Shown: one piece after another, positions 1-64,000 of the stretch
How the letters are laid out: each line of letters opens with the position of its first letter
How positions within the stretch are numbered: position 1 is the first letter of the stretch
Source: an uncultured Chromatiaceae bacterium
Lineage (GTDB): Bacteria; Pseudomonadota; Gammaproteobacteria; Steroidobacterales; GCA-2729495
Length of the DNA: 64,000 nucleotides
Assembly (NCBI GenBank): GCA_964371995.1
Contig: CAYJPG010000003.1
Span: 1,718 to 65,717, forward strand
Direction of reading: 5' to 3'
Position numbers and translations under genes: made by a program
The notes under the pieces: generated by a model
What the model saw: the letters and a program-made list of their open reading frames with translations, nothing else
Databases searched by the model: none
What the model was told of the DNA's origin: nothing

Positions 1-267
1 CCGGTTGCTGCATCAAAGCCCGGTACGGGTAACGCCCGCATGCAGTTCGGCGCCTTCTCGACGCGCGAACGGGCACTTCAGCAACGCAAACTGCTGGGGT
101 CGAAGTTCGGCCATATGCTGCCCGGGTCCGTCACGATTGACGCTCCCGTGAGCGGCAGCAAGGATCAGCTATACCGGCTGCGATCGGCACCGATGAGCGA
201 AGCGCAGGCACGCAGCAGCTGCGCTACCCTCATAGAACAGGGTCAAGCCTGCGTGATCGTGCCCTGA
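1..267 (+). CDS. SPOR-domain (peptidoglycan-binding) protein, C-terminal fragment; 5' end lies outside the window
   Basis: Frame 1 is open from base 1 and stops at TGA 265-267. The peptide GAFSTRERALQQRKLL...YRLRSAPMSEAQARSSCATL has the pattern of a SPOR repeat. Confidence 0.55.
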   Translation, partial: PVAASKPGTGNARMQFGAFSTRERALQQRKLLGSKFGHMLPGSVTIDAPVSGSKDQLYRLRSAPMSEAQARSSCATLIEQGQACVIVP

Positions 268-278
268 GCGGAGACGCT

Positions 279-785
279 GTGAAGACCAAGACGAGCAAAG
301 TCCGCAAGTCCTCAGCCAGACCGGTCAGCCGCAAGAAAGCGCGTAGCACCAAAGTTCTGCAGCGGACTGTCTATGAGGGCAGCTGCCACTGCGGCGCGAT
401 CGAATACAGCTACGCAACGGCGCTGCCGGTACACAAGTGGGTCGTGCAACGTTGCCAGTGCAGCTTCTGCCGTGGGCATGGCGCTTGCACCACCGCCGAT
501 CCGGCGGGCGAGATGCAGTTTCGCTTCGTTCAGCCCGAATTCCTGCGTCGCTACCGATTTGGTCTGCGCACTGTGGACTTCCTGACCTGCAAGGAATGCG
601 GCACGCTGGTCGCTGCCGTACTCCTGTCCAGAAAGGGTGCCCACTCGATGATCAACGTCAACAGCCTGCACGAGCTACCGAAGCGCCTGCCGGCCGGCAA
701 GCCCGTGCAGCACAATGGTGAATCCGCCGAAGAGCGCCGCACGCGGCGCGCGCGCAGCTGGACGCCAGTCAGCGGGCCCGTATGA
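279..785 (+). CDS. GFA/CENP-V family zinc-binding protein
   Basis: GTG start at 279 lies 5 nt after GGAGA (269-273). The Cys pattern GSCHCGAIEY...CQCSFCRGHG...CKECGT is typical of the glutathione-dependent formaldehyde-activating (GFA) fold. Confidence 0.75.
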   Translation: MKTKTSKVRKSSARPVSRKKARSTKVLQRTVYEGSCHCGAIEYSYATALPVHKWVVQRCQCSFCRGHGACTTADPAGEMQFRFVQPEFLRRYRFGLRTVDFLTCKECGTLVAAVLLSRKGAHSMINVNSLHELPKRLPAGKPVQHNGESAEERRTRRARSWTPVSGPV

Positions 786-1774
786 TCAGCGCCGAGGACA
801 ATGGTTTTCCTGTAGACCCGACAGCCCTGCGCGCCCGTCACGATCAGCGGCCTGCATCCACACTAAAACCCTTCGCGCCCGGCGATGTGCTGGTCGGCGC
901 CACTCTGCTCAATAATCCGCAGGACGATCACGCCGGGCATGGACGGATCATCCAGCTCGATGCCGAGCTGAAAGAAAAAGGCGTGCTGTGGCTCACCGGC
1001 ACCACGCACCTCGTATACGGCCTCAGCTTTGCGCCCGACGGCACCCTCTGGGCGCAGGATCCCTGGGCATGGACCACGGTGCGTGTCAGCCCTGATGGCC
1101 AGCAGCTGCTCAACCTGCAGTTTGATCATCGCGCTTTCTCGAAAGTGCACTTCATGGCAGATGGCACGCTGCTGTTCACTGAAATGCTCGATGGCGACCA
1201 CCAGCCCGAGCCGCTGACCACACGCCACCGGCCGCTGCCGGGCCATCGCACACATCTCGGCGATGGCGACCTGTGGCGCTACACGCCCGACGGCGAGCTG
1301 ATGGAAATGCTTGAGCCGGAAGTGCACGGCGGCATGAGCGGCAGCATGGCAGTCACGCACTCGGTACTGTCACCGGACCAGAGCCGGCTGTTCTATGTAT
1401 CCGAGACCGGACCGCGACTCATGCAGTTTGACCTGGCCAACGGGCACCAGCTGCCTGATCTGCGCAGCGGCACCGAAGGCGACCGGACCATGATGCACTT
1501 CGACCTGTCGCTGACGCCGGACGGCGTGCTGATGGTCTGCATGGGCAACCGCATCGATGCCCTGACCCAGGACGGCGTCTGGCTGCGCAGCTACCCGCTG
1601 CCGGGTTTCGGCTGGTCGATCATCGATGCACGCGGCGGCGACCATGCCTATGTGGGCAACTGGTTCAGCGGCGAAGTCGTGAAACTGGACCTGGAGAGCG
1701 GCGAGATCATCGCACGGACGATGGTTGCCGAAAAATGCATGGCGGGCATCGCCCGGTATCTGCCGGCGAGCTGA
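782..1774 (+). CDS. hypothetical protein, probable beta-propeller repeat protein
   Basis: ATG 782 overlaps the upstream stop (ATGA). Recurrent PDG(T/V/E)L blade-like segments are present. No specific family was recognised. Confidence 0.5.
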   Translation: MISAEDNGFPVDPTALRARHDQRPASTLKPFAPGDVLVGATLLNNPQDDHAGHGRIIQLDAELKEKGVLWLTGTTHLVYGLSFAPDGTLWAQDPWAWTTVRVSPDGQQLLNLQFDHRAFSKVHFMADGTLLFTEMLDGDHQPEPLTTRHRPLPGHRTHLGDGDLWRYTPDGELMEMLEPEVHGGMSGSMAVTHSVLSPDQSRLFYVSETGPRLMQFDLANGHQLPDLRSGTEGDRTMMHFDLSLTPDGVLMVCMGNRIDALTQDGVWLRSYPLPGFGWSIIDARGGDHAYVGNWFSGEVVKLDLESGEIIARTMVAEKCMAGIARYLPAS

Positions 1775-1841
1775 TCAGATGACCCGGACACTGGCAACCG
1801 CCCTGCTTGTGGACGGCTGCCAGTTCTGACCGCAGGAGGTA

Positions 1842-2615
1842 TCAGGGCTTTTTGAAACGCAGCGCGAAGCGGTCCGTATTGCCCGTCACGGTGCGCCGGC
1901 CGACTTCGTAGCGCAGCTCATCGTCCGGTATGTAGTGCAGGTTCGAAGAATCTTCGAATACGAAGCCCGCAGCCTGCACTTCCTTGATCACCAGCACCGG
2001 ATCCATGCGCCGCCAGTTCTCGGCGGTTTCCGGCTCATTGTGGCGCCGGGTGTGATCGACGATGCCGTAAACACCGCCGGATTTCAGCGCCGCGAAGACC
2101 GCACGGTTGAGGCTGGCACGCGCTGTCGGCGTCAGGTTGTGATAATTGCGGAAGGTCAGTACGAGATCGAGATTCTTCACGCCCAGCGTGAAGTCAGCCA
2201 GGTCGAACTTGCCCATCTGGGCACCGGCAGCCGGGACAAACTTTGCATCCGTCGGCGCGACTTTCACTTTGGCCAGCGCCGGCACCGTCTTGATCATCGG
2301 CTCGATGGCGCGCGCAGTACCGATGGCGACATAGAGCTCGCCTTTGTCCGCCAGTACCGGCGCCAGGATCTTCGTGTACCAGCCGCCGGAAGGGATGAGC
2401 TCAAGCACGCGCATATTGTCACGCAGCCCAAAGAACTCCAGCGTCTGGCGCGGCTTGCGCTCACCATCGCGCTCCGTCTCTTCAGCGGTGCGTATCTCGC
2501 CTTTCATCGCCGCTTCAATCTTCTCGCCCATCGGCGTGAGCTTTTCAGGCATGAACTGGGCGTGAGCAATGCTGCCGCACATCAGCAGAAGCGTAGCAAT
2601 CAGAATCTTGCGCAT
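1842..2615 (-). CDS. exported class I SAM-dependent methyltransferase-like protein
   Basis: Start chosen at ATG 2615, with GGAGGA upstream. Signal peptide MRKILIATLLLMCGSIAHA. The segment VLELIPSGGWYT resembles SAM-MTase motif I. The gene starts directly after the cytochrome b561 stop. Confidence 0.65.
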   Translation of the reverse strand: MRKILIATLLLMCGSIAHAQFMPEKLTPMGEKIEAAMKGEIRTAEETERDGERKPRQTLEFFGLRDNMRVLELIPSGGWYTKILAPVLADKGELYVAIGTARAIEPMIKTVPALAKVKVAPTDAKFVPAAGAQMGKFDLADFTLGVKNLDLVLTFRNYHNLTPTARASLNRAVFAALKSGGVYGIVDHTRRHNEPETAENWRRMDPVLVIKEVQAAGFVFEDSSNLHYIPDDELRYEVGRRTVTGNTDRFALRFKKP

Positions 2616-2617
2616 AA

Positions 2618-3163
2618 TCATCCTCCAGTAGTACTGCGCCGCATCCACATGCGGGCAAGGGTATTGTCACGTTGCACATAGTGGTGGAACAGTGACGCTG
2701 CGGCGTGCAGGCCGATCAGCCAGTAGCCGATGGTTCCGACTGTCTCATGAATCTCCTCGATCTGCTCGGCCAGCGGCTTGTCGGTACCGATGAGTGGCGG
2801 CAGCTCAAGGCCATAGAACGGGATGGGTTTGCCTTTGGCGCTGAGGATCAGCCAGCCGGCAATCGGCATGCAGATCATCAACAGATATAGCGCCAGGTGC
2901 ATGGCATGACCGAACTTCATCTGCCACGCGGGTGGTGCCGGCACGATCGGCGGCGTGCCGCCGCGGAAACGCGCGTAGAGACGAATCCACACCAGCGCAA
3001 ACACCGACAGGCCGAGCATGAAGTGCCAGGTCTTCAGGAGTTCCCGCAGATCGCTGCCCTTGGGCCAGAATGTGCGTAATTCGATGCAGGCGTACACGCC
3101 GGCAAGCAACGCCAGCATGAACCAGTGGAGGAAAATTGTCGGCGATCCAAAGCGGTCTCTCAT
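2618..3163 (-). CDS. cytochrome b561 family protein
   Basis: Four hydrophobic helices carry the conserved histidines (IFLHWFM, WHFMLG, HAMHLALYLL, GLHAAASLFHH) seen in CybB-type cytochrome b561. Confidence 0.8.
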   Translation of the reverse strand: MRDRFGSPTIFLHWFMLALLAGVYACIELRTFWPKGSDLRELLKTWHFMLGLSVFALVWIRLYARFRGGTPPIVPAPPAWQMKFGHAMHLALYLLMICMPIAGWLILSAKGKPIPFYGLELPPLIGTDKPLAEQIEEIHETVGTIGYWLIGLHAAASLFHHYVQRDNTLARMWMRRSTTGG

Positions 3164-3253
3164 GGCAGCAGCTTCCCCGGTGACGGCTTGTCTACACCGG
3201 ATGCTTTCCGGCTTTTACGAGTATAGATAAGTCAGGCCTTCGGTTGGGTTTAT

Positions 3254-4375
3254 CTAGCCGGCGTAGTGTGCCCGCAGCGCGCCGGCAAACAACTGCATCT
3301 GCTCCACCGTGCCCATGCTCACCCGGCACCAGCTGGGATACTGGGGGAACGGCCGGCCCAGAGAGAAACCACTCTCACGCATGGCGGCCAGAAATTCAGC
3401 GGCGGGTCGGCCGGTATCGAAGAACACGAAGTTCGCGCGAGTCGGCGCATAGGGAAGCTTCAGTTCATCCAGGGCTGCCGTCGTGATCGCCACGCCTGCA
3501 GCCAGATTCTTGCGGCTCAAGGCCTGGAACTGCAGGTCCGTATAGCTGGCGGATGCAGCCGCAAGCCCCAGGCTGCTCGCCGCCACCAGCTTGAGTTTTG
3601 CCATACGCCCGATCAGATCGGGTCGCGCCAGCGCATAGCCGATGCGCAAACCGGCAAGCCCGTGCAGCTTGGAAAAGGTGCGCGCAACGATGATGTTGTC
3701 TCCCGCCCGAACCCGGTCGACCATGGAATGCTCACTCATGTCCGAGGCCAGCTCCAGATAAGCCTCGTCCACCAGGACGCTGATATCGCCGGGCAGTGCC
3801 GCGATGAACTCGCGCAGCTCAGGGCCGGACACCAGGGTACCCGTGGGATTGTTGGGATTGCACACGTAAACCAGCCTGGTGGCTGGCGACACTGCCGCGC
3901 GCATGGCTTTAAGGTCGTGGCGCATCCCGGCATCCAGCGGAACCTCGCGCACGCTGCCACCGATGGCGCGGACATGGTCGGCGACGAAGGAGAAGGTCGG
4001 CGTCGCCGTGATCAGTTCACCGCCACCGGGTCCAGCCAGCAACGCGGCGATATGCAGGATCTCCGATGAACCGTCACCGATAAGCACATGCTGCGGAGTA
4101 AGTCCTTCACGCTCCGCGATCAGGGCTTTAAGCGCCATTTCCTCGAAGATCGGGTATTTCCAGCTATCCGGCACCGCGACCTGTATCGCAGCCCTTGCCG
4201 CCGGGCCGGGCCCATAGGGATTCTCATTGGCGGCAAGACGGATACCGCGCGAGGCATAGGCTGATGACGGTGGGCGCTGTGCTGCACCGGAACGAGGCAG
4301 GGCGCCAAGCGCCACACCCGCGAGAAGCGCATGTGATGCGCCGATGACCGCCCGTCGCGAAACAGTTGTGCTCAT
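3254..4375 (-). CDS. class I/II PLP-dependent aminotransferase (HisC-like) with a Tat-type signal peptide
   Basis: The N-terminus SRRAVIGASHALLAGVALGAL is a twin-arginine motif. LAANENPYGP and TFSKLHGLAGLRIGY (PLP lysine) are typical of histidinol-phosphate aminotransferase-like enzymes. Confidence 0.75.
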   Translation of the reverse strand: MSTTVSRRAVIGASHALLAGVALGALPRSGAAQRPPSSAYASRGIRLAANENPYGPGPAARAAIQVAVPDSWKYPIFEEMALKALIAEREGLTPQHVLIGDGSSEILHIAALLAGPGGGELITATPTFSFVADHVRAIGGSVREVPLDAGMRHDLKAMRAAVSPATRLVYVCNPNNPTGTLVSGPELREFIAALPGDISVLVDEAYLELASDMSEHSMVDRVRAGDNIIVARTFSKLHGLAGLRIGYALARPDLIGRMAKLKLVAASSLGLAAASASYTDLQFQALSRKNLAAGVAITTAALDELKLPYAPTRANFVFFDTGRPAAEFLAAMRESGFSLGRPFPQYPSWCRVSMGTVEQMQLFAGALRAHYAG

Positions 4376-4427
4376 GCGAATACCCCCTGGTTGGTAGGTT
4401 TTTTTCCAATACCGCTGGTGTGCACAG

Positions 4428-4826
4428 TCAGTCGTTGTGCTCGATCAACTCGATCTTGTAGCCATCCGGATCGGTAATGAATGCAATCACTGTGGTGCCG
4501 CCCTGTACCGGGCCCGCCTCGCGCGTAACCGCGCCGTCCAACGCTGCGGCCCTGTCACGCACGGCGGCGCAAGTGGCCGCGACATCCGGCACGCCGATCG
4601 CGACATGGCCGAAAGCGGTGCCGGGTTCATAGTGTTCGACACCATAGTTATATGTCAGCTCGATCTCCGCGTGCTCCGGATTGCTGCCATAGCCGAGGAA
4701 GGCCAGATCGTACTTCTGCGCCGGCCGCATGGTCGTGCGCAGCAGCGTCATGCCGAGCACCTGCGTGTAGAAGTCGATCGAGCGTTGCATGTTGCCCACG
4801 CGAAGCATGGTGTGAAGGAGCCTCAT
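4428..4826 (-). CDS. gloA: lactoylglutathione lyase (glyoxalase I)
   Basis: [26 protein letters not shown]...[18 protein letters not shown]...GHVAIGV closely follows the GloA pattern along the full length. Confidence 0.9.
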
Positions 4827-4896
4827 GGTGCATTCCTGTTCTGGCTGGTCTGGTCAAAGACTATGACTGCGCGTCACGAGAGTAAACCGCCACCTT

Positions 4897-5973
4897 TCAG
4901 AGCTTCAGCGGTGCGACGTAGCCGGTCATCTCCAGGTAGCCGCGACCCACTGGTCGACCGGCTTCCAGCAGTTCGCTCGCACCCTCCCAGTAGACAGCGC
5001 CGGTCGTGAGGCTGGAATCGAGTTCCTGGTCGTCCATGAGGGGTCGGGTTTCAAATACCCGCGGGCCGATCGTGATGCGCTGGGCAACCGGCCAGGCCGT
5101 GCGGTGACGGGATGAGTTCCAGTAGCGGAGTGGTGTGAACCTGACTTCGGCCGGCGGAACGAGCTGCACGCGACCGGACGCATCGCGGATTGCGGCGTAG
5201 GTCTGCACCGGCGGCTGGCCGGCCTGCTGCCTGCGGATCTGAAAGGCGGCCAGCGCACTGCCATCATCGAGATTCATGCCGATCCAGTCCCAGCCAACCG
5301 CATCCGGCGCGAGCGCGGCACTCGACCACTCGTGATCGAGCCAGGCGATACCGGAGAGTTCCTGCATCTGGCCGACCCGGCTTAGCTGTGCTTTTACGGT
5401 GAGCTGTGGGCGTGAGTAGTAGTAACTCGCCTGCAGTGCATCCGGGCCTTTGTGCGAGAGGCCGCCTTCGCCCTGCAGCCAGGGTGGCGCTGATGCGGTG
5501 GCTTCGAAGCTGAGGGTGAAATCACGCGCGGCGATCTGAGCGTGATAGATGTCCGTGACCGGATCGCGACGCAGGGTCCAGCCGGAAAGCCTCACATCGG
5601 TATCAGCACTCGCCGCTTCGGCCAGCCCGAAACCCGTTCGGGCGATGCGCTCATCCAGCAACAGCGAGCCGCGCGCGGGATCAGCGATCGCGGCATGTGC
5701 AATCACCAGCTGGTGAGCTGCGAAGGCACTCGGGTTGGCTGGGTCCACGTCAGTATGCGTGCGGAAGAAGGTCAGCTGAAAGCCGAGTGGCTTCACCATG
5801 TCACCGAGCCAGCCGGTGAGGTACCACCACTCGGTGCGGAAATCCGGATGCGCGCCGAAGTCCTGCGGAAATACCAGCGGGCGCGGCACCACCGGCGGGT
5901 AGCTGAACGCGGCACGACTCACCGGTGTGGCCAGCGCAGCGAGCGTCAGCAGCAGGCGACGACGGTTCAGCAT
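4897..5973 (-). CDS. AttH-like lipocalin / CrtC (hydroxyneurosporene synthase)-like exported protein
   Basis: Start chosen at ATG 5973, overlapping the permease stop (TGATG). It has a signal peptide MLNRRRLLLTLAALATPVSRA and FPQDFGAHPDFRTEWWYLTGWL. Position downstream of the ABC ATPase and FtsX permease matches attEFGH-type clusters. Confidence 0.7.
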   Translation of the reverse strand: MLNRRRLLLTLAALATPVSRAAFSYPPVVPRPLVFPQDFGAHPDFRTEWWYLTGWLGDMVKPLGFQLTFFRTHTDVDPANPSAFAAHQLVIAHAAIADPARGSLLLDERIARTGFGLAEAASADTDVRLSGWTLRRDPVTDIYHAQIAARDFTLSFEATASAPPWLQGEGGLSHKGPDALQASYYYSRPQLTVKAQLSRVGQMQELSGIAWLDHEWSSAALAPDAVGWDWIGMNLDDGSALAAFQIRRQQAGQPPVQTYAAIRDASGRVQLVPPAEVRFTPLRYWNSSRHRTAWPVAQRITIGPRVFETRPLMDDQELDSSLTTGAVYWEGASELLEAGRPVGRGYLEMTGYVAPLKL

Positions 5974-8525
5974 CACCAGTCCTCGTGCACGGCGCGCAGC
6001 GGACTGCTGCCGATAGCACGGCGCCCGGCGATAGCGGCGGTACCGGTGGCGCAAACCAGCAGTGCCGCGATCAGCCCGCCGATCAGACCGAAGGGCACGA
6101 TCAGCTGCATGGACCAGTGAAAGGACTGCGGATTGATCACGCGGATCAGCACCAGTGCGATCACCAGTCCGGCCAGCAAGCCGACCAGGATCGCGTTGAG
6201 GGTTGCCAGCGTGCCTTCGAGCGCCAGCACGCGCAGGATCTGCCCGCGCGTCACGCCGATGTGCCGGAGCATGCCGAACTCGCGGGTGCGGGCCATCGCC
6301 TGCGAGGAGAATGTTGCCGCCACACCGATCATGCCGATCAGGATCGCCGCCGCTTCCAGCACATAGGTGACGGCAAAGCTGCGGTCGAAGATGCGCAGGC
6401 TCAACGCGCGGATCTCGGCCGGTGCGCGCAGCTCGATCACATCGGCAGATTCCAGCGTCGCAAGCAGATTGCGGCTGACATCTGCCACCTTCACGCCGGG
6501 GCGCAGCCAGATCGCGGCATCCGTGCGCGTTTCATCGCCGGTGATGCGCTGGTAGTCCTCGGCACGCATGGCCACCGAACCGAACTGCCTCGCGTAGTCG
6601 CGCCAGACACCCATGATGGAGAAGCGCTGCAGGCTGCCTGCCAGCGGGAGTTCGAGTATTTCTCCGCGGCGTGCGCCGTAGAGATCCACCATCGCTTCGG
6701 ACACCCAGACCGGCGACGGCATGTCCGGCTGCCACGCGAGTGTGCGGCCGACCAACGGCAGGGAAGCGCCGGGATCTGCCGCGTCGATGTTGCGTGCGAC
6801 GATAACGATCGGAGCGCGGTCCGCTGCGAGTTGCAGCGGCACGGAACGCGAGAACTCAACGCGCTGCACACCGGGGTGTGTGCGTATGCGCTGCAGGTCA
6901 GCCGGCGGCAGATACACGTCCGTCATGGACTGTCCGACCCGCGCGTAGAGATCTGCCGGCAGTACCTGCACCAGCCAGTCGTCGAGCGTGCCGCGAAAGC
7001 TCGACACCATCGTGCCCATCGCCACCATCAGGCCGAAACTGGCAACGATGCCGGCCATCGCGATTGCAGCGCCACCGGGTGCCTGCACCATCCGGTTCGC
7101 GGCCAGCAGTAGCATCGGCATGCGGGTACCGGCATGCGCCGTCTGCAGCCAGTCCGCGAGCGGACGGGAGACGAGTTGCGCGATTCGCGGCTGTAGCGCG
7201 ATCGCGCCGATCAAGATGGCGCCGATGGCCAGATAGGCCGGCAAGGGTATGCCGGCCACCGGCGGCAGGCTGATCAGGACTGTGGCGGCACACAGCAAGG
7301 CGATGCCCGGCCAGGCGCGCCCCAGCGGACGAAGCACATCTTCTTCTGCACCGGCGTGGAGCGCTGCCGCGGGCGGCGTATGCGCCGCTTCGTGGGCGGG
7401 CAGATAACTGCCGGCGATTGCCGCGACTACGCCGAGCCCGCCAAATCCTGCTGCGGTCAGCAGCGGAAAGCCGAGTACCGGCTCAGCCGTGTTGAAGTAG
7501 CCGCCACCGAGGTCGCCGCCCAGGGCTGCAAGCGCCGCACGGGCGATGGCTGCCCCGGCAAACAATCCGAGCAGGCTGCCCACCGTGCCGATAGTGACTG
7601 CTTCGGCTATCAGCAGTCGCTTGAGTTGGCCACGCTCGATGCCGGCGGCGCGCAGCCAGGCAAACTGCGAGCGTCGGGCCAGCGTGGCCTGCGCCTGCAA
7701 CGAGAACACCAGGAAACCGCCGGTAAACAGGGCGACGAGCGCCAGCACATTGAGGTTGACGCGATAGGCGCGGGACAGGTTGGCAAGACGCGCGCTGGCG
7801 GCGTCCGGCCCCGCCAGGTTCACACCGGGCGGCAGATCGAGCCGGGTGCGTAGCGCGTCCAGGCTGACCCCATTGGCGAGACGCAGATCAATGCGCGTGA
7901 GCCTGCCGAGGCCGCCGAGCCGCCACTGTGCAAAGCCCAGGTCCATCACGCCGAGCAGGCTGCCGGGTCGTACGCCTGGCAGCGTACCGCGCACCGCCAG
8001 CCCCACCATGCCGGATCCGGCCTGCACCCTGAGGGTGTCGCCGACCTGCACCTTGAAACGCACCAGCGCCGAAGGCGACAGAAAGATGCCGTCTGCAAAG
8101 AGAGAAAAGCGGGACGCTGCATTTTTTTCAGCAAGGGAAGCGTCCCCTATGAGGGTCGGCGAGAGCGGCGCGGCGCGCAGCACGTCGATACCCAGCACGG
8201 TGAGGCGCGGCGGATGGTCGTCACTCTTGCCTGGCACCAGTACATCTATAGCCAGTACCGGACTGGCCAGCTGCACGCCAGGATCGCTGGCCACACGCGC
8301 AAACAGCTGTTCATCAAAACCCGTGCGCGAGCCTTCGATGACCGCATCGGCTTCGCCGTTGATCTGCCGGAGTGCCGCACTGAACTCATTCAGCGCCGAG
8401 CTGTTGATCAGGCTCACCGCATAGCCGAGCGCGACACCGACGGCGATCGCCAGCACCTGTACAGCGGTGCGCAGCCGGTAAGTCCAGGCGTATCTGAGGA
8501 TCAGCTGCCACCAGATCCACAACAT
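5973..8525 (-). CDS. ABC transporter permease with duplicated FtsX/MacB-like domains
   Basis: Start chosen at ATG 8525, 1 nt after the ATPase stop. The roughly 850-aa protein has two blocks of TM helices separated by large periplasmic segments, as in fused FtsX-type permeases. Confidence 0.8.
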   Translation of the reverse strand: MLWIWWQLILRYAWTYRLRTAVQVLAIAVGVALGYAVSLINSSALNEFSAALRQINGEADAVIEGSRTGFDEQLFARVASDPGVQLASPVLAIDVLVPGKSDDHPPRLTVLGIDVLRAAPLSPTLIGDASLAEKNAASRFSLFADGIFLSPSALVRFKVQVGDTLRVQAGSGMVGLAVRGTLPGVRPGSLLGVMDLGFAQWRLGGLGRLTRIDLRLANGVSLDALRTRLDLPPGVNLAGPDAASARLANLSRAYRVNLNVLALVALFTGGFLVFSLQAQATLARRSQFAWLRAAGIERGQLKRLLIAEAVTIGTVGSLLGLFAGAAIARAALAALGGDLGGGYFNTAEPVLGFPLLTAAGFGGLGVVAAIAGSYLPAHEAAHTPPAAALHAGAEEDVLRPLGRAWPGIALLCAATVLISLPPVAGIPLPAYLAIGAILIGAIALQPRIAQLVSRPLADWLQTAHAGTRMPMLLLAANRMVQAPGGAAIAMAGIVASFGLMVAMGTMVSSFRGTLDDWLVQVLPADLYARVGQSMTDVYLPPADLQRIRTHPGVQRVEFSRSVPLQLAADRAPIVIVARNIDAADPGASLPLVGRTLAWQPDMPSPVWVSEAMVDLYGARRGEILELPLAGSLQRFSIMGVWRDYARQFGSVAMRAEDYQRITGDETRTDAAIWLRPGVKVADVSRNLLATLESADVIELRAPAEIRALSLRIFDRSFAVTYVLEAAAILIGMIGVAATFSSQAMARTREFGMLRHIGVTRGQILRVLALEGTLATLNAILVGLLAGLVIALVLIRVINPQSFHWSMQLIVPFGLIGGLIAALLVCATGTAAIAGRRAIGSSPLRAVHEDW

Positions 8526-8526
8526 C

Positions 8527-9210
8527 TCAGTTGGCCGCCGGGCCTTGCGGATACAGATGGCCGTGATTGAGCAGCAGCACGCGGTCGGCAAGCGCCGCCG
8601 CCGCAGCGGAGTGCGTGACGAGCACGCCGGCTGCGCCGCGCTCACGGATCTGCGTGGCCAGCAGCTTCATCAGCATCGCGGCGGTTTCGGCGTCGAGATT
8701 GCCGGTGGGTTCGTCAGCCAGTATCAGCAGCGGCCGGTGTACGAGTGCGCGGGCGACTGCCACGCGCTGCAGCTCGCCGCCGGAGAGTTCGCGCGGCAGG
8801 CTGCCGGCGCGTTCGGCCAGACCAACCGCGCTGAGCAGTTCAGCGACGCGCTGCTGACGCTCGCCGGCGGCTACGCCGAGCAGGACCAGCGGCAGCTCGA
8901 TATTCTGGCCGATACGCAGATGCGGCAGGATATGAAAAGACTGGAACACGAAACCAAGCCGTGCGCGACGCAGGCGCGTGCAGGCATCGTCATCGAGCGT
9001 GGCCAGGTCCTGCCCGCCGATCAGGATCCGTCCGGCATCCGGCTGGTCGAGTCCGGCAATCAGGTTAAGCAGCGTGGACTTGCCGGATCCAGACTCGCCG
9101 ACGATGGCGACGAGTTCGCCCGGCGCGACTGACAGATCAAGGCCATCAAGAATCTGCCGGTTGTCGTAGCGCCGGGAAAGCTGGCTGACGGCTAGCGCAA
9201 GGTCGGCCAT
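8527..9210 (-). CDS. ABC transporter ATP-binding protein (LolD/MacB-type)
   Basis: Walker [13 protein letters not shown], signature [15 protein letters not shown], Walker [13 protein letters not shown]. Confidence 0.9.
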
Positions 9211-9216
9211 CGGCGA

Positions 9217-10671
9217 TCAGGCGTCTGACAGGTCTTCGGGCAGGTCATCGGGCGCATCGTCAAAACCGGCGTCGGCATCCGGCAGCTCCTCATCAACGTC
9301 ATCCGCCCGCTCAACAAGTTCGGCGGGCAAAGCCTTGCTGGCTTTCGCGCCCAGGGTCTTGATGTCGAGCGCACGCTTGACGAGGTTGCCCCGGCCGGTA
9401 TGCAGCTTCCTGATCGCAGTGTCCAGCGAAGACCCGGCAGTCTGCAGGTTGCGGCTGACCTTCTCCAGCTCGATGACAAAGGCCACGAAGGCGTCGTGCA
9501 TCCGGCCGGCCTGCTCCGCAATCTTCATGACGTTGCGGTTCTGGCGCTCAATCCGCCAGACGCTTTCGACCACCCGCAGCGTCGCCAGCAGCGTGGTCGG
9601 GCTGACCAGCACGATGTTCTTCTTCCAGGCCATCGCATACAGATCCTGATCGGCCTGCACCGCAACAAGAAATGCCGGCTCCACCGGAATGAACAGCAGG
9701 GTGAAGTCCAGCGACTCGAAACCGTAGAGCGCCGGGTAATTCTTCTCGCCAAGAGTAGTTATGTGCGTGCGCACCGAAAGCAGATGGCTTCTCAGCGCGG
9801 CCGCACGATCGTCGTCGTTGTCCGCGCTGGCATAGCGCTCAAAGGCGACCAGCGACACTTTCGAGTCCACGACGATGCGCCGGTCTTCCGGCAGCCGGAT
9901 CACCACGTCCGGCTGCTGCCGGTCGCCGGCTTCATTGCGGCGGCTGTCCTGTACCTCGTACTCGCGGCCTTTGACAAGGCCGGACAGCTCGAGCGCACGC
10001 TCAAGGATAAACTCGCCCCAGGTGCCCTGGGTTTTGGCCTCACCCTTGAGTGCAGTGGTCAGGTTCTTTGTGTCCTGGCTGACCTGCTGGTTGAGGTCCA
10101 TGAGCCGCTTCAGCTCATCCTTGAGCGAACGACGCTCCGTCACCTCGGTGAGGTGCGTGTCCTCGATCTTCTTCTGGAAATCCTTGAGACGTTCACGGAA
10201 GGGTTCCAGCAGTTCGTTGAGCTTGCTGTGGTTGGTCTCGGTGAACTTGGTGGTCTTCTCGTCGAGGATCTTGCCGGCGAGTGCTTCGAAGGCGGCCGTG
10301 AAGCGTTTCTCGGTCTCTTCAACGAGCGCCTTGAGACGCGCCTCGTTCTCGGCCTGTGCCCGCGCGGCCGCCGTCAGCTGCGCCTGCATCTCGCCGATCC
10401 GCACCGCCTTGTCGCCATCGGCCTGGCCCAATTCACGGGCTGTTTCCAGCGCCTGCACATGCTGGCTGCGCAGTTCGGCAAGCTGTGCTTCCAGACCGCG
10501 GATCTTCTCCTCGGGGCCAGCGCGGGCCGCTTCGGTCTGCGACACGGCAAGAGCCTGCGCATGGTCGAGCCGACGCTTTGCCGACCGACTGACGAACCAC
10601 GCGCCCGCCAGTCCGCCCAGCAGGAAGGCCGGCAGGGCCAACAGCATTGCAGTGAGGGTTGAGGCTTCCAT
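9217..10671 (-). CDS. rmuC: DNA recombination protein RmuC
   Basis: N-terminal TM helix, a long coiled-coil region, and a C-terminal nuclease-like core (PDVVIRLPEDRRIVVDSKVSLVAFERY...FIPVEPAF) typical of RmuC. Confidence 0.9.
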   Translation of the reverse strand: MEASTLTAMLLALPAFLLGGLAGAWFVSRSAKRRLDHAQALAVSQTEAARAGPEEKIRGLEAQLAELRSQHVQALETARELGQADGDKAVRIGEMQAQLTAAARAQAENEARLKALVEETEKRFTAAFEALAGKILDEKTTKFTETNHSKLNELLEPFRERLKDFQKKIEDTHLTEVTERRSLKDELKRLMDLNQQVSQDTKNLTTALKGEAKTQGTWGEFILERALELSGLVKGREYEVQDSRRNEAGDRQQPDVVIRLPEDRRIVVDSKVSLVAFERYASADNDDDRAAALRSHLLSVRTHITTLGEKNYPALYGFESLDFTLLFIPVEPAFLVAVQADQDLYAMAWKKNIVLVSPTTLLATLRVVESVWRIERQNRNVMKIAEQAGRMHDAFVAFVIELEKVSRNLQTAGSSLDTAIRKLHTGRGNLVKRALDIKTLGAKASKALPAELVERADDVDEELPDADAGFDDAPDDLPEDLSDA

Positions 10672-10737
10672 GGCCCCAGTGTACCGGCGGAAACCGGAGG
10701 CCGCAGCCTGAAGCTGCCGGACGGGTGCCGCCTGGAG

Positions 10738-11055
10738 TTACTGGTAGCGGCAGCCCTCGCCGACAAGTTGGTAGCCGACGATGATGCCGGCCTTGTCGAC
10801 TTCGAAATGCACCTCGCAGTCTTTTCGGTCAGGACTCACATAGACCCAGTTGCCGTTGGGCAGATCATAGGTTTTGCGCTTCCACCCGACCCGGGAACCG
10901 TAGCTTTGCGGCTCGGTATCCAGCCGCTCCTGCTCTGCAACCGGCCGGCCAATCCCCTGGTCGGCCCACTCGCGCAGGGTGGGAATCTGTGAATTGCAGC
11001 CGGCCATCAGGGAGTACAGCAATGCTGGCAGCAGGAACTGCTTCAGTTCGCACAT
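10738..11055 (-). CDS. small lipoprotein; candidate immunity protein for the upstream Rhs toxin
   Basis: ATG 11055 lies 7 nt after GAGGGAGG and 14 nt after the toxin stop. Lipobox LMAGC. No family was recognised, so the immunity role is inferred from position alone. Confidence 0.55.
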   Translation of the reverse strand: MCELKQFLLPALLYSLMAGCNSQIPTLREWADQGIGRPVAEQERLDTEPQSYGSRVGWKRKTYDLPNGNWVYVSPDRKDCEVHFEVDKAGIIVGYQLVGEGCRYQ

Positions 11056-11068
11056 GAGCAAGCCTCCC

Positions 11069-14000
11069 TCAATCCTCATCCATGGCCATCATGACGGCAG
11101 GCACGCCCTGCAGCAGCGCCGGGTAGGTGAGTGCCGCCGCAACCGGCATGCCGGGTATGTTCGAGCCGCCACGTAGTATGGAACCAAAGTGGCTCCCGCC
11201 GAACTGGTCCAGGCGCACCTGAAAGACATCATGCATGCCGGCGATCGCGTTCATGCCGGGTATCCGGTTCATGAAGCGACTGAGAGAGCCGCCCTCATTC
11301 CAGAATGAAGTTGGATCAATGACACGAACTGCTCCACCGAAGTTATTTACCCCTGAGCGCGGCATCGTATAGCGATTCTTTATCTGCGCCGGCCCCCCCG
11401 ACTCCCAGGTCGCGCCATAGTTGACGATCTCCTGATAGCCCCAGGCAAATCCCGCAGCACCGCCGGCAAACATGAAGCCCTGGCGGAAATCGCCGCCACC
11501 CGCCTCGGCCAGCGCACCGCCCGCAGTGCCCGACAGGAGTACGCGTTCGGCATTCCAGGTATCACCATAGGCCACACCCATCGCGCCAAACGCCGCACCA
11601 CCGGCTGCACCGACGAGTACGCCACGCGCTTCACCCGTGGATACGCCACCCGCAACTGCACCGCCAGCCACTGCACCGAGGGTATCGCCCGCAGCCAGGC
11701 TCGCGGTGGGTGTCGCTGCCATATAAGCCTCACTCACCGCGCCAGCGGTGTAATAAGCGGCTACTGCGGCAGCGATGTCCCGCCCGTAGTTGCGCACCGT
11801 ACGTTGCAGCAGACTGCCAAAGCCACGGATCGCCCGCTTGAAGAACTTGCCGATCCGTCCGAACAGGAAGCCGCCCGGATCACTGAGGGATGCGGGATTG
11901 TTGGTCACATAGGCGTAGCGGCCGAGGCTCTGCGAGTTGCCCAGCTGGCCCAGCATCGGGTCCGGCGTCAGCATCACACCGAGCAGCGGATCCTGCAGAC
12001 GTCCGTTCATGTGTATGAGCCGGACGTTGTCCAGGTGTTCGTGCCCGGTATAGCCGCGGCGCGTGAACTGGGTATCTGCATAGCGCGCGCCGGCCGGATC
12101 CGCCGTCCAGTCGGCATTACGCCGCTTGCCGAACACATCGAAGCGCGGCGCAATCTGCTGCGGGCCGGTGCCGACGAAGCGGCTCAGCGCATCCACGCTG
12201 CCCTGATGATCGCGGTGGACAAAGTAGGCATCGAAGGCCAGCGGATTCGACTGCTCGACCTGCGACAGGATCGCTTCGCCGTTCACAAAGATGTTGGACC
12301 GGTAACGGCGGTTGCTGCCGCTCTGCTGCACTTCGAAGTGCGGCCCGATGTACCAGGTCGTCACGGTCGAGCCGCCGGTGCGGGCAATCTGCCGGATACG
12401 CTGTCGGTCCGGTCCGTAATCGAACTCGGCGTAGTCGGACGCTCCATAGTTGATGCGCTTCGGCAGCTGCGCGGCCGTCCAGCTGAGCGTCTTGCCATTG
12501 CGGCTCGTCATGTTGCCGTTGGCGTCGTAGCCGAAGCTGAGACTGCCGGCAGGCCCGCCCGAAACCGCGACCACGGCACCGGGGTGAGCGGCAGCGTAGC
12601 TGTAGGTGCCGGCATCGGACTTGCTGTGGATGCGGCCGGCCGGATCGTAGCTCAGCGCCAGGCTCTGCACGCCGTTGCGCCGGGCGCTGCTCAGACGATT
12701 CTGTTCGTCGTAGCTGAACTCTTCGCTGATGCCCTGACGCAGATCCTGACGCTGAAGCAGATTGCCCACCTTGTCCCAGGCATAGCTGTAGTTCTGGCGG
12801 TCAGTGCCGAGTCCCGGACCGGTCCTGATTTCGCGCAGGCGGGTACTCGCCCGGTCATAGATATGCTGTTCGTCGATCTGGCTGTAGCTGCCGAGCCTGA
12901 CATGCCGCCGGCGACCGACCGCATCCATCGCCTGCAGATCATAGACGCGCATCCAGAAGGAACCACCGCCCCCGATATCCTGTTCGACGACATCAAGGTT
13001 GCCGGTGCTGTCGTAGTGATAGGCCAGCGACACCTGCGCACCGTCCACGGTCTGTGGATAGTTCATGGTGGCGACCCGGCCGAGCGCATCCCAGCCGTAG
13101 CCGGTCACGTAGGTCGTGCCGTCGATGGTGGTTGAAACCGAGGTCCGGCGGCCGATGGCATCGTAGCCATACTGCTCGACAAAACCGGCCCCGGTGTTAC
13201 CGAGCGGTGCCGTTACCCGCTGCGGCAAGCCGAGCAATGGCCCGCTCGCCGTATGGAAAGTCCAGGTGGTGGGGCTTTGGCCTGGATCATTGCGTTGAAC
13301 CAGCCGGCCGAGCTGATCGTAGCTAAAGCTGATGGTATTGGCCGGCGAGAGCGCATCGGTCTGACTGACGAGTTCGCCGAAGGCGTTCCAGGCCGAGCTA
13401 CGCCGACCGGTGTCAGCTGACTCCGCGCTGATCTGCAGGCCACGCTCGTCGTAGTTGAGCGTCGTGACATTGCCGTTGGAGTCGCTGAGCGTGCTGATCT
13501 CGCCGAACGGCGTATAGGCATAAGCAGTGGTACCGCCGGCAGGAAAACTGACCGCGATCAGCCGGCCTTCGGCATCATGGCTCTGGGTGGTGACCCGGTT
13601 TTCGGCATCGCGCACCGTCTGTGTCAGCAGGCTGGAGGTCCAGCGCGTGCTGGCAACGGCACTACCGGACTCATCCACCGGCCGGTCTTCGCTTTTCTTG
13701 CGGCCGGCGATGTCGTAGCGATAGTCCACCCAGTACTGTGACTCGCCGTTGATATAGGGCACGGTCTGCCGCTGCACCCGGCCGAGTCCATCGTATTCGG
13801 TGAGCTGACGGCTGGACTGTCCGCCGGTGAGCGAAAATTCGCTGCCCACCGCCCGGCCCCAGGCATCGTTGATGCTGGTCGACCAGAAGCCGTCACTGCG
13901 CGTCGAGCGGACCTGGTAGGCGCCACGTGATGCAAAACAGTCGCCGGCACAGGACAGATACTGAACGGTCGTGTCCGGGCCGTCGGCGCGACTTTCCTGT

Positions 14001-17000
14001 TTCAGGCGGCCAAAGTCATCCCACACCCAGCTCGTAACGAGCCCGCGTGGGCTGGTTTCACTGGCCTCGAGATCGAGACCATAGCGCCAGGCACGCCGGA
14101 TCACCGGACTGGCCTGCCCGCTGATCACGGCCGTTTCAGTGACCGGACGGTTGGCCCAGGAATCGTAGCCATAGATGGTCTTGCGCTCGGGCAAGGAAAA
14201 ATCTGCGGGCGTACGGATGACCTCGGCGAGCTGACCGCTTTCGTTCCAGATCTGCATGGTCAGCAGTCGCTCTGCCAGCGGCGCCGGTTCACCGGAGGCC
14301 TCCATCTCCTTGCGACAGGTGTCTGCCGACCAGATATAACGCGTGGTGCGCCTCAGGGCAGCTGTCTGTGCGTTGTCCCTGGTCACACGCACCACGCTCG
14401 GCAAACCCAGACAGTACTGACCGGTGCGCAGCGAATCGTCGAGTGTCGTGGCAGTAATCGTTGTGAACACCGCCTGACTTGCCGGAGAGCTGACCATTAC
14501 CGTTTCCGTCACCGGTACGCCGTGGTTGGTGTTGAAGGTCCGGATCGTGGTTCGGGTCCGCAGCAACTGGCCGAGCATCCCGCCATCCGGGTCTGTCTCG
14601 TAGTCCTCACTGGTCTCCCTGTTCATGAGAACCAGGTGGTAATCAGCAGCCGGATCGCTGGCCGCTGCGGCACGCGTGTTCACCGCCCAGCCCGGATCGG
14701 CCACGCTGATCTTGCGCCCGTCGCTGCGCATGGTCGTCACCAAGTCGGGCAAGCCGATGTATGGAAAGTCCTGGCGATACACCGTTTCCGTATATACGGA
14801 GACGCCGTGTATGGCGGTATAGCGTGAATCGGTTGCACGAACCCTCTCAAAGCCGAGGAAGCCCCGGCCGAGGTGATCGAGCCGGCCATTAACGTAGGCA
14901 TAACTCATCGTGTACTCGCCGCCGACGCCGTCATTGGCCGTGTATTTGCTGACCACATGCAGCGCGCCACCGCGCATCAGATGCTGGCCAGCCGCATCGG
15001 TACCGCTGTAGCTGTAACCAGCAAAGCTTGTCAGCGGCGCATAGTCCGGACGCCAGGTGTTGCCCAGACCATCGGTAACCGAAACCAGCAGCCCGGATCG
15101 CGGGCCGACCCGCTTGCGCACATGCCAGCGACCATTGGCCTCGCTGAACACCAGATCTGTCTGCCCGTCAGCGTCTACATCTGCAAGCGCAAGCTGGACC
15201 GGGCTCGATGGATTGGTGATACCGGAGCTGAGATCGATAAAACGGGCCGGATCGCTGTTGCTGAGCAGTCGCTCCGTTGGTCCGCCATTGGCCAGATGCG
15301 CACGCCAGGTCGTTGCATCCAGCTGACAGATCAGGTCATCACGACCATCCCCATCGATGTCAGCAGTGCGTATGCCGCCATTGGCAATCGACGACACGTC
15401 GACCAACTCTCGCGCAGACCATGCATTGCCCTTGCTGAGTTGGAGCTGCCAGCGCTGCCAGGCATCACGGCATACCAGATCCGCAAGCCCATCGCCGTTA
15501 AGGTCAGGCGCAAAGCATTCTTCAGTACTTGAAATGGGCCGCTCAAAGTCAGATCCCATCGACTGGAAATCAGCGCCGCTGGAAAGATAAACCTGCACCA
15601 CGCCGTTCATGTACTGCGATAGCGGCTTGCGGGTGACCAGCAGATCGTGCCGGCCGTCGCCGTCGAAATCGACATTCGCATCAACGGTTGCCGTACTGAG
15701 CGGCGCCAGCCCGGACCCCGAAGACTGGACAACGCTGGTCGCTCGCTCCGACGCAAAGCCAGATCCGGTGTTGGGCCGGTAGTAGAGCGCGTTGTCGTTG
15801 AAATAGCCCAGTTCGTTGAGGCCGTCGCCATCCATATCGAGCACCAGCAGCGTGGGCGCCACAGTGGTCGACAAGCCGGTGTTGATGCCCGCCGCGAAGC
15901 CGGCCCCTGTCGAGCGATAGACATACCAGTAAGCTGAGCCCGAAGGCCCGGCAGTGACCAGGTCGCGCCGGCCATCGCCATCGTATTCAAGCAAGTAGGC
16001 CGGACCATCGGCGGGCACCGCCGTACTGATCGGTGTACCGACATAGGGGTTATTAGCCGCGCCGCCGGCCAGCCGCACACGCCACAGGCGGTTGCTGCCG
16101 ACCACCACGGGCACATGGAGATCCATATCACCGTCGCCGTCATGGTCGGCAAACAGGGCCTCGCCGGCCAGTGGATCGGTAGCGCCCGCCACATCTGGCT
16201 GGTAGCTGAGTTGGCTGTTCAGCCAGCCCAGCTCGGTGTCAGTCAGGCTCTGCGTCGGACCGCTCTGTCGGAGACTGGTCAGCTGATCGGACTGGCTGCC
16301 AGTTGGCGCCGCATAGTTCAGCGACCAGCTGTGCACGAGCGCAAAGCCGCTGCCGGCATCGAACTCATAGCGGATGGCCTGCAGCCGCTTCGAGCGCTGC
16401 CAGCGCGAGCCCCAGGTGTAGCCCGCACGCTGCTGCGTGGCAGGGTGCGACTCATACAGGAAAACAAGACGGAACCTTGCGCCGGCACCGCCTGAGTCAG
16501 CGGTCCAGCGAATCGCAGCAGGCAGCACTTCGCCGGTCGCCTGATCGTCGTTCCAGGTGTACAGCATCTGGTTGCCGAACTTGTCCCTGACCTGGGTGAT
16601 GGCCCACTCGCGGACTTCGCTGCCCAACCCCACGGCCTCGATGCGCGAATCCACATCGTTGCCGTAGCGCCAGGTCAGCCCGTCCGGATGCTGCACCTCG
16701 AACCAGGCGGGACCGCGGCCCTGCTGGCCATGGGACACGACGCGCTGCAGGTTATTGATCTCGGTACGGTACTCGGCGCCCTCGGCGCCATAGACCCCGG
16801 ACAGCAACACCAGTGGCTGACCATCGAGGCAGAAACGGTCGCCGTTGCCGAAGTGCACACCCTGCATCCGGCCATCGACGGCGATGGTCTGTGCACAGCG
16901 GCTGATCTTCGACAGCCCTGTGAGAGTCAGACCGGCACCGGCCAGGCCATCGCCGTCGTGACTGTTGTAACGCAGGCTGACCGAAGGCCGCAGTCCGCCG

Positions 17001-17203
17001 CGACCCGCAGTTACGCTGATCGGCACCGACCAGGTCGCTGCCCCAGCCGGGTCGACACCGAACTCGGCTGCGATCCGGCCAACTGCTGCCGCACTTGCCA
17101 CCTGGCTCAGCAGCATGGCGACCAGCAGTCCCGATGCACTCAATACCCGGATCAACGCGGTGCGCTGATCTGCGGGGCAGAAGCTTGCGGCGGCGTGCGG
17201 CAT
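11069..17203 (-). CDS. Rhs/YD-repeat toxin, fused TcB/TcC-like (SpvB-type N-terminus, FG-GAP propeller, RHS shell, RHS core, variable C-terminal domain)
   Basis: SpvB/TcdB-like start GAATWSVPISVTAGRGGLRPSVSLRYNS. At least 7 FG-GAP/VCBS-type DxDGDG motifs (DHDGDGDMD, DYDGDGRRD, DMDGDGLNE, DFDGDGRHD, DLNGDGLADL, DIDGDGRDDL, DVDADGQTDL). Many YD repeats (YDGLGRV, YDIAGRK, YDERGLQ, YDQLGRLV, YDAIGRR). RHS core GYTGHEHLDNVRLIHMNGRLQDPLLGVMLTPDP...GRYAYVTNNPASLSDPGG. Confidence 0.9.
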   Translation of the reverse strand: MPHAAASFCPADQRTALIRVLSASGLLVAMLLSQVASAAAVGRIAAEFGVDPAGAATWSVPISVTAGRGGLRPSVSLRYNSHDGDGLAGAGLTLTGLSKISRCAQTIAVDGRMQGVHFGNGDRFCLDGQPLVLLSGVYGAEGAEYRTEINNLQRVVSHGQQGRGPAWFEVQHPDGLTWRYGNDVDSRIEAVGLGSEVREWAITQVRDKFGNQMLYTWNDDQATGEVLPAAIRWTADSGGAGARFRLVFLYESHPATQQRAGYTWGSRWQRSKRLQAIRYEFDAGSGFALVHSWSLNYAAPTGSQSDQLTSLRQSGPTQSLTDTELGWLNSQLSYQPDVAGATDPLAGEALFADHDGDGDMDLHVPVVVGSNRLWRVRLAGGAANNPYVGTPISTAVPADGPAYLLEYDGDGRRDLVTAGPSGSAYWYVYRSTGAGFAAGINTGLSTTVAPTLLVLDMDGDGLNELGYFNDNALYYRPNTGSGFASERATSVVQSSGSGLAPLSTATVDANVDFDGDGRHDLLVTRKPLSQYMNGVVQVYLSSGADFQSMGSDFERPISSTEECFAPDLNGDGLADLVCRDAWQRWQLQLSKGNAWSARELVDVSSIANGGIRTADIDGDGRDDLICQLDATTWRAHLANGGPTERLLSNSDPARFIDLSSGITNPSSPVQLALADVDADGQTDLVFSEANGRWHVRKRVGPRSGLLVSVTDGLGNTWRPDYAPLTSFAGYSYSGTDAAGQHLMRGGALHVVSKYTANDGVGGEYTMSYAYVNGRLDHLGRGFLGFERVRATDSRYTAIHGVSVYTETVYRQDFPYIGLPDLVTTMRSDGRKISVADPGWAVNTRAAAASDPAADYHLVLMNRETSEDYETDPDGGMLGQLLRTRTTIRTFNTNHGVPVTETVMVSSPASQAVFTTITATTLDDSLRTGQYCLGLPSVVRVTRDNAQTAALRRTTRYIWSADTCRKEMEASGEPAPLAERLLTMQIWNESGQLAEVIRTPADFSLPERKTIYGYDSWANRPVTETAVISGQASPVIRRAWRYGLDLEASETSPRGLVTSWVWDDFGRLKQESRADGPDTTVQYLSCAGDCFASRGAYQVRSTRSDGFWSTSINDAWGRAVGSEFSLTGGQSSRQLTEYDGLGRVQRQTVPYINGESQYWVDYRYDIAGRKKSEDRPVDESGSAVASTRWTSSLLTQTVRDAENRVTTQSHDAEGRLIAVSFPAGGTTAYAYTPFGEISTLSDSNGNVTTLNYDERGLQISAESADTGRRSSAWNAFGELVSQTDALSPANTISFSYDQLGRLVQRNDPGQSPTTWTFHTASGPLLGLPQRVTAPLGNTGAGFVEQYGYDAIGRRTSVSTTIDGTTYVTGYGWDALGRVATMNYPQTVDGAQVSLAYHYDSTGNLDVVEQDIGGGGSFWMRVYDLQAMDAVGRRRHVRLGSYSQIDEQHIYDRASTRLREIRTGPGLGTDRQNYSYAWDKVGNLLQRQDLRQGISEEFSYDEQNRLSSARRNGVQSLALSYDPAGRIHSKSDAGTYSYAAAHPGAVVAVSGGPAGSLSFGYDANGNMTSRNGKTLSWTAAQLPKRINYGASDYAEFDYGPDRQRIRQIARTGGSTVTTWYIGPHFEVQQSGSNRRYRSNIFVNGEAILSQVEQSNPLAFDAYFVHRDHQGSVDALSRFVGTGPQQIAPRFDVFGKRRNADWTADPAGARYADTQFTRRGYTGHEHLDNVRLIHMNGRLQDPLLGVMLTPDPMLGQLGNSQSLGRYAYVTNNPASLSDPGGFLFGRIGKFFKRAIRGFGSLLQRTVRNYGRDIAAAVAAYYTAGAVSEAYMAATPTASLAAGDTLGAVAGGAVAGGVSTGEARGVLVGAAGGAAFGAMGVAYGDTWNAERVLLSGTAGGALAEAGGGDFRQGFMFAGGAAGFAWGYQEIVNYGATWESGGPAQIKNRYTMPRSGVNNFGGAVRVIDPTSFWNEGGSLSRFMNRIPGMNAIAGMHDVFQVRLDQFGGSHFGSILRGGSNIPGMPVAAALTYPALLQGVPAVMMAMDED
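11072..11866 (-). other. variable C-terminal (toxin) domain of the Rhs protein, 265 aa after the DPGGF core boundary
   Basis: Begins LFGRIGKFFKRAI. It contains glycine-zipper runs (GAVAGGAVAGGVSTGEARGVLVGAAGGAAFGAMGVAYG, GTAGGALAEAGGG, FAGGAAGFAWG) followed by a non-repetitive tail (RIPGMNAIAGMHDVFQVRLDQFGG). No toxin family was recognised. Confidence 0.6.
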
Positions 17204-17416
17204 GTTTGTCTCCGGCCAATGTCTGACGGAGGCTCATATAAACAGCCGCACACCACACGCAGCGACGTCGATAAACGCGGGCTTCATCCGGTTTATGGTC
17301 CGGCGAAACAAATACAGTGAAAGACACCAGTAAGCGCTCGCGCGACAAAAATACGCCTGCATGAAAGCTGCAATGCTAGTCTTGAACGACGCAGAACCCC
17401 GAGGGAGCGCGCAGCG

Positions 17417-18178
17417 ATGAAGAAGTTTCTGAAGTACGGCGTGAGCGGATTCGTGCTGCTGCTGGTACTGCTGACCGGTGGCTTTTATGCCTGGGGCGAG
17501 ATGTCGCTGGCCAGGCCAACGGCTGCGGCGCTGGCGGCCATGCAATCCGATGATCGCGTCACCGTCGAGGACGGCAAATACCTGAGCTTCAGGCCTGCGA
17601 CGGGCGAGCCCACCCTGGGCGTTATCTTTTATCCCGGTGCGAACTGCGATATCCGCGGCTATGCGCCGGTGTTCCGTCGCCTGGCAAACCGCGGCTATCT
17701 GGTGGTGGATGTGCAGATGCCACGGAATTTTGCGATTTTTGCACCGGACCGCGCCGACGACGTGCGCGCGGCCTGGCCGAATATCAGGCATTGGGTCATC
17801 GCCGGTCATTCGATGGGCGGCGCTATGGCCGGCTATTACGCCTTTCATCACCAGAAAGAGCTGGCCGGACTGATCATCTGGGATTCCTATCCGCCTGAAC
17901 AGGACAGTCTCGCCGACTCGGATCTGCCGGTCTGGCACATCCACCGTGCGACGCTCGTCGGCGCTCCACCGGAAAAGTTCGAGGAAATGCGCCACCTCTT
18001 TCCGGTCTCCAGCACCTGGGTTCCGGTGCCCGGCGGGATTCACATGTACTTCGGATCTTTCGACGGCGGTGGCTACAAGGAACAGTGGACGCCGAAGATC
18101 TCTCGTGAGGCGCAGCAGGACATCGTGGTTACGGCCATGCTGAACGCGCTGCAGACGATAGCCGCGTCGGGACGCTGA
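17417..18178 (+). CDS. alpha/beta hydrolase-fold protein
   Basis: N-terminal TM/signal segment. Nucleophile elbow GHSMGG. This frame is preferred over the antisense ORF 17234-18043, which has no recognisable motif. Confidence 0.7.
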   Translation: MKKFLKYGVSGFVLLLVLLTGGFYAWGEMSLARPTAAALAAMQSDDRVTVEDGKYLSFRPATGEPTLGVIFYPGANCDIRGYAPVFRRLANRGYLVVDVQMPRNFAIFAPDRADDVRAAWPNIRHWVIAGHSMGGAMAGYYAFHHQKELAGLIIWDSYPPEQDSLADSDLPVWHIHRATLVGAPPEKFEEMRHLFPVSSTWVPVPGGIHMYFGSFDGGGYKEQWTPKISREAQQDIVVTAMLNALQTIAASGR

Positions 18179-18194
18179 GCGCCCTGAAAACGCC

Positions 18195-18881
18195 TCAGGC
18201 CTTTTCCGACAGGAACGCGCCGCGTGAGCGGCGAAAGTACACCGTCAGGTACTCGGCACGCACCATCCAGCGGAAGTCCGGATCATCTGAGGCGGTACAG
18301 GCAACCACGCGCACCACCGCACTGAGCGGATCACAGGCGAGCTTGAGCAGCTGGGAGGGAACCACCGCACCGACGGTGACAAACTGCAGCCCGCCCAGCG
18401 AGATGTCGCGCGTTTCACCACTGAATGGTCCCTGTAGCGGCCAACCATGAAAAAAATTGAGTGCATGGCGCCGGGCCAGACGGCTCGAGGCGCGTTTGCC
18501 GATCGTTTCCATGCGCTGGCGTGATGCCTGCCGCAGCGGGCTGCCGCAGGCCGCACACATGGCCTCGCGCGGAATCTGTTCGGTATAGCCGTGTGCTGTG
18601 CGGCAATAAATGCAGGCCGGTTGGCGCATGGCAGCCGTAATCGATGTATCTGCCGTGGCAGCCGGTTCAGTGGCCCCCCGCCGGTCATATTCGGCCCGCC
18701 TGGCTGCATCCATGAGGGTTTGATAGGCCTCATTGATCAGCGTGGCATTCCACTGGTCGCCGCCCAGATCGGGGTGCATACGCAGCTTCTGCATCAGGGT
18801 CCGGTAGCTGGATTTGATGATTTCCGTCGGCGCATCGGGCTGAACGTGCAGGATGCGATAGTAGTTGCGCCGGTTCTCCAT
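18195..18881 (-). CDS. J-domain / zinc-ribbon / PilZ-domain fusion protein
   Basis: J domain YYRILHVQPDAPTEIIKSSYRTLMQKLRMHPDLGGD...INEAYQTLMDAARRAEYD includes the HPD tripeptide. CIYC...CAACG is a Cys4 pattern. The C-terminal RLARRHALNF...GETRDISLGGLQFV has the PilZ RxxxR / D-x-S-x-x-G signature. Confidence 0.7.
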   Translation of the reverse strand: MENRRNYYRILHVQPDAPTEIIKSSYRTLMQKLRMHPDLGGDQWNATLINEAYQTLMDAARRAEYDRRGATEPAATADTSITAAMRQPACIYCRTAHGYTEQIPREAMCAACGSPLRQASRQRMETIGKRASSRLARRHALNFFHGWPLQGPFSGETRDISLGGLQFVTVGAVVPSQLLKLACDPLSAVVRVVACTASDDPDFRWMVRAEYLTVYFRRSRGAFLSEKA

Positions 18882-18932
18882 GGCTCAATAGGTTAAATTG
18901 CCAGCGCAGACCGGTCTAGCGTATCCTGCCGT

Positions 18933-19229
18933 ATGGCCGTTTCGAACTCCGTTCCCCAGCCTTCGCCGCTGGACGCTGATCCTTTTGCCCTGCAGTCGAT
19001 CACCAAGGCCGAACCGCCTTCCGGTGTCGACACCAGCAACTGGCATCGTTACGTTATTACACAGGGGCACAACACCATCGTTGGCCATCTGCAGGGCAAC
19101 CATGCCAGCATTGAGCGTTCGGTACAGGAAATCGTCGAGCGCCTCAACGAAAGGCGCCGGGGCAAGACCGGCCGGGTACACCTGAGCCCGGGGCGCAAGA
19201 AGAAAGCCGTTACGCAGGACGAGTCGTAA
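18933..19229 (+). CDS. hypothetical small protein
   Basis: A 98-aa ORF in an otherwise empty slot, divergent from the J-PilZ gene. No clear Shine-Dalgarno sequence and no motif recognised. Confidence 0.35.
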   Translation: MAVSNSVPQPSPLDADPFALQSITKAEPPSGVDTSNWHRYVITQGHNTIVGHLQGNHASIERSVQEIVERLNERRRGKTGRVHLSPGRKKKAVTQDES

Positions 19230-20589
19230 GCGGATTGTCGGCTACCGCCTCACGGTAGACCAGACGTAACCAGAACACACCGATCCCGCCAGCGATCGCG
19301 TTGGCGGAAGCCGCCGCAATGAAGATGCCGACCAGGCCAAAGAACTGCGACAGCAGCCAGGCCAGCGGTGCATAGACGGCAATGGTTCGTGACATTGAAA
19401 TCCACATCGCCGCCACCGGCTTGCCCAGTGCATTCAGCGACCCGTTTACGCTCATCGCACAGCCAAGCGCGATATAGCTGATCGGCACCACATGCATTTG
19501 CAGCAGTGCCGTGTCTCTGGCCACACCCTGCAAGCCAAACAGGTCGACGACAAATCCGCCGAACAGCAGCAGGAATGCGCCGATAGCCAGTCCGTAGAAC
19601 AGCGAGAAGCGGTAAGCGAAGCGGATGCCATCGCCGACACGGTCCAGACGCCGCGCACCGAAATTCTGGCCAACAAACGGCGTCATACCTGCCGACAGAG
19701 CCATCATCGACAGCAGCGACAGCCCCTCGATGCGCGAAGCGATACCGAAGCCGGCGACCGACTCCTGGCCGAAGGTCGCGATCTGATGCGTGATAAAGGC
19801 CGTCGTGATCGGCGAAACGAGGCTGCTGGTCAAAGACGGCAGGCCCACATGCAGGATGCGCCGCCATGAATCCATGATGAGGTGCAGGTCCAGCGTCCTG
19901 ATATTCACCAGATGCTCGCGGTACATCACGAAAAACATCGAGGCGAACATGGTCAGGATGTTCGCTATCACCCCGCCCAGCGCCGCGCCCTCGATCTCCA
20001 TGCGCGGGAAACCGAACAGGCCGAAGATGAGGACCGGATCGATGCAGATATTCAGTATCGCCGCCGTAGACATGATCATCGCCGGCCGCTTGGCATCCCC
20101 GGAAGCGCGCAGCACCGAGTTGGCGATCATCGGGGCCACGACAAAGATGCCGCCCCAGTAATAAATGCGCATGTAGCGATGGATGTGCGGCAGGATATTC
20201 TCGTCCGCGCCGAGCAGCCGGAACACCGGATCGATCGTCAGCAGACCGATGGCAAGGATCACCGCACCGCACAGCACGCCGAGCAACATCGCATGCGTGG
20301 TAATACGTTTGATCTGATCGCGATCTTCGGCGCCAAACAGTCTGGACACCACCGAGGAGGTCCCGACACCCAGCGACATGGCCATCGCACCGACGATGAA
20401 GCTCACCGGAAAGGTGAAGGTGATGGCCGCAAGCTGCTCGGTACTGACCCGCGCGATGAAAAACGCCCCGGCCAGGTTATTGGTAACTATGGCAATCATG
20501 CCGAGCATCATCGGCAGCATCAGCGACAGGATCGCCTTGCTGACCGGGCCTTCGGTTAGTCTCGCACGCTTTCCAGCCGGTGGTTTCAT
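19210..20589 (-). CDS. MATE family efflux transporter
   Basis: About 12 TM helices, with the N-terminus GPVSKAILSLMLPMMLGMIAIVTNNLAGAFFIARVS typical of NorM/DinF-type MATE proteins. Confidence 0.85.
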   Translation of the reverse strand: MKPPAGKRARLTEGPVSKAILSLMLPMMLGMIAIVTNNLAGAFFIARVSTEQLAAITFTFPVSFIVGAMAMSLGVGTSSVVSRLFGAEDRDQIKRITTHAMLLGVLCGAVILAIGLLTIDPVFRLLGADENILPHIHRYMRIYYWGGIFVVAPMIANSVLRASGDAKRPAMIMSTAAILNICIDPVLIFGLFGFPRMEIEGAALGGVIANILTMFASMFFVMYREHLVNIRTLDLHLIMDSWRRILHVGLPSLTSSLVSPITTAFITHQIATFGQESVAGFGIASRIEGLSLLSMMALSAGMTPFVGQNFGARRLDRVGDGIRFAYRFSLFYGLAIGAFLLLFGGFVVDLFGLQGVARDTALLQMHVVPISYIALGCAMSVNGSLNALGKPVAAMWISMSRTIAVYAPLAWLLSQFFGLVGIFIAAASANAIAGGIGVFWLRLVYREAVADNPLTTRPA

Positions 20590-20595
20590 GGTTCG

Positions 20596-21807
20596 CTACA
20601 GTCCCTGGGTCTCTGCATTGGCATCAATAAGGCGCCGGTACTCGGCATAGGCGTAGCGGTCTGTCATGCCGGCCACGTAGTCGGCAATCGCCAGAGCCCG
20701 GCCCGGCTCGCCACGCTCAGCTTCCCATTGACGCGCCCGCGTCGCGTGTTCAGCCGGCATCGCTTCGGGGCTGTTCATGTAAAAGGCGAACAGTTCTTTC
20801 AGCATGTCCTGCGCGCGCGAGGTCACCGCAAGCACACGCTCATGCCGGTACAGCTGCCGGTGCAGAAAGCGCTTCAGAGCCAGATGAGCCGTACGCACTG
20901 CCGGGCTCAGCGCCACCAGCGGGTGCTTCAGGGCACGCACATCCTCGATGGATTCCGGCTCCCGGGCGGCGATGTTCCTGGCGGTCGTCCCGACCAGATC
21001 GCTGACCACTTCGTTGATCATCCCGCGGATGGTTTCGTGGATCAGCGCACGGCGCGATGCCCGCGGATTGGTCTCCAGCAACGGGACATAATGACGCCGG
21101 AACAGGGGCACCGCGCACAGTGTCTCCTCGGTCAGCAGCCCGGAGCGCAATCCGTCATCCACATCGTGATTGTTGTAGGCAATTTCGTCCGCCAGATTGA
21201 CCACTTGTGCTTCCAGCCCCGGCTGATGCCGCAACAGAAACCGCTCGCCAACCGCACCGAGCCGGCGCGCATTCCGTTTTGAGCAGTGCTTGAGTATGCC
21301 CTCGCGGGTTTCAAAGCACAGGTTCAGTCCGGGAAACGCAAAGTAACGGTCTTCGAGTTCATCCACCACCCGCAGGGACTGCAGATTGTGTTCGAAACCA
21401 CCCCACGGTTTCATGCACGCGTCCAGCGCATCCTCACCAGCGTGACCGAAGGGCGGGTGGCCCAGATCATGCGCCAGCGCGATCGCCTCGATCAGCTCCT
21501 CGTTCAGATGCAGGGCACGGGCAACAGTGCGGGCGATCTGCGCGACTTCGATCGAGTGCGTGAGGCGGGTGCGGTACAGGTCGCCTTCGTGATTGATGAA
21601 TACCTGGGTCTTGTAGACCAGTCGGCGGAAGCCACCGGAATGGATCACCCGGTCGCGGTCGCGCTGGAACTCACTTCGGTATGCATGCGACGGCTCCACA
21701 TGCTGCCGGCCACGACCCGACTCCGCGCAGGCTGCAAAGGGCGCCAGGTGGTGGCCTGGTCCGGCGCCCGGGCCGGTCTGGCGGTTACGCGGCCGGGCCT
21801 TCTTCAC
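20596..21807 (-). CDS. dgt: dGTPase-like HD-domain triphosphohydrolase
   Basis: [24 protein letters not shown]...[13 protein letters not shown]...[11 protein letters not shown]. The GTG start overlaps the aroB stop (GTGA). Confidence 0.85.
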
Positions 21808-22898
21808 CGCACGAACTGCTCGCGCAGGAAGTCGGCGAGTTCGTGTGGCGCGTACTCAGCGGTAATTCGGCCGGCACCGATACGGTCGAGCAGTACCAGG
21901 CGGATATGTCCGGCGATCACTTTCTTGTCCATGCCCATCGCAGCGAGGAATTTCCCCGGGTCAACCGGTGGCGGGTCAACCGGCAGATTCAGCCGACTGT
22001 AGAGACGGCGGATGCGCTCGACTGCGGCACCGTCGATGGTGCCCAGCCGCTGTGCAAACGCGGCGGCCATGCAGGTACCGGCAGCCACCGCTTCACCGTG
22101 CAACCACTCGCCATAACCGGCGTGCAATTCGATCGCATGACCGAAGGTATGGCCGAGATTGAGCAATGCGCGGCGGCCATGCTCACGTTCGTCCTGGGCG
22201 ACGATTTCGGCCTTGAGTTCGCAGGACCGCCGTATCACGTGGCGCAGGGCAGCCGGATCACGTTGCAACAAGCTCTGGGTATGAGCTTCTATCCAGTCGA
22301 AAAATGCCGCATCGCCAATCAGCCCGTACTTCACCACTTCGGCCAGACCGGCGGAGAGCTCGCGGTCGGGCAAGGTCTGCAGTGTATCGGTATCGGCCAG
22401 CACACACAGCGGCTGGTGAAAGGCGCCGATGAGGTTCTTGCCGCCCGCGTGATTGACGCCGGTCTTGCCACCGACGGCGGAGTCCACCTGTGCCAGCAGG
22501 GTGGTCGGCACCTGCAGGAAATCCACGCCGCGCTGATAGATCGCCGCCGCAAAGCCGGCGATGTCGCCGACCACACCACCACCCAGCGCCACGACCACCA
22601 CATCGCGCCCGTAGCGGCCGGAGACGAGCGCATCGAGTACTGCGTTCACCGTGGCCATGGTCTTGTGGCGCTCGCCGTCGGGCAGGCTGACACTGTTTAC
22701 CCGGCAACCGCTCATGAGGGCGCGCAGCGGACCGAGATAAATCGGACCTACAGTGTCATTGGTCACGACCAACACGTCGCGATGCTTCAGATACGGCTCA
22801 AGAATTTTCGGCTGCGACAGCAGGCCACTGCCGATCAGAACAGGGTAACTGCGCAGACCCAGGTCAACCGACAGGGTAATCAGCATCGTCTGTGACAT
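21804..22898 (-). CDS. aroB: 3-dehydroquinate synthase
   Basis: Start chosen at ATG 22898 ([14 protein letters not shown]), 14 nt after the aroK stop. [45 protein letters not shown]. Confidence 0.9.
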
Positions 22899-22911
22899 CT
22901 GCGCATGGTAC

Positions 22912-23439
22912 TCAAGCCGGGGACCGGGCGGCGAGATACTGGCAAATCTCGTGGACCACCGAGGCCACCTTGCGGTTATCCGTGTCGACGACGAAATGCG
23001 CGATTTCCCGGAACTGCGGTTCACGCGTTGCCATCAGTCGGCTGAGGATTTCCCGCGGATTGCCGTTCTTGAGCAGCGGGCGCCGACGACCACCGCCGGT
23101 GCGCTTGAGCTGCTGATCGACACCGGTATGCAGGTAAACGACCAGGCCACGCTCGTGCAGTCTGGCCCGGCTGTCCGGATTCTGCGCAGACCCGCCACCG
23201 GTTGCCAGCACGATACCCGGCCGCTGCGTCACCTCATCGATCACCCGGCACTCGCGTTCGCGAAACCCCGCTTCGCCTTCGCGCTCGAAGATAAACGGAA
23301 TATCCACACCGCTGCGCTTTTGGATGAGCTGATCGCTGTCGATGAACTCGCGGCCCAGCTCGCGCGCGAGCCGCTTGCCGACGGCCGACTTGCCCGAGCC
23401 CATCGGGCCGACGAGAAAGATGCTGGTTTCAGGCTGCAT
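22912..23439 (-). CDS. aroK: shikimate kinase
   Basis: [19 protein letters not shown] (P-loop)...[11 protein letters not shown]...ATGGG. Confidence 0.9.
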
Positions 23440-23498
23440 TGAAGCAGTGTTTGCGATCGGCGCAGGGCCGTCAACTGGCAGATGCAGGCAGAGCAGAA

Positions 23499-23530
23499 AG
23501 GAACAGGCCGGCTTGCGCCGGCCTGTTCCT
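23499..23530 (-). terminator. perfect 14-bp stem hairpin downstream of the Ig-like lipoprotein gene
   Basis: AGGAACAGGCCGGC-ttgc-GCCGGCCTGTTCCT. On the minus strand it is followed by TTTCTGCTC, a weak T tract. It lies 24 nt after the stop at 23554. Confidence 0.5.
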
Positions 23531-23553
23531 TACCTTGTAACCAAACGCCGGGC

Positions 23554-25479
23554 TCAGGGTGTCGTCGGTGGAATCGTGCAATCGTTAGTGGTCCCGGTTG
23601 GCACATCGACGCCGAAGGGACTGAACTGGTTTGGTGGGGCATCAGTCTCGGTTTTAACGTCGGCTGCCAGCACCTGCAGTATAAATACGCTGGACTTGCT
23701 GAACTCACTGCCGGTAACGCTCGCTTTCGCAGTCAGCGTCGCCTCAAGCCACTGAGCGTAGTTCTGCGGGTAGAACACGCAGATGCGGGCACGCCCCTGA
23801 CTGTTGGTTACGACATTGGCAGCGGTACCCTGAGCCCCGGCCGTGGCGCAGGGTGCGCCCAGCGAAGCTGTTTCCGGAACGGCGGCAACCAGCGCAATGT
23901 TACCGGCTTCGAGGATTCCATTGTTATTGCCGAGACCACCGACATCCTCGCCCAGGCCAGCATCCAGAATGCCGTTCTTGTTGGCGTCCTCATCCGGGCA
24001 GAAAACCGGTGCATTGCCCGCATAAGTCCAGACGCCGGGCGGGTCCGCCCACCCCAGTTGCCCTTTGATGTACTGGCGGGAACGGATGCTCGCCTGCACG
24101 GACTTGTTGGCGACCGCATTGCCGTCAACGTCAGTGACCAGGATGACCCATTCCTTGGCATAGGTGGCCGTACCGATTTCAAACAGCGTATTACCCGTTC
24201 CCAAGGTCAGGGCAAGTTCCTGCCGGGCAACAGTCAATGCCACGGTGTCGTTGATGCCAGTGCCCTGTACGGTGGCACGAATGACGACACCATTTACGGC
24301 GCTGGCATCAGCGCCGGCAGTGTAAACCGACTGGGCATGCCCCTGACTGTCGGTAATATCCTGCCCGACTGACAGCGAGCCACCCGTCGATTCAAGTACG
24401 AACTGTACGGTCCTGTTCTTGACCGGGTTGTTGTTTGCATCCCGGACCACTGCCGTCAGCTGGCTCTGCTCCGCGACACCGACCGTCAATGGCGAAGCCT
24501 GGAGATCGACTGAATCGGGCGTGGTGGCGATAAACTCGAGCGAGCGGTTCGTGCTCGTCGCTTCAGGATTGGTCGCCGTCAATACCGCCGAGCCTGCGAT
24601 GCTGGCACTGATCGTGATCGACGCATCGCCGGAAGCATCGGTCAGGGCAGAGCTTGCCGAAAGGGTGCCCCGCGTGGTCGAGAAATTGATGGTCGCTCCA
24701 ACCTGGGCGACTCCGTTCTTTGTCCAGCGCACAGTAACCGGCTGGACAGCACCCAGGTTGACCTCGGCACCAGCGGTTGGTGCACTGAAGGCAAATACAT
24801 CGCCCGATACCGTAAGTACCCTGGTCGCATTCAAACCCAGGCCACTGACCGTCAGGGTGTCAGCTCCGGCGGTCGTCGCTGTGACATTGAACGGGACATT
24901 GCCGCTGGGATTGGTAGTTGTTACCGGTGCGGAAATCGTATTGCCATTGGCGGAGGTAAGCGTCAGCACCGCGCCCTGGATACCAGCAGCTTTGGAGTCC
25001 TTGGCGACAGCAACATAGGAACCTATATCGTTCAACGCGAGTGCATCAGGACCCGTAATGGTGATTGTGGTGCCCACCACATTGACGATGACGCTACCCG
25101 ACGCCTGGCCTGCCGTAGCCGTCACGGTAATAGCGCGGTTCTGGGCATTGGTGCCGTTTGACAACTGCGCGTAGGCGATACCTGAACCATCCGTAACAGC
25201 CTGGGTAACGGCGAGCGAGCCGGAACTGGCTCCAAACTGCACCGTAACCCCGGTGAGGACTGCGTTACTCGCATCCTTGACCTGGGCCGTGATCGCAACC
25301 TTGTTGGCGCCACCCTGGTCGGACTGCAACTGTGGCGACGACGCCAGTACCGTAACGATTGCTGCCGTAGCGGCCGCACCGCCGCCGGAGCCACTGATGG
25401 TGCCGGCACCACCGCCGCCGCAGGAGGCCAGCGCCGCCGATACCAGCACCACGCCCAAAGAAAGCAATTTCTTCAACAC
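23554..25479 (-). CDS. lipoprotein with tandem bacterial Ig-like (Big_1/invasin-type) repeats
   Basis: GTG start after GAGGGA. Lipobox LASCGGG. Repeated roughly 90-aa units end in motifs such as AITVTATAG..GSVIVNV, DTLTVSGLGLNATRVLTVS, SAVLTATNPEA, VVIRATVQGTG..DTVALTV, followed by a distinct roughly 200-aa C-terminal domain. Confidence 0.75.
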   Translation of the reverse strand: MLKKLLSLGVVLVSAALASCGGGGAGTISGSGGGAAATAAIVTVLASSPQLQSDQGGANKVAITAQVKDASNAVLTGVTVQFGASSGSLAVTQAVTDGSGIAYAQLSNGTNAQNRAITVTATAGQASGSVIVNVVGTTITITGPDALALNDIGSYVAVAKDSKAAGIQGAVLTLTSANGNTISAPVTTTNPSGNVPFNVTATTAGADTLTVSGLGLNATRVLTVSGDVFAFSAPTAGAEVNLGAVQPVTVRWTKNGVAQVGATINFSTTRGTLSASSALTDASGDASITISASIAGSAVLTATNPEATSTNRSLEFIATTPDSVDLQASPLTVGVAEQSQLTAVVRDANNNPVKNRTVQFVLESTGGSLSVGQDITDSQGHAQSVYTAGADASAVNGVVIRATVQGTGINDTVALTVARQELALTLGTGNTLFEIGTATYAKEWVILVTDVDGNAVANKSVQASIRSRQYIKGQLGWADPPGVWTYAGNAPVFCPDEDANKNGILDAGLGEDVGGLGNNNGILEAGNIALVAAVPETASLGAPCATAGAQGTAANVVTNSQGRARICVFYPQNYAQWLEATLTAKASVTGSEFSKSSVFILQVLAADVKTETDAPPNQFSPFGVDVPTGTTNDCTIPPTTP

Positions 25480-25534
25480 AACAATTCCCTCTCACACACC
25501 CAGCGATCCCTGGCTTCGCTGTCGATGATTCCGT

Positions 25535-27826
25535 TCAATAAATGTTCGAGCCTTCCTTGAGAATCTTTGGCGTCACAAAGATCAGCAGTTCGGATTTGTT
25601 TGAAACCTTGCGGGTCGAGCGGAACAGCACGCCGACACCGGGGATGTCACCGAGGAACGGCACCTTGCTGACCTGCTCACCTTCTTCCGTCTCGTAGACG
25701 CCGCCGAGCACCACGGTCTGGCCGCTGTTGACCAGCACCTGTGTATCGACGGCACGCGTATCGATGCTTGGCACCGAGCCGCCGCGTTCGTTGGATATGA
25801 CTGCACCAACGCTGTCCTTGGTTACCTTGAGGTCCAGAATGATCCGGTCATCAGGCGTGATCTGCGGCGTTACCGTAAGGCTGAGGACCGCCTCCTTGAA
25901 CTGCGTGGTGGTAGCACCGCTGGAAGAGGACTCCTGGTATGGAATCTCGACACCCTGACGGATCGAGGCCTCCTTCTGATTGGCGGTAATGACACGCGGT
26001 GAAGAAATCACCTCGCCGCGGCCCTCGGCCTGCAATGCGGAGAGTTCCAGATCAACCAGATAGTCTTCGCCGAGCAGGGCAAGGCCGAGACGGCCAGCCG
26101 GATTCGCCACTGGCAGGTTCACGTTGTAACGATCTGTCAGCGCAGGCAGCTGTACCGGATACTTGGAGCCCGTGGACTGCTGGTTGGTCAGTGCGGAGTT
26201 GACAATCGTACTCGTACCGGCTGCAGAACCAGACACCGCGACGAGTCCGTCGCTGGTATCGTGGACACCGGTCACGCCCCACCGCATGCCGAGGTCGCGA
26301 CTGAAATCATCGTTCACGATCACGATGCGCGACTCGATCAGGACCTGACGTACCGGAATATCCAGCGTGCTGACGAGCCGGCGGATCTCCTTGATGTTCT
26401 CGCTGACGTCCTGTACCAGCAGCGTGTTGGTACGTTCGTCTATCGCCACGCTACCGCGCTCGGAAAGCAGCGCATTGCCCTTGCCACCCTTGCCCTTCAT
26501 CAGTTCGGCGAGGTCAGCGGCCTTGGCATAGTTGACCTGCAGGAACTCGGACAACAGGGGCTCGAGTTCACGTATGTCCTTGCGGGCTTCGAGGTCGGCT
26601 TTTTCGCGCGAAGCGATCTCGTCAGCCGGCGCGACAATTATCACGCCGCCGTTCTCGCGCATGTCCAGTCCCTTGGTGGCCAGGACGATGTCGAGAGCCT
26701 GATCCCAGGGCACGTTCTGCAGGCGCAGGGTGACATTGCCGGCCACGCTGTCGGACACGATGATGTTCCGGCCGCTGACATCTGCCAGCAGCTGCAGCAC
26801 GGCCCGGGTCTCGATATCCTGGAAAGAGAGCGTGAGCCGCTCGCCCGTGTACTCACGATCTGGACTGAACAGGGTCGGCCTGGTGCTCTTTTCCGCAGCG
26901 ACTACCGGCGCGACCTCGACGGTGAAAACGCTGTCGGACTGGTAGGCAAGTTCCTGGAACGGCATTTTGGCGGCGATGCTGATGCGCGTACCGGTGGAAG
27001 TGCCCGTCGATTCAATCGAGTTTACGGGTGTTGCGAAGTCGGTAACATCAAGACGCTTCTGCAGGTTGGCCGGAAGTGTTGCACCGTTGAACGAAAGCAC
27101 CACCCGATCGCCTTCCTTGCGGACATCGACCGGCGTTGCGGGATCCGACAGCGTGATCACGACCCGCCCGGCGCCATTGTCGCCACGACGGAAATCCACG
27201 CCGCTGACGCTGCGGCCGGCTTTGGCGACGGAAGCCATTGCGGCGGGTGCAGCGCTGGTCTCAGGGAATGAAGTCCCGGCAGCGGCAGCTTCCGGCGCAC
27301 CGAGGGTTACCACGATGGCGTTGCCATCGACGCGGGTCTGATAAGGCACCATTCTGTCGAGATTCAGAACAACGCGGGTCTTGCCGCCAGCCTCAGCAGC
27401 AAGAATTGTGGACAGCGGACCGATGTTGACGTCCTTGCGCCGCTTGTCGAGTCCGAGCGTCGTGTTCTGCAGGTCGAGAGAGATGCGGGCAGGGTTGTCG
27501 ATGGTAAAAGCCAGGGGCTCGGACGCAGCGCCAGAAGTCAGAAGGCGCAATTCGATGCGATTGCCTGACAGCGACTGGACCTCGATATCCTTCAGCTGGT
27601 TTGCCGCCGGCGCAGCCTGGGCCAGCGCGACAGACACCCCGGTCAACGCGATTGCCAGCGCGCTGATCCATGCTGCAAGGACGCAGCTGACGGTTTGCCG
27701 CCTGCCGGTTGGTCCTGCCATCTCACTGCCCCTGGTCGTGCTCATCATCCCGTACTCCCAACCATATTCTTGCGTCGGCAACTCAAATCCGTGTCCCGCT
27801 GCGCGGCCACGGAAACCCCGCCTCAA
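25535..27826 (-). CDS. pilQ: type IV pilus secretin PilQ
   Basis: AMIN-like N-terminal repeats, then the secretin core (LQNVPWDQALDIVL, VLIESRIVIVNDDFSRDLG, GGVYETEEGEQVSKVPFLGDIPGVGVLFR). The start is uncertain: TTG 27826 overlaps the pilP stop, and the first ATG in frame is at 27748. Confidence 0.9.
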   Translation of the reverse strand: MRRGFRGRAAGHGFELPTQEYGWEYGMMSTTRGSEMAGPTGRRQTVSCVLAAWISALAIALTGVSVALAQAAPAANQLKDIEVQSLSGNRIELRLLTSGAASEPLAFTIDNPARISLDLQNTTLGLDKRRKDVNIGPLSTILAAEAGGKTRVVLNLDRMVPYQTRVDGNAIVVTLGAPEAAAAGTSFPETSAAPAAMASVAKAGRSVSGVDFRRGDNGAGRVVITLSDPATPVDVRKEGDRVVLSFNGATLPANLQKRLDVTDFATPVNSIESTGTSTGTRISIAAKMPFQELAYQSDSVFTVEVAPVVAAEKSTRPTLFSPDREYTGERLTLSFQDIETRAVLQLLADVSGRNIIVSDSVAGNVTLRLQNVPWDQALDIVLATKGLDMRENGGVIIVAPADEIASREKADLEARKDIRELEPLLSEFLQVNYAKAADLAELMKGKGGKGNALLSERGSVAIDERTNTLLVQDVSENIKEIRRLVSTLDIPVRQVLIESRIVIVNDDFSRDLGMRWGVTGVHDTSDGLVAVSGSAAGTSTIVNSALTNQQSTGSKYPVQLPALTDRYNVNLPVANPAGRLGLALLGEDYLVDLELSALQAEGRGEVISSPRVITANQKEASIRQGVEIPYQESSSSGATTTQFKEAVLSLTVTPQITPDDRIILDLKVTKDSVGAVISNERGGSVPSIDTRAVDTQVLVNSGQTVVLGGVYETEEGEQVSKVPFLGDIPGVGVLFRSTRKVSNKSELLIFVTPKILKEGSNIY

Positions 27827-28362
27827 TTTCCAAGCGCGATAGAGGCCGACCGTTTGTAGAAGCCACCCATGCCATCCGGCACCAATTCTTCAACCTGGAT
27901 CTCTGCTTGCGTTACGGCAACGACGTGGCCGTCGTACTGGCCGATATAGTTGCCGGGCAGAACCTTGTGCAGCAAACCGTCTCTGGTCTGCACCAACCCG
28001 TAAGTAGCCTTGCCCTGACTAAGCGTTCCTGCCATCGCAAGCGTATCGAGCGGGAACTGCTCCAGATACTCCTTGGGGCGGGCCGAATCCGGGCGCGGCC
28101 CCGTTATACCTGCGTGACCCTGCGGCTGGTCCGGTACGAATGGCGAACGCAGCGACTCGGCCGCGTAGCCAAAGGTCTCGTACGGCTTGACCTGCGGCAA
28201 GGCTTCAATGCGGCCACCCGGCCGCGCCTTGACGGTGTCGATATACTTTTCGAGATCCGACTTGCTGCCACCGCAGCCGGTCAGCAGCGCGGATGCAAGC
28301 AGGATCCCGGCACCGGCCTGCCGGAGGCGAAAGCTGTACAGCATGGATAGAACCCTGATCAT
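27823..28362 (-). CDS. pilP: type IV pilus assembly lipoprotein PilP
   Basis: Lipobox LLTGCGG, appropriate size, and position between pilO and pilQ. Confidence 0.8.
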   Translation of the reverse strand: MIRVLSMLYSFRLRQAGAGILLASALLTGCGGSKSDLEKYIDTVKARPGGRIEALPQVKPYETFGYAAESLRSPFVPDQPQGHAGITGPRPDSARPKEYLEQFPLDTLAMAGTLSQGKATYGLVQTRDGLLHKVLPGNYIGQYDGHVVAVTQAEIQVEELVPDGMGGFYKRSASIALGN

Positions 28363-29082
28363 CTAGCCCTTCTTCCCCGCCTTCGCTTTGGCCGGCTTCA
28401 CGCCCTTGCTGTTCTCGCGGGTCGTTCTGGATTTCTTGCCGCGCGGCCCCTTGGCTCCAGCCTCGGCATCCGCCGCAGCCTGCAACTCTTCCTCATCCAG
28501 ATAGCGATAGGTTTTTGCGGTGACGTTAAGGACCAGCTCGTCAAAGCCGGGATTCTTGCCCTTGGGCGCGATCTCGATGTCGTGCAGCGTCACGATACGG
28601 GGCAGCGCGGCGATGTCGCTCACAAAGCGGCCGAACTCATGATATGAGCCGGACAGGCGGATCTTGATGGGCTTTTCCGCGTAGAAATCCTTGCGGACTT
28701 CTTCGGCCGGCTGGAACAGCTCTTCCTGCAGGCCGGCACCGCGCCCGGTCTGGGAGATGTCCACCAGCAGATTGGGGATTTCAGTTTTGCCGGGCAGCTG
28801 CCGGAGCATCGTGCCGAAGGAGCGCTCGATTTCGGCAAGCTGCGCCTTGTACGCCGTGAAATTGGCTGCCTTGCGTTGCTTGCTCTCGAAATTGCTGCGC
28901 AACTCGCGCTCTTCAGCCTGCGCTTTCTCGAGTTTCGGCATCTGGTTTTGCCAGACAAAGGTCCAGAAACCACCGGCACCGGCAATTACGAACAGCAGCG
29001 CGATAAAGAATGCCTGGATCGGGAACGGCCAGCGGCCAATGTCGTTGACATCCAGGTTACGGAGATCGTCAAGGAAGTTCAT
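28363..29082 (-). CDS. pilO: type IV pilus assembly protein PilO (with a Lys-rich C-terminal tail)
   Basis: LDDLRNLDVNDIGRWPFPIQAFFIALLFV (TM), a coiled coil, and the ...LHDIEI core. The extra tail is AGAKGPRGKKSRTTRENSKGVKPAKAKAGKKG. Confidence 0.85.
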   Translation of the reverse strand: MNFLDDLRNLDVNDIGRWPFPIQAFFIALLFVIAGAGGFWTFVWQNQMPKLEKAQAEERELRSNFESKQRKAANFTAYKAQLAEIERSFGTMLRQLPGKTEIPNLLVDISQTGRGAGLQEELFQPAEEVRKDFYAEKPIKIRLSGSYHEFGRFVSDIAALPRIVTLHDIEIAPKGKNPGFDELVLNVTAKTYRYLDEEELQAAADAEAGAKGPRGKKSRTTRENSKGVKPAKAKAGKKG

Positions 29083-29684
29083 TTTGCGACCCCCTCATCC
29101 GCCTTGGATACCTGGCTGGCCGTCACCACAAACTGTGATGAGCGGCCGGCAAACTCGCCGGTCTCCTGCGGCACGCCCTTCTTGCTTTTCGCTCCTGCTT
29201 CGCGCACCTCAACGACCTCAAGGTCAGGCTGCGTGAACCATGGCGACTTGTCGAGATTGCGCATGAAGGCGGATACACGGGTATTCGATTCGGCATCACC
29301 GCGGATTTCCACGCGCTTGCCGGACTGCTTCACCGAGGTCAGACGCACACCGTCCGGCAGCGTCCTCACCAGCTCCTCAAATACATGCACGATTTCCGGC
29401 CGGCTACGCTGGAGCTGCTCGATGATTTCCATGCGGGCCAGCAGCCGTTCTTTCTTGGCTTCAAGATCGAGGATCTCGGCTATGCGCCCATCAAGCAATT
29501 TGATCTCATCTTCGAGCAGCTTGTTGCGGGCCACCTGACTGCTGACAACCCCGTCCATGACGAGGTTTGAAACGAGAATCACCAGGCCGGCAGCAGCGAC
29601 GGCCGCACCCAGCCCGATAAAGAACTGGTTGCGCCGCTTGGTGCGCAGTTCATCGCGCCAGGGCAGTAGATTAATGCGTGGCAT
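29079..29684 (-). CDS. pilN: type IV pilus assembly protein PilN
   Basis: Start chosen at ATG 29684 (MPRINLLPWRDELR, the canonical PilN start), 1 nt after the pilM stop. Confidence 0.85.
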   Translation of the reverse strand: MPRINLLPWRDELRTKRRNQFFIGLGAAVAAAGLVILVSNLVMDGVVSSQVARNKLLEDEIKLLDGRIAEILDLEAKKERLLARMEIIEQLQRSRPEIVHVFEELVRTLPDGVRLTSVKQSGKRVEIRGDAESNTRVSAFMRNLDKSPWFTQPDLEVVEVREAGAKSKKGVPQETGEFAGRSSQFVVTASQVSKADEGVAK

Positions 29685-29685
29685 A

Positions 29686-30747
29686 TCAGTCGAAACTCCG
29701 AAGCGCGAGCCCACATGCGGTCAGCAGTGCAGTGGAGTCCTTGCGGATACCCTGTGATTTGGCCCGGCTGGAGATCTTCATCTGGCCGAGTGGATCACCG
29801 ATCTCGGTGGGTATGCCGACCTTGCTTGAAATGACGTCTGCAACACCCGGTATGTTTGCGCAACCACCGCAGACCAGAATCTGGTCTGGCTGCTCCCGGC
29901 CGCCGCCGGAAGCGAGGAAGAACTGCAGCGAACGGCTGACCTGCTGGGTCATGTCATCCATGAACGGGTCGAGCACTTCCGGCTGGTAATTACCGGGAAG
30001 TCCACCCTCTTTCTTGGCACGCCCTGCATCCTCGAGGCTGAGGCCGTAGGTGCGCATGATTTCCTCGGTGAGCTGTTGCCCGCCGAAGGAGAAGTCGCGG
30101 GTGTATATCACCCGCATGTCCTGCAGAACGCTGAAGGTGGTATTGCTGGCGCCGAAATCGACGATGGCGATCTGATGCTGCATGCCTCCGTCCGGCATCT
30201 GGTGCATGAGCAGATGACAGGCATTCTCAAGTGCGAAGGGCTCGACATCGACGACGCGGGCTACAAGACCCGCCGCTTCGACCGCAGCCTTCCGCTGATC
30301 GACGTTCTCGGTACGAGTTGCGACCAGCAGGATATCGAGCATTTCGGGATCCGTCGCCGATGGCCCCATCACTTCGAAATCAAAACTGACTTCTTCCATC
30401 GGGAAGGGAATGTACTGATCGGCCTGGATCTCTACCTGACCCTCAAGCTCACGTGCGGTGAAGCGCCGTGGCATCTGGATGATCTTGGTGATGGCGGCAT
30501 CGCCGCCGATTGCGATGGCTGCGTCTTTCGAGCTGGTGCCCGCACGCTTGACGGCGCGGCGAATGGCTTCGCCCACGGCCGGTGCATCGACGATCGTTTT
30601 CTCGTTGATCGAGTTAGGTGGCGTTGGCTCCGCGGCATAGCTCTCCGCACGGAAAGTCTTGCCGCTCTGAGACAACTCAACGAGCTTGATCGATGAAGTT
30701 GTTATGTCAAGGCCAATCAGAGGCCTGGAACGTGAACCGAAAAGCAC
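29686..30747 (-). CDS. pilM: type IV pilus assembly ATPase-fold protein PilM
   Basis: LIGLDITTSSIKLVELS...actin-like fold motifs AIVDFGASNTTFSVL and ILVCGGCANIPG. GTG start. Confidence 0.9.
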   Translation of the reverse strand: MLFGSRSRPLIGLDITTSSIKLVELSQSGKTFRAESYAAEPTPPNSINEKTIVDAPAVGEAIRRAVKRAGTSSKDAAIAIGGDAAITKIIQMPRRFTARELEGQVEIQADQYIPFPMEEVSFDFEVMGPSATDPEMLDILLVATRTENVDQRKAAVEAAGLVARVVDVEPFALENACHLLMHQMPDGGMQHQIAIVDFGASNTTFSVLQDMRVIYTRDFSFGGQQLTEEIMRTYGLSLEDAGRAKKEGGLPGNYQPEVLDPFMDDMTQQVSRSLQFFLASGGGREQPDQILVCGGCANIPGVADVISSKVGIPTEIGDPLGQMKISSRAKSQGIRKDSTALLTACGLALRSFD

Positions 30748-31241
30748 AGCTTTTCCCTTCTAAACCCGGAAGTTGCGCGAACAAAGTCTTCGGCACGTCA
30801 CGACTTGCATTTAACCATATATCACTGCCGATAGAAACGCGATGTGACGCTCGTCACCTGTTCAGAAACACCGCCGCGATCAGCCCGCGAAGGCAGACTT
30901 CGGCGCTTCTGATCCAGAAGCCCGGTCACCGGACAACAATGCATGGGGAACAGCGCGCCCTGGCCGCGGGTCACGATCTGGATCGCACCCGAAAGCGGCA
31001 AGCACAGAAGAGTCGTACGCAGAGGGTACAGATGACGGATACATCAGAAAATCCGTAATCTGGCGGCCCCGCTGTCGTAGGATCCTGCACTTGCGGCGCG
31101 GCGCCCAAATACGGCGCAACTCCTCAAGCAGTCCCGTAGACCGGTAGCTTTGCGTCCCCACCTTTCAGTAGGTTTGCCCAAAAACCGCGGCCAATATGCA
31201 TAATCGTTACGGGCCGCGCAAGGTACCTTTCCCGCTTCTCA

Positions 31242-33782
31242 ATGAAAATTCTGATTCGAGTCCTGCTGGCACTGCTCGGCATCGTGCTTACCGGTGCCAT
31301 CGCTGGTGGCGTAACCGCCGGTACGGCTTGGTATTTTCTTTCACCAGGCCTGCCTTCTGTCGAGCACATGCAGGACGTTCCGCTGCAGGTACCGCTGCGT
31401 ATCTATTCCCGTGACGCACGTCTCATTGCGCAGCTCGGGGAGTACCGCCGAATCCCGGTCCGCTACAGCGAGATTCCGGCGGTGGTCGTGCACGCCGTGC
31501 TGGCAGCAGAGGACGACCGCTTCTTTGAACACCCCGGTTTTGACTACGAAGGCCTGATGCGCGCGGGCAGCCACCTCATACTGACCGGCAGCCGGACCCA
31601 GGGCGGCAGCACCATCACCCAGCAGCTCGCGCGAGCCTATTTTTTAAGTCCCGAACGCACCTTCGTACGCAAGGCCAAAGAACTCTTGCTGGCGCTGAAG
31701 ATCGAGCAGGCCTTCAGCAAGGAAGAGATTCTCGCCCTTTACCTCAACAAGATTTTCTTCGGCCAGCGCGCCTACGGTATCGCGGCGGCAGCTGAAGTCT
31801 ATTTTGGCAAGCCACTCGATCAGCTGTCTGTCGCAGAAGCCGCAACCATCGCCGGCATACCCAAGGCACCCTCGTTGCTGAACCCGGTGTCTGACCCGGT
31901 ACGTGCGGGCGAGCGCCGCGCCTATGTGTTGCGCCGTATGCTGGAGCTTGAGTTCATCGACGGGGGCGCCTATCGGCAGGCGCTCGATACGCCGGTCGAG
32001 TCGCAGCTGCACGTACCCGCGACCGAACTCGATGCGCCCTATATCGCGGAAATGGTCCGCGCTGAAATGGTGACCCGTTTCGGCACGGACATCACCAGCC
32101 AGGGCTACCGGGTTACCACGACCATCGACAGCCATCTGCAGAACAGCGCGGACCGCGCACTGCGCACCGCCTTGCTGGAGTACGACCGGCGACACGGGTA
32201 CCGCGGTGCCGTTGCTCATGTGGACGGGGCCCTGCCCGCAGACGATGCGGGGCGACAGCAGCTGCTGGACGCATACCCGGTGCATCCGGATCTTTACCCG
32301 GCCCTGGTGACGCGCCTGCACCCTGACAACTCGGCAACCCTGTACATACACGACGTGGGCCTGGTCACCATGCCATGGACCAACCTGAAGTGGCGACGCT
32401 ATGTGGATGACGCAAGCGTCGGCCCGGCCCAGCAATCCGTTGCCGAGATCGTGTCGGCCGGCGATGTCATCTATCTGCTGCGCACCGTCAGCCGTGGCTG
32501 GCTGCTCGCACAACTGCCGGAGGTGCAGGGCGCGCTGGTAGCGCTGGACCCGCTGGATGGCGCAGTCGTGGCACTGGCTGGCGGCTATGATTTTTTTGCC
32601 AGCAAGTTCAACCGGGCAATACAGGCAAAACGCCAGCCGGGCTCATCATTCAAACCATTTGTCTACTCGGCTGCGCTGGAGAACGGTTTCACCCCGGCGA
32701 CGATCGTCAACGATGCGCCGGTTGTGTTTGAAAACACCGGCACCGACGCCGACGAATGGCGGCCGCAGAACAATTCAGGGCAGTTCTACGGCCCCACCCG
32801 GCTGCGCGAAGGCCTGGTCAAATCCCTGAATCTGGTCACCATCCGCGTTCTGCTGAGTGTCGGCGTTGCCAGGGCAATCAACTACATCAGGCCATTCGGC
32901 CTGCCGGACAGCGCCATGCCGCCAAACCCGACCATGGCACTCGGCAGCGGAGAGGCCACACCACGGGACATGGCAGCAGGCTTTGCGGTGTTCGCCAATG
33001 GCGGCTATCGCGTCGAGCCATACCTTGTTGAGCGGATTGAGGATGCCTACGGGACGGTGATTTTCCAGGCCCCCACCCGGTTGGTCTGCGCAAGCTGCAC
33101 GCCACGCTGGTTCGGCCCGAATAAGCCGCAGGCTGAAACCGGCATTGACGCAACTCCCGTGCCGACCAGGACGGGCCCGGAAATCCCCGCCTACCTGGAT
33201 GCGGAGGAGATGATTGCGCATGCCGAGACCTGGCGCCCCACAGCAATCGAAGCACCGGAGTTCATGTCGGCAGCTGGCAGGGCACCGCGGATAATCACCG
33301 CCGAGAACGCCTACCTCGTCTACGACATGATGCGCGACGTGATCCGGCGGGGCACGGGCGTTCGGGCCCGGGCGATTGGCCGTGAAGATATTGCGGGCAA
33401 GACCGGCACCTCGAATGACCGTCGCGATGCTTGGTTCAGCGGCTTCAACGGCCAGCTGGTCGCCACTGCCTGGGTGGGCTTTGATCAGGAGCGAAGCCTT
33501 GGACCTCGTGAGGAAGGCGGCCGGACCGCACTGCCCATGTGGTTGTACTTCATGGCCGACGCATTGCACGGCGTACCGGAGACGCCGCTATCGCGACCGC
33601 CGGGCATCGTGACCGCACGCATTTCTGCCGAAACCGGAATGCTGGCGTCCTCAGGCGAGCCCGGCAGCATGTTTGAACTGTTTCGCGAGTCGGACCTCGA
33701 AATACTGAATGGTGCCAGCAGCCTGGCGACAGGCCGCGGGCAGCAGGCTGCGCCAGCGGGATACGAGAATGAGATTTTCTGA
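31242..33782 (+). CDS. mrcA: penicillin-binding protein 1A (bifunctional transglycosylase/transpeptidase)
   Basis: Glycosyltransferase motifs EDDRFFEHPG and GGSTITQQLAR. Transpeptidase motifs SSFKP (SxxK) and KTGTSND. Confidence 0.9.
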   Translation: MKILIRVLLALLGIVLTGAIAGGVTAGTAWYFLSPGLPSVEHMQDVPLQVPLRIYSRDARLIAQLGEYRRIPVRYSEIPAVVVHAVLAAEDDRFFEHPGFDYEGLMRAGSHLILTGSRTQGGSTITQQLARAYFLSPERTFVRKAKELLLALKIEQAFSKEEILALYLNKIFFGQRAYGIAAAAEVYFGKPLDQLSVAEAATIAGIPKAPSLLNPVSDPVRAGERRAYVLRRMLELEFIDGGAYRQALDTPVESQLHVPATELDAPYIAEMVRAEMVTRFGTDITSQGYRVTTTIDSHLQNSADRALRTALLEYDRRHGYRGAVAHVDGALPADDAGRQQLLDAYPVHPDLYPALVTRLHPDNSATLYIHDVGLVTMPWTNLKWRRYVDDASVGPAQQSVAEIVSAGDVIYLLRTVSRGWLLAQLPEVQGALVALDPLDGAVVALAGGYDFFASKFNRAIQAKRQPGSSFKPFVYSAALENGFTPATIVNDAPVVFENTGTDADEWRPQNNSGQFYGPTRLREGLVKSLNLVTIRVLLSVGVARAINYIRPFGLPDSAMPPNPTMALGSGEATPRDMAAGFAVFANGGYRVEPYLVERIEDAYGTVIFQAPTRLVCASCTPRWFGPNKPQAETGIDATPVPTRTGPEIPAYLDAEEMIAHAETWRPTAIEAPEFMSAAGRAPRIITAENAYLVYDMMRDVIRRGTGVRARAIGREDIAGKTGTSNDRRDAWFSGFNGQLVATAWVGFDQERSLGPREEGGRTALPMWLYFMADALHGVPETPLSRPPGIVTARISAETGMLASSGEPGSMFELFRESDLEILNGASSLATGRGQQAAPAGYENEIF

Positions 33783-34407
33783 CCGTGACCGTCCGGATCA
33801 TCAGCGCCAGGCTCTCGCCGTTGAAGCGGCGCGGATAATCCAGGAAGAAGGCCTGCTCGATTTTCGCAGCGCCAAGGCCAAGGCAGCGGCGCGCCTCGGG
33901 CTGGGCCGACGGGCCCACCTGCCGGACAATACCGAGATAGAAGCCGCACTTGCCGAGCGTAACCGGATCTTTCACAGCGAGGCACTTCCGGAACTGCTCG
34001 CGACATTGCGCCACGCGGCCTTTGAACTGATGCGCGACCTCGGCAGTTACCAGCCGCGACTGGTGGGCGATGTACTGAGTGGCAACGCCACGATTCATTC
34101 CAGCGTTAATCTGCATCTGTTCAGCGATACCACCGAAGCAGTCAGTGCAAGCCTGGAATCATTGGGACTTGGCTACCGGATCATCACCCGGCGTCATCGG
34201 CTCCGACACGACAAGGTGGAACAGTTCCCCGGCTTTCGCTTCCGCGCACATGGCTGCGATTTCAGCAGCACGGTGTTCCCGGTGCGTCTGCGCGGTCATG
34301 CGCCGCTGAGCCCGGTAGACGGGCATCCCATGCGACGGGCAGGTATCCGCGAACTGGCGGCGCTGCTGGAACTGCCGGCGGAACCGGGGTCGTCGACCTC
34401 AGCCTGA
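33769..34407 (+). CDS. conserved hypothetical protein
   Basis: Start chosen at ATG 33769, which overlaps the mrcA 3' end by 14 nt. No motif recognised. Confidence 0.45.
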   Translation: MRFSDRDRPDHQRQALAVEAARIIQEEGLLDFRSAKAKAAARLGLGRRAHLPDNTEIEAALAERNRIFHSEALPELLATLRHAAFELMRDLGSYQPRLVGDVLSGNATIHSSVNLHLFSDTTEAVSASLESLGLGYRIITRRHRLRHDKVEQFPGFRFRAHGCDFSSTVFPVRLRGHAPLSPVDGHPMRRAGIRELAALLELPAEPGSSTSA

Positions 34408-34417
34408 GCAGCGCCGT

Positions 34418-35725
34418 TCAGCGCTTGCTGACATCCAGATAGTCGCGGCGGGTCGGGCCCGTATACAACTGACGCGGCCGGCCAATACGCCCGTCCGGAT
34501 CGGTGATCATTTCCCGCCAGTGCGCCACCCAGCCAACGGTCCGCGCGATGGCAAACATCACGGTGAACATGGACTTGGGAATGCCCAGCGCCCGATAGAT
34601 GACGCCGGAGTAGAAGTCGACGTTCGGGTAGAGCTTCTTCTCGATGAAGTAGGGATCCTTCAGCGCGATCTCTTCCAGCTGCAGGGCCAGATCGAAGAGC
34701 GGCTGGTTCCGGCCCAGACGCGCAAGCACCTTGTGGCAGGTCTCGCGAATAATCGTCGCCCGCGGGTCATGGTTCTTGTAGACGCGATGACCAAAACCCA
34801 TCAGGCGGAACGGATCGTCCTTGTCCTTCGCCCTGTCGATGTACTTCGGGATATTGGCAACGGTACCGATCTCTTCGAGCATCTTGAGTACGGCTTCGTT
34901 GGCCCCGCCGTGCGCAGGCCCCCAAAGCGCCGAGATGCCAGCAGCTATCGCAGAGTAGGGATTGGCACCGGAACTGCCGGCAATGCGCACCGTCGAGGTG
35001 CTGCAGTTCTGTTCGTGGTCGGCATGCAGGATAAACAGCAGGTCGAGCGCTTCTGCTGCGACGGGGTCGATGTGATAGTCCTCGGCCGGCACCGCAAAGA
35101 ACATGTGCAGGAGGTTTGAGCAATAGTTCAGGTCGTTGCGCGGATAGGTAAAGGGCTGGCCCAGGGAATGCTTGTAGGCGGCCGCCGCAATCGTCGGCAG
35201 CTTGGCGATAATCCGGTGCGCGAAAATATCGCGATGGCGCGGATCATGGATGTCCGTGGTGTCATGGTAGAAGGCAGACATTGATCCGACCACGCCGGTG
35301 ACCATGGCCATCGGATGTGCGTCGTAGTGAAAACCGTTGAAGAGACGCAGGATGGTCTCGTTCAGCATCGTATGGGTGCGGATTGAGCGATCAAATTCAA
35401 CCAGCTGGGTCTGTGAAGGCAGGTCGCCATACAACAGCAGCCATGCCACTTCGATGAAAGAACTCTTGCTGGCAAGCTGCTCGACCGGGTATCCCCGATA
35501 CATGAGGATGCCCTTGTCGCCATCGATATAGGTGATCTTGCTTTCGCAGCTAGCGGTTGAGCCGTAACCGGGATCGTAGGTAAACAGGCCCTGGGAGGTA
35601 AACAGGCTGCGGATATCGACGACATCCGGGCCGGTGGTTCCGGAACGCGATGCGAGTTCAAACTCCTTGCCCGAGCTGGTCTCCCTGACGATATAGCTTC
35701 GTCCGTTCTGGTTAGCGTCGCTCAT
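34418..35725 (-). CDS. gltA: type II citrate synthase
   Basis: [21 protein letters not shown]...[18 protein letters not shown]...[14 protein letters not shown]. Confidence 0.95.
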
Positions 35726-35886
35726 TTGTTCTATCGGGCTCCCAGGTTTGTATTGCGACGACGAGGCTCAGCCGCCGTACCGCCTAGACAGCACCGGGAC
35801 CAAACAGCACCACATTATAGGGAACGCGACCGGACCATGCACGAGCCGGCGCAGGTCATCGGGGGATTCAGCGGTTGAGCGTACTG

Positions 35887-35917
35887 AAAAAAAACCGGCG
35901 CAGCTGATATCAGGCGC
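35887..35917 (-). terminator. possible rho-independent terminator of rpmE
   Basis: Minus-strand GCGCCTG-atat-CAG(ct)GCGC hairpin (3+4 bp with a 2-nt bulge), followed by CGG and a T8 run. It overlaps the rpmE stop codon. Confidence 0.4.
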
Positions 35918-36113
35918 GAGCGTATTTGCGGCGGAACTTGTCAACTCGTCCGGCGGTATCCAGCATTTTCTGCTTGCCGGTATAGAACGGATGACAGGCG
36001 GAACAAACCTCGACGCTCAGATCGTGTCCAAGCGTGGACCGGGTAAGGAATTCGTTACCGCAGCTGCAGGCTACTTTGATTTCGGCGTAGGCGGGATGTA
36101 TGTCGGCTTTCAT
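35910..36113 (-). CDS. rpmE: 50S ribosomal protein L31 (zinc-ribbon form)
   Basis: [22 protein letters not shown]...[13 protein letters not shown]. Start chosen at ATG 36113. Confidence 0.95.
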
Positions 36114-36209
36114 GATCGCTGGCACCGCTGGTAGGGATTCGCCCGAAGACCGGTACGGCCAAAGGGCGCCGAAGAATAGCGATTAGCCTTCTGGATGGCA
36201 AGCCGGAAT

Positions 36210-36232
36210 GTTATCCACAAAAGCTGTGGATA
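36210..36232. promoter_or_regulatory. two consensus DnaA boxes in an inverted pair
   Basis: TTATCCACA (36210-36218) and TGTGGATAA (36224-36232) are separated by 5 nt. A partial third box, TGTGGAGA, starts at 36236. The site lies in the 329-bp rdgB-rpmE intergenic region. Confidence 0.5.
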
Positions 36233-36442
36233 ACTCTGTGGAGACATTGCTTTCATGCGGCTGCGCTTGATGCGACCAGAGGGAAGCTGCTGCTTTGGCG
36301 AAGAAGTAGCCAAAACAACAAGTTACATTAAAACAAGCACTTAAAGTGCATTGATGGGTGTTGAACTTAATACCGGGACTCTATCCCCATGATATTTGGC
36401 CCCTCCCACTGCCTTGTGTATAAGAGCCACTGCGGCAGCGTC

Positions 36443-37045
36443 TCAGTCCAGGTTCGACAGAAGCTCCTGTAGCCGCCGCAGCGCTGCCTGGCGATGGCTG
36501 CGCCGGTTCTTTTCGGCCGGATCCATGCTGGCGGCGTGCTTTCCGCTCTCAAGATCGATAAACAACGGGTCGTAGCCAAAGCCCCCCGTACCCCGGCAGC
36601 TTTCGGCGATTCTCCCCTCCCAGGCGCCCTCGGCAATCAAGGGCGACTCGTCGTCAGCATTGCGCACGAAAGCCAGACAGCAGCGATAGCGGGCCGTACG
36701 TTGTGCAGCGGGCACGCCAGCCAGTTCGGCCAGCAGCTTTTCGTTGTTGGCAGTATCGCGGGCATCGGCACCCGCGTACCTGGCGGAATAGACGCCGGGC
36801 GCGCCGTTCAGGGCATCGACCTCAATACCTGAATCGTCAGCGAGTGCCGGCAGGCCGGTGACCGCAGAGGCATACCGGGCCTTCAGCAACGCGTTTGCGC
36901 AGAAACTCGTGCCCGTCTCTGCAACCGGAGCAACGCCGAGCGCGGATTGTGCGACCAGCTGCCAGCCGGAACCCAGCAGCTGCTGGAACTCACGAATCTT
37001 GCCGGGATTGCCACTGGCCAGTACCAGCTTGCGTGGCGCTGACAT
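36443..37045 (-). CDS. rdgB: dITP/XTP pyrophosphatase (Ham1/RdgB family)
   Basis: Start chosen at ATG 37045 (MSAPRKLVLASGNPGKIREF). GFGYDPLF. Confidence 0.9.
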   Translation of the reverse strand: MSAPRKLVLASGNPGKIREFQQLLGSGWQLVAQSALGVAPVAETGTSFCANALLKARYASAVTGLPALADDSGIEVDALNGAPGVYSARYAGADARDTANNEKLLAELAGVPAAQRTARYRCCLAFVRNADDESPLIAEGAWEGRIAESCRGTGGFGYDPLFIDLESGKHAASMDPAEKNRRSHRQAALRRLQELLSNLD

Positions 37046-37067
37046 GAATCGGCCGCCGGACCGGACG

Positions 37068-37847
37068 TCAGCCAGTCCGGCCCCGGTTGCCGGGCTTCTG
37101 CTGGGCACGCCAGTCATCGATCGCCGCCGTCTGCACTGCCATGATCTCGCGGATGCCGGTCGCTGCGAGGTCGAGCAGCGTGTTGAGCTCATCGCGCCGG
37201 AAGGCATGACCCTCGGCAGTGCCCTGCACTTCGATGAAACTTCCGGCTTCATTCATCACAACGTTCATATCGGTTTCAGCAGCGGCATCTTCAGCGTAGT
37301 CGAGATCCAGAACCGGCTGGCCGCGGAAGATTCCGACCGACACGGCTGCAACCTGGCCGTGCAGCGGACTGGTCGCAATAGCGCGACTGCGCAACAGCGA
37401 TTCGACCGCAATCGACAGTGCCAGAAAACTGCCCGAGATCGCCGCAGTTCGCGTACCGCCATCGGCCTGCAAGACATCGCAATCAAGAGTGATCGTCCGC
37501 TCACCGAGCGCTTCGAGATTGGCTGCCGCACGCAGCGAGCGGCCTATAAGGCGCTGGATTTCGAGCGTTCTGCCGCTCTGCTTGCCCTGCGCTGATTCGC
37601 GACGCATGCGACTGTGTGTCGACCGCGGCAGCATGCCGTATTCGGCAGTAATCCAGCCGCGCCCCGAATTGCGCAGAAAAGCCGGTACGCCGGATTCGAC
37701 GCTGGCGGTACAGAGCACGCGCGTTTCGCCGAAGCTCACCAGCACGGAACCCTCGGCGTGGCGGGTAAAGCCGGTCCTAAAGTTCACAGGGCGCATTTCG
37801 GCAGCCAGGCGGCGACTCGGCCGCGACGAAATATCAGTCTCGGGCAT
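37068..37847 (-). CDS. rph: ribonuclease PH
   Basis: Start chosen at ATG 37847 ([51 protein letters not shown]). ...[18 protein letters not shown]. Confidence 0.9.
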
Positions 37848-37884
37848 CTGATCCAGTCCTCGTGTGCCGCTTGCGGGCTTCAGC

Positions 37885-38658
37885 TCATTCCAGAAAGCGC
37901 AGCGCGACTGCGGAAGTGTTGTCACTGTGCGGGCTGCTGATGCGTACCGACTGCTCGCCGATGCGGCGCAGACCGGCAGCAAGCGCCTCGCCATCCGTAC
38001 CCAGGCTGGCCAGCCGCTCATCGCCGAGCCCGGACCACAGCCCATCGGAACAGGCGAGCAGAATATCGCCACGCTCAAGGCGCTTCTGGCGCGTAATCGT
38101 CATGCCCGGCAACCAGGTATCGCCGCCCAGGCAGCACTCCACGTAGTTGCGCATCGGATGTGCCGCGATGTCGGCTTCAGTGATGACGCCGTCCTGGAGC
38201 AGGAGCTCCACATGACTGTGGTCCCGGGTACGCTCAAGAACCTTGGCCTCGCGGAGGTGATAGACCCGGCTGTCGCCGACATGGGCAAAAATTGCGGCAC
38301 CGTCCTGCACGAGGCAAAGCGCACAGGTAGCACGCGGACGCACCTCCATGGACAGGCTCGCGCCCAGCAGTACGAGATTCGCATGCGCCCGTCCGATAGC
38401 CAGGTGCAGAAAGCCGATCGGATCAAAAACCGGATGCTGGATGCGGCCAAAGGCATCCCGGATGGTTTCGGCGGCGAGCTTTGCTGCGCCGGCCCCGTCG
38501 GAGTGGCCACCCATGCCGTCTATGGCGATGAGCAATACCGACTTCTCTCCTGCAATAACCAGAACCCGGTCCTGATTTTCTTCCCGATTACCGATCAGGC
38601 TCAGATCTGCATACTCGACTCGCAAGGCGACCTCACCAGGGAAAGCCCATGTGTACAA
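37885..38658 (-). CDS. PP2C-family Ser/Thr protein phosphatase
   Basis: NQDRVLV...[17 protein letters not shown]...VGDSRVY...ACSDGLW metal-binding motifs. Confidence 0.8.
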
Positions 38659-38805
38659 AAATACTGGGGTGCGGAACTACAATGTACCGCCGCGCATGAC
38701 AGTCTAAGCGCCACCCTGCAGCGATGCACACAATCTTTGCCATAAAGCAGAGGCACAGCCATAGCCCATATACTGGGCCAGGCACTTTCAGCCGGAGTAC
38801 AGCAC

Positions 38806-39672
38806 TTGATCCGCAGCATGACGGGTTTCGCACAGTCCGATACCGCTACCCCGCAGGGTGTTCTGCTCTGGGAACTGCGCTCGGTAAATAACCGCTACCT
38901 CGAAGTTCAGCTCAGGCTGCCGGAACTGTTCCGGCCCATCGAGAACGAAGTGCGGCAGCTGGCGGCTGCGCGGCTGGGACGCGGCCGTATCGAGGCCAGC
39001 CTCACCCTGCGCAACCCCCAGGGACAGCTGGCGGCCAGTCAGCTCAACCTCGCGCTGGCACGCCAGATCATCGGCCATGCGCGGGCGTTAGCCGATGAGA
39101 TCCGGAATACAGCTGCGCTGAACCCGCTCGAACTGTTGCGCTGGCCCGGTATCCTCGAGCAGGAAGAACAGGATCTTTCCGCCCTCTTGCCGATGGCCGT
39201 CGCCGGCTTTGACGCGGCATTGACCGACCTCGACGATGCCCGCGGGCGGGAAGGCGCGCGCATTGAGGAAATGTTCGAAAGACGACTGGCTGAAATCGAA
39301 AGTGGTGTTGCCGCGGTAGTCGCTCGCCTGCCCGCCGTGCTGACGCGTATCCGTGAACGGCTGGCCGAACGGATCGAGGCACTGGGCATCCCCGCCGACC
39401 GCGAGCGCCTGGAGCAGGAGATCGCGTTGCTCGCGCAAAAGCTTGATGTCAGCGAAGAACTGGACAGACTTACCGCCCATATCGCGGAGTTCCGCAGCAA
39501 TCTGCGCTCCGGCATCCCGGTCGGGCGCCGACTCGACTTCCTGGTACAGGAATTCAACCGTGAGGCCAATACCCTGGCCTCCAAATCTGCCGACGCAGAT
39601 ACGACCAGGCAGGCCGTAGACATCAAGGTACTGATCGAGCAGATTCGCGAACAGGTCCAAAATGTTGAATGA
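38806..39672 (+). CDS. yicC: YicC family stress-induced protein
   Basis: MIRSMTGFA...WELRSVNNRYLE...C-terminal EELDRLTAHI...GRRLDFLVQEFNREANTLASKS...VLIEQIREQVQNVE. Confidence 0.85.
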   Translation: MIRSMTGFAQSDTATPQGVLLWELRSVNNRYLEVQLRLPELFRPIENEVRQLAAARLGRGRIEASLTLRNPQGQLAASQLNLALARQIIGHARALADEIRNTAALNPLELLRWPGILEQEEQDLSALLPMAVAGFDAALTDLDDARGREGARIEEMFERRLAEIESGVAAVVARLPAVLTRIRERLAERIEALGIPADRERLEQEIALLAQKLDVSEELDRLTAHIAEFRSNLRSGIPVGRRLDFLVQEFNREANTLASKSADADTTRQAVDIKVLIEQIREQVQNVE

Positions 39673-39720
39673 TGTTTTCAGGACATGTCACACCATTTCA
39701 CTGAGTCGGTGAAAGAGAGA

Positions 39721-39747
39721 AAAGCCCGGGAAAAGCCGGGCTTTTTT
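39721..39747 (+). terminator. rho-independent terminator of yicC
   Basis: GCCCGG-gaaaag-CCGGGC stem (39724-39741, extendable with A:T pairs) followed by T6. Confidence 0.8.
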
Positions 39748-39763
39748 CATCTCACGTCATTGC

Positions 39764-39844
39764 AGGTACCCACATACAAGCGCAAGATTCTCATGTACCC
39801 AGACGTGTACACAAGGCGATTGGGTACACATTTTCCGGGTACAC
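39764..39844. repeat. five GTAC-centred 8-mers immediately upstream of the integrase gene
   Basis: AGGTACCC 39764, ATGTACCC 39793, GTGTACAC 39805, GGGTACAC 39822, GGGTACAC 39837 (consensus GKGTACMC, palindromic). Confidence 0.6.
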
Positions 39845-39855
39845 ACGGGTGACAC

Positions 39856-41118
39856 ATGGCAAAGCTGACGGATATACAGATTCGCACCTGGATCAAGTCC
39901 GGCGACCGATTCGCAGGGAGGAGCGACGGCAAGGGACTGACTCTCGTGTGGCGGGATGACGACCGGGTGCCGATCTGGCGCTTTCGCTACCGCTTCGCGG
40001 GCAAGCCGCGAACGATGAACTTGGGTAGCTACACCGACCTCTCCTTGGCGAAGGCCCGCGATACTGTGGAGACACTTCGGGCGCAGGTGAAGCTCGGCCA
40101 CGATGTTGCAGGAGAGAAGCAGGAGCGGAAGAAGAAGGCTGTGGCCAAGATCGAGGCCGCGAGGTTGGTGCGCACGGTCGGCCAGTTGGCGGACGAGTAT
40201 CTGGAGCGCGTGATCATCGGCCGCTGGAAGCACCCGAATATCGTCCGCAGTCGCATCGAGCGAGACATCAAGCCGAACATCGGGCTGATGGACGCCAAGG
40301 ATGTCCGGCCGCCGCATATTGACGATTTATTGAAAAAAATCCTCGCACGCGGGGCACCTACCGTTGCCAACGACGTACTGCGATGGCTTCGACGCATCTT
40401 CAACTTCGGTATCAAACGGGGCTATTTGGAAATGAACCCGGCGGCAGCGTTTGACCTGTCGGATGCCGGTGGCCGGGAGGAAGCCCGCGACCGATGGCTG
40501 ACCCTGGATGAGTTGGTGGTCCTGTTCGAGGCGATGCGCACCACCGCCGGCTTCACCGTGCAGAATGCGCACACCGTCCGGCTGCTGCTGATGCTGGCCG
40601 TCCGCAAGCAGGAACTGATCGCCGCTCGCGTGGCCGAACTCAATCTCGACAATGCCATCTGGATGCTGCCAGCCGAACGGACAAAGACCGGCAGGGAGAT
40701 CGCTATCCCGCTGCCGCCGCAGGCCGTAGCCTCGCTGCGGGAGTTGATCCGCCTCGGCGAAGGAAGCGCGTACTTGCTCCCCGCGCGCAAGGCCCAGGAC
40801 CGGATGCTGCCCCACATACACGAGAACACGTTAAACCAGGCATTGGCAAAACTACGTTCAAAACTTGGGACCATGCCTCATTTCACGGTCCACGACTTTC
40901 GGCGGACCGCCAAGACGCAGTTGCAGGCGCTCGGTACTGCACCGTGGATTTCCGAGCGATGCCTGAACCACAAGCTCAAGGGGGTCGAGGGTCGCTATGA
41001 CCGTTACAGTTACATTGACGAGCGGCGCGAGGCCCTGGGGAAATGGGCCAACGTCCTGGAACGCTGCGAGCACGGTATCGGACAGGTGACACCGATTCGG
41101 AAGCGAGCGGGTAACTAG
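39856..41118 (+). CDS. int: tyrosine recombinase, P4-type integrase
   Basis: N-terminal arm-binding domain KLTDIQIRTWIKSG...GKGLTLVW...WRFRYRFAGKPRTMNLGSYTDLSLAKARD. Catalytic region ...HDFRRTAKTQL...LNHKLKGVEGRYDRYSY (the R..HxxR..Y pattern). Confidence 0.9.
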   Translation: MAKLTDIQIRTWIKSGDRFAGRSDGKGLTLVWRDDDRVPIWRFRYRFAGKPRTMNLGSYTDLSLAKARDTVETLRAQVKLGHDVAGEKQERKKKAVAKIEAARLVRTVGQLADEYLERVIIGRWKHPNIVRSRIERDIKPNIGLMDAKDVRPPHIDDLLKKILARGAPTVANDVLRWLRRIFNFGIKRGYLEMNPAAAFDLSDAGGREEARDRWLTLDELVVLFEAMRTTAGFTVQNAHTVRLLLMLAVRKQELIAARVAELNLDNAIWMLPAERTKTGREIAIPLPPQAVASLRELIRLGEGSAYLLPARKAQDRMLPHIHENTLNQALAKLRSKLGTMPHFTVHDFRRTAKTQLQALGTAPWISERCLNHKLKGVEGRYDRYSYIDERREALGKWANVLERCEHGIGQVTPIRKRAGN

Positions 41119-41213
41119 CCGAACGCGGCTTGTGGACTCAAGATATTGAGCCACTTGAGGTTTTCTGACATGACCTGCTCTCTTGTGGGGTGCCTCGGAA
41201 AGGGTGATTGATA

Positions 41214-41240
41214 GTTCAGCTCCTCACAACGGAGCTGAAC
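41214..41240 (+). promoter_or_regulatory. 10-bp-stem hairpin/palindrome covering the Shine-Dalgarno sequence of the AlpA-like gene
   Basis: GTTCAGCTCC-tcacaac-GGAGCTGAAC ends 1 nt before ATG 41241. The GGAG of the right arm is the only SD-like element. Confidence 0.5.
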
Positions 41241-41477
41241 ATGTCTGAAAGCAACATTCCGGCGCTGCCGGAAGCCCTGAGGAACTTCGACGCCCTCCCT
41301 GACTCGGCCGAGGTCCGGCAACCGGTCGTTGAGGCCTTGTTCGGCATCAGCGCTGCCAGCGTCTGGCGCTGGTCACGCGCAGGCCTCTTGCCAAAGCCGC
41401 GCAAACGCGGGCTGCGCGTCACCACCTGGAATGTGGGAGAGCTGCGGGCCACCCTTCTGATGAGGGGCGTACCATGA
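41241..41477 (+). CDS. AlpA-family HTH regulator / putative excisionase
   Basis: Start chosen at ATG 41241. VRQPVVEALFGISAASVWRWSRAGLLPKPRKRGLRVTTWNVGEL matches the AlpA/phage HTH pattern. Confidence 0.7.
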   Translation: MSESNIPALPEALRNFDALPDSAEVRQPVVEALFGISAASVWRWSRAGLLPKPRKRGLRVTTWNVGELRATLLMRGVP

Positions 41478-42139
41478 AATCCAGCAGGAGCCGCACCAAG
41501 CTCGCCGACCCGCACGTTCGTCTCTATGGGTGGGAGCTGGCGTCGCCGGCCTACCGCTCGCTCTCTCCTGATGCCCGCGCGCTGCTCGTGGATTTCCGCT
41601 CACTGTTCTCCGGACGCGAGAACCGCGTGTTCTTCAGCATCCGGGACATGATGGAGAAGCTTGGCGGCACTGGTCAGGCTCGGGCAATGAACGCCCGGGA
41701 TGAGCTGCTGGATCGCGGCTGGATTCGTGAGATCGAGCGTGGCAGCTTCCACCGCAAAACACGGCTCGCAACAGTCTACGCGCTGACCAATGAGCCGATT
41801 CACCAGCGAGATGGACAGGTCGCACCAAAGGACTATATGCGCTGGAAGTCACCGAAAACGACAGTAGTTAAATTGGATACCGACAGTACCGATGCTGAAT
41901 ACCGAGTTTCGACTGAAAAAGCCGACTTTGCCGCTCACGGTAGTGAATCCGGATACCGTCAACCGGAAAAAGCACGATCCGCGGTAGCCGCCACGGGTAC
42001 ACAGATAGGTTACCAAGCGCAGCTTGATGCCCTACCACTGCTCTATGCCGCCTTCTGGTACCCGATGACTGACCAGCAGCAGATCGGCGCCATCCTGTTC
42101 GGTCTACTGAACCTATGCGAAGCCGGATCGTCCGCATGA
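41474..42139 (+). CDS. island hypothetical protein (possible winged-helix/replication-type)
   Basis: ATGA overlap with the upstream gene. No motif recognised. Its position is typical of regulatory or replication genes in small integrative elements. Confidence 0.55.
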   Translation: MKSSRSRTKLADPHVRLYGWELASPAYRSLSPDARALLVDFRSLFSGRENRVFFSIRDMMEKLGGTGQARAMNARDELLDRGWIREIERGSFHRKTRLATVYALTNEPIHQRDGQVAPKDYMRWKSPKTTVVKLDTDSTDAEYRVSTEKADFAAHGSESGYRQPEKARSAVAATGTQIGYQAQLDALPLLYAAFWYPMTDQQQIGAILFGLLNLCEAGSSA

Positions 42140-42381
42140 TCTGCCACTGCGGCGGCCAGACAATCCGAATGCGCGCCCGCGAAGGCGATGCGACGCTGAA
42201 GTGGCATCAGTGCGGCGCTTGTGGTCGATGTGACGGGTTTGAGCTGCACATCTGCGATGTACAGGCCGCAAACGGGCAAGCCGCGCGTCGGGTGTCCCAT
42301 GATTCTGCCGTAATCGCACTCATGTCCAGGCGATACCGCAAACGTGGCCGAGTCCTCGCACCTACGGAGACTGCGGCATGA
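42136..42381 (+). CDS. small Cys4 zinc-ribbon protein
   Basis: Start chosen at ATG 42136 (ATGA overlap). MICHCGG...CGACGRC. Confidence 0.5.
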   Translation: MICHCGGQTIRMRAREGDATLKWHQCGACGRCDGFELHICDVQAANGQAARRVSHDSAVIALMSRRYRKRGRVLAPTETAA

Positions 42382-42989
42382 ACGACACGATCTCGGATGA
42401 CGAAAACACCGAGTGGTCGAAGACCATGTCCGCCCATGCTCTTGATCCGCAATTCAGCGCGGCCGCCGTTTTGGATAGCTTTTCGACTAAGGAGTTCGGA
42501 AATCTCGACCTGAACACCCTCATGAGCATCCTGACCAGTGCCTGCCAGCGCATCGCCAGCGGCAATCTCGCCGACATCGAAGCCATGCTGTTCTCGCAGG
42601 CAACGGCCCTTCAAAGCATCTTTACGATGCTCGCCATGCAAGCCAGCCGTTCTCCGTGCGGCTACAAGCAGGTAGAGACCTATCTCCGGCTGGCCCTGAA
42701 ATCTCAGAACCAGTGCCGAGCCACACTGGAAACACTGGCGGCCATGAAAACCCCTCGCCAGGTGGCTTTCGTCGCCCAGACCAACATCGCCCACGGGCCG
42801 CAGCAGGTAAATAATTTTCCCGCACAAGCAGCCGGCGGGGTGGCCCCTGTCGAAAACTCGCCGAACGAACTATTGGAGAACCAGCATGGCGAACGGATGG
42901 ACACTGGAACGGCGGGTGCGGCAAGCGGAACGGATCCGAAGCTGGCAGCCGTGGAAACGGTCAACAGGGCCCCGGACCGCAGACGGTAA
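42378..42989 (+). CDS. island hypothetical protein
   Basis: ATGA overlap with the upstream gene. No motif recognised. Confidence 0.5.
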   Translation: MNDTISDDENTEWSKTMSAHALDPQFSAAAVLDSFSTKEFGNLDLNTLMSILTSACQRIASGNLADIEAMLFSQATALQSIFTMLAMQASRSPCGYKQVETYLRLALKSQNQCRATLETLAAMKTPRQVAFVAQTNIAHGPQQVNNFPAQAAGGVAPVENSPNELLENQHGERMDTGTAGAASGTDPKLAAVETVNRAPDRRR

Positions 42990-43131
42990 GGCGCGAGCCG
43001 CCCGCAACGCCTACAAGGGTGCCTGGCGTAAAGAGCTGCGTCGGTTAGCACTCCTCCTGAGAGACGCACGCCATCAGACAGTCACCGTTCGATCAACCTC
43101 ATACGGTCAGATCCTGTCGCCCGAGCCTTGA
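42886..43131 (+). CDS. island hypothetical basic protein
   Basis: An 81-aa Arg/Lys-rich ORF (RIRSWQPWKRSTGPRTADGKARAARNAYKGAWRKELR). It overlaps the previous ORF by 104 nt in another frame. Confidence 0.45.
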   Translation: MANGWTLERRVRQAERIRSWQPWKRSTGPRTADGKARAARNAYKGAWRKELRRLALLLRDARHQTVTVRSTSYGQILSPEP

Positions 43132-43178
43132 AAATTTTGTACTCTGCTGCCTCCACTTGCTCAGGATTGGCCAATCCC

Positions 43179-43415
43179 ATGTCCACGAAAAGCAGCGGAG
43201 GCGAAATCCTCACGATCAAGGACGTCGCCAAGTACCTAAAGGTCACCGAACGGACGATCTACCGGCTCGCTGGAGCCAAGAAGATTCCAGCCTTCAAGGT
43301 AGGCGGAACGTGGCGTTTTTCGCGCGTCGACATCGATAGCTGGATCAGGCAGCAATCGACCAGCAAGCCGGAACGTGCCAGGCGCGGAACATCCCATAAA
43401 GGGGAGCAGCAGTAA
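43179..43415 (+). CDS. excisionase-family (MerR-like) HTH DNA-binding protein, first gene of the defence operon
   Basis: Start chosen at ATG 43179; the ORF-track start at 43128 is TTG. ILTIKDVAKYLKVTERTIYRLAGAKKIPAFKVGGTWRFSRVDIDSWI. Confidence 0.7.
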   Translation: MSTKSSGGEILTIKDVAKYLKVTERTIYRLAGAKKIPAFKVGGTWRFSRVDIDSWIRQQSTSKPERARRGTSHKGEQQ

Positions 43416-46120
43416 TGCTTGGACTGACTCTACGAGAAGAATTCCGGGGCAAACGCCTCAAGGGCACAGCCATCGAGCTGTCCAACGACCAGAACACGGG
43501 CGCGACCCAGATTGCGGCCAAGCAGTTTCTGGATATCACCTATCCGACGCACGATCTGCTGAAAGGCATCGAAGCTGTCGGCCCCAACCAGGGCCGCCCC
43601 GTGGTCGTGATCGGCGAGCGCGGCCTTGGCAAGTCGCACTTGATGGCCGCGCTCTACCATGCGGTGACTGACCCGTTGTCGACCCGCTCGTGGCTCAACG
43701 CCTGGGCAACCACACTGGCCGACGCCAGCATCGGCAAGATCGCCCTGCGCGACGGGATGCACGTCATCGGCGAAAGCCTGCATCGCCACCGCTACAAATT
43801 CCTGTGGGATGTCCTGTTGGAGAACCATCCGCACGGCACCTTCATCAAGGGCAAGTGGGACGGCCAGGGCGCGTCCAAGACCGAAATCCCATCCGACAAG
43901 CTCATCATCGAGCTGCTGGAGAACAAGCCGACGATGCTGCTGCTGGATGAGTTCCAGACGTGGTACGACGGCCTCACCAACACCAAGCAGTACCCGTGGA
44001 AGAACTGGGCGTTCAACTTCATCCAGATTCTTTCGGAAATCGCCAAAGAAAGGCCAGACCTGCTAGTGCTGGTGATCTCGGTGCGTAACGGTGGCAGCGA
44101 CGCATATCAGCAGGTTCATCGTGTCAACCCGGTCGCCATCGACTTCAAGGCAGGCGGCAGCGCTGAGCGCATCCAGCAGGATCGCCGCCGCATGCTGTTG
44201 CACCGCTTGTTCGACAACCGCTTGCAGATCGCCAGCGGCACCATCGAATCGCTGGTCGCGCAGCACGTCGCTGAATCCTTCCGCCTGCTCGATGTGCCGT
44301 CCGCCGAGCAGGAGCGCAAGCGCCGAGAGTTCACCGAATCGTGGCCCTATGCACCGCACCTGCTGCGCCTACTGGAAGAGCAGGTGCTGATCGCCACCGA
44401 TGCGCAGGAAACGCGCGACCTGATTCGCATCCTCGCCAACCTCTACAAGAGCGGTGGCGAGGCCGTGCCCGTGCTCACCGCCGCCGACTTCCGGCTGGAC
44501 GACGATACCTCGGGCATCGGCGCGCTGCTCGAAGCCGTCGCCAACCAGCACCACCGCACGCTGCGCGACAAGGCGCAGCAGAACATCATCTCGGTGCAGG
44601 AAGCGCGGCACGACCACGTCAGCGGTGCGCCACACCTACAGGAAATCATCGGCGCACTGTGGCTGCGCTCGATCGCCGTCGGCAACCTCGCCGGAGCTGA
44701 ACCCGCCACGCTGCAACTGGACATCACCCGTGACAAGCCGGTGGACGACAACGCTTTCCAGGTCGAGTTGGCGACCATCGTGGAGAACAGCTTCAACATT
44801 CATCAGGAAGGCACCAAGCTGTTGTTCCGTGAGGAAGAGAACCCGCGCGCCAAGCTCATGGCCTATGCGCGCAACGACAAGCTGTTCGCCGACGGGGCGG
44901 ATCAGGAGCAGCTCGTCAGGCAGGTGCGCTACGTCATCGGCGGCAGCGACGAGGTCGCAAAGACCTTCCGCGTGATCGCCCTGCCGAAGTCGTGGGTCAA
45001 TGATCCTTGGACAGCGCTCGATGAAGCCGAGCAACCCGACAAGTGGGACGACCGTCTGCCCATCCTCGTGCTGCCCGAGGAAGCCGACAAGCTCGACGCA
45101 ACGCTGGGCCGCTGGCTCAAAGACCAGTTGCAGAAGCGCCGCAACACCGTGCGCTTCCTGCTACCGCGCGCGGGCAGTACCAACTCCTTTATGGATCACG
45201 ACCTGCTCATCCTCACCCGCGCCGCAATGAAGGCGCAGGAATGGGGCGGTCAGAACCCCGAATACAAGAAGCTGCACAAAGAGTTCGAAAATACCCTGCG
45301 CGACAACCTCAAGAAGCGCTTCGACCGCTTCGCCGTGCTGCAACGCTGGAACTTCGCCGACCCCGCGCAGTGCAAGTTCAGCGTCGAACCTCTCGACAAG
45401 CAGGGCTCGCAGATTCCCGAAGCCATCGAGGAGGCGCTGACCGGCGACCTTTTCGTGCCCGAGGACTTCGAGGAACTGGTGATCGAGTACGCCAGCAACA
45501 ACGAATCGGTCGGTAAGCTGCTGCGCGAGTTGCAGGAGCCGCGCCCTGCCGGCCAGGACTGCATCCCGTGGCTCGGCGAAACGGCAATGAAGGAACGCCT
45601 GCTGCGTCTGTGCGCCAAGGGCAAGGTCGCCATCAACTTGCGCGGCATGGAGTACCTGCAAACGAGCCCAGGCGAAGACGAGGACACCGCGTGGCGTCGG
45701 TTGCGGCCCAAGCTCTCGCTGACGGGTCGCCACCTCGACGACGTGTTTGTGATGTTGCCCTCGGCAGTCCCAGCCACCGGCGGCTCCACGCCATCGGCTC
45801 TGACGCCAGTAGCACTTGGTGAGGCGCCGCCCACATCCGGCAATGAATTTCCCCCAGCTATATCGCCAACGTCCACGTCGCACCGCATCTTCGACGACGG
45901 CAGCAGCACCACCAAGCCGCGCACGCCGCTGTCAAACCCGGCTACGTCACCGCTCAACCTGATCGGCAAAATCGAGGGGTGGGGCATCGGCCCGGCCACC
46001 AAGGTCGCGGAGGTGTCCATCAAGGTATCAGCCGCCACCGGAGCGCAGCTCAAGGAACTGCTCAAGAAGCTGCCCGAAGGCATGAGCTTCGAGCTGAACC
46101 TTGAGAAGGAGGACGATTGA
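43415..46120 (+). CDS. DUF499-type P-loop ATPase (BrxC/HmaC-like)
   Basis: TAATG overlap with the HTH gene. Walker A VIGERGLGKSHLMAAL, Walker B PTMLLLDEFQTW. Size and overall layout are as I recall for COG1483/DUF499 proteins. A P/S/T-rich linker precedes a small C-terminal domain. Confidence 0.75.
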   Translation: MLGLTLREEFRGKRLKGTAIELSNDQNTGATQIAAKQFLDITYPTHDLLKGIEAVGPNQGRPVVVIGERGLGKSHLMAALYHAVTDPLSTRSWLNAWATTLADASIGKIALRDGMHVIGESLHRHRYKFLWDVLLENHPHGTFIKGKWDGQGASKTEIPSDKLIIELLENKPTMLLLDEFQTWYDGLTNTKQYPWKNWAFNFIQILSEIAKERPDLLVLVISVRNGGSDAYQQVHRVNPVAIDFKAGGSAERIQQDRRRMLLHRLFDNRLQIASGTIESLVAQHVAESFRLLDVPSAEQERKRREFTESWPYAPHLLRLLEEQVLIATDAQETRDLIRILANLYKSGGEAVPVLTAADFRLDDDTSGIGALLEAVANQHHRTLRDKAQQNIISVQEARHDHVSGAPHLQEIIGALWLRSIAVGNLAGAEPATLQLDITRDKPVDDNAFQVELATIVENSFNIHQEGTKLLFREEENPRAKLMAYARNDKLFADGADQEQLVRQVRYVIGGSDEVAKTFRVIALPKSWVNDPWTALDEAEQPDKWDDRLPILVLPEEADKLDATLGRWLKDQLQKRRNTVRFLLPRAGSTNSFMDHDLLILTRAAMKAQEWGGQNPEYKKLHKEFENTLRDNLKKRFDRFAVLQRWNFADPAQCKFSVEPLDKQGSQIPEAIEEALTGDLFVPEDFEELVIEYASNNESVGKLLRELQEPRPAGQDCIPWLGETAMKERLLRLCAKGKVAINLRGMEYLQTSPGEDEDTAWRRLRPKLSLTGRHLDDVFVMLPSAVPATGGSTPSALTPVALGEAPPTSGNEFPPAISPTSTSHRIFDDGSSTTKPRTPLSNPATSPLNLIGKIEGWGIGPATKVAEVSIKVSAATGAQLKELLKKLPEGMSFELNLEKEDD

Positions 46121-47109
46121 TGGCACTGACCGCCAGCGCCTTGCAGGCCCTGACCCAAGGCTCCGACGCGGATGCTTGGCGCGTCATTGTTGAGCAGGCC
46201 GTCGAGATCGCCCGAAAGCCGCTGGCCGCAGGCAATTCGCCCAGCGAAGTCGTCGGGCGCGACCGCGAAATCGGCGCACTGGATCTGTTCCTCTCTTCCA
46301 GCGGCTGGGACTTGTGGCACGCCTTCGGCGACAGCGTGGAGCGCACCTCGGATCGCCTGACACGCTGGTGGGCCGAACCCTTCAGCGCCAAGGCGGTGCT
46401 GATCCTCGACGGCCTTTCCCTGCGCGAACTGCCGTGGCTGTTGCAGGGCGCGAAGGTGCGCGGTTTCACCACGCACGAGGTCGCTGCCTGCGCCTCCGAG
46501 CTGCCGGGCGAAACGGATGAGTTCGCTCGCGCGCTCGGCTTCGCCAGCCGCAGCAAACTCCAGAACAACGGCGGCGGCCTCGCGCACAAGCTGCAAGCCG
46601 CCAGCACCGAAACCGTCGACTTGCCGTGGAAGGACTGCCAAGCCCTGATCGGCAGTGCGCCGAACCAGGTCTTCTGGCACCACTGGCCCGACGCCAAGCT
46701 GCACGACGGCGCAGGCGCAGGCCAGGGGCTGGAGCCGTTAACCAAGGACGTGGCCGAGCAGTTGTCCAGCGATGACTTCTGGGCCTTCGTCGAGCGCCTC
46801 GCCACCGGGCGGCGGCTGGTCATCACCTCCGACCACGGCTACGCGGCCACCGGCCACTTCTCCGATGCCGATAGCGAGGTCGGCCATTTCCTCAAGCAGA
46901 CGTTTGGAAGCTCGCGCAGCAAGGCGGGAACCGGCGACACCGGCCCATTCGTGCCGCCAGTGGCATTGCAGATCAACAGCCCTCACGGCGCGCACCTGTT
47001 GGCCCTGGGCCGCAGGAAATGGCGCAGCCAGGGCGGCTACCCGACGCTCACGCACGGCGGCCTGTCGCTGCTGGAAGTGCTGTCGCCTTTCGTGGAGATC
47101 AGTAAATGA
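46120..47109 (+). CDS. short PglZ-like alkaline-phosphatase-superfamily protein
   Basis: TGATG overlap with the ATPase gene. Ordered landmarks: AVLILDGLSLRELPWLL, ELPGETDEFA, LVITSDHGYAATG, THGGLSLLEVLSPFVEI. Confidence 0.6.
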   Translation: MALTASALQALTQGSDADAWRVIVEQAVEIARKPLAAGNSPSEVVGRDREIGALDLFLSSSGWDLWHAFGDSVERTSDRLTRWWAEPFSAKAVLILDGLSLRELPWLLQGAKVRGFTTHEVAACASELPGETDEFARALGFASRSKLQNNGGGLAHKLQAASTETVDLPWKDCQALIGSAPNQVFWHHWPDAKLHDGAGAGQGLEPLTKDVAEQLSSDDFWAFVERLATGRRLVITSDHGYAATGHFSDADSEVGHFLKQTFGSSRSKAGTGDTGPFVPPVALQINSPHGAHLLALGRRKWRSQGGYPTLTHGGLSLLEVLSPFVEISK

Positions 47110-47594
47110 CATACACGGATGACGAATTGACCCGACTGATCGGCTGCAAAAAACGCATTTCCCAGGCGCCGAGGAAGGAGATGCGCACAGAGGGCCAGAT
47201 GCAGCGTAACGAATTGGAGCTTGAGTCGTTGGACGGCAAGCACTCGTTCCGTGTTTTCATGCGTCAGAGCCTGCAATTTTCTGAAAATTTTTCCATCGGG
47301 ATGGACTACCTGCCCAAGGATGAACCGGGCAGTTTCTGTCTCCTGCGCTGCAATGGAAGACATGGTGGACACAAGGTGCATCCACACCATCTGCATTGCC
47401 ATGTTCATCGCAGCAAGGCCGAAGACGTCAACGCTGGGCTTCGAGTCGAACGACATATCGACTCCACAGTGGAATATGCAGCTTTTCGCGATGCGCTGCG
47501 TTATTTCCTGCTCAGGACGAATGTGCAATCAGCGGATTTGTCCCAACATTTTCCGGGCATCACCCAACCTGACATGTTTGAAGACGAGGCATAG
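47106..47594 (+). CDS. hypothetical His-rich protein (embedded, lower GC)
   Basis: ATGA overlap with the upstream gene. LLRCNGRHGGHKVHPHHLHCHVH cluster. No family recognised. Confidence 0.55.
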   Translation: MTYTDDELTRLIGCKKRISQAPRKEMRTEGQMQRNELELESLDGKHSFRVFMRQSLQFSENFSIGMDYLPKDEPGSFCLLRCNGRHGGHKVHPHHLHCHVHRSKAEDVNAGLRVERHIDSTVEYAAFRDALRYFLLRTNVQSADLSQHFPGITQPDMFEDEA

Positions 47595-47596
47595 CC

Positions 47597-48370
47597 ATGA
47601 AAGCCATCGACCTACTCCAAAAACAATTCGGTGACTTCGTTCGTCTGGAGGAAAAGCGCCCGAACATCCAGCAGGTTTATGCGCCTCTCTACCATGAAGA
47701 CGGCGACATGATGGATCTTTTTCTCGATCTTCCCAAAGATGCCAATCTGACGGAAGACAAAGAGATTCGTATTTCCGATCACGGCATGACCTTGATGCGG
47801 CTCTCCTACGGCTTCGATCTGGATACGCCCAACAAGGAAAAAATATTCCAGCGCATCCTGCTCGAAAACGGTGTCAGCGAGAACGAAGGGGAAATCTATC
47901 TTGAAACCACGTCGGGTTCCCTATATCCGGCGTTGATGCAGTTCTCCCAAGCCATTGGCAAGGTCTGCAACATGCGCTTGTTCCGGCGCGAGACATTGCA
48001 CAGTCTGTTTGAAGAAATGCTCGGAGATTTTATCCGGGGAACGCTTGCTCGCTATCAGCCGACACCTTCGATTTGCCCCATTCCCGACAGGGACGATCTG
48101 GAAGTGGATTGGCAGTTCAAGCCGAATGGCACTCCCTTGTATCTGTTCGGCGTCAAGGACAACGCCCGCGCCCGGCTATCCACCATCAGTTGCCTTGAAT
48201 TTCAGCGCAACAAGCTGCCTTTCCGCAGCATGATCGTGCATGAAGACTTCGACAAGATCTGGCGCAAGGACAAGGCACGCCTGACATCGGCCTGCGACAA
48301 GCAATTCACATCGCTGGATGATTTCAAACAAAACGCAGAGCAATACCTGCTGCGTGAAACAGGGCATTGA
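47597..48370 (+). CDS. hypothetical protein (embedded, lower GC); resembles my recollection of DUF1828/DUF1829 proteins
   Basis: 2-nt gap from the upstream stop. N-terminal pattern YAPLYHEDGDMMDLFLD...IRISDHGMTLMRLSYGFDLDTPNKEKIFQRILLENGV. The family guess is unverified. Confidence 0.5.
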   Translation: MKAIDLLQKQFGDFVRLEEKRPNIQQVYAPLYHEDGDMMDLFLDLPKDANLTEDKEIRISDHGMTLMRLSYGFDLDTPNKEKIFQRILLENGVSENEGEIYLETTSGSLYPALMQFSQAIGKVCNMRLFRRETLHSLFEEMLGDFIRGTLARYQPTPSICPIPDRDDLEVDWQFKPNGTPLYLFGVKDNARARLSTISCLEFQRNKLPFRSMIVHEDFDKIWRKDKARLTSACDKQFTSLDDFKQNAEQYLLRETGH

Positions 48371-48376
48371 CGGCTG

Positions 48377-51300
48377 ATGGCCACCAAAAAAGAACTTCTC
48401 CAACAAGAAGTCGCGAAAGCCGTCGGCGCAGGCAAGGCGGTCGCGCTCGAAACGGTTGACTTCAACGACCCGAACCGCCCCAAAACCTGCCTGGAAGTGG
48501 ATTTCCCGATCCTACCGGTCAATCAGGTGGCGATCATCGAAGGCAACGCGGGCAAGCCGATCTACCAGATGTCGAAGTGGTGGGCGCGTCGGCGTTCCAG
48601 CGTGTTCCGCTCGATGCTGATCGCGGCGGCCACCAAAGCGCCGGACGACCCTTCGCACGCAGCCAAGCTGGTGTGGGACAACTACTACGCCAACCACCAG
48701 AAGAAAGGCGCGTTCAAGCACCTGAAGGTCGCCGACATCTTCATGGGCGGTGGCACCACGCTGGTGGAAGGCTCGCGCCTTGGCATGCAGATGGTCGGCA
48801 ACGACCTCAACCCGGTCGCGTGGTTCGTGGTCAAGCAGGAACTCGCTAATGTCGATCTGGAGCAGGTGAAAAAACTCCTCGCCGACATCGAGGCCGAGGT
48901 CAAGCCGCAGATCATGCCGTACTACTACTGCGACGGCCCGCAGGGTGAAAGGGGCACGTGGACGCACCTGCCGACGAACAAGGCAATGCCCGCCGACTTC
49001 GACCCGCTCGCCATCCCGCGTGACGAGCGCAAGGACTACCGCTACGAAGGCCCGGAGATCATCTACACCTTCTGGGCCAAGCACGGCCCCTGTCAGGTGA
49101 CGGGCTGCGGCCACCGGACGCCGATCATGACCAGCCCGGTGATGGCGGTGAAGACGCTCACCGTCAAGCATTGGACACACACCTGCGGCAAGTGCGGCGA
49201 AGCCTTCGACGTGGAGGAAGAAGCCGCGCGCATGGCACCCGATGCGCCGTTCTACGTCGCGCCCACCGAAGCTCCGTATTCCGTGCTCGACCGCAAGAAG
49301 GGCGTGATCTGCCCGCACTGCGGCCACACCGCAATGGTGAATCTCGGCAAGGGCAAGAACAAGAAGGTGGAACTGAGCCTGTTGGTCCATCCGCAATGGC
49401 TGGCGGGCGAGGCGAAGCAGGATGCAAACGGTCAGCCCTACGGCGGTTCGGCGCAGGACGATGTGGCGGCGACCACCCGTTGGGATGCGGCACGCGCTGC
49501 GAAGATTCGTCTGCTGGAAGTGCGCGGCGCGCTGCCGGATGAAGTGATTGACCCGGAGACGGGTGTCTCCTTCGCACCCAAAAAGGGCACGGTGCCGAAG
49601 AAGTCGCACTACGCCTGCTCGGCGTGCGGGACCGTGCAAGATGTCCTGGGCACCATCAAGGCGACGGGCAAGACGGGGCCGATGGCGGCCTACGCGGTGC
49701 AGGGTTACTCCCCGAAGCGAGATGAAGCGGGCAAACCCTACAGCGGTCGCTTCTTCGCCGCCCATGACGCGGCACACGCCAGGCAATGCGCGGCTGCATT
49801 CGCGGAGTGGGAAGCGCGGAAGGATGACGACCTAAAGGCCTATTGGCCGCGCTCAGAAGTGCCTTTTGGATTCATGACGCACATGAACAATGGCGGCATT
49901 CCAAACCACGGCTATACCCATTGGTGGACTATGTTTAACCCCCGCCAGTTGCTTGCGCAAGCGCAGATACTGAAGGGAATTCTGACTATTGGAGACTATC
50001 CTTGGGGGGTTAGAGAGGCGCTTCTAGGAGCATTCCAGCAGATCGTCCGCTATCGGAACATGTTCTGTTTCTGGGATATCAACTACGACAAGTTGGTGCC
50101 CCACATGAGCAATAACAACTACCACCCCAAGACGAACGTAGTCGAGGGATCTTGCTTTGGTGTCATGGGGAGTGGGCGCTGGTCTTCTTGTGCAGATGGC
50201 GTCTTGGAGGGGCTCGAATGGGGGGGGAATCCTTATGAGCTCGTTAGCCCCCAGTTTGTGTCTAGCGTTCGAAGCGACGGGGCTGAGAAGTCAACTAGCG
50301 AGAAAGTCTTTACTGGAGATCCAGTTCTTGCCGTGACGGTTCGTCAGGGTTCTTCCACTGAGCTGGATAGCATTGATTCCAGCAGCCTCGACCTGGTCAT
50401 CACCGATCCGCCCTTCGGCGGCCTTCTGCACTATTCGGAGCTTGCAGACTTTTTCTACGTTTGGTTGCGTCTTGCGCTGAAGGACAAGTACCCGGACTAC
50501 TTCACCGCCGACTACACGCCAAAGTCACTGGAGGCTGTGGCCAACAAAGCGCGCGAACCGGAAGACCCGGACGGGTTTTATCAGCGGCTGCTCACCCAAT
50601 GCTGGCGCGAAGCGCATCGTGCGCTCAAGCCCAGCGGCATCCTGGCCTTCACTTTCCACCACAGCGAAGATGAGCCGTGGGTGGCAGTGCTGGAATCGCT
50701 GTTCGACGCGGGCTACTACCTCGAAGCAACGTACCCCATCCGCTCAGATGAGACCAAGGGAGAAGGCGGGAAGCCCGGGACCTTTGGCTCGCAGACTATC
50801 GAGTACGACATCATCCACGTCTGCCGCAAGCGCACCGAAGAACCCAAGGCGGTGAGTTGGGGCCGGATGCGCCGCGAGGTGATGGCCGACGTGCGCCAGT
50901 TGCAGGCGATGTTGGAGAACCACGCCAAGGAAGGCTTGCCCGCCGCCGACATCCAGGTGATCCGGCGCGGCAAGGCGCTGGAATACTTCTCGCGTCACTA
51001 CGGCAAGGTGTATGTGGACGAAGACCGCACCATCTCCGTGCGCGACGCGCTGGTGGGCATCAACCAGCTCATCGACGAGGACGCCGACAAGGGCAAGGAA
51101 CCGCCGCCGGTCAACGCCGAGCCGATCACGCGCCAGTTCCTGCGCACCTTCGGCAACGCGCCTGAGCTCAAGCGCGACCAGTTGCAAAAGTTCCTCAAGG
51201 GGTCGATCACCACGCCGGACGAGTTCGCGCAGCGCGGCTGGTGTGCGGAGAAGAACAAGGTGTTCACCCGCACCGATGCGCTGGAATTCGCCCGCGAGTG

Positions 51301-51595
51301 GTCGGGCAAGCATCGCCGCAAACTGACGTCCGACCTGGATCAGGCGCTGGTGCTGATCGGCGCGTGCTTCGACGGCAGCGGCATCAATGCGTCGGACACG
51401 CTAAAGAACGACAACTTCAAGCCGCACGTGGCGCTGAAGCCCTTGCTGGAATGGCTGCACCGCAACGGCCCGGATCAGACCACCCGCAATGCGGCCTCGC
51501 GTGCAGTGTCCATCCACAATGTTTGGCACGCCAGCCAGGTGCCGCAGCCCGCGCAGGCTTCCTTGTTCGATGACGATGGGGAGTACGAGCGATGA
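48377..51595 (+). CDS. DUF1156-type Zn-ribbon DNA methyltransferase (PglXI/HmaB-like)
   Basis: N-terminal DFPILPVN...SKWWARRRS. SAM motif ADIFMGGGTTLVEG. Four CxxC-type pairs (CQVTGCGH, CGKCGEAF, CPHCGH, CSACGT). Catalytic LVITDPPFGG. Confidence 0.85.
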   Translation: MATKKELLQQEVAKAVGAGKAVALETVDFNDPNRPKTCLEVDFPILPVNQVAIIEGNAGKPIYQMSKWWARRRSSVFRSMLIAAATKAPDDPSHAAKLVWDNYYANHQKKGAFKHLKVADIFMGGGTTLVEGSRLGMQMVGNDLNPVAWFVVKQELANVDLEQVKKLLADIEAEVKPQIMPYYYCDGPQGERGTWTHLPTNKAMPADFDPLAIPRDERKDYRYEGPEIIYTFWAKHGPCQVTGCGHRTPIMTSPVMAVKTLTVKHWTHTCGKCGEAFDVEEEAARMAPDAPFYVAPTEAPYSVLDRKKGVICPHCGHTAMVNLGKGKNKKVELSLLVHPQWLAGEAKQDANGQPYGGSAQDDVAATTRWDAARAAKIRLLEVRGALPDEVIDPETGVSFAPKKGTVPKKSHYACSACGTVQDVLGTIKATGKTGPMAAYAVQGYSPKRDEAGKPYSGRFFAAHDAAHARQCAAAFAEWEARKDDDLKAYWPRSEVPFGFMTHMNNGGIPNHGYTHWWTMFNPRQLLAQAQILKGILTIGDYPWGVREALLGAFQQIVRYRNMFCFWDINYDKLVPHMSNNNYHPKTNVVEGSCFGVMGSGRWSSCADGVLEGLEWGGNPYELVSPQFVSSVRSDGAEKSTSEKVFTGDPVLAVTVRQGSSTELDSIDSSSLDLVITDPPFGGLLHYSELADFFYVWLRLALKDKYPDYFTADYTPKSLEAVANKAREPEDPDGFYQRLLTQCWREAHRALKPSGILAFTFHHSEDEPWVAVLESLFDAGYYLEATYPIRSDETKGEGGKPGTFGSQTIEYDIIHVCRKRTEEPKAVSWGRMRREVMADVRQLQAMLENHAKEGLPAADIQVIRRGKALEYFSRHYGKVYVDEDRTISVRDALVGINQLIDEDADKGKEPPPVNAEPITRQFLRTFGNAPELKRDQLQKFLKGSITTPDEFAQRGWCAEKNKVFTRTDALEFAREWSGKHRRKLTSDLDQALVLIGACFDGSGINASDTLKNDNFKPHVALKPLLEWLHRNGPDQTTRNAASRAVSIHNVWHASQVPQPAQASLFDDDGEYER

Positions 51596-52089
51596 GACAA
51601 CTGCGCGACCCAGTCTGGCAGGTGCGCGGCACCAGTTGGGTATGGGACGAAGAGGCGCGCAACCAGGTCTGCACGGCCAGCGAGGTTTGGAGCCTGCGCC
51701 AGTTCCTGCGGGCGAAAGGAAACTGGCCGGATGCTCTTCCGAGCAACGGTGGCAGGACGCTGGTGGTGGCCGGTCTGGACGGAAGCCTCGATCTGCTGAC
51801 ACCGACGGATGCCGAAGTGTGGCTAGGTGATGCGATCAAACCCGCCATCCTGTCCTTTCAGGACGATTGGGGAAGCGACGGCGCACTGGTGTTCTGGCTA
51901 CCCGGCGGCCACAACCGCGTCAGGGCGCACGCCGCCACCGATGAGGTGGGCTGGCTGTGTCACGCACCCCATGGGCATCAGATCGACCTCGGTCGCATCC
52001 TGTGGGGCCAAGCCAACGAGTACCCGCAGGAAATCCTGCTGCACCACGGTGGCAAGCCCGCTGGCCTGTTCCACCTGCGGATTACTTGA
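51592..52089 (+). CDS. hypothetical protein coupled to the methyltransferase
   Basis: ATGA overlap with the methylase stop. 165 aa. GC content is like the rest of the operon. No motif recognised. Confidence 0.55.
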   Translation: MRQLRDPVWQVRGTSWVWDEEARNQVCTASEVWSLRQFLRAKGNWPDALPSNGGRTLVVAGLDGSLDLLTPTDAEVWLGDAIKPAILSFQDDWGSDGALVFWLPGGHNRVRAHAATDEVGWLCHAPHGHQIDLGRILWGQANEYPQEILLHHGGKPAGLFHLRIT

Positions 52090-52099
52090 GGGCGGCTGA

Positions 52100-54874
52100 G
52101 TGACGGCAGAGATTCAGTTCCAACCCGGCGAGCGCATCACCCACCACGAATACGGTCAAGGTGTCGTCCTCGACCCGGCGCGTGACGGCTATCTGCGTGC
52201 GTTTTTCGGCGTCGGCGAACGCCGGGTGCCGGTGGCGTCGCTGCGGCGCGAACTAACGCGCACCGAGCGTATCCTGCGCACCGTGGATGGCGGCGCAGAG
52301 CGGTCGCGCAAGGCGTGGCTGGCCTATGAAGCGCATGCACTTCCGGTGATGGAAAGCGCCTCGGCGCTGACCTCGGCCAAGATCGATCTGCTGCCGCATC
52401 AGGTGGTGCTGACTCACCGGATTGCGACCGCCTCACCCCGGCGTTACCTGATCGCCGACGAGGTGGGGCTAGGCAAGACCATCGAAACCGCGCTGATCCT
52501 TCGCGAGCTGGCCAGCCGGGGTGAATTGACTCGCGCGCTGATGGTGGTGCCTGCGGGCCTCGTGAACAACTGGCACCGCGAGCTGAACGAGGTGTTCAAC
52601 CTCGACTTCGAGGTGTTCGGTTCCGAGGGCGACATCACCGACCGCAAGACCAACGCCTTCGCCAAGCACGACCGGCTGATCGCCAGCATCGATACGCTGA
52701 AGCGCCCGGCACGCATCAAGCGCCTGCTGGACGCGCCGCGCTGGGATCTGGTGGTGTTCGACGAAGCGCATCACCTCACGGCCTACAAGACCGGCGGCAA
52801 GGTGCGCAAGACCGAGAACTACAAGCTGGCCGAGGCGCTGAAAGATCATTCGCGCGACCTGCTGCTGCTGTCGGCCACGCCGCACCAAGGCAATCACTTC
52901 CAGTTCTGGATGCTGGCGCAACTGCTGAACCCGACGCTGTTCCGCAGCCCCGAGGAGATGCTGGAGGAGAGGCACCGGCTCAACACAGTGATGTTCCGCC
53001 GCACCAAGGCTGACGCCTGTCAGCCCGATGGCTCGCCGCTGTTCGCGCGGCGCTGGGTTCATACCGAATCCTTCGTGATGAACCCAGCCGAACGGCTGTT
53101 TTACGAGAAGCTGCGCGAGTACTTGGAGGATGGCTTCGACCTCGCACGCCGCCAAGGCAACCAGGGGCGTGCGCTGGGCTTCCTGATGGTGATCTTCCAA
53201 AAGATCGCGGCGTCGAGCTTCGCCGCCGTGCGCCGCACCCTCAAGCGCCGCATGCTGATGCTGACGCTGCACGAGGCGTTCCTGCGCGACAAGGAACTGG
53301 ACATCGAAGGCCGCGAGCGCCTGACCGAGGAGGCGCGCGAGCTGATCCACGAGGAGTTTGGACTGCCGCGCGACAGCGTCGGGCGCAGTGAGGTGGATCG
53401 CGTGCTGGCCGATCTGAAGTACCGGCTGGTCAAGAAGCTGGACGAAGAGGCGCTGGAGATGGCCTCCGACCCCTATGCCAGCGAGTATTCCGCCACGCAC
53501 GCGGAAGAAGCCGCTTCGGCGGTGGTGAACCTGCATCTGCCCGAGGAGCGCCTGCGCATCGGCGACCTGCTGCGCGTGTTCCCGGCAGAGCGCGAAACCA
53601 AGATGCAAAAGCTGCTCGATGGCTTGGGCACGCTGTGGCGGCAGAACCCCAACGAGAAGATCGTGATCTTCGCCACCTACCTCGGCACGGTGGACATGAT
53701 CGCCCGGGAGATCGAACAGACCTTCCCCGGCCAGGGCGTCGCCGTGCTACGCGGCGGTGATCACGGCGCGAAAGTAGCGGCGGAGCGGCGCTTCCGCCTG
53801 AAGGACGGCCCACGCGTGCTGGTCTGTACAGCGGCCGGGCGCGAAGGTATCAACCTCCAGTTCGCACGCGTCTTGTTCAATTTCGACCTGCCGTGGAATC
53901 CGATGGACATGGAGCAGCGCATCGGGCGCATCCATCGCTATGGCCAGAGCCATACCGCGCAGGTCTACAACCTCGTGCTCTCGGACACCATCGAAGGCCG
54001 CATCTTCCTGCTGCTCGACGAGAAGCTCACCGAGATCGCCCGCACGGTCGGCAAGGTGGATGACCAGGGCAACGTGGCCGAAGACCTGCGCGCGCAGATT
54101 CTCGGCCAGTTGTCGGAACGCTTGAACTACGACCGGCTGTATCAGGAGGCGCTGTCCGACCCAGAGCTGAAACGCACGCAGGTGGAGCTGGAAGCGGCGC
54201 TGTCGAACTCCCGCGAGGCGCGGCAGGTGGTGTTCGATCTATTCCAGGACCTCGATGGATTCAGCCTCGACGACTACAAGCCCTTCTCGGACGTATCGTC
54301 CAGTCTGGATCGGTTGGTGCGCTTTTTCTCGGTGGCGGTCGCGGATCGCCAGCAGAAACTGGTGAAAGTGGACGATGCCACCTACGACCTCGTTACCGCC
54401 GAAGGCTCGCGCCGCGTCCGCTTTACCTTGAACCGCGAAGCGGCGACGAATCAGGACGCGTTGCAACTGATGGGCTTGGATCACCCGTTGGTGCAAGAGG
54501 AACTGGGGCGCTGGCGCAGCGTGCCACCGGAGGAAATCGGTATCGCCGTGTCGGGCGACGTGGACGAGCCGGTACTGTTGTCGCTGTGGATGGTTGAGGC
54601 GTCCGTCGGCAACGGGGAGCGCCGTGTGGTGGTGCAGCCCATTGCTGTGAAACTGGATGGCACACGCATCCCGGCGGTCGAACGCCTGTGTGAGCAATAC
54701 CTACAGGCTCCACCCGCCACACCGGTGTTTCGACCGGAACAGCGAAGCGAGCTGTTTACCCTGGCCGTTGAGCCGACCTTACAGCGGGAACTGAAGCACA
54801 AGGGAACCGCGAATGGCGATGGCAGCTATTCTGCGGAACTGATCGGGTATGTGGAGATCGCCCCACAGCAGTGA
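52100..54874 (+). CDS. SNF2-family helicase (BrxHII/HmaA-like) with an N-terminal Tudor/DUF3553-like module
   Basis: GTG start 10 nt after the upstream stop. LLPHQ, motif I DEVGLGKT, motif II FDEAHHL, III LLLSATPHQG, VI QRIGRIHRYGQ. N-terminal PGERITHHEYGQGVVLD...AFFGVGERRVPVASL. Confidence 0.9.
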   Translation: MTAEIQFQPGERITHHEYGQGVVLDPARDGYLRAFFGVGERRVPVASLRRELTRTERILRTVDGGAERSRKAWLAYEAHALPVMESASALTSAKIDLLPHQVVLTHRIATASPRRYLIADEVGLGKTIETALILRELASRGELTRALMVVPAGLVNNWHRELNEVFNLDFEVFGSEGDITDRKTNAFAKHDRLIASIDTLKRPARIKRLLDAPRWDLVVFDEAHHLTAYKTGGKVRKTENYKLAEALKDHSRDLLLLSATPHQGNHFQFWMLAQLLNPTLFRSPEEMLEERHRLNTVMFRRTKADACQPDGSPLFARRWVHTESFVMNPAERLFYEKLREYLEDGFDLARRQGNQGRALGFLMVIFQKIAASSFAAVRRTLKRRMLMLTLHEAFLRDKELDIEGRERLTEEARELIHEEFGLPRDSVGRSEVDRVLADLKYRLVKKLDEEALEMASDPYASEYSATHAEEAASAVVNLHLPEERLRIGDLLRVFPAERETKMQKLLDGLGTLWRQNPNEKIVIFATYLGTVDMIAREIEQTFPGQGVAVLRGGDHGAKVAAERRFRLKDGPRVLVCTAAGREGINLQFARVLFNFDLPWNPMDMEQRIGRIHRYGQSHTAQVYNLVLSDTIEGRIFLLLDEKLTEIARTVGKVDDQGNVAEDLRAQILGQLSERLNYDRLYQEALSDPELKRTQVELEAALSNSREARQVVFDLFQDLDGFSLDDYKPFSDVSSSLDRLVRFFSVAVADRQQKLVKVDDATYDLVTAEGSRRVRFTLNREAATNQDALQLMGLDHPLVQEELGRWRSVPPEEIGIAVSGDVDEPVLLSLWMVEASVGNGERRVVVQPIAVKLDGTRIPAVERLCEQYLQAPPATPVFRPEQRSELFTLAVEPTLQRELKHKGTANGDGSYSAELIGYVEIAPQQ

Positions 54875-55028
54875 TCGGAACGGAGGTTACCGTGGTCTCT
54901 TGCCTGAGCGCTTAGGCATGGTCCGAGGATAAGCGGGGCCGGCTGAAGTTAATGCGACACTTCCGACCGTCGGGTCACGGTGGGGCTTCAATGAGCCAAA
55001 GATTTTCTGGAGTTCGGCCATCGGCACA

Positions 55029-55409
55029 TCAAGACCGGGAATATCGGATACCTCGGGTATATCTATCAGCCCGCACCTCCGCCACCGCCTGATCCCACAG
55101 CTCCTGAGCGTTAGCGTAAGCCTGAAGGTCGGCAGCCAGCTTCTGTAGCGTTTCCGTCCACCTGTCACTGCCGTCCAGTTCCAGGAGCGCATCCTCGCAT
55201 CGGCGGACGTAGTCCTGATCCGGCGTGAACTCCGCGTAGACTCCCAAAGTCGGGTAAGAACCGTAGTCATGGTCCTGCGAACAGATTCCCAACTCATGCC
55301 AGGGGGGTGGCGGCCCAAGCTCTCTCAGCAGGTGCGTCAGCGCCTCCTTCAGTGCCAGCTCCTCCGGCACATCGCCAGTGCTCAGGCTACCGATGCTTTC
55401 CCAAGGCAT
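55029..55409 (-). CDS. hypothetical acidic protein at the distal end of the island
   Basis: ATG 55409 is preceded by AGGGGAGGGAG. 126 aa. No motif recognised. Confidence 0.55.
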   Translation of the reverse strand: MPWESIGSLSTGDVPEELALKEALTHLLRELGPPPPWHELGICSQDHDYGSYPTLGVYAEFTPDQDYVRRCEDALLELDGSDRWTETLQKLAADLQAYANAQELWDQAVAEVRADRYTRGIRYSRS

Positions 55410-55530
55410 AATCTCCCTCCCCTAGCCAAGGCAGCGCGGGGGAGTGTAAGGGGCGTTTTCTCCACAGCACCCCAAGCGACCATAGCGACGAAAGGCTGAA
55501 GCTGAATTTCCTAGGACATGCCCCAAATGC

Positions 55531-55550
55531 GTGTACCCGGGCGTGTACCC
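55531..55550. repeat. two GTGTACCC 8-mers at the right end of the island
   Basis: GTGTACCC at 55531 and 55543, the reverse complement of the GGGTACAC copies at the left end. GTGTACCCGG (55531-55540) is the exact inverse of CCGGGTACAC (39835-39844). Confidence 0.6.
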
Positions 55551-55636
55551 AAGCCGGGTAGTTCAGCCTACAGGCCCTGTATAAACAAGCACTTGAATGT
55601 CCAATATGGATTCAGGTTCAACGTCGAGTAAGGCTG

Positions 55637-56293
55637 ATGTCTGTGCCGGATTTGCCGCAAACGGAAAGCAGCGGGCCGACGACCGGCACACTGTTCGTGC
55701 TCTCTGCGCCCTCCGGCGCCGGAAAGACCACGCTGGTCAAGGCCCTGATGGCGCGCGATCCGGATCTCTGCTTCTCCGTCTCTTTCACCACGCGCAAACC
55801 ACGGCCAGGTGAAGTACCGGAACGCGATTATTTCTTCGTGGATGAGGCCCGCTTTGGGGCGATGGTCGCAGCCGGTGAGTTTCTGGAACATGCCCGCGTA
55901 TTCGGCAACCTCTATGGCACCAGCCGCACGCAGGTCAATGCCATACTCGCCAAAGGGCGGAACGTGCTGCTTGAGATTGACTGGCAGGGCGCGCGACAGA
56001 TCCGGAAGAATGCGCCGCACTGCTGTTCGATCTTCATCATGCCGCCCAGCGCAACTGAACTCGAACGCCGCTTGCGCAGCCGGGCGACAGATTCTGAAGA
56101 CGTGATCCGGCAGCGCCTCAGCCAGGCCTTCGACGATATGGCGCACTGGCACGAGTTTGACTACGTGGTGATCAACAGCGACCAGCGACGGGCCTGCGAT
56201 GACCTTGGCGCCATTATTCAGGGCCGCGGACAACACCTGTCAGCTGCTTCGGCTGAGCGCGCCGAGGCGGTCAAGGCAATCATTGCAGGCTGA
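55637..56293 (+). CDS. gmk: guanylate kinase
   Basis: LFVLSAPSGAGKTTLVKAL...SVSFTTRKPRPGE..G.DYFFV...EIDWQGA. Confidence 0.95.
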   Translation: MSVPDLPQTESSGPTTGTLFVLSAPSGAGKTTLVKALMARDPDLCFSVSFTTRKPRPGEVPERDYFFVDEARFGAMVAAGEFLEHARVFGNLYGTSRTQVNAILAKGRNVLLEIDWQGARQIRKNAPHCCSIFIMPPSATELERRLRSRATDSEDVIRQRLSQAFDDMAHWHEFDYVVINSDQRRACDDLGAIIQGRGQHLSAASAERAEAVKAIIAG

Positions 56294-56403
56294 GCAACCC
56301 CGGCGACGCACTTAGACCAAGTTGGCATAAGTGATTGCAGCGCAGCTGGCACGGCGGCTAGAGTCCCGCTCCCGCTACCCGCATCGCAAACCAGGAATAC
56401 GCA

Positions 56404-56703
56404 ATGGCCCGGATTACCGTCGAAGACAGTCTGCAGAACGTATCCAATCTGTTTGAGCTGGTGCTGGTGGCCGCCAAGCGCGCCCGCCGCATTGCGAACG
56501 GTGCCGAGCCGCTGGTCGAGCGAGAGAACGACAAGCCCACGGTCATCGCCCTGCGCGAAATCGCTGAAGGCCTCATAACCCGGGATCTGCTCGCCGAAGC
56601 AGACCAGACACCGGAAGACCGTATGGCCATCGAGCAGGCCGAGATGGCACTGGCCGAAGTTCCGCTGCGGCTGGACCAGCTGGATGATGATATGCCGGAC
56701 TGA
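56404..56703 (+). CDS. rpoZ: DNA-directed RNA polymerase subunit omega
   Basis: [30 protein letters not shown]. Confidence 0.95.
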
Positions 56704-56771
56704 TACGGCGATTTTCAGGAATTGCCGTTGAGGCCACGCCGGCCGGCAGGGAGGGCGCTAGAATCCCTGCT

Positions 56772-58946
56772 ATGGACTACGCCGCCACCATTCTCAATCA
56801 CCTGCCGCTGACGCGTCGCACCAGCGGGCTGGCCGGGCTGCTGGCCAAGACGTCCTACCTGACACGCCAGCAGCTCAAGCTGATTACCGAAGCACACGCC
56901 TTCAGCGCCAGCCGCCATGAAGGACAGAAGCGACAGTCCGGCGATGCCTACATCACGCATCCGCTCGCTGTGGCCGGCATCCTTGCCGACCTCCATCTGG
57001 ACTACCCGAGCATCGCTGCCGCACTTCTGCACGATGTCATCGAAGACACGCCGACAGCCAAGGATGAAATCGCCCAGAAGTTCGGCGCCGAGATCGCCTC
57101 GCTGGTCGATGGCGTCAGCAAACTCGAGAAGCTGAACTTCAACAGCCGCAGCGAAATGCAGGTCGAGAGCTTCCGCAAGATGATGCTCGCGATGGTGCAG
57201 GACATCCGGGTGATCCTGCTCAAGCTCGCCGACCGCCTGCATAACATGCAGACCCTGGACTCGGTGCCGCCGGAGAAGCAGAGCCGTATCGCCCGCGAAA
57301 CCCTGGAAATCTACGCGCCGATCGCCAACCGCCTCGGCATGAACTCGCTCAAGACGGAGCTGGAGGATCTCGGCTTCCGGCATGCGCACCCGTTCCGGTA
57401 TCGCGTACTCGACAAGGCAGTACGCCGGGCCGAGGGCAACCAGCGCCAGTTCGTCAAGAATATTTCCGAGAAACTCAATCGGGCGCTGCGCGAGGCGGGT
57501 CTGAGCGCGACCGTGACCGGGCGCAAAAAACATCTCTACAGCATCTACCGGAAGATGGAGACCAAGAAGCGTTCGATGGCCGACATCGCGGATGTCTTCG
57601 GCTTTCGCGTCATCGTCGATTCAGTGGACGAGTGCTACCGCGTGCTGGGCGTTGTGCACCAGATCTACAAGCCGATGCCCGGGCGGTTCAAGGATTACAT
57701 CGCGATTCCGCGCATCAACGGTTATCAGTCCCTGCACACCAGCCTGTTCGGCCCTAACGGTACGCCGATCGAGGTACAGATACGTACCGCCGAGATGGGG
57801 CGCGTTGCCGAAACAGGTGTCGCGGCCCACTGGCATTACAAGGAAACCGACCAGGAAGTACCCCCGCCGCAGGCACGTGCCCGCGAGTGGCTGGCCAGCA
57901 TCAGCGAGATGCAGTCTTCGGCCAACTCCGAAGAATTCATGGAACACGTCAAGGTCGACCTGTTCCCTGATGCCGTCTACATCTTCACGCCCAAAGGTGA
58001 AATCATGCGTCTGCCGCGCGGCGCCACCTGCGTGGACTTTGCCTATGCGGTGCACACAGATGTAGGCAACCGGTGTGTCGCCGCCAAGATCGACCGGCGA
58101 CTGGTGCCCTTGCGCACCCAGATCGAAAATGGCCAGACCGTCGAGATCATCACGGCCAAGACGGCCCGCCCGAATCCGAGCTGGGTCAATTTTGTGGTCA
58201 CCGCCAAAGCACGCGCCGCCGTGCGCCAGTACCTGAAGAACCTGCGCCAGAACGAAGCCCAGGATCTGGGCCGCCGGCTGCTCGATCAGGCCATGCGTGA
58301 CGCCGGTACGCCCTTGCGGAAGATCAGCAATGAGCGGATGCAGGCGCTGCTGACCGAACTCAGGCTGAAGAGCGCTGACGAACTGTTCAGGCAGCTCGGG
58401 CTGGGTGAGCGTCTGGCGCCGCTGGTCGCCAAGACCATCCTGCAACCCGCCGCAGTCGCAGGCAGTGCTGCCGGGGCGACGCCTGGGCCGGCTGCAGCTC
58501 CGACACCAATTGCGATTGCCGGCACCGAAGGGCTGGTGGTGTCATATGCGCGCTGCTGTCACCCGATCCCGGGCGACCCGATCATGGGCTATCTGAGCGC
58601 CGGCCGCGGCGTGGTGATACACCGCAATGTCTGCGGCAATCTCAGTGAATACCGCAAGCAGCCGAACAAGTGGATCACGGTAAGCTGGCAGGCCGGCATA
58701 GACCGGGAATTCTCTGCGGAGATACGCATCGATGTGGACAACCGGCCCGGTGTGCTCGCTGAAGTTGCCAGCCGGATCGCGGATGCGGGCTCGAACATTG
58801 AACAGGTTTCGATCGACGAGCGCCACGATGATTCGGCGGCTATGCTGTTTTCGATCCTGGTCCGCGACCGCACGCAGCTGGCCCAGGTCATCCGCAGCAT
58901 ACGGCGCATGAACGTCGTAAAGAAACTGAGTCGCTCCTGTACCTGA
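56772..58946 (+). CDS. spoT: bifunctional (p)ppGpp synthetase/hydrolase
   Basis: HD hydrolase (HEGQKRQSGDAYITHPLAVAGILA...LHDVIEDT), synthetase (RKKHLYSIYRKM...GYQSLHT), and TGS and ACT regions at the C-terminus. Confidence 0.95.
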   Translation: MDYAATILNHLPLTRRTSGLAGLLAKTSYLTRQQLKLITEAHAFSASRHEGQKRQSGDAYITHPLAVAGILADLHLDYPSIAAALLHDVIEDTPTAKDEIAQKFGAEIASLVDGVSKLEKLNFNSRSEMQVESFRKMMLAMVQDIRVILLKLADRLHNMQTLDSVPPEKQSRIARETLEIYAPIANRLGMNSLKTELEDLGFRHAHPFRYRVLDKAVRRAEGNQRQFVKNISEKLNRALREAGLSATVTGRKKHLYSIYRKMETKKRSMADIADVFGFRVIVDSVDECYRVLGVVHQIYKPMPGRFKDYIAIPRINGYQSLHTSLFGPNGTPIEVQIRTAEMGRVAETGVAAHWHYKETDQEVPPPQARAREWLASISEMQSSANSEEFMEHVKVDLFPDAVYIFTPKGEIMRLPRGATCVDFAYAVHTDVGNRCVAAKIDRRLVPLRTQIENGQTVEIITAKTARPNPSWVNFVVTAKARAAVRQYLKNLRQNEAQDLGRRLLDQAMRDAGTPLRKISNERMQALLTELRLKSADELFRQLGLGERLAPLVAKTILQPAAVAGSAAGATPGPAAAPTPIAIAGTEGLVVSYARCCHPIPGDPIMGYLSAGRGVVIHRNVCGNLSEYRKQPNKWITVSWQAGIDREFSAEIRIDVDNRPGVLAEVASRIADAGSNIEQVSIDERHDDSAAMLFSILVRDRTQLAQVIRSIRRMNVVKKLSRSCT

Positions 58947-58971
58947 TCCTGTTCCGGAGTCTTAATCTGTC

Positions 58972-59352
58972 ATGTCCAGACAAGCTATCAACAGCCAGAA
59001 TGCACCTGCTGCGATCGGCACCTATTCGCAGGCGATCCGCGCCGGAGACGTTGTGTATCTCTCAGGTCAGTTACCGCTTGATCCTGCCACCGGGCAGCTC
59101 GTCGAAGGCGATATGCGTGCGCATGTCCGCCAGGTCTTCACCAATCTCGCCGCCGTTGCCGCAGAGGCCTGCACTTCGCTGGACAGCGCCGTAAAGGTCA
59201 CGGTATTCCTGACCGATCTGACGCACTTTGGCATCGTCAATGAAGTGATGGCTGAGTTCTTCACGCAGCCCTATCCCGCCCGTGCGGCCATCGGTGTCGC
59301 CTCCCTGCCGCGCGGCGCTGCTGTCGAGGCGGATGCAATCCTCGTCCCCTGA
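58972..59352 (+). CDS. ridA: RidA/YjgF-family reactive-intermediate deaminase
   Basis: [31 protein letters not shown]...[18 protein letters not shown]. Confidence 0.9.
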
Positions 59353-61417
59353 ACTCCGCTCGCTGCGCGGGGTCGGGCCGGCCGCAGAAGAACGCCTGCT
59401 CCGGCTGGGCATCAGCCGGCCGCTGGACCTGTTGTTCCTGCTCCCCCAACGCTATGAAGACCGCACGCGACTGACGCCTCTGGGCGCGCTCCAGCCCGGC
59501 CAGCGCGCGGTTGTCGATGGTGTGATCGCCGTAGCCGACGTCGCTTTCAAGGGGCGGCGCAGCCTGCTGGTACGCATCACTGACCGCACCGGCCAGCTGA
59601 CGCTGAGATTTTTTCATTTTTCACGCGCCCAGCAAAACAGTCTGGCCGCCGGCACACGTCTGCTTTGCTTTGGTGAAGTACGGTCCGGCCCACTGGGGCC
59701 GGAAATGGTGCATCCAGAGTACCGGGTACTGCAGCCCGGTCAGTCCGCACCGCTTGAAGACCGTCTGACCCCGGTATATCCCACGGTCGAGGGCCTGGCC
59801 CAGTTCCGGATCCGTGATCTCACTGAACAGGTGCTGAGCCGCTATCTCAATACGCTGCCAGATGCGCTGCCAGTTGCGGAGACCGCAGGCCTGAAGATGC
59901 CTGCACTGCGCGATGCACTGCAATTTGTCCATCGGCCACCCACAGGCGCCGATTTGCAGCTGCTGGGCGACGGTATGCACCCCTGCCAGCGCCGGCTGGC
60001 GCTGGAAGAAATGCTGGCGCATCACCTGAGCCTGCGGCAGATCCGCGAACGCGCGCGCGAAGACAGTAGCATCGCATTGCCAGCGACACTGCCGGCTGCC
60101 GTCAGTCTGCGCGAGCGCTTCACACGCAGCCTCGGTTTCACCCTGACCGGCGGACAGCTGGCGGCACTTGCAGATATCGATACCGATCTCGCCCGGCCCC
60201 ATCCGATGATGCGCCTGGTGCAGGGCGACGTGGGCTGCGGCAAGACGGTAGTCGCGGCAGCGGCGGCGCTCACGGCCATCGCACACGGTCATCAGGTTGC
60301 CATCATGGCGCCGACCGAACTGCTGGCCGAGCAGCACCGCAATACCTTCCGGCGCTGGCTGGAGCCGCTGGGCATCACTGTGGTCTGGCTGTCGGGCAGC
60401 CTGCGCAAACGTGCGCGCGAGCAGGCCTATGCGGCAGCGGCCGATGGCTCGGCACAGCTGATTGTCGGTACGCATGCGCTGTTTCAGTCGAGCCTAAGCT
60501 ATCGCAGCCTGGCGCTGGTGATCGTCGATGAGCAGCACCGCTTCGGCGTCCATCAGCGGCTGCAGCTGATGGACAAGGGCGCCAGCGATGCGGCCCGCCC
60601 ACACCAGCTGGTGATGACCGCAACACCGATTCCGCGCACGCTGGCCATGACCATCTACGCCGACCTCGACACCTCGGTGATCCGCGAACTGCCGCCCGGC
60701 CGGCAACCCGTCACCACCATCGCCCTGCCTGACAAGCGGCGTGCTGAAGTGGTCACTCGCGTACGCGACGCCTGCCGTGGCGGCGCACAGGCCTACTGGG
60801 TCTGTCCGCTGATCGAGGAATCGGAGCATCTCGAATCGCAGGCCGCCGAGCCAACCGCGGCGGCGCTCGCCAAAGCGCTGCCCGAAATCCGCATCGGCCT
60901 GATTCACGGGCGGATGAGCAGCGCGGAGAAGGAGCGGGTGATGAAAGCCTTCGTGGCCGGCGAGCTGCAGCTTCTGGTCGCAACCACCGTCATTGAGGTC
61001 GGTGTGGATGTGCCCGGCGCCAGCCTGATGATCATCGAGAACGCCGAACGCCTCGGTCTGTCACAGCTGCATCAGCTGCGCGGACGGGTTGGACGCGGAC
61101 GCGAGTCCAGTACCTGCGTCCTCCTTTACAGGAGCCCGCTGGCCGAAATGGCACGCGCCCGACTGGAAGTATTGCGCGCCACCAACGACGGCTTCGAAGT
61201 GGCACAGCGCGATCTGGAACTGCGCGGACCCGGGGAGGTGCTTGGCACGCGGCAGACAGGGCTGATGCAATTGCGGGTTGCCGATCTGGTCCGCGACGCA
61301 GACCTCGCACCGGCGGTACAACGGATCGCGCGCGAACTGCTGGCAACAGCAGCGCCGGCCGTGGAAGAACTCAGACATCGCTGGATCGGTGCAGGCGACC
61401 GCTATGGCGCGGTCTGA
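59333..61417 (+). CDS. recG: ATP-dependent DNA helicase RecG
   Basis: Start chosen at ATG 59333 ([20 protein letters not shown]...[13 protein letters not shown]). [25 protein letters not shown]. Confidence 0.9.
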
Positions 61418-61469
61418 TTTCCTTGCCGGCAGCGAGCCAGGCTCGGCTAGACTTGGCCCGGGAGTCCAT

Positions 61470-62381
61470 ATGACCTCTGATTCATTGCACGGCATCACCC
61501 GACTGGGCACAGGGCTTATCGACCAGGCCCGGCAATATGCGCGGCTCATGCGCCTCGACCGGCCGATCGGTATCTGGCTTTTGCTTTGGCCGACGCTCTG
61601 GGGCCTCTGGATTGCGGGCAGCGGACGACCGCAGGCACGCGACTTCATCGTCTTCGTGACCGGCGTGATCGTGATGCGTTCAGCCGGCTGCGTGATCAAC
61701 GACTTCGCCGACCGGCGCATAGACGGCGAGGTGCAGCGTACCCGCGACCGGCCGCTGGCCGCCGGCAAGGTCGCGCCCGTCGAGGCACTCGCGCTATTTG
61801 CCGTGCTCGGGCTGATCGCGCTGGCGCTATTGCTGTTGCTCAATCCACTGGCGCGCCTGCTGGCACTCGGGGCTGCCGTGCTGACCGTCATCTATCCCTT
61901 CAGCAAGCGCTGGCTGGCCGCACCGCAATTCGTGCTCGGTGCAGCATTTGGCTGGGGCATCCCGATGGCTTTTGCGGCCGAAACCGAAGCGGTGCCGCGC
62001 CTCGCCTGGCTGCTGTGGCTGAGCGTGGTGGTCTGGGCGGTGATCTACGACACCATGTATGCGATGGCCGACCGGGACGACGATCTGCGTATCGGCGTGA
62101 AGTCCACGGCCATCCTGTTCGGCAGCGCCGATGTGTTCATCATTGGACTCCTGCAGCTGGTGCTGATCACGGGTCTGCTGCTCACCGGGCGTGAGGCCGG
62201 GCTGGGGATCTGGTATCAGGCCGGCGTACTGGCCGGTGCCATCCAGCTCATCACGCAACTCTGGCTGATCCGTGAACGCGATCCCGCTGCGTGCATACGG
62301 GCATTTCGTGCCAACAACATGTTCGGTGCGACCATCTTTGTCGGCATCGTGCTCGACTACACGTTCAGCCTGCCGGCCTGA
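61470..62381 (+). CDS. ubiA: 4-hydroxybenzoate polyprenyltransferase
   Basis: Start chosen at ATG 61470, after GGGAG. RLDRPIGIWLLLWPTLWGLW...NDFADRRIDG...DRDDD. Confidence 0.9.
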   Translation: MTSDSLHGITRLGTGLIDQARQYARLMRLDRPIGIWLLLWPTLWGLWIAGSGRPQARDFIVFVTGVIVMRSAGCVINDFADRRIDGEVQRTRDRPLAAGKVAPVEALALFAVLGLIALALLLLLNPLARLLALGAAVLTVIYPFSKRWLAAPQFVLGAAFGWGIPMAFAAETEAVPRLAWLLWLSVVVWAVIYDTMYAMADRDDDLRIGVKSTAILFGSADVFIIGLLQLVLITGLLLTGREAGLGIWYQAGVLAGAIQLITQLWLIRERDPAACIRAFRANNMFGATIFVGIVLDYTFSLPA

Positions 62382-62395
62382 GTCGGCGCTCGCCG

Positions 62396-63049
62396 TCAGC
62401 GGCCGGGGTCGAGAGCATGGGCGACAGTCCAGAGCGTCAGGCTCGCGGCACCGGCCCGACGCAGCGCGCCGGCCACAGCCTCGGCAGTTGCACCGGTAGT
62501 CAGTACATCGTCGATCACCAGAATATGGAGGCCCGGCGGCAGCGGGCGAGCGGCGAAGGCAGCGTGCAGATTCGTACGACGTGCGGCGGCGCTGAGCGTC
62601 GATTGCGCCGGCGTGGCGCGTACCCGCTGGCAGACACCGGGGGCCAGGCGCCAGTCCAGCTGCCGGCACAGGCCGCGGGCGATTTCTTCAGCCTGGTTGA
62701 AGCCGCGCTCCGCCTGGCGACGCCAGTGCAGCGGTACGGGCATAACCAGATCCGGAGGCCGGAGCGTTGCCGGCAAACGTATAGCCAGCAGCTCACCCAG
62801 GGCCCGCGCCGCCGCCAGCTGCTTGCCGAACTTGGCCTCGGCGATCAGGCGGTCAACCGGGTACTCGTAGGCGAGTGCCGACCACGCCTGATCGAATCCC
62901 CGCAGGGCAGGCACAAGATATGGCGGCAACCAGGGCAGATCGGCGAGACATCCGGCACACAGCGGCCGGCGTGCGATCGACTGCCCGCACAGGGCACAGT
63001 GCGGGGGCAGGAACACGTCCAGAATCTCGTCAACCTTGACCCAGCCCAT
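62396..63049 (-). CDS. comF: ComF-family (phosphoribosyltransferase-like) protein
   Basis: N-terminal Cys4 (CALCG...CAGC) and PRTase motif ILVIDDVLTTGAT. Start set at ATG 63049, because the longer ORF start (63160) would overlap the divergent bioB start. Confidence 0.75.
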   Translation of the reverse strand: MGWVKVDEILDVFLPPHCALCGQSIARRPLCAGCLADLPWLPPYLVPALRGFDQAWSALAYEYPVDRLIAEAKFGKQLAAARALGELLAIRLPATLRPPDLVMPVPLHWRRQAERGFNQAEEIARGLCRQLDWRLAPGVCQRVRATPAQSTLSAAARRTNLHAAFAARPLPPGLHILVIDDVLTTGATAEAVAGALRRAGAASLTLWTVAHALDPGR

Positions 63050-63147
63050 AAGTTGACAGACCCCGCAATCTGTCCAGATACTGCCGCCCTGATTAACACG
63101 CCATGCAGCCGGTCGGCTGCAGGCATTACCGGGATCTTCGACTGGAA

Positions 63148-64000
63148 ATGAGCGATTCATCGCCGACGACTGTCCGTAACGACTGGAGCATCGCCGAAGT
63201 CGCCGAACTGTTTCAGCTGCCCTTTCATGAGCTGCTGTTTCGCGCGCATTCGGTCCATCGGCAGCACTTCGATCCGGCCGAGGTCCAGGTCAGCACACTA
63301 ATGAGTATCAAGACCGGCGGCTGCCCCGAAGACTGCGGCTATTGCTCGCAGAGCGTGCATCACAGTACCGGCCTCGCCGCCTCGGCGCTCGCACCAGTTG
63401 AGGAGGTAATCCGCACCGCGCGTGCAGCACGCGACCGGGGTGCTACCCGCTTTTGCATGGGCGCTGCCTACCGCAACCCCAAACCCAGCCAGATCGGGAA
63501 GATCGCGGAAATGATCCGCGGCGTACACGAGCTCGGCATGGAAACCTGCGCGACGCTCGGCATGCTGAGCGCAGATCAGGCCGAAACCCTGCGCGATGCC
63601 GGACTCGACTATTACAACCATAATCTGGATACCTCCGCGGCTTATTACCCGCAGATCACTTCGACGCGCAGCTACGCGGACCGGCTCGATACGCTAAAGA
63701 CCGTGCGCGATGCCGGCATGAAGGTTTGCTGTGGCGGCATCATCGGCCTTGGCGAAGGCGAGCAGGACCGGGTCGAGCTCCTGCATACGCTGGCCACACT
63801 CGCGCAACATCCCGACAGCGTGCCCATCAATCAGCTCGTACAGGTCGAGGGCACTCCGCTCGCGACAGCGTTGCAGGCATCCAGCCAGAGCGTCGACCCG
63901 CTGGCCTTCGTCCGGGTCATCGCGGTGGCACGGATCCTGATGCCGGCCTCACGCGTCCGGCTCTCGGCCGGCCGCACGGAAATGTCCGACGAATTGCAGG
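63148..64000 (+). CDS. bioB: biotin synthase (3' end outside the window)
   Basis: Translated by hand from ATG 63148: [34 protein letters not shown]...[16 protein letters not shown] (radical-SAM CxxxCxxC)...YYNHNLDTS...[10 protein letters not shown]. The frame is open to the window end. Confidence 0.9.

Follow-up and report, generated by a model that had tools for sequence, protein, structure and literature searches.

The closest described counterpart of the locus analyzed here is the Type-3 BR system, a DUF499-centred class defined computationally in 569 taxa (Rakesh & Krishnan, NAR 2026, PMC12839542). In its members, a DUF499 ATPase is accompanied by a PglZ that stands alone, an N6-methylase whose zinc-finger TRD is nested, a BrxHII-like helicase with no nuclease, and a small protein of the inactive STAND type; a subset of the methylase TRDs carries two 4-Cys zinc fingers, and a separate inactive STAND (BrxB/BrxF-like) gene is present in 82% of the taxa (PMC12839542). 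Within the BR family, the only experimental mechanism is that of MANTIS, in which MtsA loads MtsC, the small MtsB co-activates MtsC, ATPase-loaded hemimethylation takes place at 6-bp asymmetric sites and restriction is stimulated by inverted sites (bioRxiv 10.64898/2026.09.23.753747). Defence genes embedded in Hma-type operons are also a published phenomenon: 62.7% of Hma systems hold embedded genes, and at least one embedded candidate, HEC-01, was unprotective when tested (Payne et al., bioRxiv 10.1101/2024.01.29.577857).

We analyzed an operon at 43179-54874 of a window of 64,000 nucleotides, the whole stretch of DNA under study, to which all coordinates refer. With a probability of roughly 0.8, this locus is a Type-3 BR system that carries a second, unrelated defence candidate within its operon. 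The original prediction regarded the layout as non-canonical and unnamed; it is in fact already catalogued as a widely transferred, BREX-related anti-phage class, defined computationally and marked by a standalone PglZ and an additional small protein (PMC12839542), and the locus adds a member to this class. The earlier parts list (DUF499-type ATPase, DUF1156-related N6-methylase, SNF2 helicase, short PglZ) was correct, as was the placement of the locus outside the definitions of both the Hma trio and BREX type 3. The sole undescribed part of the locus is a cassette of two genes, encoding a 162-aa protein and a DUF1828-domain protein.

Operon layout and conserved core

The operon consists of eight genes on the forward strand, encoding an HTH protein, the ATPase, PglZ, the two cassette proteins, the methylase, a 165-aa protein and the helicase. 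Their coordinates, and the coupled or close junctions described for them earlier, were confirmed from the window sequence; in order, the junctions are TAATG, TGATG, ATGA, a 2-nt gap, a 6-nt gap, ATGA and a 10-nt gap. All motifs previously named for the ATPase, the methylase, the helicase and the PglZ-like ORF were also located in the translations. A simple scan found no promoter-like sites and no excess of terminator-like sites within the operon.

Among 185,579 species genomes, 484 contain a relative of the locus. In the best 80 of these, PglZ is 75-94% identical; they are spread over several phyla and conserve the gene order (HTH)-ATPase-PglZ-methylase-165-aa protein-helicase, the HTH gene being variably detected. 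The junctions are conserved as well: the boundary between ATPase and PglZ was interrupted in none of 74 related loci, and the compact junctions in relatives measure 3-13 nt between PglZ and methylase, a 4-nt overlap between methylase and the 165-aa gene, and 9-10 nt between the 165-aa gene and the helicase. The arrangement is not due to chance: the same core order and junction types recur in dozens of species genomes.

As proposed earlier, we tabulated co-occurrence across the homologous loci. The genes for PglZ and the 165-aa protein were constant, being found in every sufficiently complete locus, and the pair encoding the 162-aa and 257-aa proteins was absent from the 80 species loci. The operon was previously viewed as one eight-gene system, into which three small ORFs had been spliced. 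It is instead a five-gene core with an HTH regulator and an unrelated, independently mobile two-gene cassette; insertion holds for the 162-aa and 257-aa ORFs, whereas the 165-aa ORF belongs to the conserved core.

This constancy bears on whether the locus is an ordinary Hma (Type-1 BR) trio, with the other five genes, including those for PglZ and the 165-aa protein, as embedded passengers. The helicase-methylase-ATPase trio is common to both, the PADLOC models HmaA (2.4e-92), HmaB (1.4e-34) and HmaC (2e-4) all match, and the high frequency of embedded genes in Hma systems would fit. However, the HmaC match is marginal, and Hma lacks PglZ and the 165-aa gene. True passengers differ between loci, whereas here the ATPase and PglZ genes are never separated and the junction between the methylase and the 165-aa gene is compact in 59 of 63 loci. 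Moreover, profile searches detected no nuclease on the helicase, although Type-1 BR helicases typically end in a C-terminal PD-(D/E)xK nuclease, reported in 79% of taxa (PMC12839542). We therefore consider an Hma trio with passengers very unlikely.

Core proteins and class assignment

The operon opens with the HTH gene (43179-43415, forward strand), whose 78-aa product matched Pfam HTH_17 (4.9e-19), PADLOC mad1 (2.5e-11) and NCBIfam antiphage_MADS1 (82.6 bits against a cutoff of 80). Many related loci carry a homologue upstream of the ATPase gene, at just 53-79% identity, and none was detected in this position in the others. In the window its stop codon overlaps the ATPase start via TAATG, and this MAD1-like protein is the probable transcriptional regulator of the operon. 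Methylation-associated MADS systems are likewise eight-gene operons that begin with a MAD1-type HTH gene, and weak PADLOC matches to mad2 (5e-9, methylase) and mad8 (1.7e-3, ATPase P-loop) would also be in line with a MADS or MADS-like system. However, the MADS detection model demands MAD6, MAD7 and MAD8, and it counts MAD1, 2 and 5 as accessory, given their resemblance to widespread regulators and restriction-modification parts (Maestri et al.; bioRxiv 10.1101/2023.03.30.534895). Here, mad1 alone matched convincingly; MAD3-MAD8 were unmatched save for the marginal mad8 P-loop hit (16 bits, with no stretch passing alone), and the mandatory MAD6-8 proteins are all absent. A MADS identity is thus scarcely credible. 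Relative to the Type-3 BR system, the MAD1-like HTH gene and the cassette are additions that do not appear in the main text of the defining study (PMC12839542).

The first core gene (43415-46120, forward strand) encodes a 901-aa protein that scored 34 bits against Pfam DUF499 (cutoff 23), with Walker A (GERGLGKS) at residue 67 and Walker B (MLLLDE) at 174. It is 70-93% identical across the 74 related loci, with PglZ always directly adjoining, and has a variable segment at aa 800-850. This protein is a DUF499-type AAA+ ATPase, BrxC/MtsA-like and of the ORC/Cdc6-like type found in Type-3 BR systems. A published phylogeny sets DUF499 ATPases apart from BrxC (PMC12839542).

The second core gene (46120-47109, forward strand) encodes the 329-aa PglZ-like protein, whose identity was upheld by structure prediction and profile comparison. 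The AlphaFold2 model (pLDDT 93.8, pTM 0.93) found the PglZ domain of PorX as its best Foldseek matches (8tef and 7pv7, E about 1e-11), followed by BREX PglZ (9zn5_B, 2.7e-6) and then NPP enzymes, and the family profile matched the PglZ chain 9nv3_C in the PDB (1.9e-7). Motifs DGLS, SDHG and HGG lie at residues 97, 237 and 312; across 42 homologues diverging down to 30% identity, D97, S100 and D238 are invariant, and T132, H239 and H312 are nearly so. The protein is thus a standalone PglZ of the alkaline-phosphatase/NPP fold with candidate metal-site and nucleophile residues intact, comparable to the separate, fusion-free PglZ of Type-3 BR systems, in which these residues are also kept. As noted originally, it is shorter than BREX PglZ: at 329 aa it has no extra domains, whereas the PglZ of BREX type 3 is a multi-domain protein of about 640 aa or more. 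By analogy it may be the effector; its activity, and that of BREX PglZ too, may be nuclease, phosphatase or signalling. One report describes Type I BREX PglZ as a metal-dependent nuclease in a sub-complex with BrxB (PMC11974810), and BrxC is cited in the MANTIS preprint as binding PglZ-BrxB dimers (bioRxiv 10.64898/2026.09.23.753747).

The third core gene (48377-51595, forward strand) encodes the 1072-aa methylase, which exceeded the cutoff of Pfam N6_N4_Mtase (29.5 against 26.7 bits) and matched PADLOC PglXI (6.4e-23) in addition to HmaB. It did not reach the Pfam DUF1156 model, and its score for NCBIfam DUF1156_antiphage (86.8 bits) is far under the cutoff of 1000, so automatic tools may miss the system altogether. 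WWARR is located at residue 68, motif I (FMGGG) at 122 and motif IV (DPPF) at 677. Some 550 aa of Cys-rich insert lie between motifs I and IV, with CxxC at 270, 312 and 414 and an extra Cx4C pair, recognized by eye, just upstream of residue 270. The TRD segment (aa 450-650) is hypervariable, with identity down to 40%, as against more than 85% in the catalytic parts. These features identify an N6-adenine enzyme with a large zinc-finger TRD nested between motifs I and IV, and the two predicted Cys4-type zinc fingers resemble those of Type-3 BR methylases.

The fourth core gene (51592-52089, forward strand) encodes the conserved 165-aa protein; the Type-3 BR core locus likewise has one further small conserved gene. 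The 165-aa gene was found in all 63 related loci that keep both the methylase and this region. In 59 it adjoins the methylase stop without a gap or overlaps it, mostly by a 4-nt ATGA. Its product is the least conserved core protein (mean identity 73%) and had no sequence match in Pfam, NCBIfam, PADLOC, PHROG or the PDB. Alignment to the ATPase P-loop domain with hhalign was insignificant, no sequence method tied the protein to P-loop proteins, and its AlphaFold model (pLDDT 43.6) is too poor for a reading of the fold. The gene is a conserved part of the core, and from its position the protein may be the inactive STAND partner.

The fifth core gene (52100-54874, forward strand, GTG start) encodes a 924-aa protein with matches to Pfam SNF2-rel_dom (1.6e-21) and Helicase_C (3.1e-18) and with the motifs GLGKT at 123, DEAH at 221 and QRIGR at 606; it is 81-97% identical in related loci. 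PADLOC ranked BrxHI|BrxHII (4.3e-102) first, ahead of HmaA, and no nuclease domain was found with Pfam or in profile searches. The protein is best described, at the level of sequence, as a BrxHII-like helicase of the Swi2/Snf2 family with no detectable fused nuclease, as in Type-3 BR systems, the absence being judged from profile searches only.

The gene set of BREX type 3 was reportedly described by Goldfarb et al. in 2015. Like it, the locus has a BrxHII-like helicase and a PglZ enzyme, its methylase is built like PglXI, and its AAA+ ATPase falls in the same broad clade; the C-terminus of PglZ also touches NCBIfam BREX_PglZ_3 (9e-4). These likenesses could suggest that the locus is BREX type 3 in a reduced or degenerate form. 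However, this last match is confined to the final 36 residues, its 17.6 bits falling short of the cutoff of 250, and the ATPase belongs to the DUF499 rather than the BrxC lineage. The absence of BrxA and BrxF, pointed out originally, was sustained: no ORF of the operon gave a BrxA or DUF1819-type match in Pfam, NCBIfam or PADLOC, and even at permissive E-values neither NCBIfam nor PADLOC matched the small ORFs to BrxF P-loop proteins. A decay product is also at odds with a gene set that is stable over 484 species. We consider this origin highly improbable.

MANTIS/Gao_RL (Type-2 BR) was compared as another candidate. Both have a homologous DUF499 AAA+ ATPase and N6-methylase, a small co-factor gene (essential in MANTIS) and a helicase-family effector. 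MANTIS, however, has the DUF3780 protein MtsB and a PLD-nuclease-helicase fusion, MtsD. No operon ORF matched DUF3780 in Pfam or NCBIfam, and NCBIfam phospholipD_antiphage aligned to the helicase C-lobe only (residues 476-655). With neither an MtsB nor an HKD/PLD nuclease on the helicase, and with PglZ present instead, a Type-2 BR identity was rejected.

The original prediction knew of no mechanistic description for this architecture, and the literature searched likewise contained no experimental one; every mechanistic step proposed for the Type-3 BR system is by analogy with BREX and MANTIS. The MAD1-like HTH protein would control transcription of the operon. The methylase would modify adenine in host DNA within a short asymmetric site that its nested hypervariable TRD recognizes, and the DUF499 AAA+ ATPase would load and activate this enzyme and scaffold the complex. 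The 165-aa protein could be a small co-factor coupling PglZ to the ATPase, like BrxB in BREX. Where incoming DNA is unmethylated, the SNF2 motor would translocate on it, and PglZ, as a phosphodiesterase or nuclease, would be the effector, replacing the fused nuclease of other BR subtypes.

The embedded two-gene cassette

Between PglZ and the methylase lie cassette gene A (47106-47594, forward strand), encoding the His-rich 162-aa protein, and cassette gene B (47597-48370, forward strand), encoding the 257-aa DUF1828-domain protein. The 162-aa protein contains the motif HPHHLHCHVHR and matched phrog_27326 (1.8e-15), with no PADLOC match even at E<=10. The 257-aa protein matched Pfam DUF1828 (2.6e-17), phrog_5059 (1.1e-24) and, over its N-terminal DUF1828 half only, PADLOC PDC-M24B (2.4e-14). 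The PADLOC candidate PDC-M24 needs both genes A and B; gene B matches by half and the 162-aa ORF matches nothing, and this assignment was rejected.

The cassette takes the place of an ancestral spacer of about 6 nt, and the methylase start context (CGGCTG-ATG) is kept. In all 80 species loci the 162-aa gene is missing, and PglZ is followed either directly by the methylase or by other cargo. Outside the window, it was paired with a DUF1828 gene in nine of nine further metagenomic contexts and in L095/L096. In Pseudomonas phage 5399, a homologue (28% identity, E 1e-16), also paired with a DUF1828 gene, lies directly downstream of the cI repressor. Homologues of the DUF1828 protein (n = 1138) occur in the same slot of diverged Type-3 BR loci (L085, L095), in prophage or phage contexts (L086-L089, L094) and standalone (L090-L093, L096). 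The two genes thus form a separate, independently mobile module that landed in the PglZ-methylase spacer.

The same spacer holds SIR2-HerA, IetAS or unknown genes as cargo in 20 of 66 loci, and between the 165-aa gene and the helicase, 7 of 55 loci carry HEC-01A-like ABC ATPases or else a Schlafen-type protein. Same-strand defence genes nested among core genes, including HEC-01A-like ABC ATPases, are a likeness to Hma systems; the cassette, however, matches no named HEC system, and PDC-M24B over one domain only. The cassette is probably co-transcribed with the operon, as a putative independent second layer of protection; a counterweight is HEC-01, the embedded candidate of this kind that was unprotective. 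Tentatively, and at slightly less than even odds, we propose that the His-rich and DUF1828 genes are an autonomous anti-phage module that moves among temperate phages (by cI), chromosomes and the interiors of BREX-related operons, and that the PglZ-methylase spacer is a dedicated cargo slot where entire defence systems replace one another (SIR2-HerA, IetAS, this pair and several unknown genes) without loss of the tight spacing.

Alternatively, the pair could be a subtype-specific accessory of the BR system, for instance a regulator or a reader of modification, or else an addiction pair of the toxin-antitoxin kind. Translational coupling joins it to the operon, it recurs in the same slot of at least two further BR loci that differ in divergence (L085, L095), and two genes with a 4-nt overlap are a layout typical of toxin-antitoxin pairs. 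Nevertheless, the pair is found without any BR genes, among housekeeping genes, in prophage or phage DNA and beside cI; the 80 species loci that lack it otherwise keep the core order, and elsewhere the slot is filled by complete known systems. We regard an accessory or addiction role as unlikely.

The surrounding integrase island

The operon was previously placed on an integrase island, which is borne out by a tyrosine integrase and an AlpA-like gene between chromosomal yicC (38806-39672) and gmk (55637-56293). The island backbone (39856-42989), entirely on the forward strand, comprises the integrase gene (39856-41118; Pfam Arm-DNA-bind_3, Phage_int_M and Phage_integrase), the AlpA-like gene (41208-41477; weak AlpA match), a 221-aa ORF (41474-42139) matching phrog_270, a replication initiation protein family (5.5e-5), and a 203-aa ORF (42378-42989). 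This backbone was not found before the operon in the 80 species loci; the identical metagenome contigs L001 and L004 do carry it in that position. A comparison of the two island ends for exact direct repeats of >=10 nt found none. Clusters of the repeat KGTACMC, to which no strand is assigned, lie at the left (39765-39844) and right (55531-55550) island ends, with a third at 41995-42063. The window contains 29 matches to KGTACMC against 11.4 +/- 3.7 expected, a number reached in 0 of 100 shuffles.

Domain composition of the operon

The eight plus-strand ORFs at 43179-54874 of the window were borne out. Direct sequence reading confirmed each of their junctions (in order, TAATG, TGATG, ATGA, a 2-nt gap, a 6-nt gap, ATGA and a 10-nt gap), and all motifs quoted in the original prediction were found. 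Within the block, a consensus scan detected no promoter-like sites and no excess of terminator-like sites.

We assigned the larger proteins by profile searches. The 901-aa ATPase scored above the Pfam DUF499 cutoff (34 bits against 23), with a PADLOC HmaC match of only 2e-4. The 1072-aa methylase passed the N6_N4_Mtase model and matched PADLOC HmaB (1.4e-34) and PglXI (6.4e-23); its score lay far under the cutoff of the NCBI DUF1156 anti-phage equivalog. About 550 residues separate its motif I (FMGGG, residue 122) from motif IV (DPPF, residue 677), with CxxC pairs at 270, 312 and 414 and, by sequence reading, one more Cys pair shortly before 270; the insert is a zinc-finger TRD nested between the two motifs. 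The 924-aa helicase contains SNF2-rel_dom and Helicase_C, and its top PADLOC match was BrxHI|BrxHII (4.3e-102), above HmaA and DrmD; no nuclease domain was detectable on it by profile searches. The 78-aa HTH protein matched Pfam HTH_17 and exceeded the cutoff of the NCBI MAD1 model (82.6 bits against 80). That match raised the possibility of MADS membership, which we rejected because none of MAD3-8 was convincingly matched, the single hit being a marginal mad8 P-loop match.

Across 63-69 homologues, identity fell to 40% at methylase residues 450-650, a hypervariable TRD segment, and to 46% in a variable ATPase segment at residues 800-850, compared with more than 85% elsewhere. At another locus, L008, the methylase is 98% identical to that of the window, while the ATPase and PglZ are 93% identical. 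These local drops, together with the mismatch at L008, suggest recombinational exchange of specificity modules.

The PglZ protein, its small partner and the class of the locus

The 329-aa ORF could be identified only through its family profile and a predicted structure. As a single sequence it matched nothing in Pfam or the PDB, its sole trace being a 36-residue stretch against the NCBI BREX-3 PglZ model. An exhaustive search returned 365 cluster representatives, and almost every one is a standalone protein about 330 aa in length. In a 42-sequence alignment reaching down to 30% identity, D97, S100 and D238 were invariant and T132, H239 and H312 nearly so, and five of the 42 members gave weak matches to Pfam PglZ. 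The family profile matched 9nv3_C, a "PglZ domain-containing protein", in the PDB (1.9e-7), followed by PorX (about 5e-3). The AlphaFold2 model (pLDDT 93.8, pTM 0.93) was structurally closest to PorX PglZ domains (E about 1e-11), then to the BREX PglZ 9zn5_B (2.7e-6) and to NPP-family phosphodiesterases. The original prediction of a PglZ-like protein, which a fold other than PglZ/alkaline phosphatase would have contradicted, is thus upheld by the model and the profile matches, and the predicted structure identifies the protein as a PglZ with conserved active-site candidates.

We examined how far this gene set is conserved. Scanning one genome per species, we found PglZ relatives in 484 species and compared in detail the best 80 of them (PglZ 75-94% identical). 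Searching every window protein against these 80 loci with tblastn revealed a constant unit, [HTH]-ATPase-PglZ-methylase-165-aa protein-helicase. The 80 loci come from alpha-, beta- and gamma-proteobacteria and from metagenome-assembled genomes of Planctomycetota, Verrucomicrobiota, Acidobacteriota, Chloroflexota, cyanobacteria and a Solidesulfovibrio, a spread that indicates frequent horizontal transfer. The integrase backbone of the window was absent from all 80, so the operon travels on different vehicles. Every NCBI name returned for the PglZ, 165-aa and 162-aa proteins was "hypothetical protein", with an occasional "PglZ domain-containing" in UniRef, so that the system may escape routine annotation. 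Such records include Pseudomonas aeruginosa, Burkholderia vietnamiensis, Nitrosomonas eutropha and Ralstonia mannitolilytica.

[quoted passage not shown] According to the same study, Type-3 BR systems combine an ATPase-methylase-helicase core, including a helicase of BrxHII architecture without a nuclease, with a near-universal standalone active PglZ; some of their methylases have a TRD with two 4-Cys zinc fingers, and 82% of taxa have a separate gene for an inactive STAND protein (iSTAND). The window shares four of these features, namely the core, the nuclease-less BrxHII-like helicase, the zinc-finger TRD and the standalone PglZ, and by position the candidate counterpart of the iSTAND gene is that of the 165-aa protein. 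The representative accessions given in PMC12839542 for PglZ (KAA0250883.1) and iSTAND (EKO9556875.1) were not returned by cluster look-up. The original prediction had read the operon as a non-canonical mixture of Hma parts with a BREX PglZ. Its observations and the PglZ identity stand, and its interpretation holds in part; the locus is not a new architecture but a further member of this known, computationally defined class, to which a previously undescribed embedded cassette has been added.

The 165-aa protein is the fastest-diverging of the core proteins (mean identity 73%). Its position, universality and divergence fit a rapidly evolving iSTAND, making it a candidate for that role. A structure model built from homologues 80-93% identical was unusable, the family profile gave only spurious beta-propeller matches in the PDB, scanning 33 members of the family against NCBIfam gave no relevant match, and hhalign against the P-loop domain of the ATPase was insignificant.

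Among BR systems, only MANTIS, of Type-2, has a mechanism established by experiment. There the methylase is loaded by the DUF499 ATPase and activated by a small co-factor; asymmetric sites of 6 bp become hemimethylated, and restriction, by a helicase-nuclease, falls preferentially between inverted sites (bioRxiv 10.64898/2026.09.23.753747). In type I BREX, PglZ is reported to have metal-dependent nuclease activity and to form a sub-complex with BrxB (PMC11974810), and PglZ-BrxB dimers are reported to be bound by BrxC, as cited in bioRxiv 10.64898/2026.09.23.753747. The literature searched yielded no experimental work on Type-3 BR systems. For the window, we propose that the HTH protein would regulate the operon, the methylase would mark self DNA at a site defined by its TRD, and the ATPase would load the methylase and scaffold the complex. 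The 165-aa protein may link the ATPase with PglZ; unmethylated DNA would be acted on jointly by PglZ and the SNF2 motor, and the cassette could provide an additional, independent defence layer.

The role of PglZ is central to the question of how BREX-type systems stop phage DNA. The Type-3 BR subtype is a stripped-down case, with a 329-aa PglZ lacking extra domains, a nuclease-less helicase and one small partner, and it shows extremely strong conservation and seems to transfer readily; it is therefore convenient for asking if PglZ serves as the effector of restriction. This value belongs to the class and has already been pointed out by others, rather than being discovered in the window.

Cargo slots and the 162-aa/DUF1828 cassette

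What the window itself adds is a clear case of a cargo slot inside an operon, holding an uncharacterised two-gene cassette, and this is somewhat more noteworthy than the locus as a whole. Counting a junction as interrupted when the insert exceeded 400 nt, we found PglZ|methylase interrupted in 20 of 66 loci (compact form, a 3-13 nt gap), 165-aa|helicase in 7 of 55 (9-10 nt gap), methylase|165-aa in 4 of 63 (mostly a 4-nt overlap) and ATPase|PglZ, which overlaps in its compact form, in 0 of 74. Expanded PglZ|methylase spacers contained complete SIR2-HerA (PADLOC 1.9e-90 and 4.5e-223), complete IetAS (5.1e-145 and an E reported as 0), or recurrent genes that encode proteins of either 307-312 or 158 aa. 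The 307-312-aa genes occur at L026:10990-11928, L029, L067 and L074, and the 158-aa genes at L051:11008-11484 and L031, the latter also carrying a 249-aa gene (6892-7641). These three kinds of gene had no Pfam or PADLOC match and are further defence candidates, lying in the same slot as SIR2-HerA or IetAS elsewhere. The 165-aa|helicase spacer held HEC-01A-like ABC ATPases (2e-140) or a Schlafen/AlbA_2-HATPase_c_4 protein. Defence genes embedded within Hma operons were reported by Payne et al. (bioRxiv 10.1101/2024.01.29.577857), and embedded "backup effectors" of BR systems by Rakesh & Krishnan (PMC12839542). The main text of neither paper mentions DUF1828, and that of the latter does not mention SIR2-HerA or IetAS in the PglZ|methylase slot.

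In the window, this slot is occupied by the genes for the His-rich 162-aa protein (47106-47594) and the 257-aa DUF1828 protein (47597-48370), which take the place of an ancestral spacer of about 6 nt, with the CGGCTG-ATG context at the methylase start kept. Neither gene was found by tblastn in any of the best 80 loci, and clusters at 90% identity held 583 members for PglZ compared with 20 for each cassette gene. The pair is cargo, not core.

For the DUF1828 protein, 1138 homologues could be detected. A 162-aa homologue lies upstream of the DUF1828 gene, usually with a 4-nt overlap, in every context examined except L097. The cassette occupies the PglZ|methylase slot of two other Type-3 BR loci (L085, with a core only about 50% identical, and L095, at about 77-88%), lies in prophage or phage DNA by a terminase or tail gene X (L086-L089), or stands alone among housekeeping genes (L090-L093 and L096). 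At L097 the DUF1828 gene (4106-5035, 79% identical) is flanked by a ResIII helicase/Bro-N gene on one side and an N6_N4 methylase gene on the other, and the 162-aa partner is reduced to a 49-residue remnant, indicating that the cassette also occurs, decayed, inside a different restriction-like operon. The phage and standalone contexts make the cassette a reasonable defence candidate.

In Pseudomonas phage 5399 (L094, PQ758389.1), cassette homologues at 3399-4690 come immediately after the cI repressor gene and share its strand, the upstream gene of the pair being a true 162-aa homologue (28% identity, E 1e-16) with a common HPH...HCH(V/I)HR motif. The position directly downstream of cI is the classical place of prophage exclusion genes such as lambda rexAB. 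Both cassette proteins belong to PHROG families without assigned function. The DUF1828 protein matched the PADLOC candidate PDC-M24B over its N-terminal half only, and the 162-aa protein had no PADLOC match; we found neither functional literature on DUF1828 nor solved structures related to its family.

The inserted element and its surroundings

The operon is carried on an inserted element, about 16 kb long, that separates yicC (38806-39672) from gmk (55637-56293); beyond gmk come a RelA/SpoT-family gene and recG. The element starts with a tyrosine integrase gene (39856-41118) and an AlpA-like gene, and several metagenome contigs carry identical copies of it. Between its ends we found no exact repeat of at least 10 nt that could represent att sites, and no tRNA gene was found. 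The heptamer KGTACMC occurs 29 times in the window against 11.4 +/- 3.7 expected, with clusters just upstream of the integrase gene (39765-39844), near the end of a 221-aa ORF (41995-42063) and at the right end (55531-55550). Possibly integrase arm sites or iterons, these clusters put the ends of the island at about 39.75 and 55.55 kb.

The 221-aa backbone ORF (41474-42139) weakly matched the phage replication-initiation family phrog_270 (5.5e-5), so the island, once excised, may replicate. Between the helicase stop and the right end, overlapping candidate ORFs of 126 and 143 aa (54887-55409, minus strand) had no match in Pfam, PHROG or PADLOC. Unrelated to the defence operon, a 2044-aa minus-strand ORF (11069-17203) carries SpvB, FG-GAP, TcdB-middle and RHS-repeat domains, indicating a Tc/Rhs-type polymorphic toxin. 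Near it lie genes for a pilQ-type secretin, 3-dehydroquinate synthase and a class A penicillin-binding protein, together with rmuC, which indicate that the window is chromosomal.

Follow-up and report, generated by a model that had tools for sequence, protein, structure and literature searches.

The window analysed here, a stretch of 64,000 nucleotides, carries an open frame of 329 amino acids that a first-pass annotation made from the sequence took for a miniature PglZ-like phosphatase. This raises the questions of whether the protein is a PglZ at all, to what kind of system it belongs and what it might do there.

The 329-residue protein and its family

The frame runs from 46120 to 47109 on the forward strand, as do all genes of the locus described below. 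Its ATG at 46120 overlaps the stop codon of the upstream ATPase gene; the longest open reading frame call reaches a TTG at 46117, and homologues start with the same M-A-L. Translation returned all four of the motifs previously listed, in the order claimed for an alkaline-phosphatase/PglZ core: AVLILDGLSLRE (residues 92–103, nt 46393–46428), ELPGETDEF (residues 127–135, nt 46498–46524), VITSDHGY (residues 234–241, nt 46819–46842) and THGGLSLLEVLSPFVEI (residues 311–327, nt 47050–47100). That list was real but incomplete, as it overlooked a fifth landmark, W186-H187-x-W-P-D191-x3-H195, which provides the second-metal ligands and so makes the two-metal site of NPP type complete. In the predicted site, D97, D191, H195, D238, H239 and H312 bind metal and T132 is the nucleophile.

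At E ≤ 1e-3 the 329-residue PglZ matches more than 2,800 database proteins, as well as 365 representatives of 50%-identity clusters, of which the full-length ones listed measure about 320–360 amino acids. We counted residue conservation over 36 relatives at 30–60% identity. D97, D191, D238-H239-G240-Y241, H312-G313-G314 and E319 are invariant, T132 is a threonine in 35 of the 36 and a serine in the remaining one, and H195 is kept in 34. The ligand set is thus of the NPP type (D..T..D-x3-H..DH..H). With this number of matches and cluster representatives, and with motif residues that are nearly invariant, the family lies far beyond chance. The conservation among homologues on which the annotation had staked its reading is therefore present, and its candidate nucleophile, the threonine of PGET, holds as a prediction.

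Curated profiles largely miss this family. The 329-residue protein has no match to Pfam PglZ (PF08665) even at E ≤ 10, escapes PglZ detection by Pfam, PADLOC and NCBIfam, and is annotated at NCBI as hypothetical; the NCBIfam model BREX_PglZ_3 covers just its last 36 residues. A whole-genome search gave no PF08665 match elsewhere in the genome. Among the 36 relatives, Pfam PglZ matches weakly in five and Pfam Phosphodiest weakly in one, and precomputed PF08665 matches are carried by many distant members of the family. The absence of a Pfam or PADLOC match, the single Phosphodiest match and the D-x3-H form of the second-metal motif, which is that of NPPs where Type-1 BREX PglZ has D-x3-D/E, would all suit a generic alkaline-phosphatase-superfamily enzyme (of the NPP or phosphonoacetate-hydrolase type) lying in the island, or even a fortuitous motif match.

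Profile comparison nevertheless points to PglZ. A profile of the family, run against PDB sequences, matched BREX PglZ (9nv3_C, E = 2.2e-8) and PorX (E = 4e-5). When it was compared by hhalign with six canonical PglZ proteins of 600–850 amino acids, the match had a probability of 96.6% (E = 6.8e-10, 229 aligned columns). Apart from PorX in the PDB search, these matches are to PglZ proteins only. The profile search proposed by the annotation thus fails with Pfam but succeeds with the family's own profile. In the hhalign alignment, residues 87–328 of the small protein lie opposite 440–706 of an 836-residue PglZ with all catalytic motifs in register, T132 facing the threonine of LPSYT, at about 21% identity to the Type-1 BREX PglZ core. 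PglZ-specific signatures are retained as well, namely D-G-L-S-L-R-E (D-A-M-R-Y-E in canonical PglZ) and H-G-G-x-S-x-x-E.

The predicted structure leads to the same family. The AlphaFold model (pLDDT 90.3, pTM 0.91) has an N-terminal five-helix bundle (residues 1–86; helices 5–13, 16–32, 40–60, 63–72 and 76–84), which bears out the earlier remark that about 90 helical-looking residues precede the first motif, and a PglZ/alkaline-phosphatase-fold catalytic core (residues 87–329). Six strands form the core (91–96, 117–125, 162–166, 183–187, 232–236 and 321–328), and the secondary structure of the model places a three-strand cap insert (267–269, 282–287 and 290–296) between D238-H239 and H312. The predicted catalytic residues take positions typical of the alkaline-phosphatase fold, directly behind a strand or at the start of a helix. 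In a Foldseek search, the best 17 matches were all PorX (E from 7e-12 to 3.5e-9), rank 18 was BREX PglZ (9zn5_B, 1.8e-7), and phosphonoacetate hydrolase and ENPPs followed at about 1e-5. PorX and BREX PglZ are put four to six orders of magnitude before the NPPs and other enzymes of this fold. An earlier model built on a shallow alignment (pLDDT 68) had given no significant structural match.

The PDB profile, Foldseek and hhalign results effectively refute the notion that the protein is something other than a PglZ. Together with the retained signatures and a strict cross-phylum synteny with the ATPase, methylase and helicase genes, they make it highly improbable. These data support the 329-residue protein as a PglZ-type member of the alkaline-phosphatase/NPP superfamily.

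Gene neighbourhood and the conserved core

Immediately upstream, and translationally coupled to the PglZ gene through the overlapping stop and start, lies the gene of a 901-residue, BrxC-like AAA+ ATPase of the DUF499 type (43415–46120). It matches Pfam DUF499 (34 bits, cut-off 23) and AAA_16, has Walker A (GERGLGKS, residue 67) and Walker B (MLLLDE, residue 174) motifs and only weakly matches PADLOC HmaC (2e-4). A small HTH_17/excisionase-type DNA-binding protein of 95 amino acids is encoded before it (43128–43415; NCBIfam antiphage_MADS1, 81.9 bits against a cut-off of 80; Pfam HTH_17, 8e-19). In about half of the related loci this gene was detected ahead of the ATPase gene, and its product is likely an operon regulator.

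On the other side of PglZ there are two cargo genes (47106–48370), encoding a 162-residue protein (47106–47594) and a 257-residue protein (47597–48370) that matches Pfam DUF1828 (2.6e-17) and PADLOC PDC-M24B (2.4e-14). The small PglZ had been described as wedged between the ATPase and the methylase. It does abut the ATPase, but in the window these two genes separate it from the methylase. The cassette, which fills a slot of variable content, occurs in only one of 80 related loci (L072), its GC content is 52% against 61–67% for the core genes, and it is outside the conserved core.

The N6-adenine DNA methyltransferase (1072 residues, 48377–51595) is of the DUF1156/PglXI/HmaB type, as judged by PADLOC (HmaB 1.4e-34, PglXI 6e-23, DUF1156_MTase 3e-20), NCBIfam (DUF1156_antiphage, 1e-24) and Pfam (N6_N4_Mtase). 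It has a DPPF motif at residue 677 and CxxC at 270, 312 and 414. It is followed by a 165-residue protein (51592–52089), which keeps this place in all related loci that extend far enough to include it and has counterparts of 165–166 amino acids in Methanococcoides, Moorella and Nostoc. Searches of this protein gave no Pfam, PDB or BrxB similarity (hhalign to BrxB, probability 0.1%). The last core gene encodes a 924-residue SNF2-family helicase (52100–54874; Pfam SNF2-rel_dom and Helicase_C) whose best PADLOC match is BrxHI|BrxHII (4.3e-102). The HmaA profile is matched only over its positions 75–651 of 1176. The helicase is without a nuclease domain: Pfam finds no domain in residues 651–924, and no PLD motif is present in the whole protein.

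These genes sit on an island of about 15.7 kb flanked by yicC (38806–39672) and gmk (guanylate kinase, 55637–56293). A P4-type tyrosine integrase (39856–41118; Pfam Arm-DNA-bind_3, Phage_int_M and Phage_integrase) marks its left end. There is no tRNA gene in the 64-kb window.

The order DUF499 ATPase, PglZ, DUF1156-type N6-methylase, 165-residue protein and nuclease-less BrxHII-like SNF2 helicase is kept in 80 genome loci with PglZ at 75–94% identity, and the ATPase, in the related loci having it, is syntenic and 73–93% identical. The same five genes in the same order were found in an archaeon, a Firmicute and a cyanobacterium, giving the core a range from Proteobacteria to Methanococcoides. 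Of 76 related loci, 43 have the PglZ and methylase genes side by side and no cargo module, so the core must be self-sufficient. In many loci the slot beside the PglZ gene holds separate nuclease or NADase modules (SIR2-HerA and GmrSD).

Comparison with known systems

The PglZ of Type-1 BREX (Escherichia fergusonii/Salmonella, PMC12205998; Acinetobacter, PDB 9nv3 and 9zn5) has a homologous core with the same Asp/Thr/Asp/Asp-His/His layout and HGGxSxxE, and Type-1 BREX shares with our locus a methylation-based defence with a BrxC-like ATPase. However, this PglZ is 830–890 residues long. The small protein is without its N-terminal region of about 440 residues, which includes the BrxB-binding part, and its C-terminal Ig-like domain of about 130 residues; in their place it has a helical bundle of 86 residues. 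The idea of a stripped-down catalytic core is thereby borne out by both the model and the alignment to BREX PglZ. Canonical BREX (Types 1–6) is ruled out for this locus. Its PglZ proteins are multidomain and about 600–900 residues long, with an N-terminal region and with Ig-like/wHTH domains at the C-terminus, and share their loci with BrxA/BrxB/BrxC/PglX. Here only 440–706 of the 836-residue PglZ are matched, there is no BrxA or BrxL, and the ATPase is of the DUF499 rather than the DUF6079/BrxC type.

PorX, a response regulator of type IX secretion (PDB 7PV7, 7PVK and 8TED), is the closest structure, matched at E = 7e-12 with a query-normalised TM-score of about 0.58 and an identity of only 11–14%. 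Its PglZ-type alkaline-phosphatase domain holds two Zn ions and uses a threonine as nucleophile, and the enzyme cleaves oligonucleotides. An N-terminal receiver domain and a role in signalling set PorX apart from the small PglZ, which has no such domain and lies in a defence locus.

Hma (PADLOC), which is Type-1 BR, and MANTIS/Gao_RL, which is Type-2 BR, have the DUF499 ATPase, DUF1156-type N6-methylase and SNF2 helicase in common with the locus, and all three likely methylate asymmetric sites with the help of the ATPase and restrict DNA that is unmodified. In both systems a PD-(D/E)xK or PLD nuclease is fused to the helicase and there is no PglZ, whereas in our locus the nuclease part is absent and PglZ is present; Type-2 BR adds the small protein MtsB instead. 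Hma itself is ruled out by the partial HmaA match, the HmaC match of only 2e-4 and the presence of a PglZ gene. MADS, the methylation-associated defence system, is ruled out as well; its operon of eight genes (mad1–mad8) includes a kinase and the ATPase-nuclease modules MAD3/MAD4 and MAD7/MAD8. Only the HTH protein passes the MAD1 model, PADLOC matches in the locus to mad2 (5e-9) and mad8 (1.7e-3) are weak, and no OLD/Toprim-type or kinase genes were found in it.

A stand-alone PglZ, with KAA0250883.1 as the exemplar, is the hallmark of the “Type-3 BR” (DUF499-centred BREX-related) systems (NAR, January 2026, PMC12839542) and the closest known counterpart of the 329-residue protein. Shared with the published description are a single-domain PglZ with an intact metal site, a six-stranded alpha/beta/alpha core and a three-stranded cap insert. 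Also shared are a separate PglZ gene beside a DUF499 ATPase, a DUF1156/PglXI-type methylase with zinc-finger-type CxxC and a nuclease-less BrxHII-like helicase, and the occurrence in Bacteria and Archaea. By that description we found no substantive difference; in residues 1–90 of our helicase, Pfam did not recognise the N-terminal Tudor domain described for those of Type-3 BR. In 82% of Type-3 BR taxa there is an inactive STAND (BrxB/BrxF-like) protein, assigned by structure and termed fast-evolving (PMC12839542), and the 165-residue protein is the sole candidate for this BrxB-like partner in the locus.

The locus thus matches the Type-3 BR subtype, here on an integrase-bearing island, and we hold it very probable that the protein is an active PglZ in such a system. 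The label “Hma-type” given by the first-pass annotation was close but imprecise, since the helicase is nuclease-less and most similar to BrxHII and Hma corresponds to Type-1 BR. Its proposal of a minimal PglZ acquired by a DUF499 system was right but is not new, as stand-alone PglZ proteins in DUF499 systems are already in print (PMC12839542). A literature search returned no enzymatic or genetic work on the Type-3 BR subtype.

Possible roles of the small PglZ

With good confidence, we favour as the best overall explanation, mechanism included, a catalytically competent stand-alone PglZ that acts as one of five Type-3 BR core subunits. The protein would have the alkaline-phosphatase/NPP fold and act as a phosphodiesterase with two metals (Zn/Mn), T132 being its predicted nucleophile. 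In MANTIS, loading of the methylase falls to the DUF499 ATPase and restriction to a helicase-nuclease (preprint 10.64898/2026.09.23.753747); likewise, the ATPase and the N6-adenine methylase would mark host DNA and recognise unmodified sites. Nicking or cleavage of unmodified invader DNA would then be supplied by PglZ. We infer this from the helicase of this subtype, which has lost its nuclease domain; sister BR subtypes carry a DNA nuclease exactly where Type-3 BR has none, and for Type-3 BR the published proposal is that PglZ is the primary nuclease (PMC12839542). Contact with the ATPase is probably made by the N-terminal bundle of PglZ, by the 165-residue protein or by both, much as BrxB mediates the docking of BREX PglZ.

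In Type-1 BREX, PglZ acts as a Zn/Mn-dependent nuclease, both nicking and cutting dsDNA, and is also a phosphodiesterase; its T538A and H741A mutants are inactive, and the nuclease activity contributes to defence (PMC12205998). Besides this enzyme, metal-dependent cleavage by a PglZ domain is known only from PorX. By analogy, the small PglZ may be a metal-dependent nuclease effector that replaces the helicase-borne nuclease of the sister systems, a narrower claim whose chances we consider about even. The nuclease role combines this analogy with the “missing nuclease” argument.

The physiological substrate could instead be a nucleotide, since PglZ and PorX cleave cyclic and linear oligonucleotides. 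The small PglZ would then be an active phosphodiesterase or phosphatase whose substrate is a small nucleotide, an oligonucleotide or a phosphoprotein, and it would tune or switch the system in the manner of PorX, which acts on oligonucleotides in type IX secretion signalling. The attack on DNA would fall to another agent, or the DNA would stay uncut (replication block). The best structural matches are to PorX, BREX PglZ cleaves cA2–cA6 and linear dinucleotides in vitro (PMC12205998), phage DNA is reportedly not broken down wholesale by BREX (PMC13326643), and many loci have the SIR2-HerA and GmrSD modules beside the PglZ gene. Yet the conserved five-gene core contains no cyclase, kinase or other signal-generating gene, the 43 loci without cargo call for a self-sufficient core, and the vacant nuclease position speaks for DNA. 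We regard a substrate of this kind as possible but doubtful.

PglZ might also be chiefly structural, an obligatory subunit that assembles or activates the ATPase-methylase complex, with catalysis secondary. In Type-1 BREX, methylation by PglX requires BrxB, BrxC and PglZ (PMC13326643), PglZ being needed independently of its own nuclease activity, and invariant residues in the N-terminal bundle of the small PglZ (W20, W63 and W66 among others) suggest a conserved protein interface. A purely structural role is hard to reconcile with seven catalytic residues that are invariant or nearly so in relatives of 30% identity from both Bacteria and Archaea, and we consider this explanation rather unlikely. 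A structural contribution is in any case compatible with an effector role, and the two are not mutually exclusive.

The 329-residue gene and its catalytic motifs

The reading frame at 46120–47109 (+) translates without interruption into a protein of 329 amino acids. The four strings that the first-pass annotation had read as an alkaline-phosphatase/PglZ core all appear in this translation in the claimed order, namely AVLILDGLSLRE (residues 92–103), ELPGETDEF (127–135), VITSDHGY (234–241), and THGGLSLLEVLSPFVEI (311–327). A fifth landmark, missed in that first pass, is W186-H-x-W-P-D191-x3-H195 (residues 186–195, window positions 46675–46704). Taken together, the five landmarks form a D..T..D-x3-H..D-H..H set, which we take to be the two-metal site and threonine nucleophile of the nucleotide pyrophosphatase/phosphodiesterase (NPP) branch of the alkaline-phosphatase superfamily.

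Conservation of the motif residues among homologues had been proposed as a check of this reading, and in A2, an alignment of 36 full-length relatives that are 30–60% identical to the query, these residues proved invariant or nearly so. D97, S100, P129, D191, D238-H239-G240-Y241, H312-G313-G314, and E319 do not vary at all; position 132 is occupied by Thr in 35 of the 36 proteins and by Ser in one, and positions 187 and 195 by His in 34. Database searches returned 2,827 proteins matching at E ≤ 1e-3 (the top 120 are 84–92% identical), and an exhaustive search among 50%-identity cluster representatives recovered 365 relatives. The full-length relatives listed are about 320–360 aa long, so compactness characterizes the whole family and does not stem from truncation. 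These numbers show a genuine gene under selection.

The family is uncommon and patchily distributed: among 400 other genomes surveyed across the phylum, 4 carry it, and there is one copy in the window's own genome. This distribution, together with the presence of near-identical copies in different orders, points to horizontal spread. Members were also seen in genomes of Pseudomonas aeruginosa, Burkholderia, Xanthomonas, and Stenotrophomonas, and the NCBI entries that belong to it include WP_176328879.1 and WP_074456053.1.

Relationship to canonical PglZ proteins

The profile comparison suggested in the first pass gave a divided answer: hmmscan of the protein against Pfam (including its PglZ model) and PADLOC yielded no match, but comparison based on a profile of the family itself was significant. 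Likewise, a single-sequence phmmer search of PDB sequences returned nothing relevant, PF08665 matched nothing at E ≤ 1 in a six-frame translation of the genome to which the window belongs, and the NCBIfam model BREX_PglZ_3 matched only 36 residues (293–328; E = 9e-4), far below the model cut-off. The family thus falls into an annotation gap, being undetected by Pfam PF08665, PADLOC-DB v2, and NCBIfam at their thresholds. NCBI labels its members "hypothetical protein", and a few UniRef entries read "PglZ domain-containing" or "Alkaline phosphatase".

Searched against PDB, the A2 profile matched a solved structure, the "PglZ domain-containing protein" 9nv3_C (E = 2.2e-8), and PorX entries (4e-5 to 1e-4); a larger alignment was less sensitive (2.4e-5 versus 2.2e-8). 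We then compared A2 by hhalign with six canonical PglZ proteins of 593–853 aa from genomes of the same class. The probability was 96.6% (E = 6.8e-10), and query residues 87–328 covered positions 440–706 of an 836-aa PglZ, which supplies the proposed alignment to BREX PglZ. In this alignment the Asp of IISDAMRYE is matched to D97, the Thr of LPSYT to T132, and the Asp of RIDHTGD to D191, and the DHG and HGG motifs of the two sides coincide. In two of the canonical proteins Thr and His are 205 residues apart, close to the 203 that separate T538 from H741 in the Escherichia fergusonii PglZ, where mutation of these residues abolished or reduced activity (PMC12205998). The second-metal motif sets the two groups apart: it is D-x3-H (NPP-like) in the 329-aa family, whereas Type-1 BREX PglZ has D-x3-D/E, and the canonical proteins aligned here carry Asp or Glu at, or beside, the position of the motif's His. 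Either ancestry or a difference in metal preference may explain the D-x3-H form.

AlphaFold, given at first a shallow alignment (49 sequences, 52–92% identity), reached a pLDDT of 68, and the best Foldseek match of that model, PorX, was not significant (E = 0.25). This model was set aside in favor of one built on a 95-sequence alignment reaching down to 35% identity, which took in a divergent subfamily including Methanococcoides, Moorella, and Nostoc proteins, many of its members with precomputed Pfam PglZ hits. The second model has a pLDDT of 90.3 and a pTM of 0.91. The helical-looking sequence noted ahead of the first motif is predicted as five helices (residues 5–84), followed by a core of six strands (91–96, 117–125, 162–166, 183–187, 232–236, and 321–328) alternating with helices; three further strands (267–269, 282–287, and 290–296) form an insert that separates the DHG motif from the HGG motif. 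In its number of strands and in having this insert, the model matches the three PglZ synapomorphies given in PMC12839542.

With this model, the structural search proposed earlier gave significant matches in PDB. PorX accounts for the top 17 (E from 7e-12 to 3.5e-9, probability 1.00), followed by the Acinetobacter BREX PglZ 9zn5_B (1.8e-7) and then by phosphonoacetate hydrolase and ENPP/autotaxin (about 1e-5). The reading of the protein as a PglZ core is therefore borne out by the family profile, the hhalign comparison, and the predicted fold.

Gene neighborhood, subtype, and likely role

The gene belongs to a co-directional, overlapping string at 43128–54874; its ATG overlaps the stop codon of the upstream 901-aa gene, and its own stop codon overlaps the ATG of the next ORF. 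All on the plus strand, an HTH_17 protein (43128–43415) and a DUF499 AAA+ ATPase (43415–46120) precede PglZ. It is followed by a 162-aa ORF (47106–47594), a 257-aa DUF1828/PDC-M24B protein (47597–48370), an N6-adenine methylase (48377–51595; HmaB 1e-34, PglXI 6e-23, DPPF at residue 677), a 165-aa ORF (51592–52089), and an SNF2 helicase (52100–54874; best match BrxHI/BrxHII, 4e-102). Eighty genome loci, their PglZ 75–94% identical, keep one and the same order of ATPase, PglZ, methylase, 165-aa protein, and helicase. The same five genes also occur in Methanococcoides alaskense, Moorella mulderi, and a Nostoc, with products of about 935, 320, 1200, 166, and 930 aa.

Three DUF499-centered BREX-related (BR) subtypes were defined in NAR in January 2026 (preprint October 2025; PMC12839542). 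Type-1 BR, PADLOC's Hma, has a helicase-nuclease fusion, and Type-2 BR, later characterized as MANTIS, adds a small protein and a PLD-helicase. Type-3 BR (569 taxa, 134 of them archaeal) has a BrxHII-like helicase from which the nuclease has been lost. Its stand-alone PglZ is near-universal and catalytically intact, 82% of taxa add an inactive-STAND protein, and some of the methylases bear two 4-Cys zinc fingers (PMC12839542). The window's locus fits Type-3 BR in every feature that could be tested; for the inactive-STAND protein, the 165-aa ORF is the sole candidate. An Hma identity was rejected: the HmaA profile covers only the helicase part of the 52100–54874 product, the nuclease half is absent, and nothing nuclease-like was found in residues 651–924. 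A Tudor domain reported in the first pass at the helicase N-terminus was undetected by Pfam. Apart from the "Hma-type" label and the direct adjacency to the methylase, the original observation and its interpretation were both correct.

The stand-alone PglZ concept, its family, and its genomic context were already published in January 2026 (PMC12839542), so the protein is not novel and the window adds only one more instance. The exemplar accessions of that study, KAA0250883.1 and EKO9556875.1, were not among the cluster members listed, and our literature search found no paper reporting experiments on Type-3 BR. The remaining value is practical. PglZ function is an open question in BREX biology, and a 329-aa catalytic-core version, from a family unrecognized by curated resources, is much easier for structure, enzymology, and mutagenesis than the 830–890-aa BREX proteins. 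It also belongs to a system of five genes, of which the sister subtype, MANTIS, was reconstituted only recently.

The 165-aa ORF is the universal fifth core gene; an archaeon, a Firmicute, and a cyanobacterium have orthologues that agree with it in size and position (loci L096:14581–15081, L097:14572–15072, and L098:14675–15172; 22–31% identity). Its conserved motifs include VWQRRGSS, SLRQ, T-L-V-V-A-G-L-E, and L-W-G. Profile searches matched no Pfam family or PDB chain, and comparison with an alignment of four BrxB sequences, made twice by hhalign, showed no similarity; the resemblance to BrxB is confined to unconvincing motifs (TLVVAGLDG versus VLFLSGVGE, ALVFWLPGG versus PTIMFFPG). The inactive-STAND component was assigned by structure and is described as fast-evolving (PMC12839542).

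The analysis thus shows a protein of PglZ fold whose catalytic set is fully conserved and whose gene is in strict linkage with those for a DUF499 ATPase, an N6-methylase, a small protein, and an SNF2 helicase lacking a nuclease. We predict with high confidence that this protein is an active PglZ subunit of a Type-3 BR system. Type-1 BREX PglZ is a Zn-binding enzyme that works with Mn or Zn; it cleaves bis-pNPP and oligonucleotides, and it can both nick and cut dsDNA. Its activity contributes to defence, with no obvious role in methylation, and the protein binds BrxB, which in turn contacts BrxC (PMC12205998, PMC13326643). In MANTIS, the methylase is loaded on asymmetric sites by the DUF499 ATPase, and the helicase-nuclease is set off when unmodified sites are recognized (preprint 10.64898/2026.09.23.753747). 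By analogy, the compact PglZ would contribute phosphodiester cleavage in trans; its N-terminal bundle and/or the 165-aa protein would bring it to the ATPase/methylase complex, and the helicase would provide translocation.

PglZ has been proposed as the primary nuclease of Type-3 BR (PMC12839542), and we give a role as DNA nuclease effector roughly even chances. Cleavage of oligonucleotides by the Type-1 protein suits one main alternative, in which the substrate is a nucleotide or oligonucleotide and the role regulatory; the dsDNA cutting and the contribution to defence speak for the effector. The other main alternative is a largely structural role in assembling the methylation complex; against a purely structural role stands the intact catalytic set.

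Variable parts of the locus

PglZ had been described as wedged between the ATPase and the methylase. It does adjoin the ATPase gene, which it overlaps, but two ORFs (47106–48370) separate it from the methylase. This junction is a slot for variable cargo: 43 of 76 related loci have none, and the other 33 (L006, L012, L015, L017, L022, L027, L032, L049, L063, and others) carry different modules. The cargo includes SIR2 with HerA (358 and about 600 aa), GmrSD (581 aa), and an AAA ATPase with an ~874-aa protein; elsewhere the slot holds a 934-aa protein, one protein of ~310 aa, or a 253-aa protein together with another small ORF (128–190 aa). The window's own cassette, with a GC content of 52% against 61–67% in the core genes, is shared with a single related locus among 80 (L072), and this pair lies outside the conserved core.

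At this junction the system may possess a dedicated docking slot through which second-line defence modules are brought in and exchanged. Separately, the minimal PglZ, perhaps with the universally linked 165-aa protein, could go beyond a plug-in nuclease and be the ancestral self-contained form of the PglZ module, which has kept an NPP-like D-x3-H site; its in vivo substrate might be something other than bulk DNA, e.g., an oligonucleotide, the end of a DNA molecule, or a site that is nicked or hemimethylated. We consider this reading improbable. If the ancestral module and its non-bulk-DNA substrate were true, the 329-aa enzyme would settle the long-standing question of the role of PglZ in BREX-type immunity.

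Of the core genes, that of the methylase varies most between related loci (67–98% identity versus 73–97% for flanking genes), and it contains a stretch of 52.7% GC (49830–50400) within a 61% GC gene, which is consistent with swapping of the target-recognition region. The HTH protein scores 81.9 bits with the NCBIfam "MAD1" equivalog model, above the cut-off of 80. A MADS identity was considered for this reason and rejected because the rest of the operon differs; automatic annotation would thus mislabel this gene. The MAD1-type regulator family seems common to different methylation-based defence systems.

No tRNA gene was found anywhere in the window. Two unassigned ORFs between integrase and operon (41474–42139 and 42378–42989) are absent from related loci. 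The operon itself lies on an island of about 15.7 kb (39856–55600) that starts with a P4-type integrase and is located between yicC and gmk.

Follow-up and report, generated by a model that had tools for sequence, protein, structure and literature searches.

A low-GC two-gene cassette in the PglZ|methylase slot of a Type-3 BREX-related operon as a candidate defense module

Two short genes, here named A and B, lie between the phosphatase and methylase genes of a defense operon in the window, i.e., the whole 64-kb stretch of DNA analyzed. This raises the question of whether they are a core part of the operon or a laterally acquired accessory pair nested inside a host system, as proposed in the preliminary description, and what role such a pair could play there.

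Host operon and structure of the cassette

All genes of the operon are located on the plus strand. At its head is a small HTH_17-like ORF (43128..43415), which is 60% identical to the HTH_17 gene preceding the DUF499 gene in the sister operon L011. It is followed by the genes encoding the DUF499 AAA+ ATPase (43415..46120, 901 aa; Pfam PF04465, E = 9.6e-9) and a standalone PglZ-like phosphatase (46117..47109, 330 aa) with a T-S-D-H-G-Y motif, which forms the left wall of a variable slot. The position and size of this protein match those of the standalone PglZ of Type-3 BR systems, and it is kept in 80/80 related operons; its match with the NCBIfam BREX_PglZ_3 model is weak (E = 9e-4) and limited to the C-terminus. 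The right wall of the slot is a DUF1156-type N6-adenine methylase (48377..51595, 1,072 aa), similar to PADLOC HmaB (E = 1.4e-34) and to NCBIfam DUF1156_antiphage (E = 1e-24, below the equivalog cut-off). The methylase contains a nested hypervariable target-recognition insert, and its central region is mosaic across operons. The next gene (51592..52089) encodes a conserved 165-aa protein found in every related operon that reaches that far, with or without a cassette; it showed no match in the Pfam, NCBIfam, and PADLOC scans and is likely a candidate for the iSTAND component of the Type-3 BR system. The SNF2-family helicase (52100..54874, 924 aa; Pfam SNF2-rel_dom and Helicase_C) is similar to PADLOC BrxHI (E = 4e-102) and HmaA (E = 2e-92), and no nuclease domain fused to it was detected using Pfam, PADLOC, and NCBIfam. 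Together, the DUF499, PglZ, DUF1156 methylase, 165-aa protein, and SNF2 helicase genes make up the host, an operon of the Type-3 BREX-related (Hma) type. They include the genes that define the Type-3 BR system (NAR 2026, PMC12839542), also known as Hma, namely DUF499, the DUF1156 methylase with a nested target-recognition domain, and the nuclease-less SNF2 helicase.

The cassette consists of gene A (47106..47594, plus strand), encoding a 162-aa divergent DUF6978-family protein, and gene B (47597..48370, plus strand), encoding a 257-aa protein with a DUF1828 domain and a predicted restriction-endonuclease-like C-domain. The arrangement was as first described: the PglZ stop codon (47109) overlaps the A start (47106) in an ATGA sequence, the A stop (47594) and B start (47597) are separated by a 2-nt gap, and a 6-nt gap (CGGCTG) separates the B stop (48370) from the methylase ATG (48377). 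The peptide strings quoted in the preliminary description are likewise present in the A and B translations.

The left junction (47095..47109, plus strand) was compared in the window and the operons L011, L001, and L004 versus L015–L028. It includes a Shine-Dalgarno sequence, GGAG, as well as the ATGA in which stop and start codons overlap, and PglZ ends in E-I-S-K-stop in the pair-bearing operons versus E-L-T-K-stop in the empty ones. Comparison of the right junction (48371..48376, plus strand) showed that the spacer CGGCTG is identical to the final 6 nt of a 15-nt spacer (GGATTGCGGCTG...) at empty junctions of the closest operons.

As for the nucleotide composition, the GC profile bore out the proposed lower GC content of the cassette: its 1,265 nt have a GC content of 0.521, compared with 0.622 on average across the window (SD 0.026 at this segment length; ~4 SD), and it is the lowest-GC 1,265-nt window of the 64 kb (fraction at or below, 0.0008). 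GC and GC3 are 0.524 and 0.601 for A and 0.518 and 0.651 for B, compared with 0.61–0.67 and 0.75–0.85 for the five flanking operon genes, i.e., GC3 is 15–25 points lower in the cassette, although only ~1–2 SD below that of all long ORFs of the window (0.72 ± 0.066). The GC2 values of A and B are 0.37 and 0.34 versus 0.40–0.51, and GC1 is likewise reduced, so the GC dip partly reflects amino acid composition.

No promoter-like sites were found in the 42.8–55.4 kb region, and thus none inside the cassette, and terminator-like matches in the same region occurred at chance level, none of them being convincing; the cassette as an independent transcription unit was therefore rejected. An insertion of the transposon or integron type was also rejected, since neither flanking direct or inverted repeats nor an att-like repeat of the spacer were detected around the cassette, which contains no integrase or transposase gene.

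Predicted properties of the A and B proteins

According to the Pfam analysis, A matches DUF6978 (PF22398) with 15.1 bits (E = 0.029), under the gathering threshold of 29.6 bits, and its relatives P0100 and P0106 (26–28 bits) also remain under it. The 172-aa protein of Pseudomonas phage 5371 is a genuine DUF6978 member (46.2 bits), and the alignment of the A profile with this protein (hhalign probability 99.2%, E = 2e-19, 136 columns) places A, by sequence profile, in a divergent branch of the DUF6978 superfamily. A also matches phrog_27326 (E = 2e-15), and its family comprises 1,179 clusters at 50% identity. None of the PADLOC v2 models matches A even at E <= 1, and tblastn with A as query found nothing in phage and plasmid collections. 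The dense His/Cys cluster of A previously pointed out stood in its histidine part only: within the invariant cluster R81-x-N83-G84-x-H86 ... H95 ... H99-x-H101, the residues H86, H95, H99, and H101 are conserved across the family, and the Cys of "HCH" is F or Y in relatives. The AlphaFold model of A (pLDDT 89, pTM 0.84) contains no DNA-binding fold and has no neighbor among PDB structures; one siphovirus protein has the same fold. Searching all PDB chains with sequence profiles for A and B gave nothing usable, and neither of the two predicted folds is a P-loop.

In B, residues 30–123 match positions 2–91 of the 91-position DUF1828 model (PF08861) with 63.3 bits (cut-off 22; E = 2.6e-17), and this domain contains the family-invariant acidic motif H33-E-D-G-D-M38. 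The DUF1828 part of the DUF1828/DUF1829 kinship suggested in the preliminary description was thus recovered; DUF1829 was not detected in the family scans. B additionally matches phrog_5059 (E = 1e-24) and, in its N-terminal 150 aa only, PADLOC PDC-M24B (E = 2.4e-14). The C-terminal half gave no matches in the Pfam, NCBIfam, and PADLOC scans. In the AlphaFold model (pLDDT 88.8), the predicted alpha-beta-beta-beta-alpha-beta topology of the C-domain fits the PD-(D/E)XK core fold, suggesting that this domain is restriction-endonuclease-like. Foldseek matches included Cdn1 of the Can2 family (probability 0.98), 3cxj (0.99), Hjc, BbvCI, SfsA, and Can1; those with Cdn1, Hjc, BbvCI, SfsA, and Can1 have probabilities of up to 0.98, but E values of at least 3e-3 and TM-scores of at most 0.31. 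Of the catalytic residues, E140 and D171 are conserved in at least 97% of family members, and B also has K187; however, the sequence here reads F-G-V-K187, with G two positions before K187 in place of the acidic residue of the canonical (D/E)xK motif. In addition, K187, E201, H215, and D217 are invariant in close relatives and replaced in the phage homologue (K187 to N). Because the (D/E)xK acid is missing and these C-domain invariants are replaced in the phage homologue, nuclease activity of B is uncertain.

Distribution of the pair within and outside BR operons

In the first four genomic contexts, which were retrieved with A or B as the starting point and hence were a biased sample, the pair was always in the same place with its identity tracking the flanks, as for a core, co-inherited component. 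A survey anchored on PglZ, covering 80 closely related operons from named species-representative genomes, ruled this out: the pair is carried by 0/80 of these closest operons, which keep all five other genes. Even L019, the methylase of which is 98% identical, lacks the pair. The pair is therefore accessory and not core, and the refuting case raised beforehand, in which the pair would always be present in related operons, did not arise.

Among 72 scorable PglZ|methylase junctions, 48 were empty and 24 contained other cassettes, all of them lower in GC than PglZ. These occupants include SIR2-HerA, Iet (IetA and S8 protease), and Ppl, which are recognized stand-alone defense systems, and at least five further unknown cassettes. 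Translational coupling is conserved, and lower GC together with ATGA-type coupling are general traits of any occupant rather than features specific to the pair. In L001, L004, L008, and L011–L014, the pair has the same position and composition. The acquisition is not private to the window genome: in the sister operon L011, the pair occupies the identical site, shows an equal GC deficit, and shares ~90% nucleotide identity with its counterpart, as do the flanks. Among the BR-embedded copies, A/B identity tracks that of the flanking genes; in the DUF499+PglZ tree, the pair-bearing operons are scattered among others. In one further operon, L180, a single slot contains both Iet and a truncated pair; this operon has many split genes, which may be assembly errors, and was therefore left out as evidence.

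As for the question of whether homologues of the pair travel together, B follows A in 74/75 informative loci. Only 13 of 56 informative loci (23%) are embedded in BR operons, and 43/56 are outside them. In L117, the pair is located between the Res and Mod genes of a Type III system; in L159, L160, L162, L173, and L148, it follows Type III or lies beside Type IIG enzymes. Thus, besides the BR-embedded loci, at least six lie inside or abut Type III/IIG systems, often with a stop/start overlap with the restriction gene. In total, ~40% of the pair contexts are in or beside methylation-based systems, and for most copies the surrounding 8 kb contain neither a methylase nor a restriction gene. In L107, the pair stands alone between sarcosine-oxidase genes as a bare 1.3-kb islet (GC 0.45 versus 0.67). 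In Pseudomonas phage 5371, a homologous pair is located directly downstream of cI on the same strand, and in L181, the pair is directly downstream of a LexA-like repressor. In sequenced phages, B matches were found in three records and A matches in none. The GC content of the pair is at or below that of the flanks in almost all loci. The pair being optional, scattered in the tree, and present outside BR operons, its description as an accessory unit that is exchanged laterally and lies inside a host system proved right.

Interpretation and comparison with known systems

Taken together, the cassette is probably an autonomous, horizontally exchanged candidate defense module in the optional PglZ|methylase slot. 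Since the pair also occurs in other restriction systems, at bare sites, and in temperate phages, it probably represents an extra anti-phage module; most likely, it would act as an independent second line, co-transcribed and translationally coupled with the host operon. B would be the effector, with its acidic HEDGD motif binding metal and its C-domain binding or cutting nucleic acid, and A may be a histidine-cluster metal-binding partner that senses infection or restrains B; the predicted fold matches of B with Can2-family and Hjc-type nucleases and the invariant acidic and His residues are consistent with such a mechanism. The cassette probably enters and leaves the slot via homologous recombination between the flanking genes, which are highly conserved; transposon scars are absent from the cassette, and the operons are mosaic.

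The tracking of flanking-gene identity by A/B identity could mean long residence and functional integration rather than autonomy, and the share of contexts in or beside methylation systems would also fit a dependent accessory role. It is possible, if rather improbable, that the pair is a dependent guard held latent by the co-expressed restriction or BR complex and firing when a phage anti-restriction protein disables this complex. Such a guard has an established precedent in PrrC, which is embedded in type I restriction loci. The BR-embedded loci, the six or more in or abutting Type III or IIG systems, the frequent stop/start overlap with the neighboring restriction gene, the conserved translational coupling, and the co-variation of A/B identity with the host operon all agree with this explanation. 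However, methylase and restriction genes are lacking within 8 kb of most copies, among them the L107 islet and those adjacent to cI in phages, and a specific protein-protein latch is hard to reconcile with host systems of unrelated types. A broader proposal must be considered doubtful: that DUF6978 and DUF1828 form a new widespread two-gene anti-phage system, with a small subunit whose fold and His metal center are unseen in solved structures, and that this system is preferentially connected to methylation-based immunity (BR/Hma and Type III and Type IIG restriction), which it would guard by firing once phage anti-restriction factors disable those defenses.

An addiction module stabilizing the operon or island, with B as toxin, A as antidote, and no direct antiviral role, is unlikely. 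The obligate two-gene organization with a small upstream gene and tight coupling resembles toxin-antitoxin loci, as do the mobility, low GC, and patchy distribution, and classical toxin-antitoxin pairs flank related operons. Nevertheless, the Pfam, PADLOC, NCBIfam, and PHROG scans revealed no similarity to known toxin or antitoxin families, A is larger than typical antitoxins and has no predicted DNA-binding fold, and the cI-adjacent position in prophages together with a slot otherwise used by defense systems argues for immunity.

Capture of phage-derived anti-defense or regulatory genes by the operon is highly unlikely: A and B do match PHROG families, homologous pairs occur in temperate Pseudomonas phages, and a siphovirus protein has the A fold, but the pair is co-oriented and translationally coupled in defense operons of many unrelated hosts, is rare in sequenced phages, and in phage lies on the repressor (lysogeny) side, as is usual for prophage exclusion genes and not for early anti-defense genes. 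Finally, a core component of the host system, such as an iSTAND or sensor subunit with a GC dip due only to amino acid composition, would agree with the constant position and composition in L001, L004, L008, and L011–L014, the identity tracking the flanks, and the low GC1 and GC2, but is extremely improbable given the absence from 80/80 closest operons, the GC3 deficit, the occurrence outside BR operons, the conserved small gene being the 165-aa ORF rather than A or B, and the lack of a P-loop in both predicted folds.

This 1.3-kb two-gene unit with more than 1,000 sequence clusters and no characterized relative is a candidate new anti-phage system, and A is a small subunit without a structural neighbor among solved proteins. 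If the pair depends on restriction-type neighbors, layered immunity that guards a first-line system would gain a new example. An exchange slot is also defined in Type-3 BR operons, extending "guilt-by-embedding" to that subtype; besides SIR2-HerA, Iet, and Ppl, the slot is used by the unknown cassettes and thus yields additional candidates.

The best structural match of B is the Can2/Card1/Cdn1 family, which combines a sensor domain with a PD-(D/E)xK nuclease (PMC12825302). A two-domain layout is common to both, the C-terminal domain of B being predicted to be restriction-endonuclease-like, with a TM-score of only 0.31 and 12% identity; unlike in the Can2 family, the N-domain of B is DUF1828 and not a Rossmann-type CARF, there is no nearby cyclic-oligonucleotide synthase, and the catalytic motif lacks its middle acidic residue. 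RexAB of phage lambda is a two-gene exclusion module beside cI, as the phage 5371 pair is downstream of cI; this is a positional analogy only, with no homology. As proposed for the pair, PrrC in EcoprrI and BrxU in BREX are extra effectors nested and co-expressed in methylation-based defense operons. However, neither has sequence or fold kinship with the pair: PrrC combines an anticodon nuclease with an ABC ATPase, whereas BrxU belongs to the type IV enzymes of the GmrSD kind.

The Type-3 BR system has five components and lacks conserved standalone nucleases (PMC12839542); A and B are extra to these components, and neither DUF1828 nor DUF6978 is mentioned in that paper or its supplements. The nearest named relative of the pair is the PADLOC candidate PDC-M24 (FAM_00129>>FAM_00065), which was first identified nested within BREX, DISARM, or type I restriction systems and also consists of two genes, the second being of the DUF1828 type (~255 aa). 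The L005 copy of B matches PDC-M24B with E = 3e-17. Since the match of B covers only the N-terminal 150 residues and A matches no PDC-M24A model at E <= 1, the pair is a sister family of PDC-M24 and not a member. Literature searches on PDC-M24 and on DUF1828 and DUF6978, by name and by accession, revealed no functional studies.

Embedding of defense cassettes in Hma has already been published: 62.7% of Hma systems hold embedded genes, and of nine embedded candidates tested, seven provided phage defense (Payne et al., bioRxiv 10.1101/2024.01.29.577857). The pair is not among the nine HECs of that work, and A has no PADLOC v2 model; the PglZ|methylase slot was not described there, the host here being the PglZ-containing Type-3 BR subtype. 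Like the HEC/PDC cassettes of Payne et al., the pair lies between Hma-type core genes, is absent from sibling operons, is common outside the host system (43/56 loci; 1,179 A clusters), and shares its slot with known defense systems.

Composition and setting of the A–B pair

Two adjoining ORFs, A (47106-47594, 162 aa) and B (47597-48370, 257 aa), lie on the plus strand between a PglZ-like gene and a methylase gene of a defence operon. The start of A overlaps the upstream stop codon as ATGA, the A–B gap is 2 nt, and the next ATG follows B after 6 nt, just as the preliminary description had it. The low GC content reported there was also found in the composition profile: the A+B segment has a GC of 0.521 versus a window mean of 0.622 (approximately 4 SD below) and is the lowest of all 1,265-nt windows in the 64 kb. 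A and B have GC3 values of 0.60 and 0.65, respectively, versus 0.75-0.85 for the five flanking operon genes; relative to the complete set of long ORFs in the window (0.72 ± 0.07), these values are only 1-2 SD low. GC1 and GC2 are likewise reduced, so that amino acid composition accounts for part of the dip. The greater part of gene A is covered by an antisense ORF (47037-47528, minus strand, 163 aa), which is likely to be spurious, because homologues conserve the frame of A.

The host operon, all on the plus strand, comprises a small HTH_17-like ORF (43128-43415), a DUF499 ATPase (43415-46120), the 330-aa PglZ-like gene upstream of A (46117-47109), a DUF1156-type N6-adenine methylase (48377-51595; PADLOC HmaB, E = 1e-34), a conserved 165-aa gene (51592-52089), and an SNF2 helicase without a nuclease domain (52100-54874; BrxHI, E = 4e-102; HmaA, E = 2e-92). 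With these genes, the operon corresponds to the Type-3 BR (BREX-related) system (NAR 2026, PMC12839542), whose components are an ATPase of the DUF499 family, a methylase in which a target-recognition insert is nested, a nuclease-free BrxHII-like helicase, a standalone PglZ, and an iSTAND. The 330-aa gene would be the PglZ and the 165-aa gene is the candidate iSTAND; Hma is the earlier name for these operons. In the centre of the methylase gene (49577-50777), a second GC dip was observed (0.53-0.56 at 49800-50400). This region shows 99-100% identity to L019, a related operon, with 89-97% in the remainder of the gene, and only 53-65% to other relatives; it resembles a target-recognition insert that has been exchanged horizontally.

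A tyrosine integrase (Arm-DNA-bind_3 + Phage_integrase; 39856-41118) lies upstream, separated from the operon by two unannotated ORFs (41474-42139 and 42378-42989), and the housekeeping genes gmk (55637-56293) and spoT/relA (56772-58946) lie downstream. Given the integrase on one side and these housekeeping genes on the other, the entire operon appears to be part of an island associated with the integrase. The window contains no tRNA gene. Elsewhere, the window contains a very large ORF of 2,044 aa (11069-17203, minus strand).

Occupancy of the PglZ–methylase slot in related operons

The first context look-ups, seeded with A or B homologues, revealed the pair at the identical place in similar operons (L001, L004, L008, and L011-L014). 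The identity of A and B to the window followed that of the flanking genes, for example with 79% for A, 90% for B, and 76-90% for the flanks in L001, and 91%, 93%, and 85-96%, respectively, in L011, where the pair shows the same GC deficit. These look-ups were biased, because the sampling favoured pair-bearing loci, and the core role of the pair that they suggested was contradicted by an unbiased survey anchored on PglZ. The survey covered 80 operons from named species-representative genomes (PglZ identity 75-94%), spanning Beta-, Gamma-, and Alphaproteobacteria, Verrucomicrobia, Planctomycetes, Acidobacteria, a Synechococcus, and a Solidesulfovibrio. According to the tblastn analysis, A and B are present in none of the 80, and the five other operon genes (DUF499 ATPase, PglZ, methylase, 165-aa gene, and helicase) were found in all of them wherever the contig was long enough. 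The methylase of L019 is 98% identical to that of the window, yet this operon lacks the pair. In a neighbour-joining tree of DUF499+PglZ, pair-bearing operons (the window, L011, L004, L001, and L104) are dispersed among empty operons and those with other cassettes. This absence and scatter bear out the earlier proposal of a laterally acquired accessory pair inserted within a defence operon, as opposed to one always present at this position in related operons; the pair is very probably an optional, exchanged cassette.

The PglZ–methylase junction could be scored in 72 cases: it is empty in 48 and carries a different cassette in 24. In the closest relatives of the window, the empty junction is a conserved spacer, TAA GGATTGCGGCTG ATG, with related variants in other subclades. 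The other occupants include SIR2+HerA (~2.9 kb), IetA with an S8 protease (~3.7 kb; IetA, E = 2e-145), and a 934-aa Ppl (E = 2e-137). At least five further cassettes were found: a 306-312-aa gene (L036, L039, L079, and L082), a 249-aa gene paired with a PIN-domain protein (L040), a 253-aa plus 190-aa pair (L070), a 158-aa gene (L060), and a 197-aa gene (L083). Apart from the PIN domain, these cassettes had no Pfam or PADLOC match; for the two-gene cassettes, the check covered the second gene of L040. All other-cassette inserts are GC-poorer than the adjoining PglZ gene (0.46-0.585 vs 0.52-0.68), and ATGA-type coupling is also used by several of these occupants.

Two more insertion slots, one on either side of the 165-aa gene (towards the methylase and towards the helicase), were observed in related operons (L015, L008, L011-L013, L022, L023, L031, L040, L044, L071, L077, and L090), for example with an AAA_15/21 ATPase + DUF4276 pair (L011-L013) or DUF6932 with a 71-aa gene (L008). 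Both are empty in the window. In another related locus, L180 (2922-8340), an Iet cassette and a truncated A–B pair are seemingly stacked in one slot with many split genes, reflecting either decay of the slot content or long-read assembly indel errors.

As for the route of exchange, the right junction in the window still ends in the final 6 nt of the spacer seen at empty junctions of its closest relatives, and the PglZ terminal codons read EISK in pair-bearing operons and ELTK in empty ones. Neither an internal promoter nor a convincing terminator was found in the window operon. Since no repeats flanking the pair were found and the operons are demonstrably mosaic, homologous recombination through the conserved flanks would be the simplest route of cassette exchange.

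Predicted proteins and contexts of the pair

Protein A scores 15 bits against DUF6978, which is below threshold, aligns to a genuine phage DUF6978 member with an hhalign probability of 99.2%, and matches phrog_27326. An exhaustive profile search (E <= 1e-3) gave a family of 1,179 clusters at 50% identity, nearly all members being stand-alone proteins of 155-175 aa. In the confident AlphaFold model (pLDDT 89, pTM 0.84), a helix at the N-terminus is followed by an antiparallel sheet of six to seven strands and by helices at the C-terminus. Comparison of this model with the PDB gave nothing significant (best E = 0.16), and predicted viral structures yielded a single match, to an uncharacterised siphovirus protein (TM 0.55). 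Family-wide invariants are C14, K16, E60-N-F-S-x-G65, R81-x-N83-G84-x-H86, H95, H99, and H101. Of the dense metal-binding His/Cys cluster suggested previously, the histidines (H86, H95, H99, and H101) are thus invariant, whereas the Cys of "HCH" varies; the histidine cluster is compatible with a metal site.

The resemblance of the start of B to DUF1828 was confirmed by a domain match (E = 2.6e-17). Its strongest conservation is in the acidic H33-E-D-G-D-M38 motif, with D61, G63, R68, D76, and E90. The C-terminal domain has a predicted alpha-beta-beta-beta-alpha-beta topology. E140 and D171 are conserved, but F-G-V-K takes the place of the canonical (D/E)xK. Cdn1, which belongs to the Can2 family and combines a sensor domain with a PD-(D/E)xK nuclease, is the top Foldseek match, followed by 3cxj, Hjc, BbvCI, SfsA, and Can1, with E no better than 3e-3 and low TM-scores. 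The phage homologue of B has substitutions at several residues invariant among close relatives. Nuclease activity of B would be plausible but uncertain.

An A-anchored metagenome search yielded 80 loci (A identity 40-90%), and B lies directly downstream of A in 74 of the 75 with sufficient contig. BR operons hold 13 of 56 loci informative for context (23%; two of the 56 come from a viral-contig scan), each time in the PglZ–methylase slot. Elsewhere, the pair lies between Res and Mod of a Type III restriction system (L117), directly 3' of Type III Mod-Res or Res genes (L159, L162, and L160), next to Type IIG enzymes (L173 and L148), or downstream of a UvrD/GajB-like helicase (L122). At L107 (A 70% identical), it forms a bare islet with sarcosine-oxidase-type genes on either side (GC 0.45 vs 0.67 in the flanks), and at several further loci its neighbours are housekeeping genes or have no assigned role. 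The GC of the pair does not exceed that of its surroundings in nearly all long loci. The main rival explanation, a PrrC-like guard depending on a restriction-type neighbour, seems unlikely; an autonomous candidate defence module is the reading towards which we lean. Tentatively, B might be the effector and A its regulator. The further slot cassettes share the slot of A+B and may, by the same logic, be additional defence candidates.

The temperate Pseudomonas phage 5371 and two related phages carry genes for a DUF6978 protein of 172 aa and a DUF1828 protein of 258 aa that overlap by 4 nt, immediately 3' of cI on the same strand; a comparable arrangement lies behind a LexA-like repressor in L181. 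The order S24/cI-type repressor, 79-84-aa ORF, DUF6978, DUF1828 was observed in L095 (Pseudomonas phage 5371, PQ758388.1, 40144-41736) and in the metagenomic contig L181/L182 (6912-9259), and its recurrence hints at repressor-coupled expression or a three-gene unit.

Comparison with known systems

Literature searches turned up no functional work on DUF1828 or DUF6978, and neither is mentioned in PMC12839542 or its supplements. Extra defence genes embedded in Hma operons have already been published: they occur in 62.7% of 1,485 Hma systems as 376 distinct cassettes, 7 of 9 assayed embedded candidates gave phage protection, and 145 "PDC" candidates were drawn from BREX, DISARM, and type I restriction systems (Payne et al., bioRxiv 10.1101/2024.01.29.577857). 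One PDC candidate, PDC-M24, resembles A+B in being a two-gene cassette with a second gene of DUF1828 type (~255 aa). However, B matches PDC-M24B over the N-terminal domain alone and A matches no PADLOC model; judged by these matches, A+B is therefore a sister family of PDC-M24 and not a member. The embedding phenomenon is thus already known, and the new details are the A+B pair itself, the obligate linkage of its two genes, the variety of contexts in which it occurs, and the definition of the PglZ–methylase slot.
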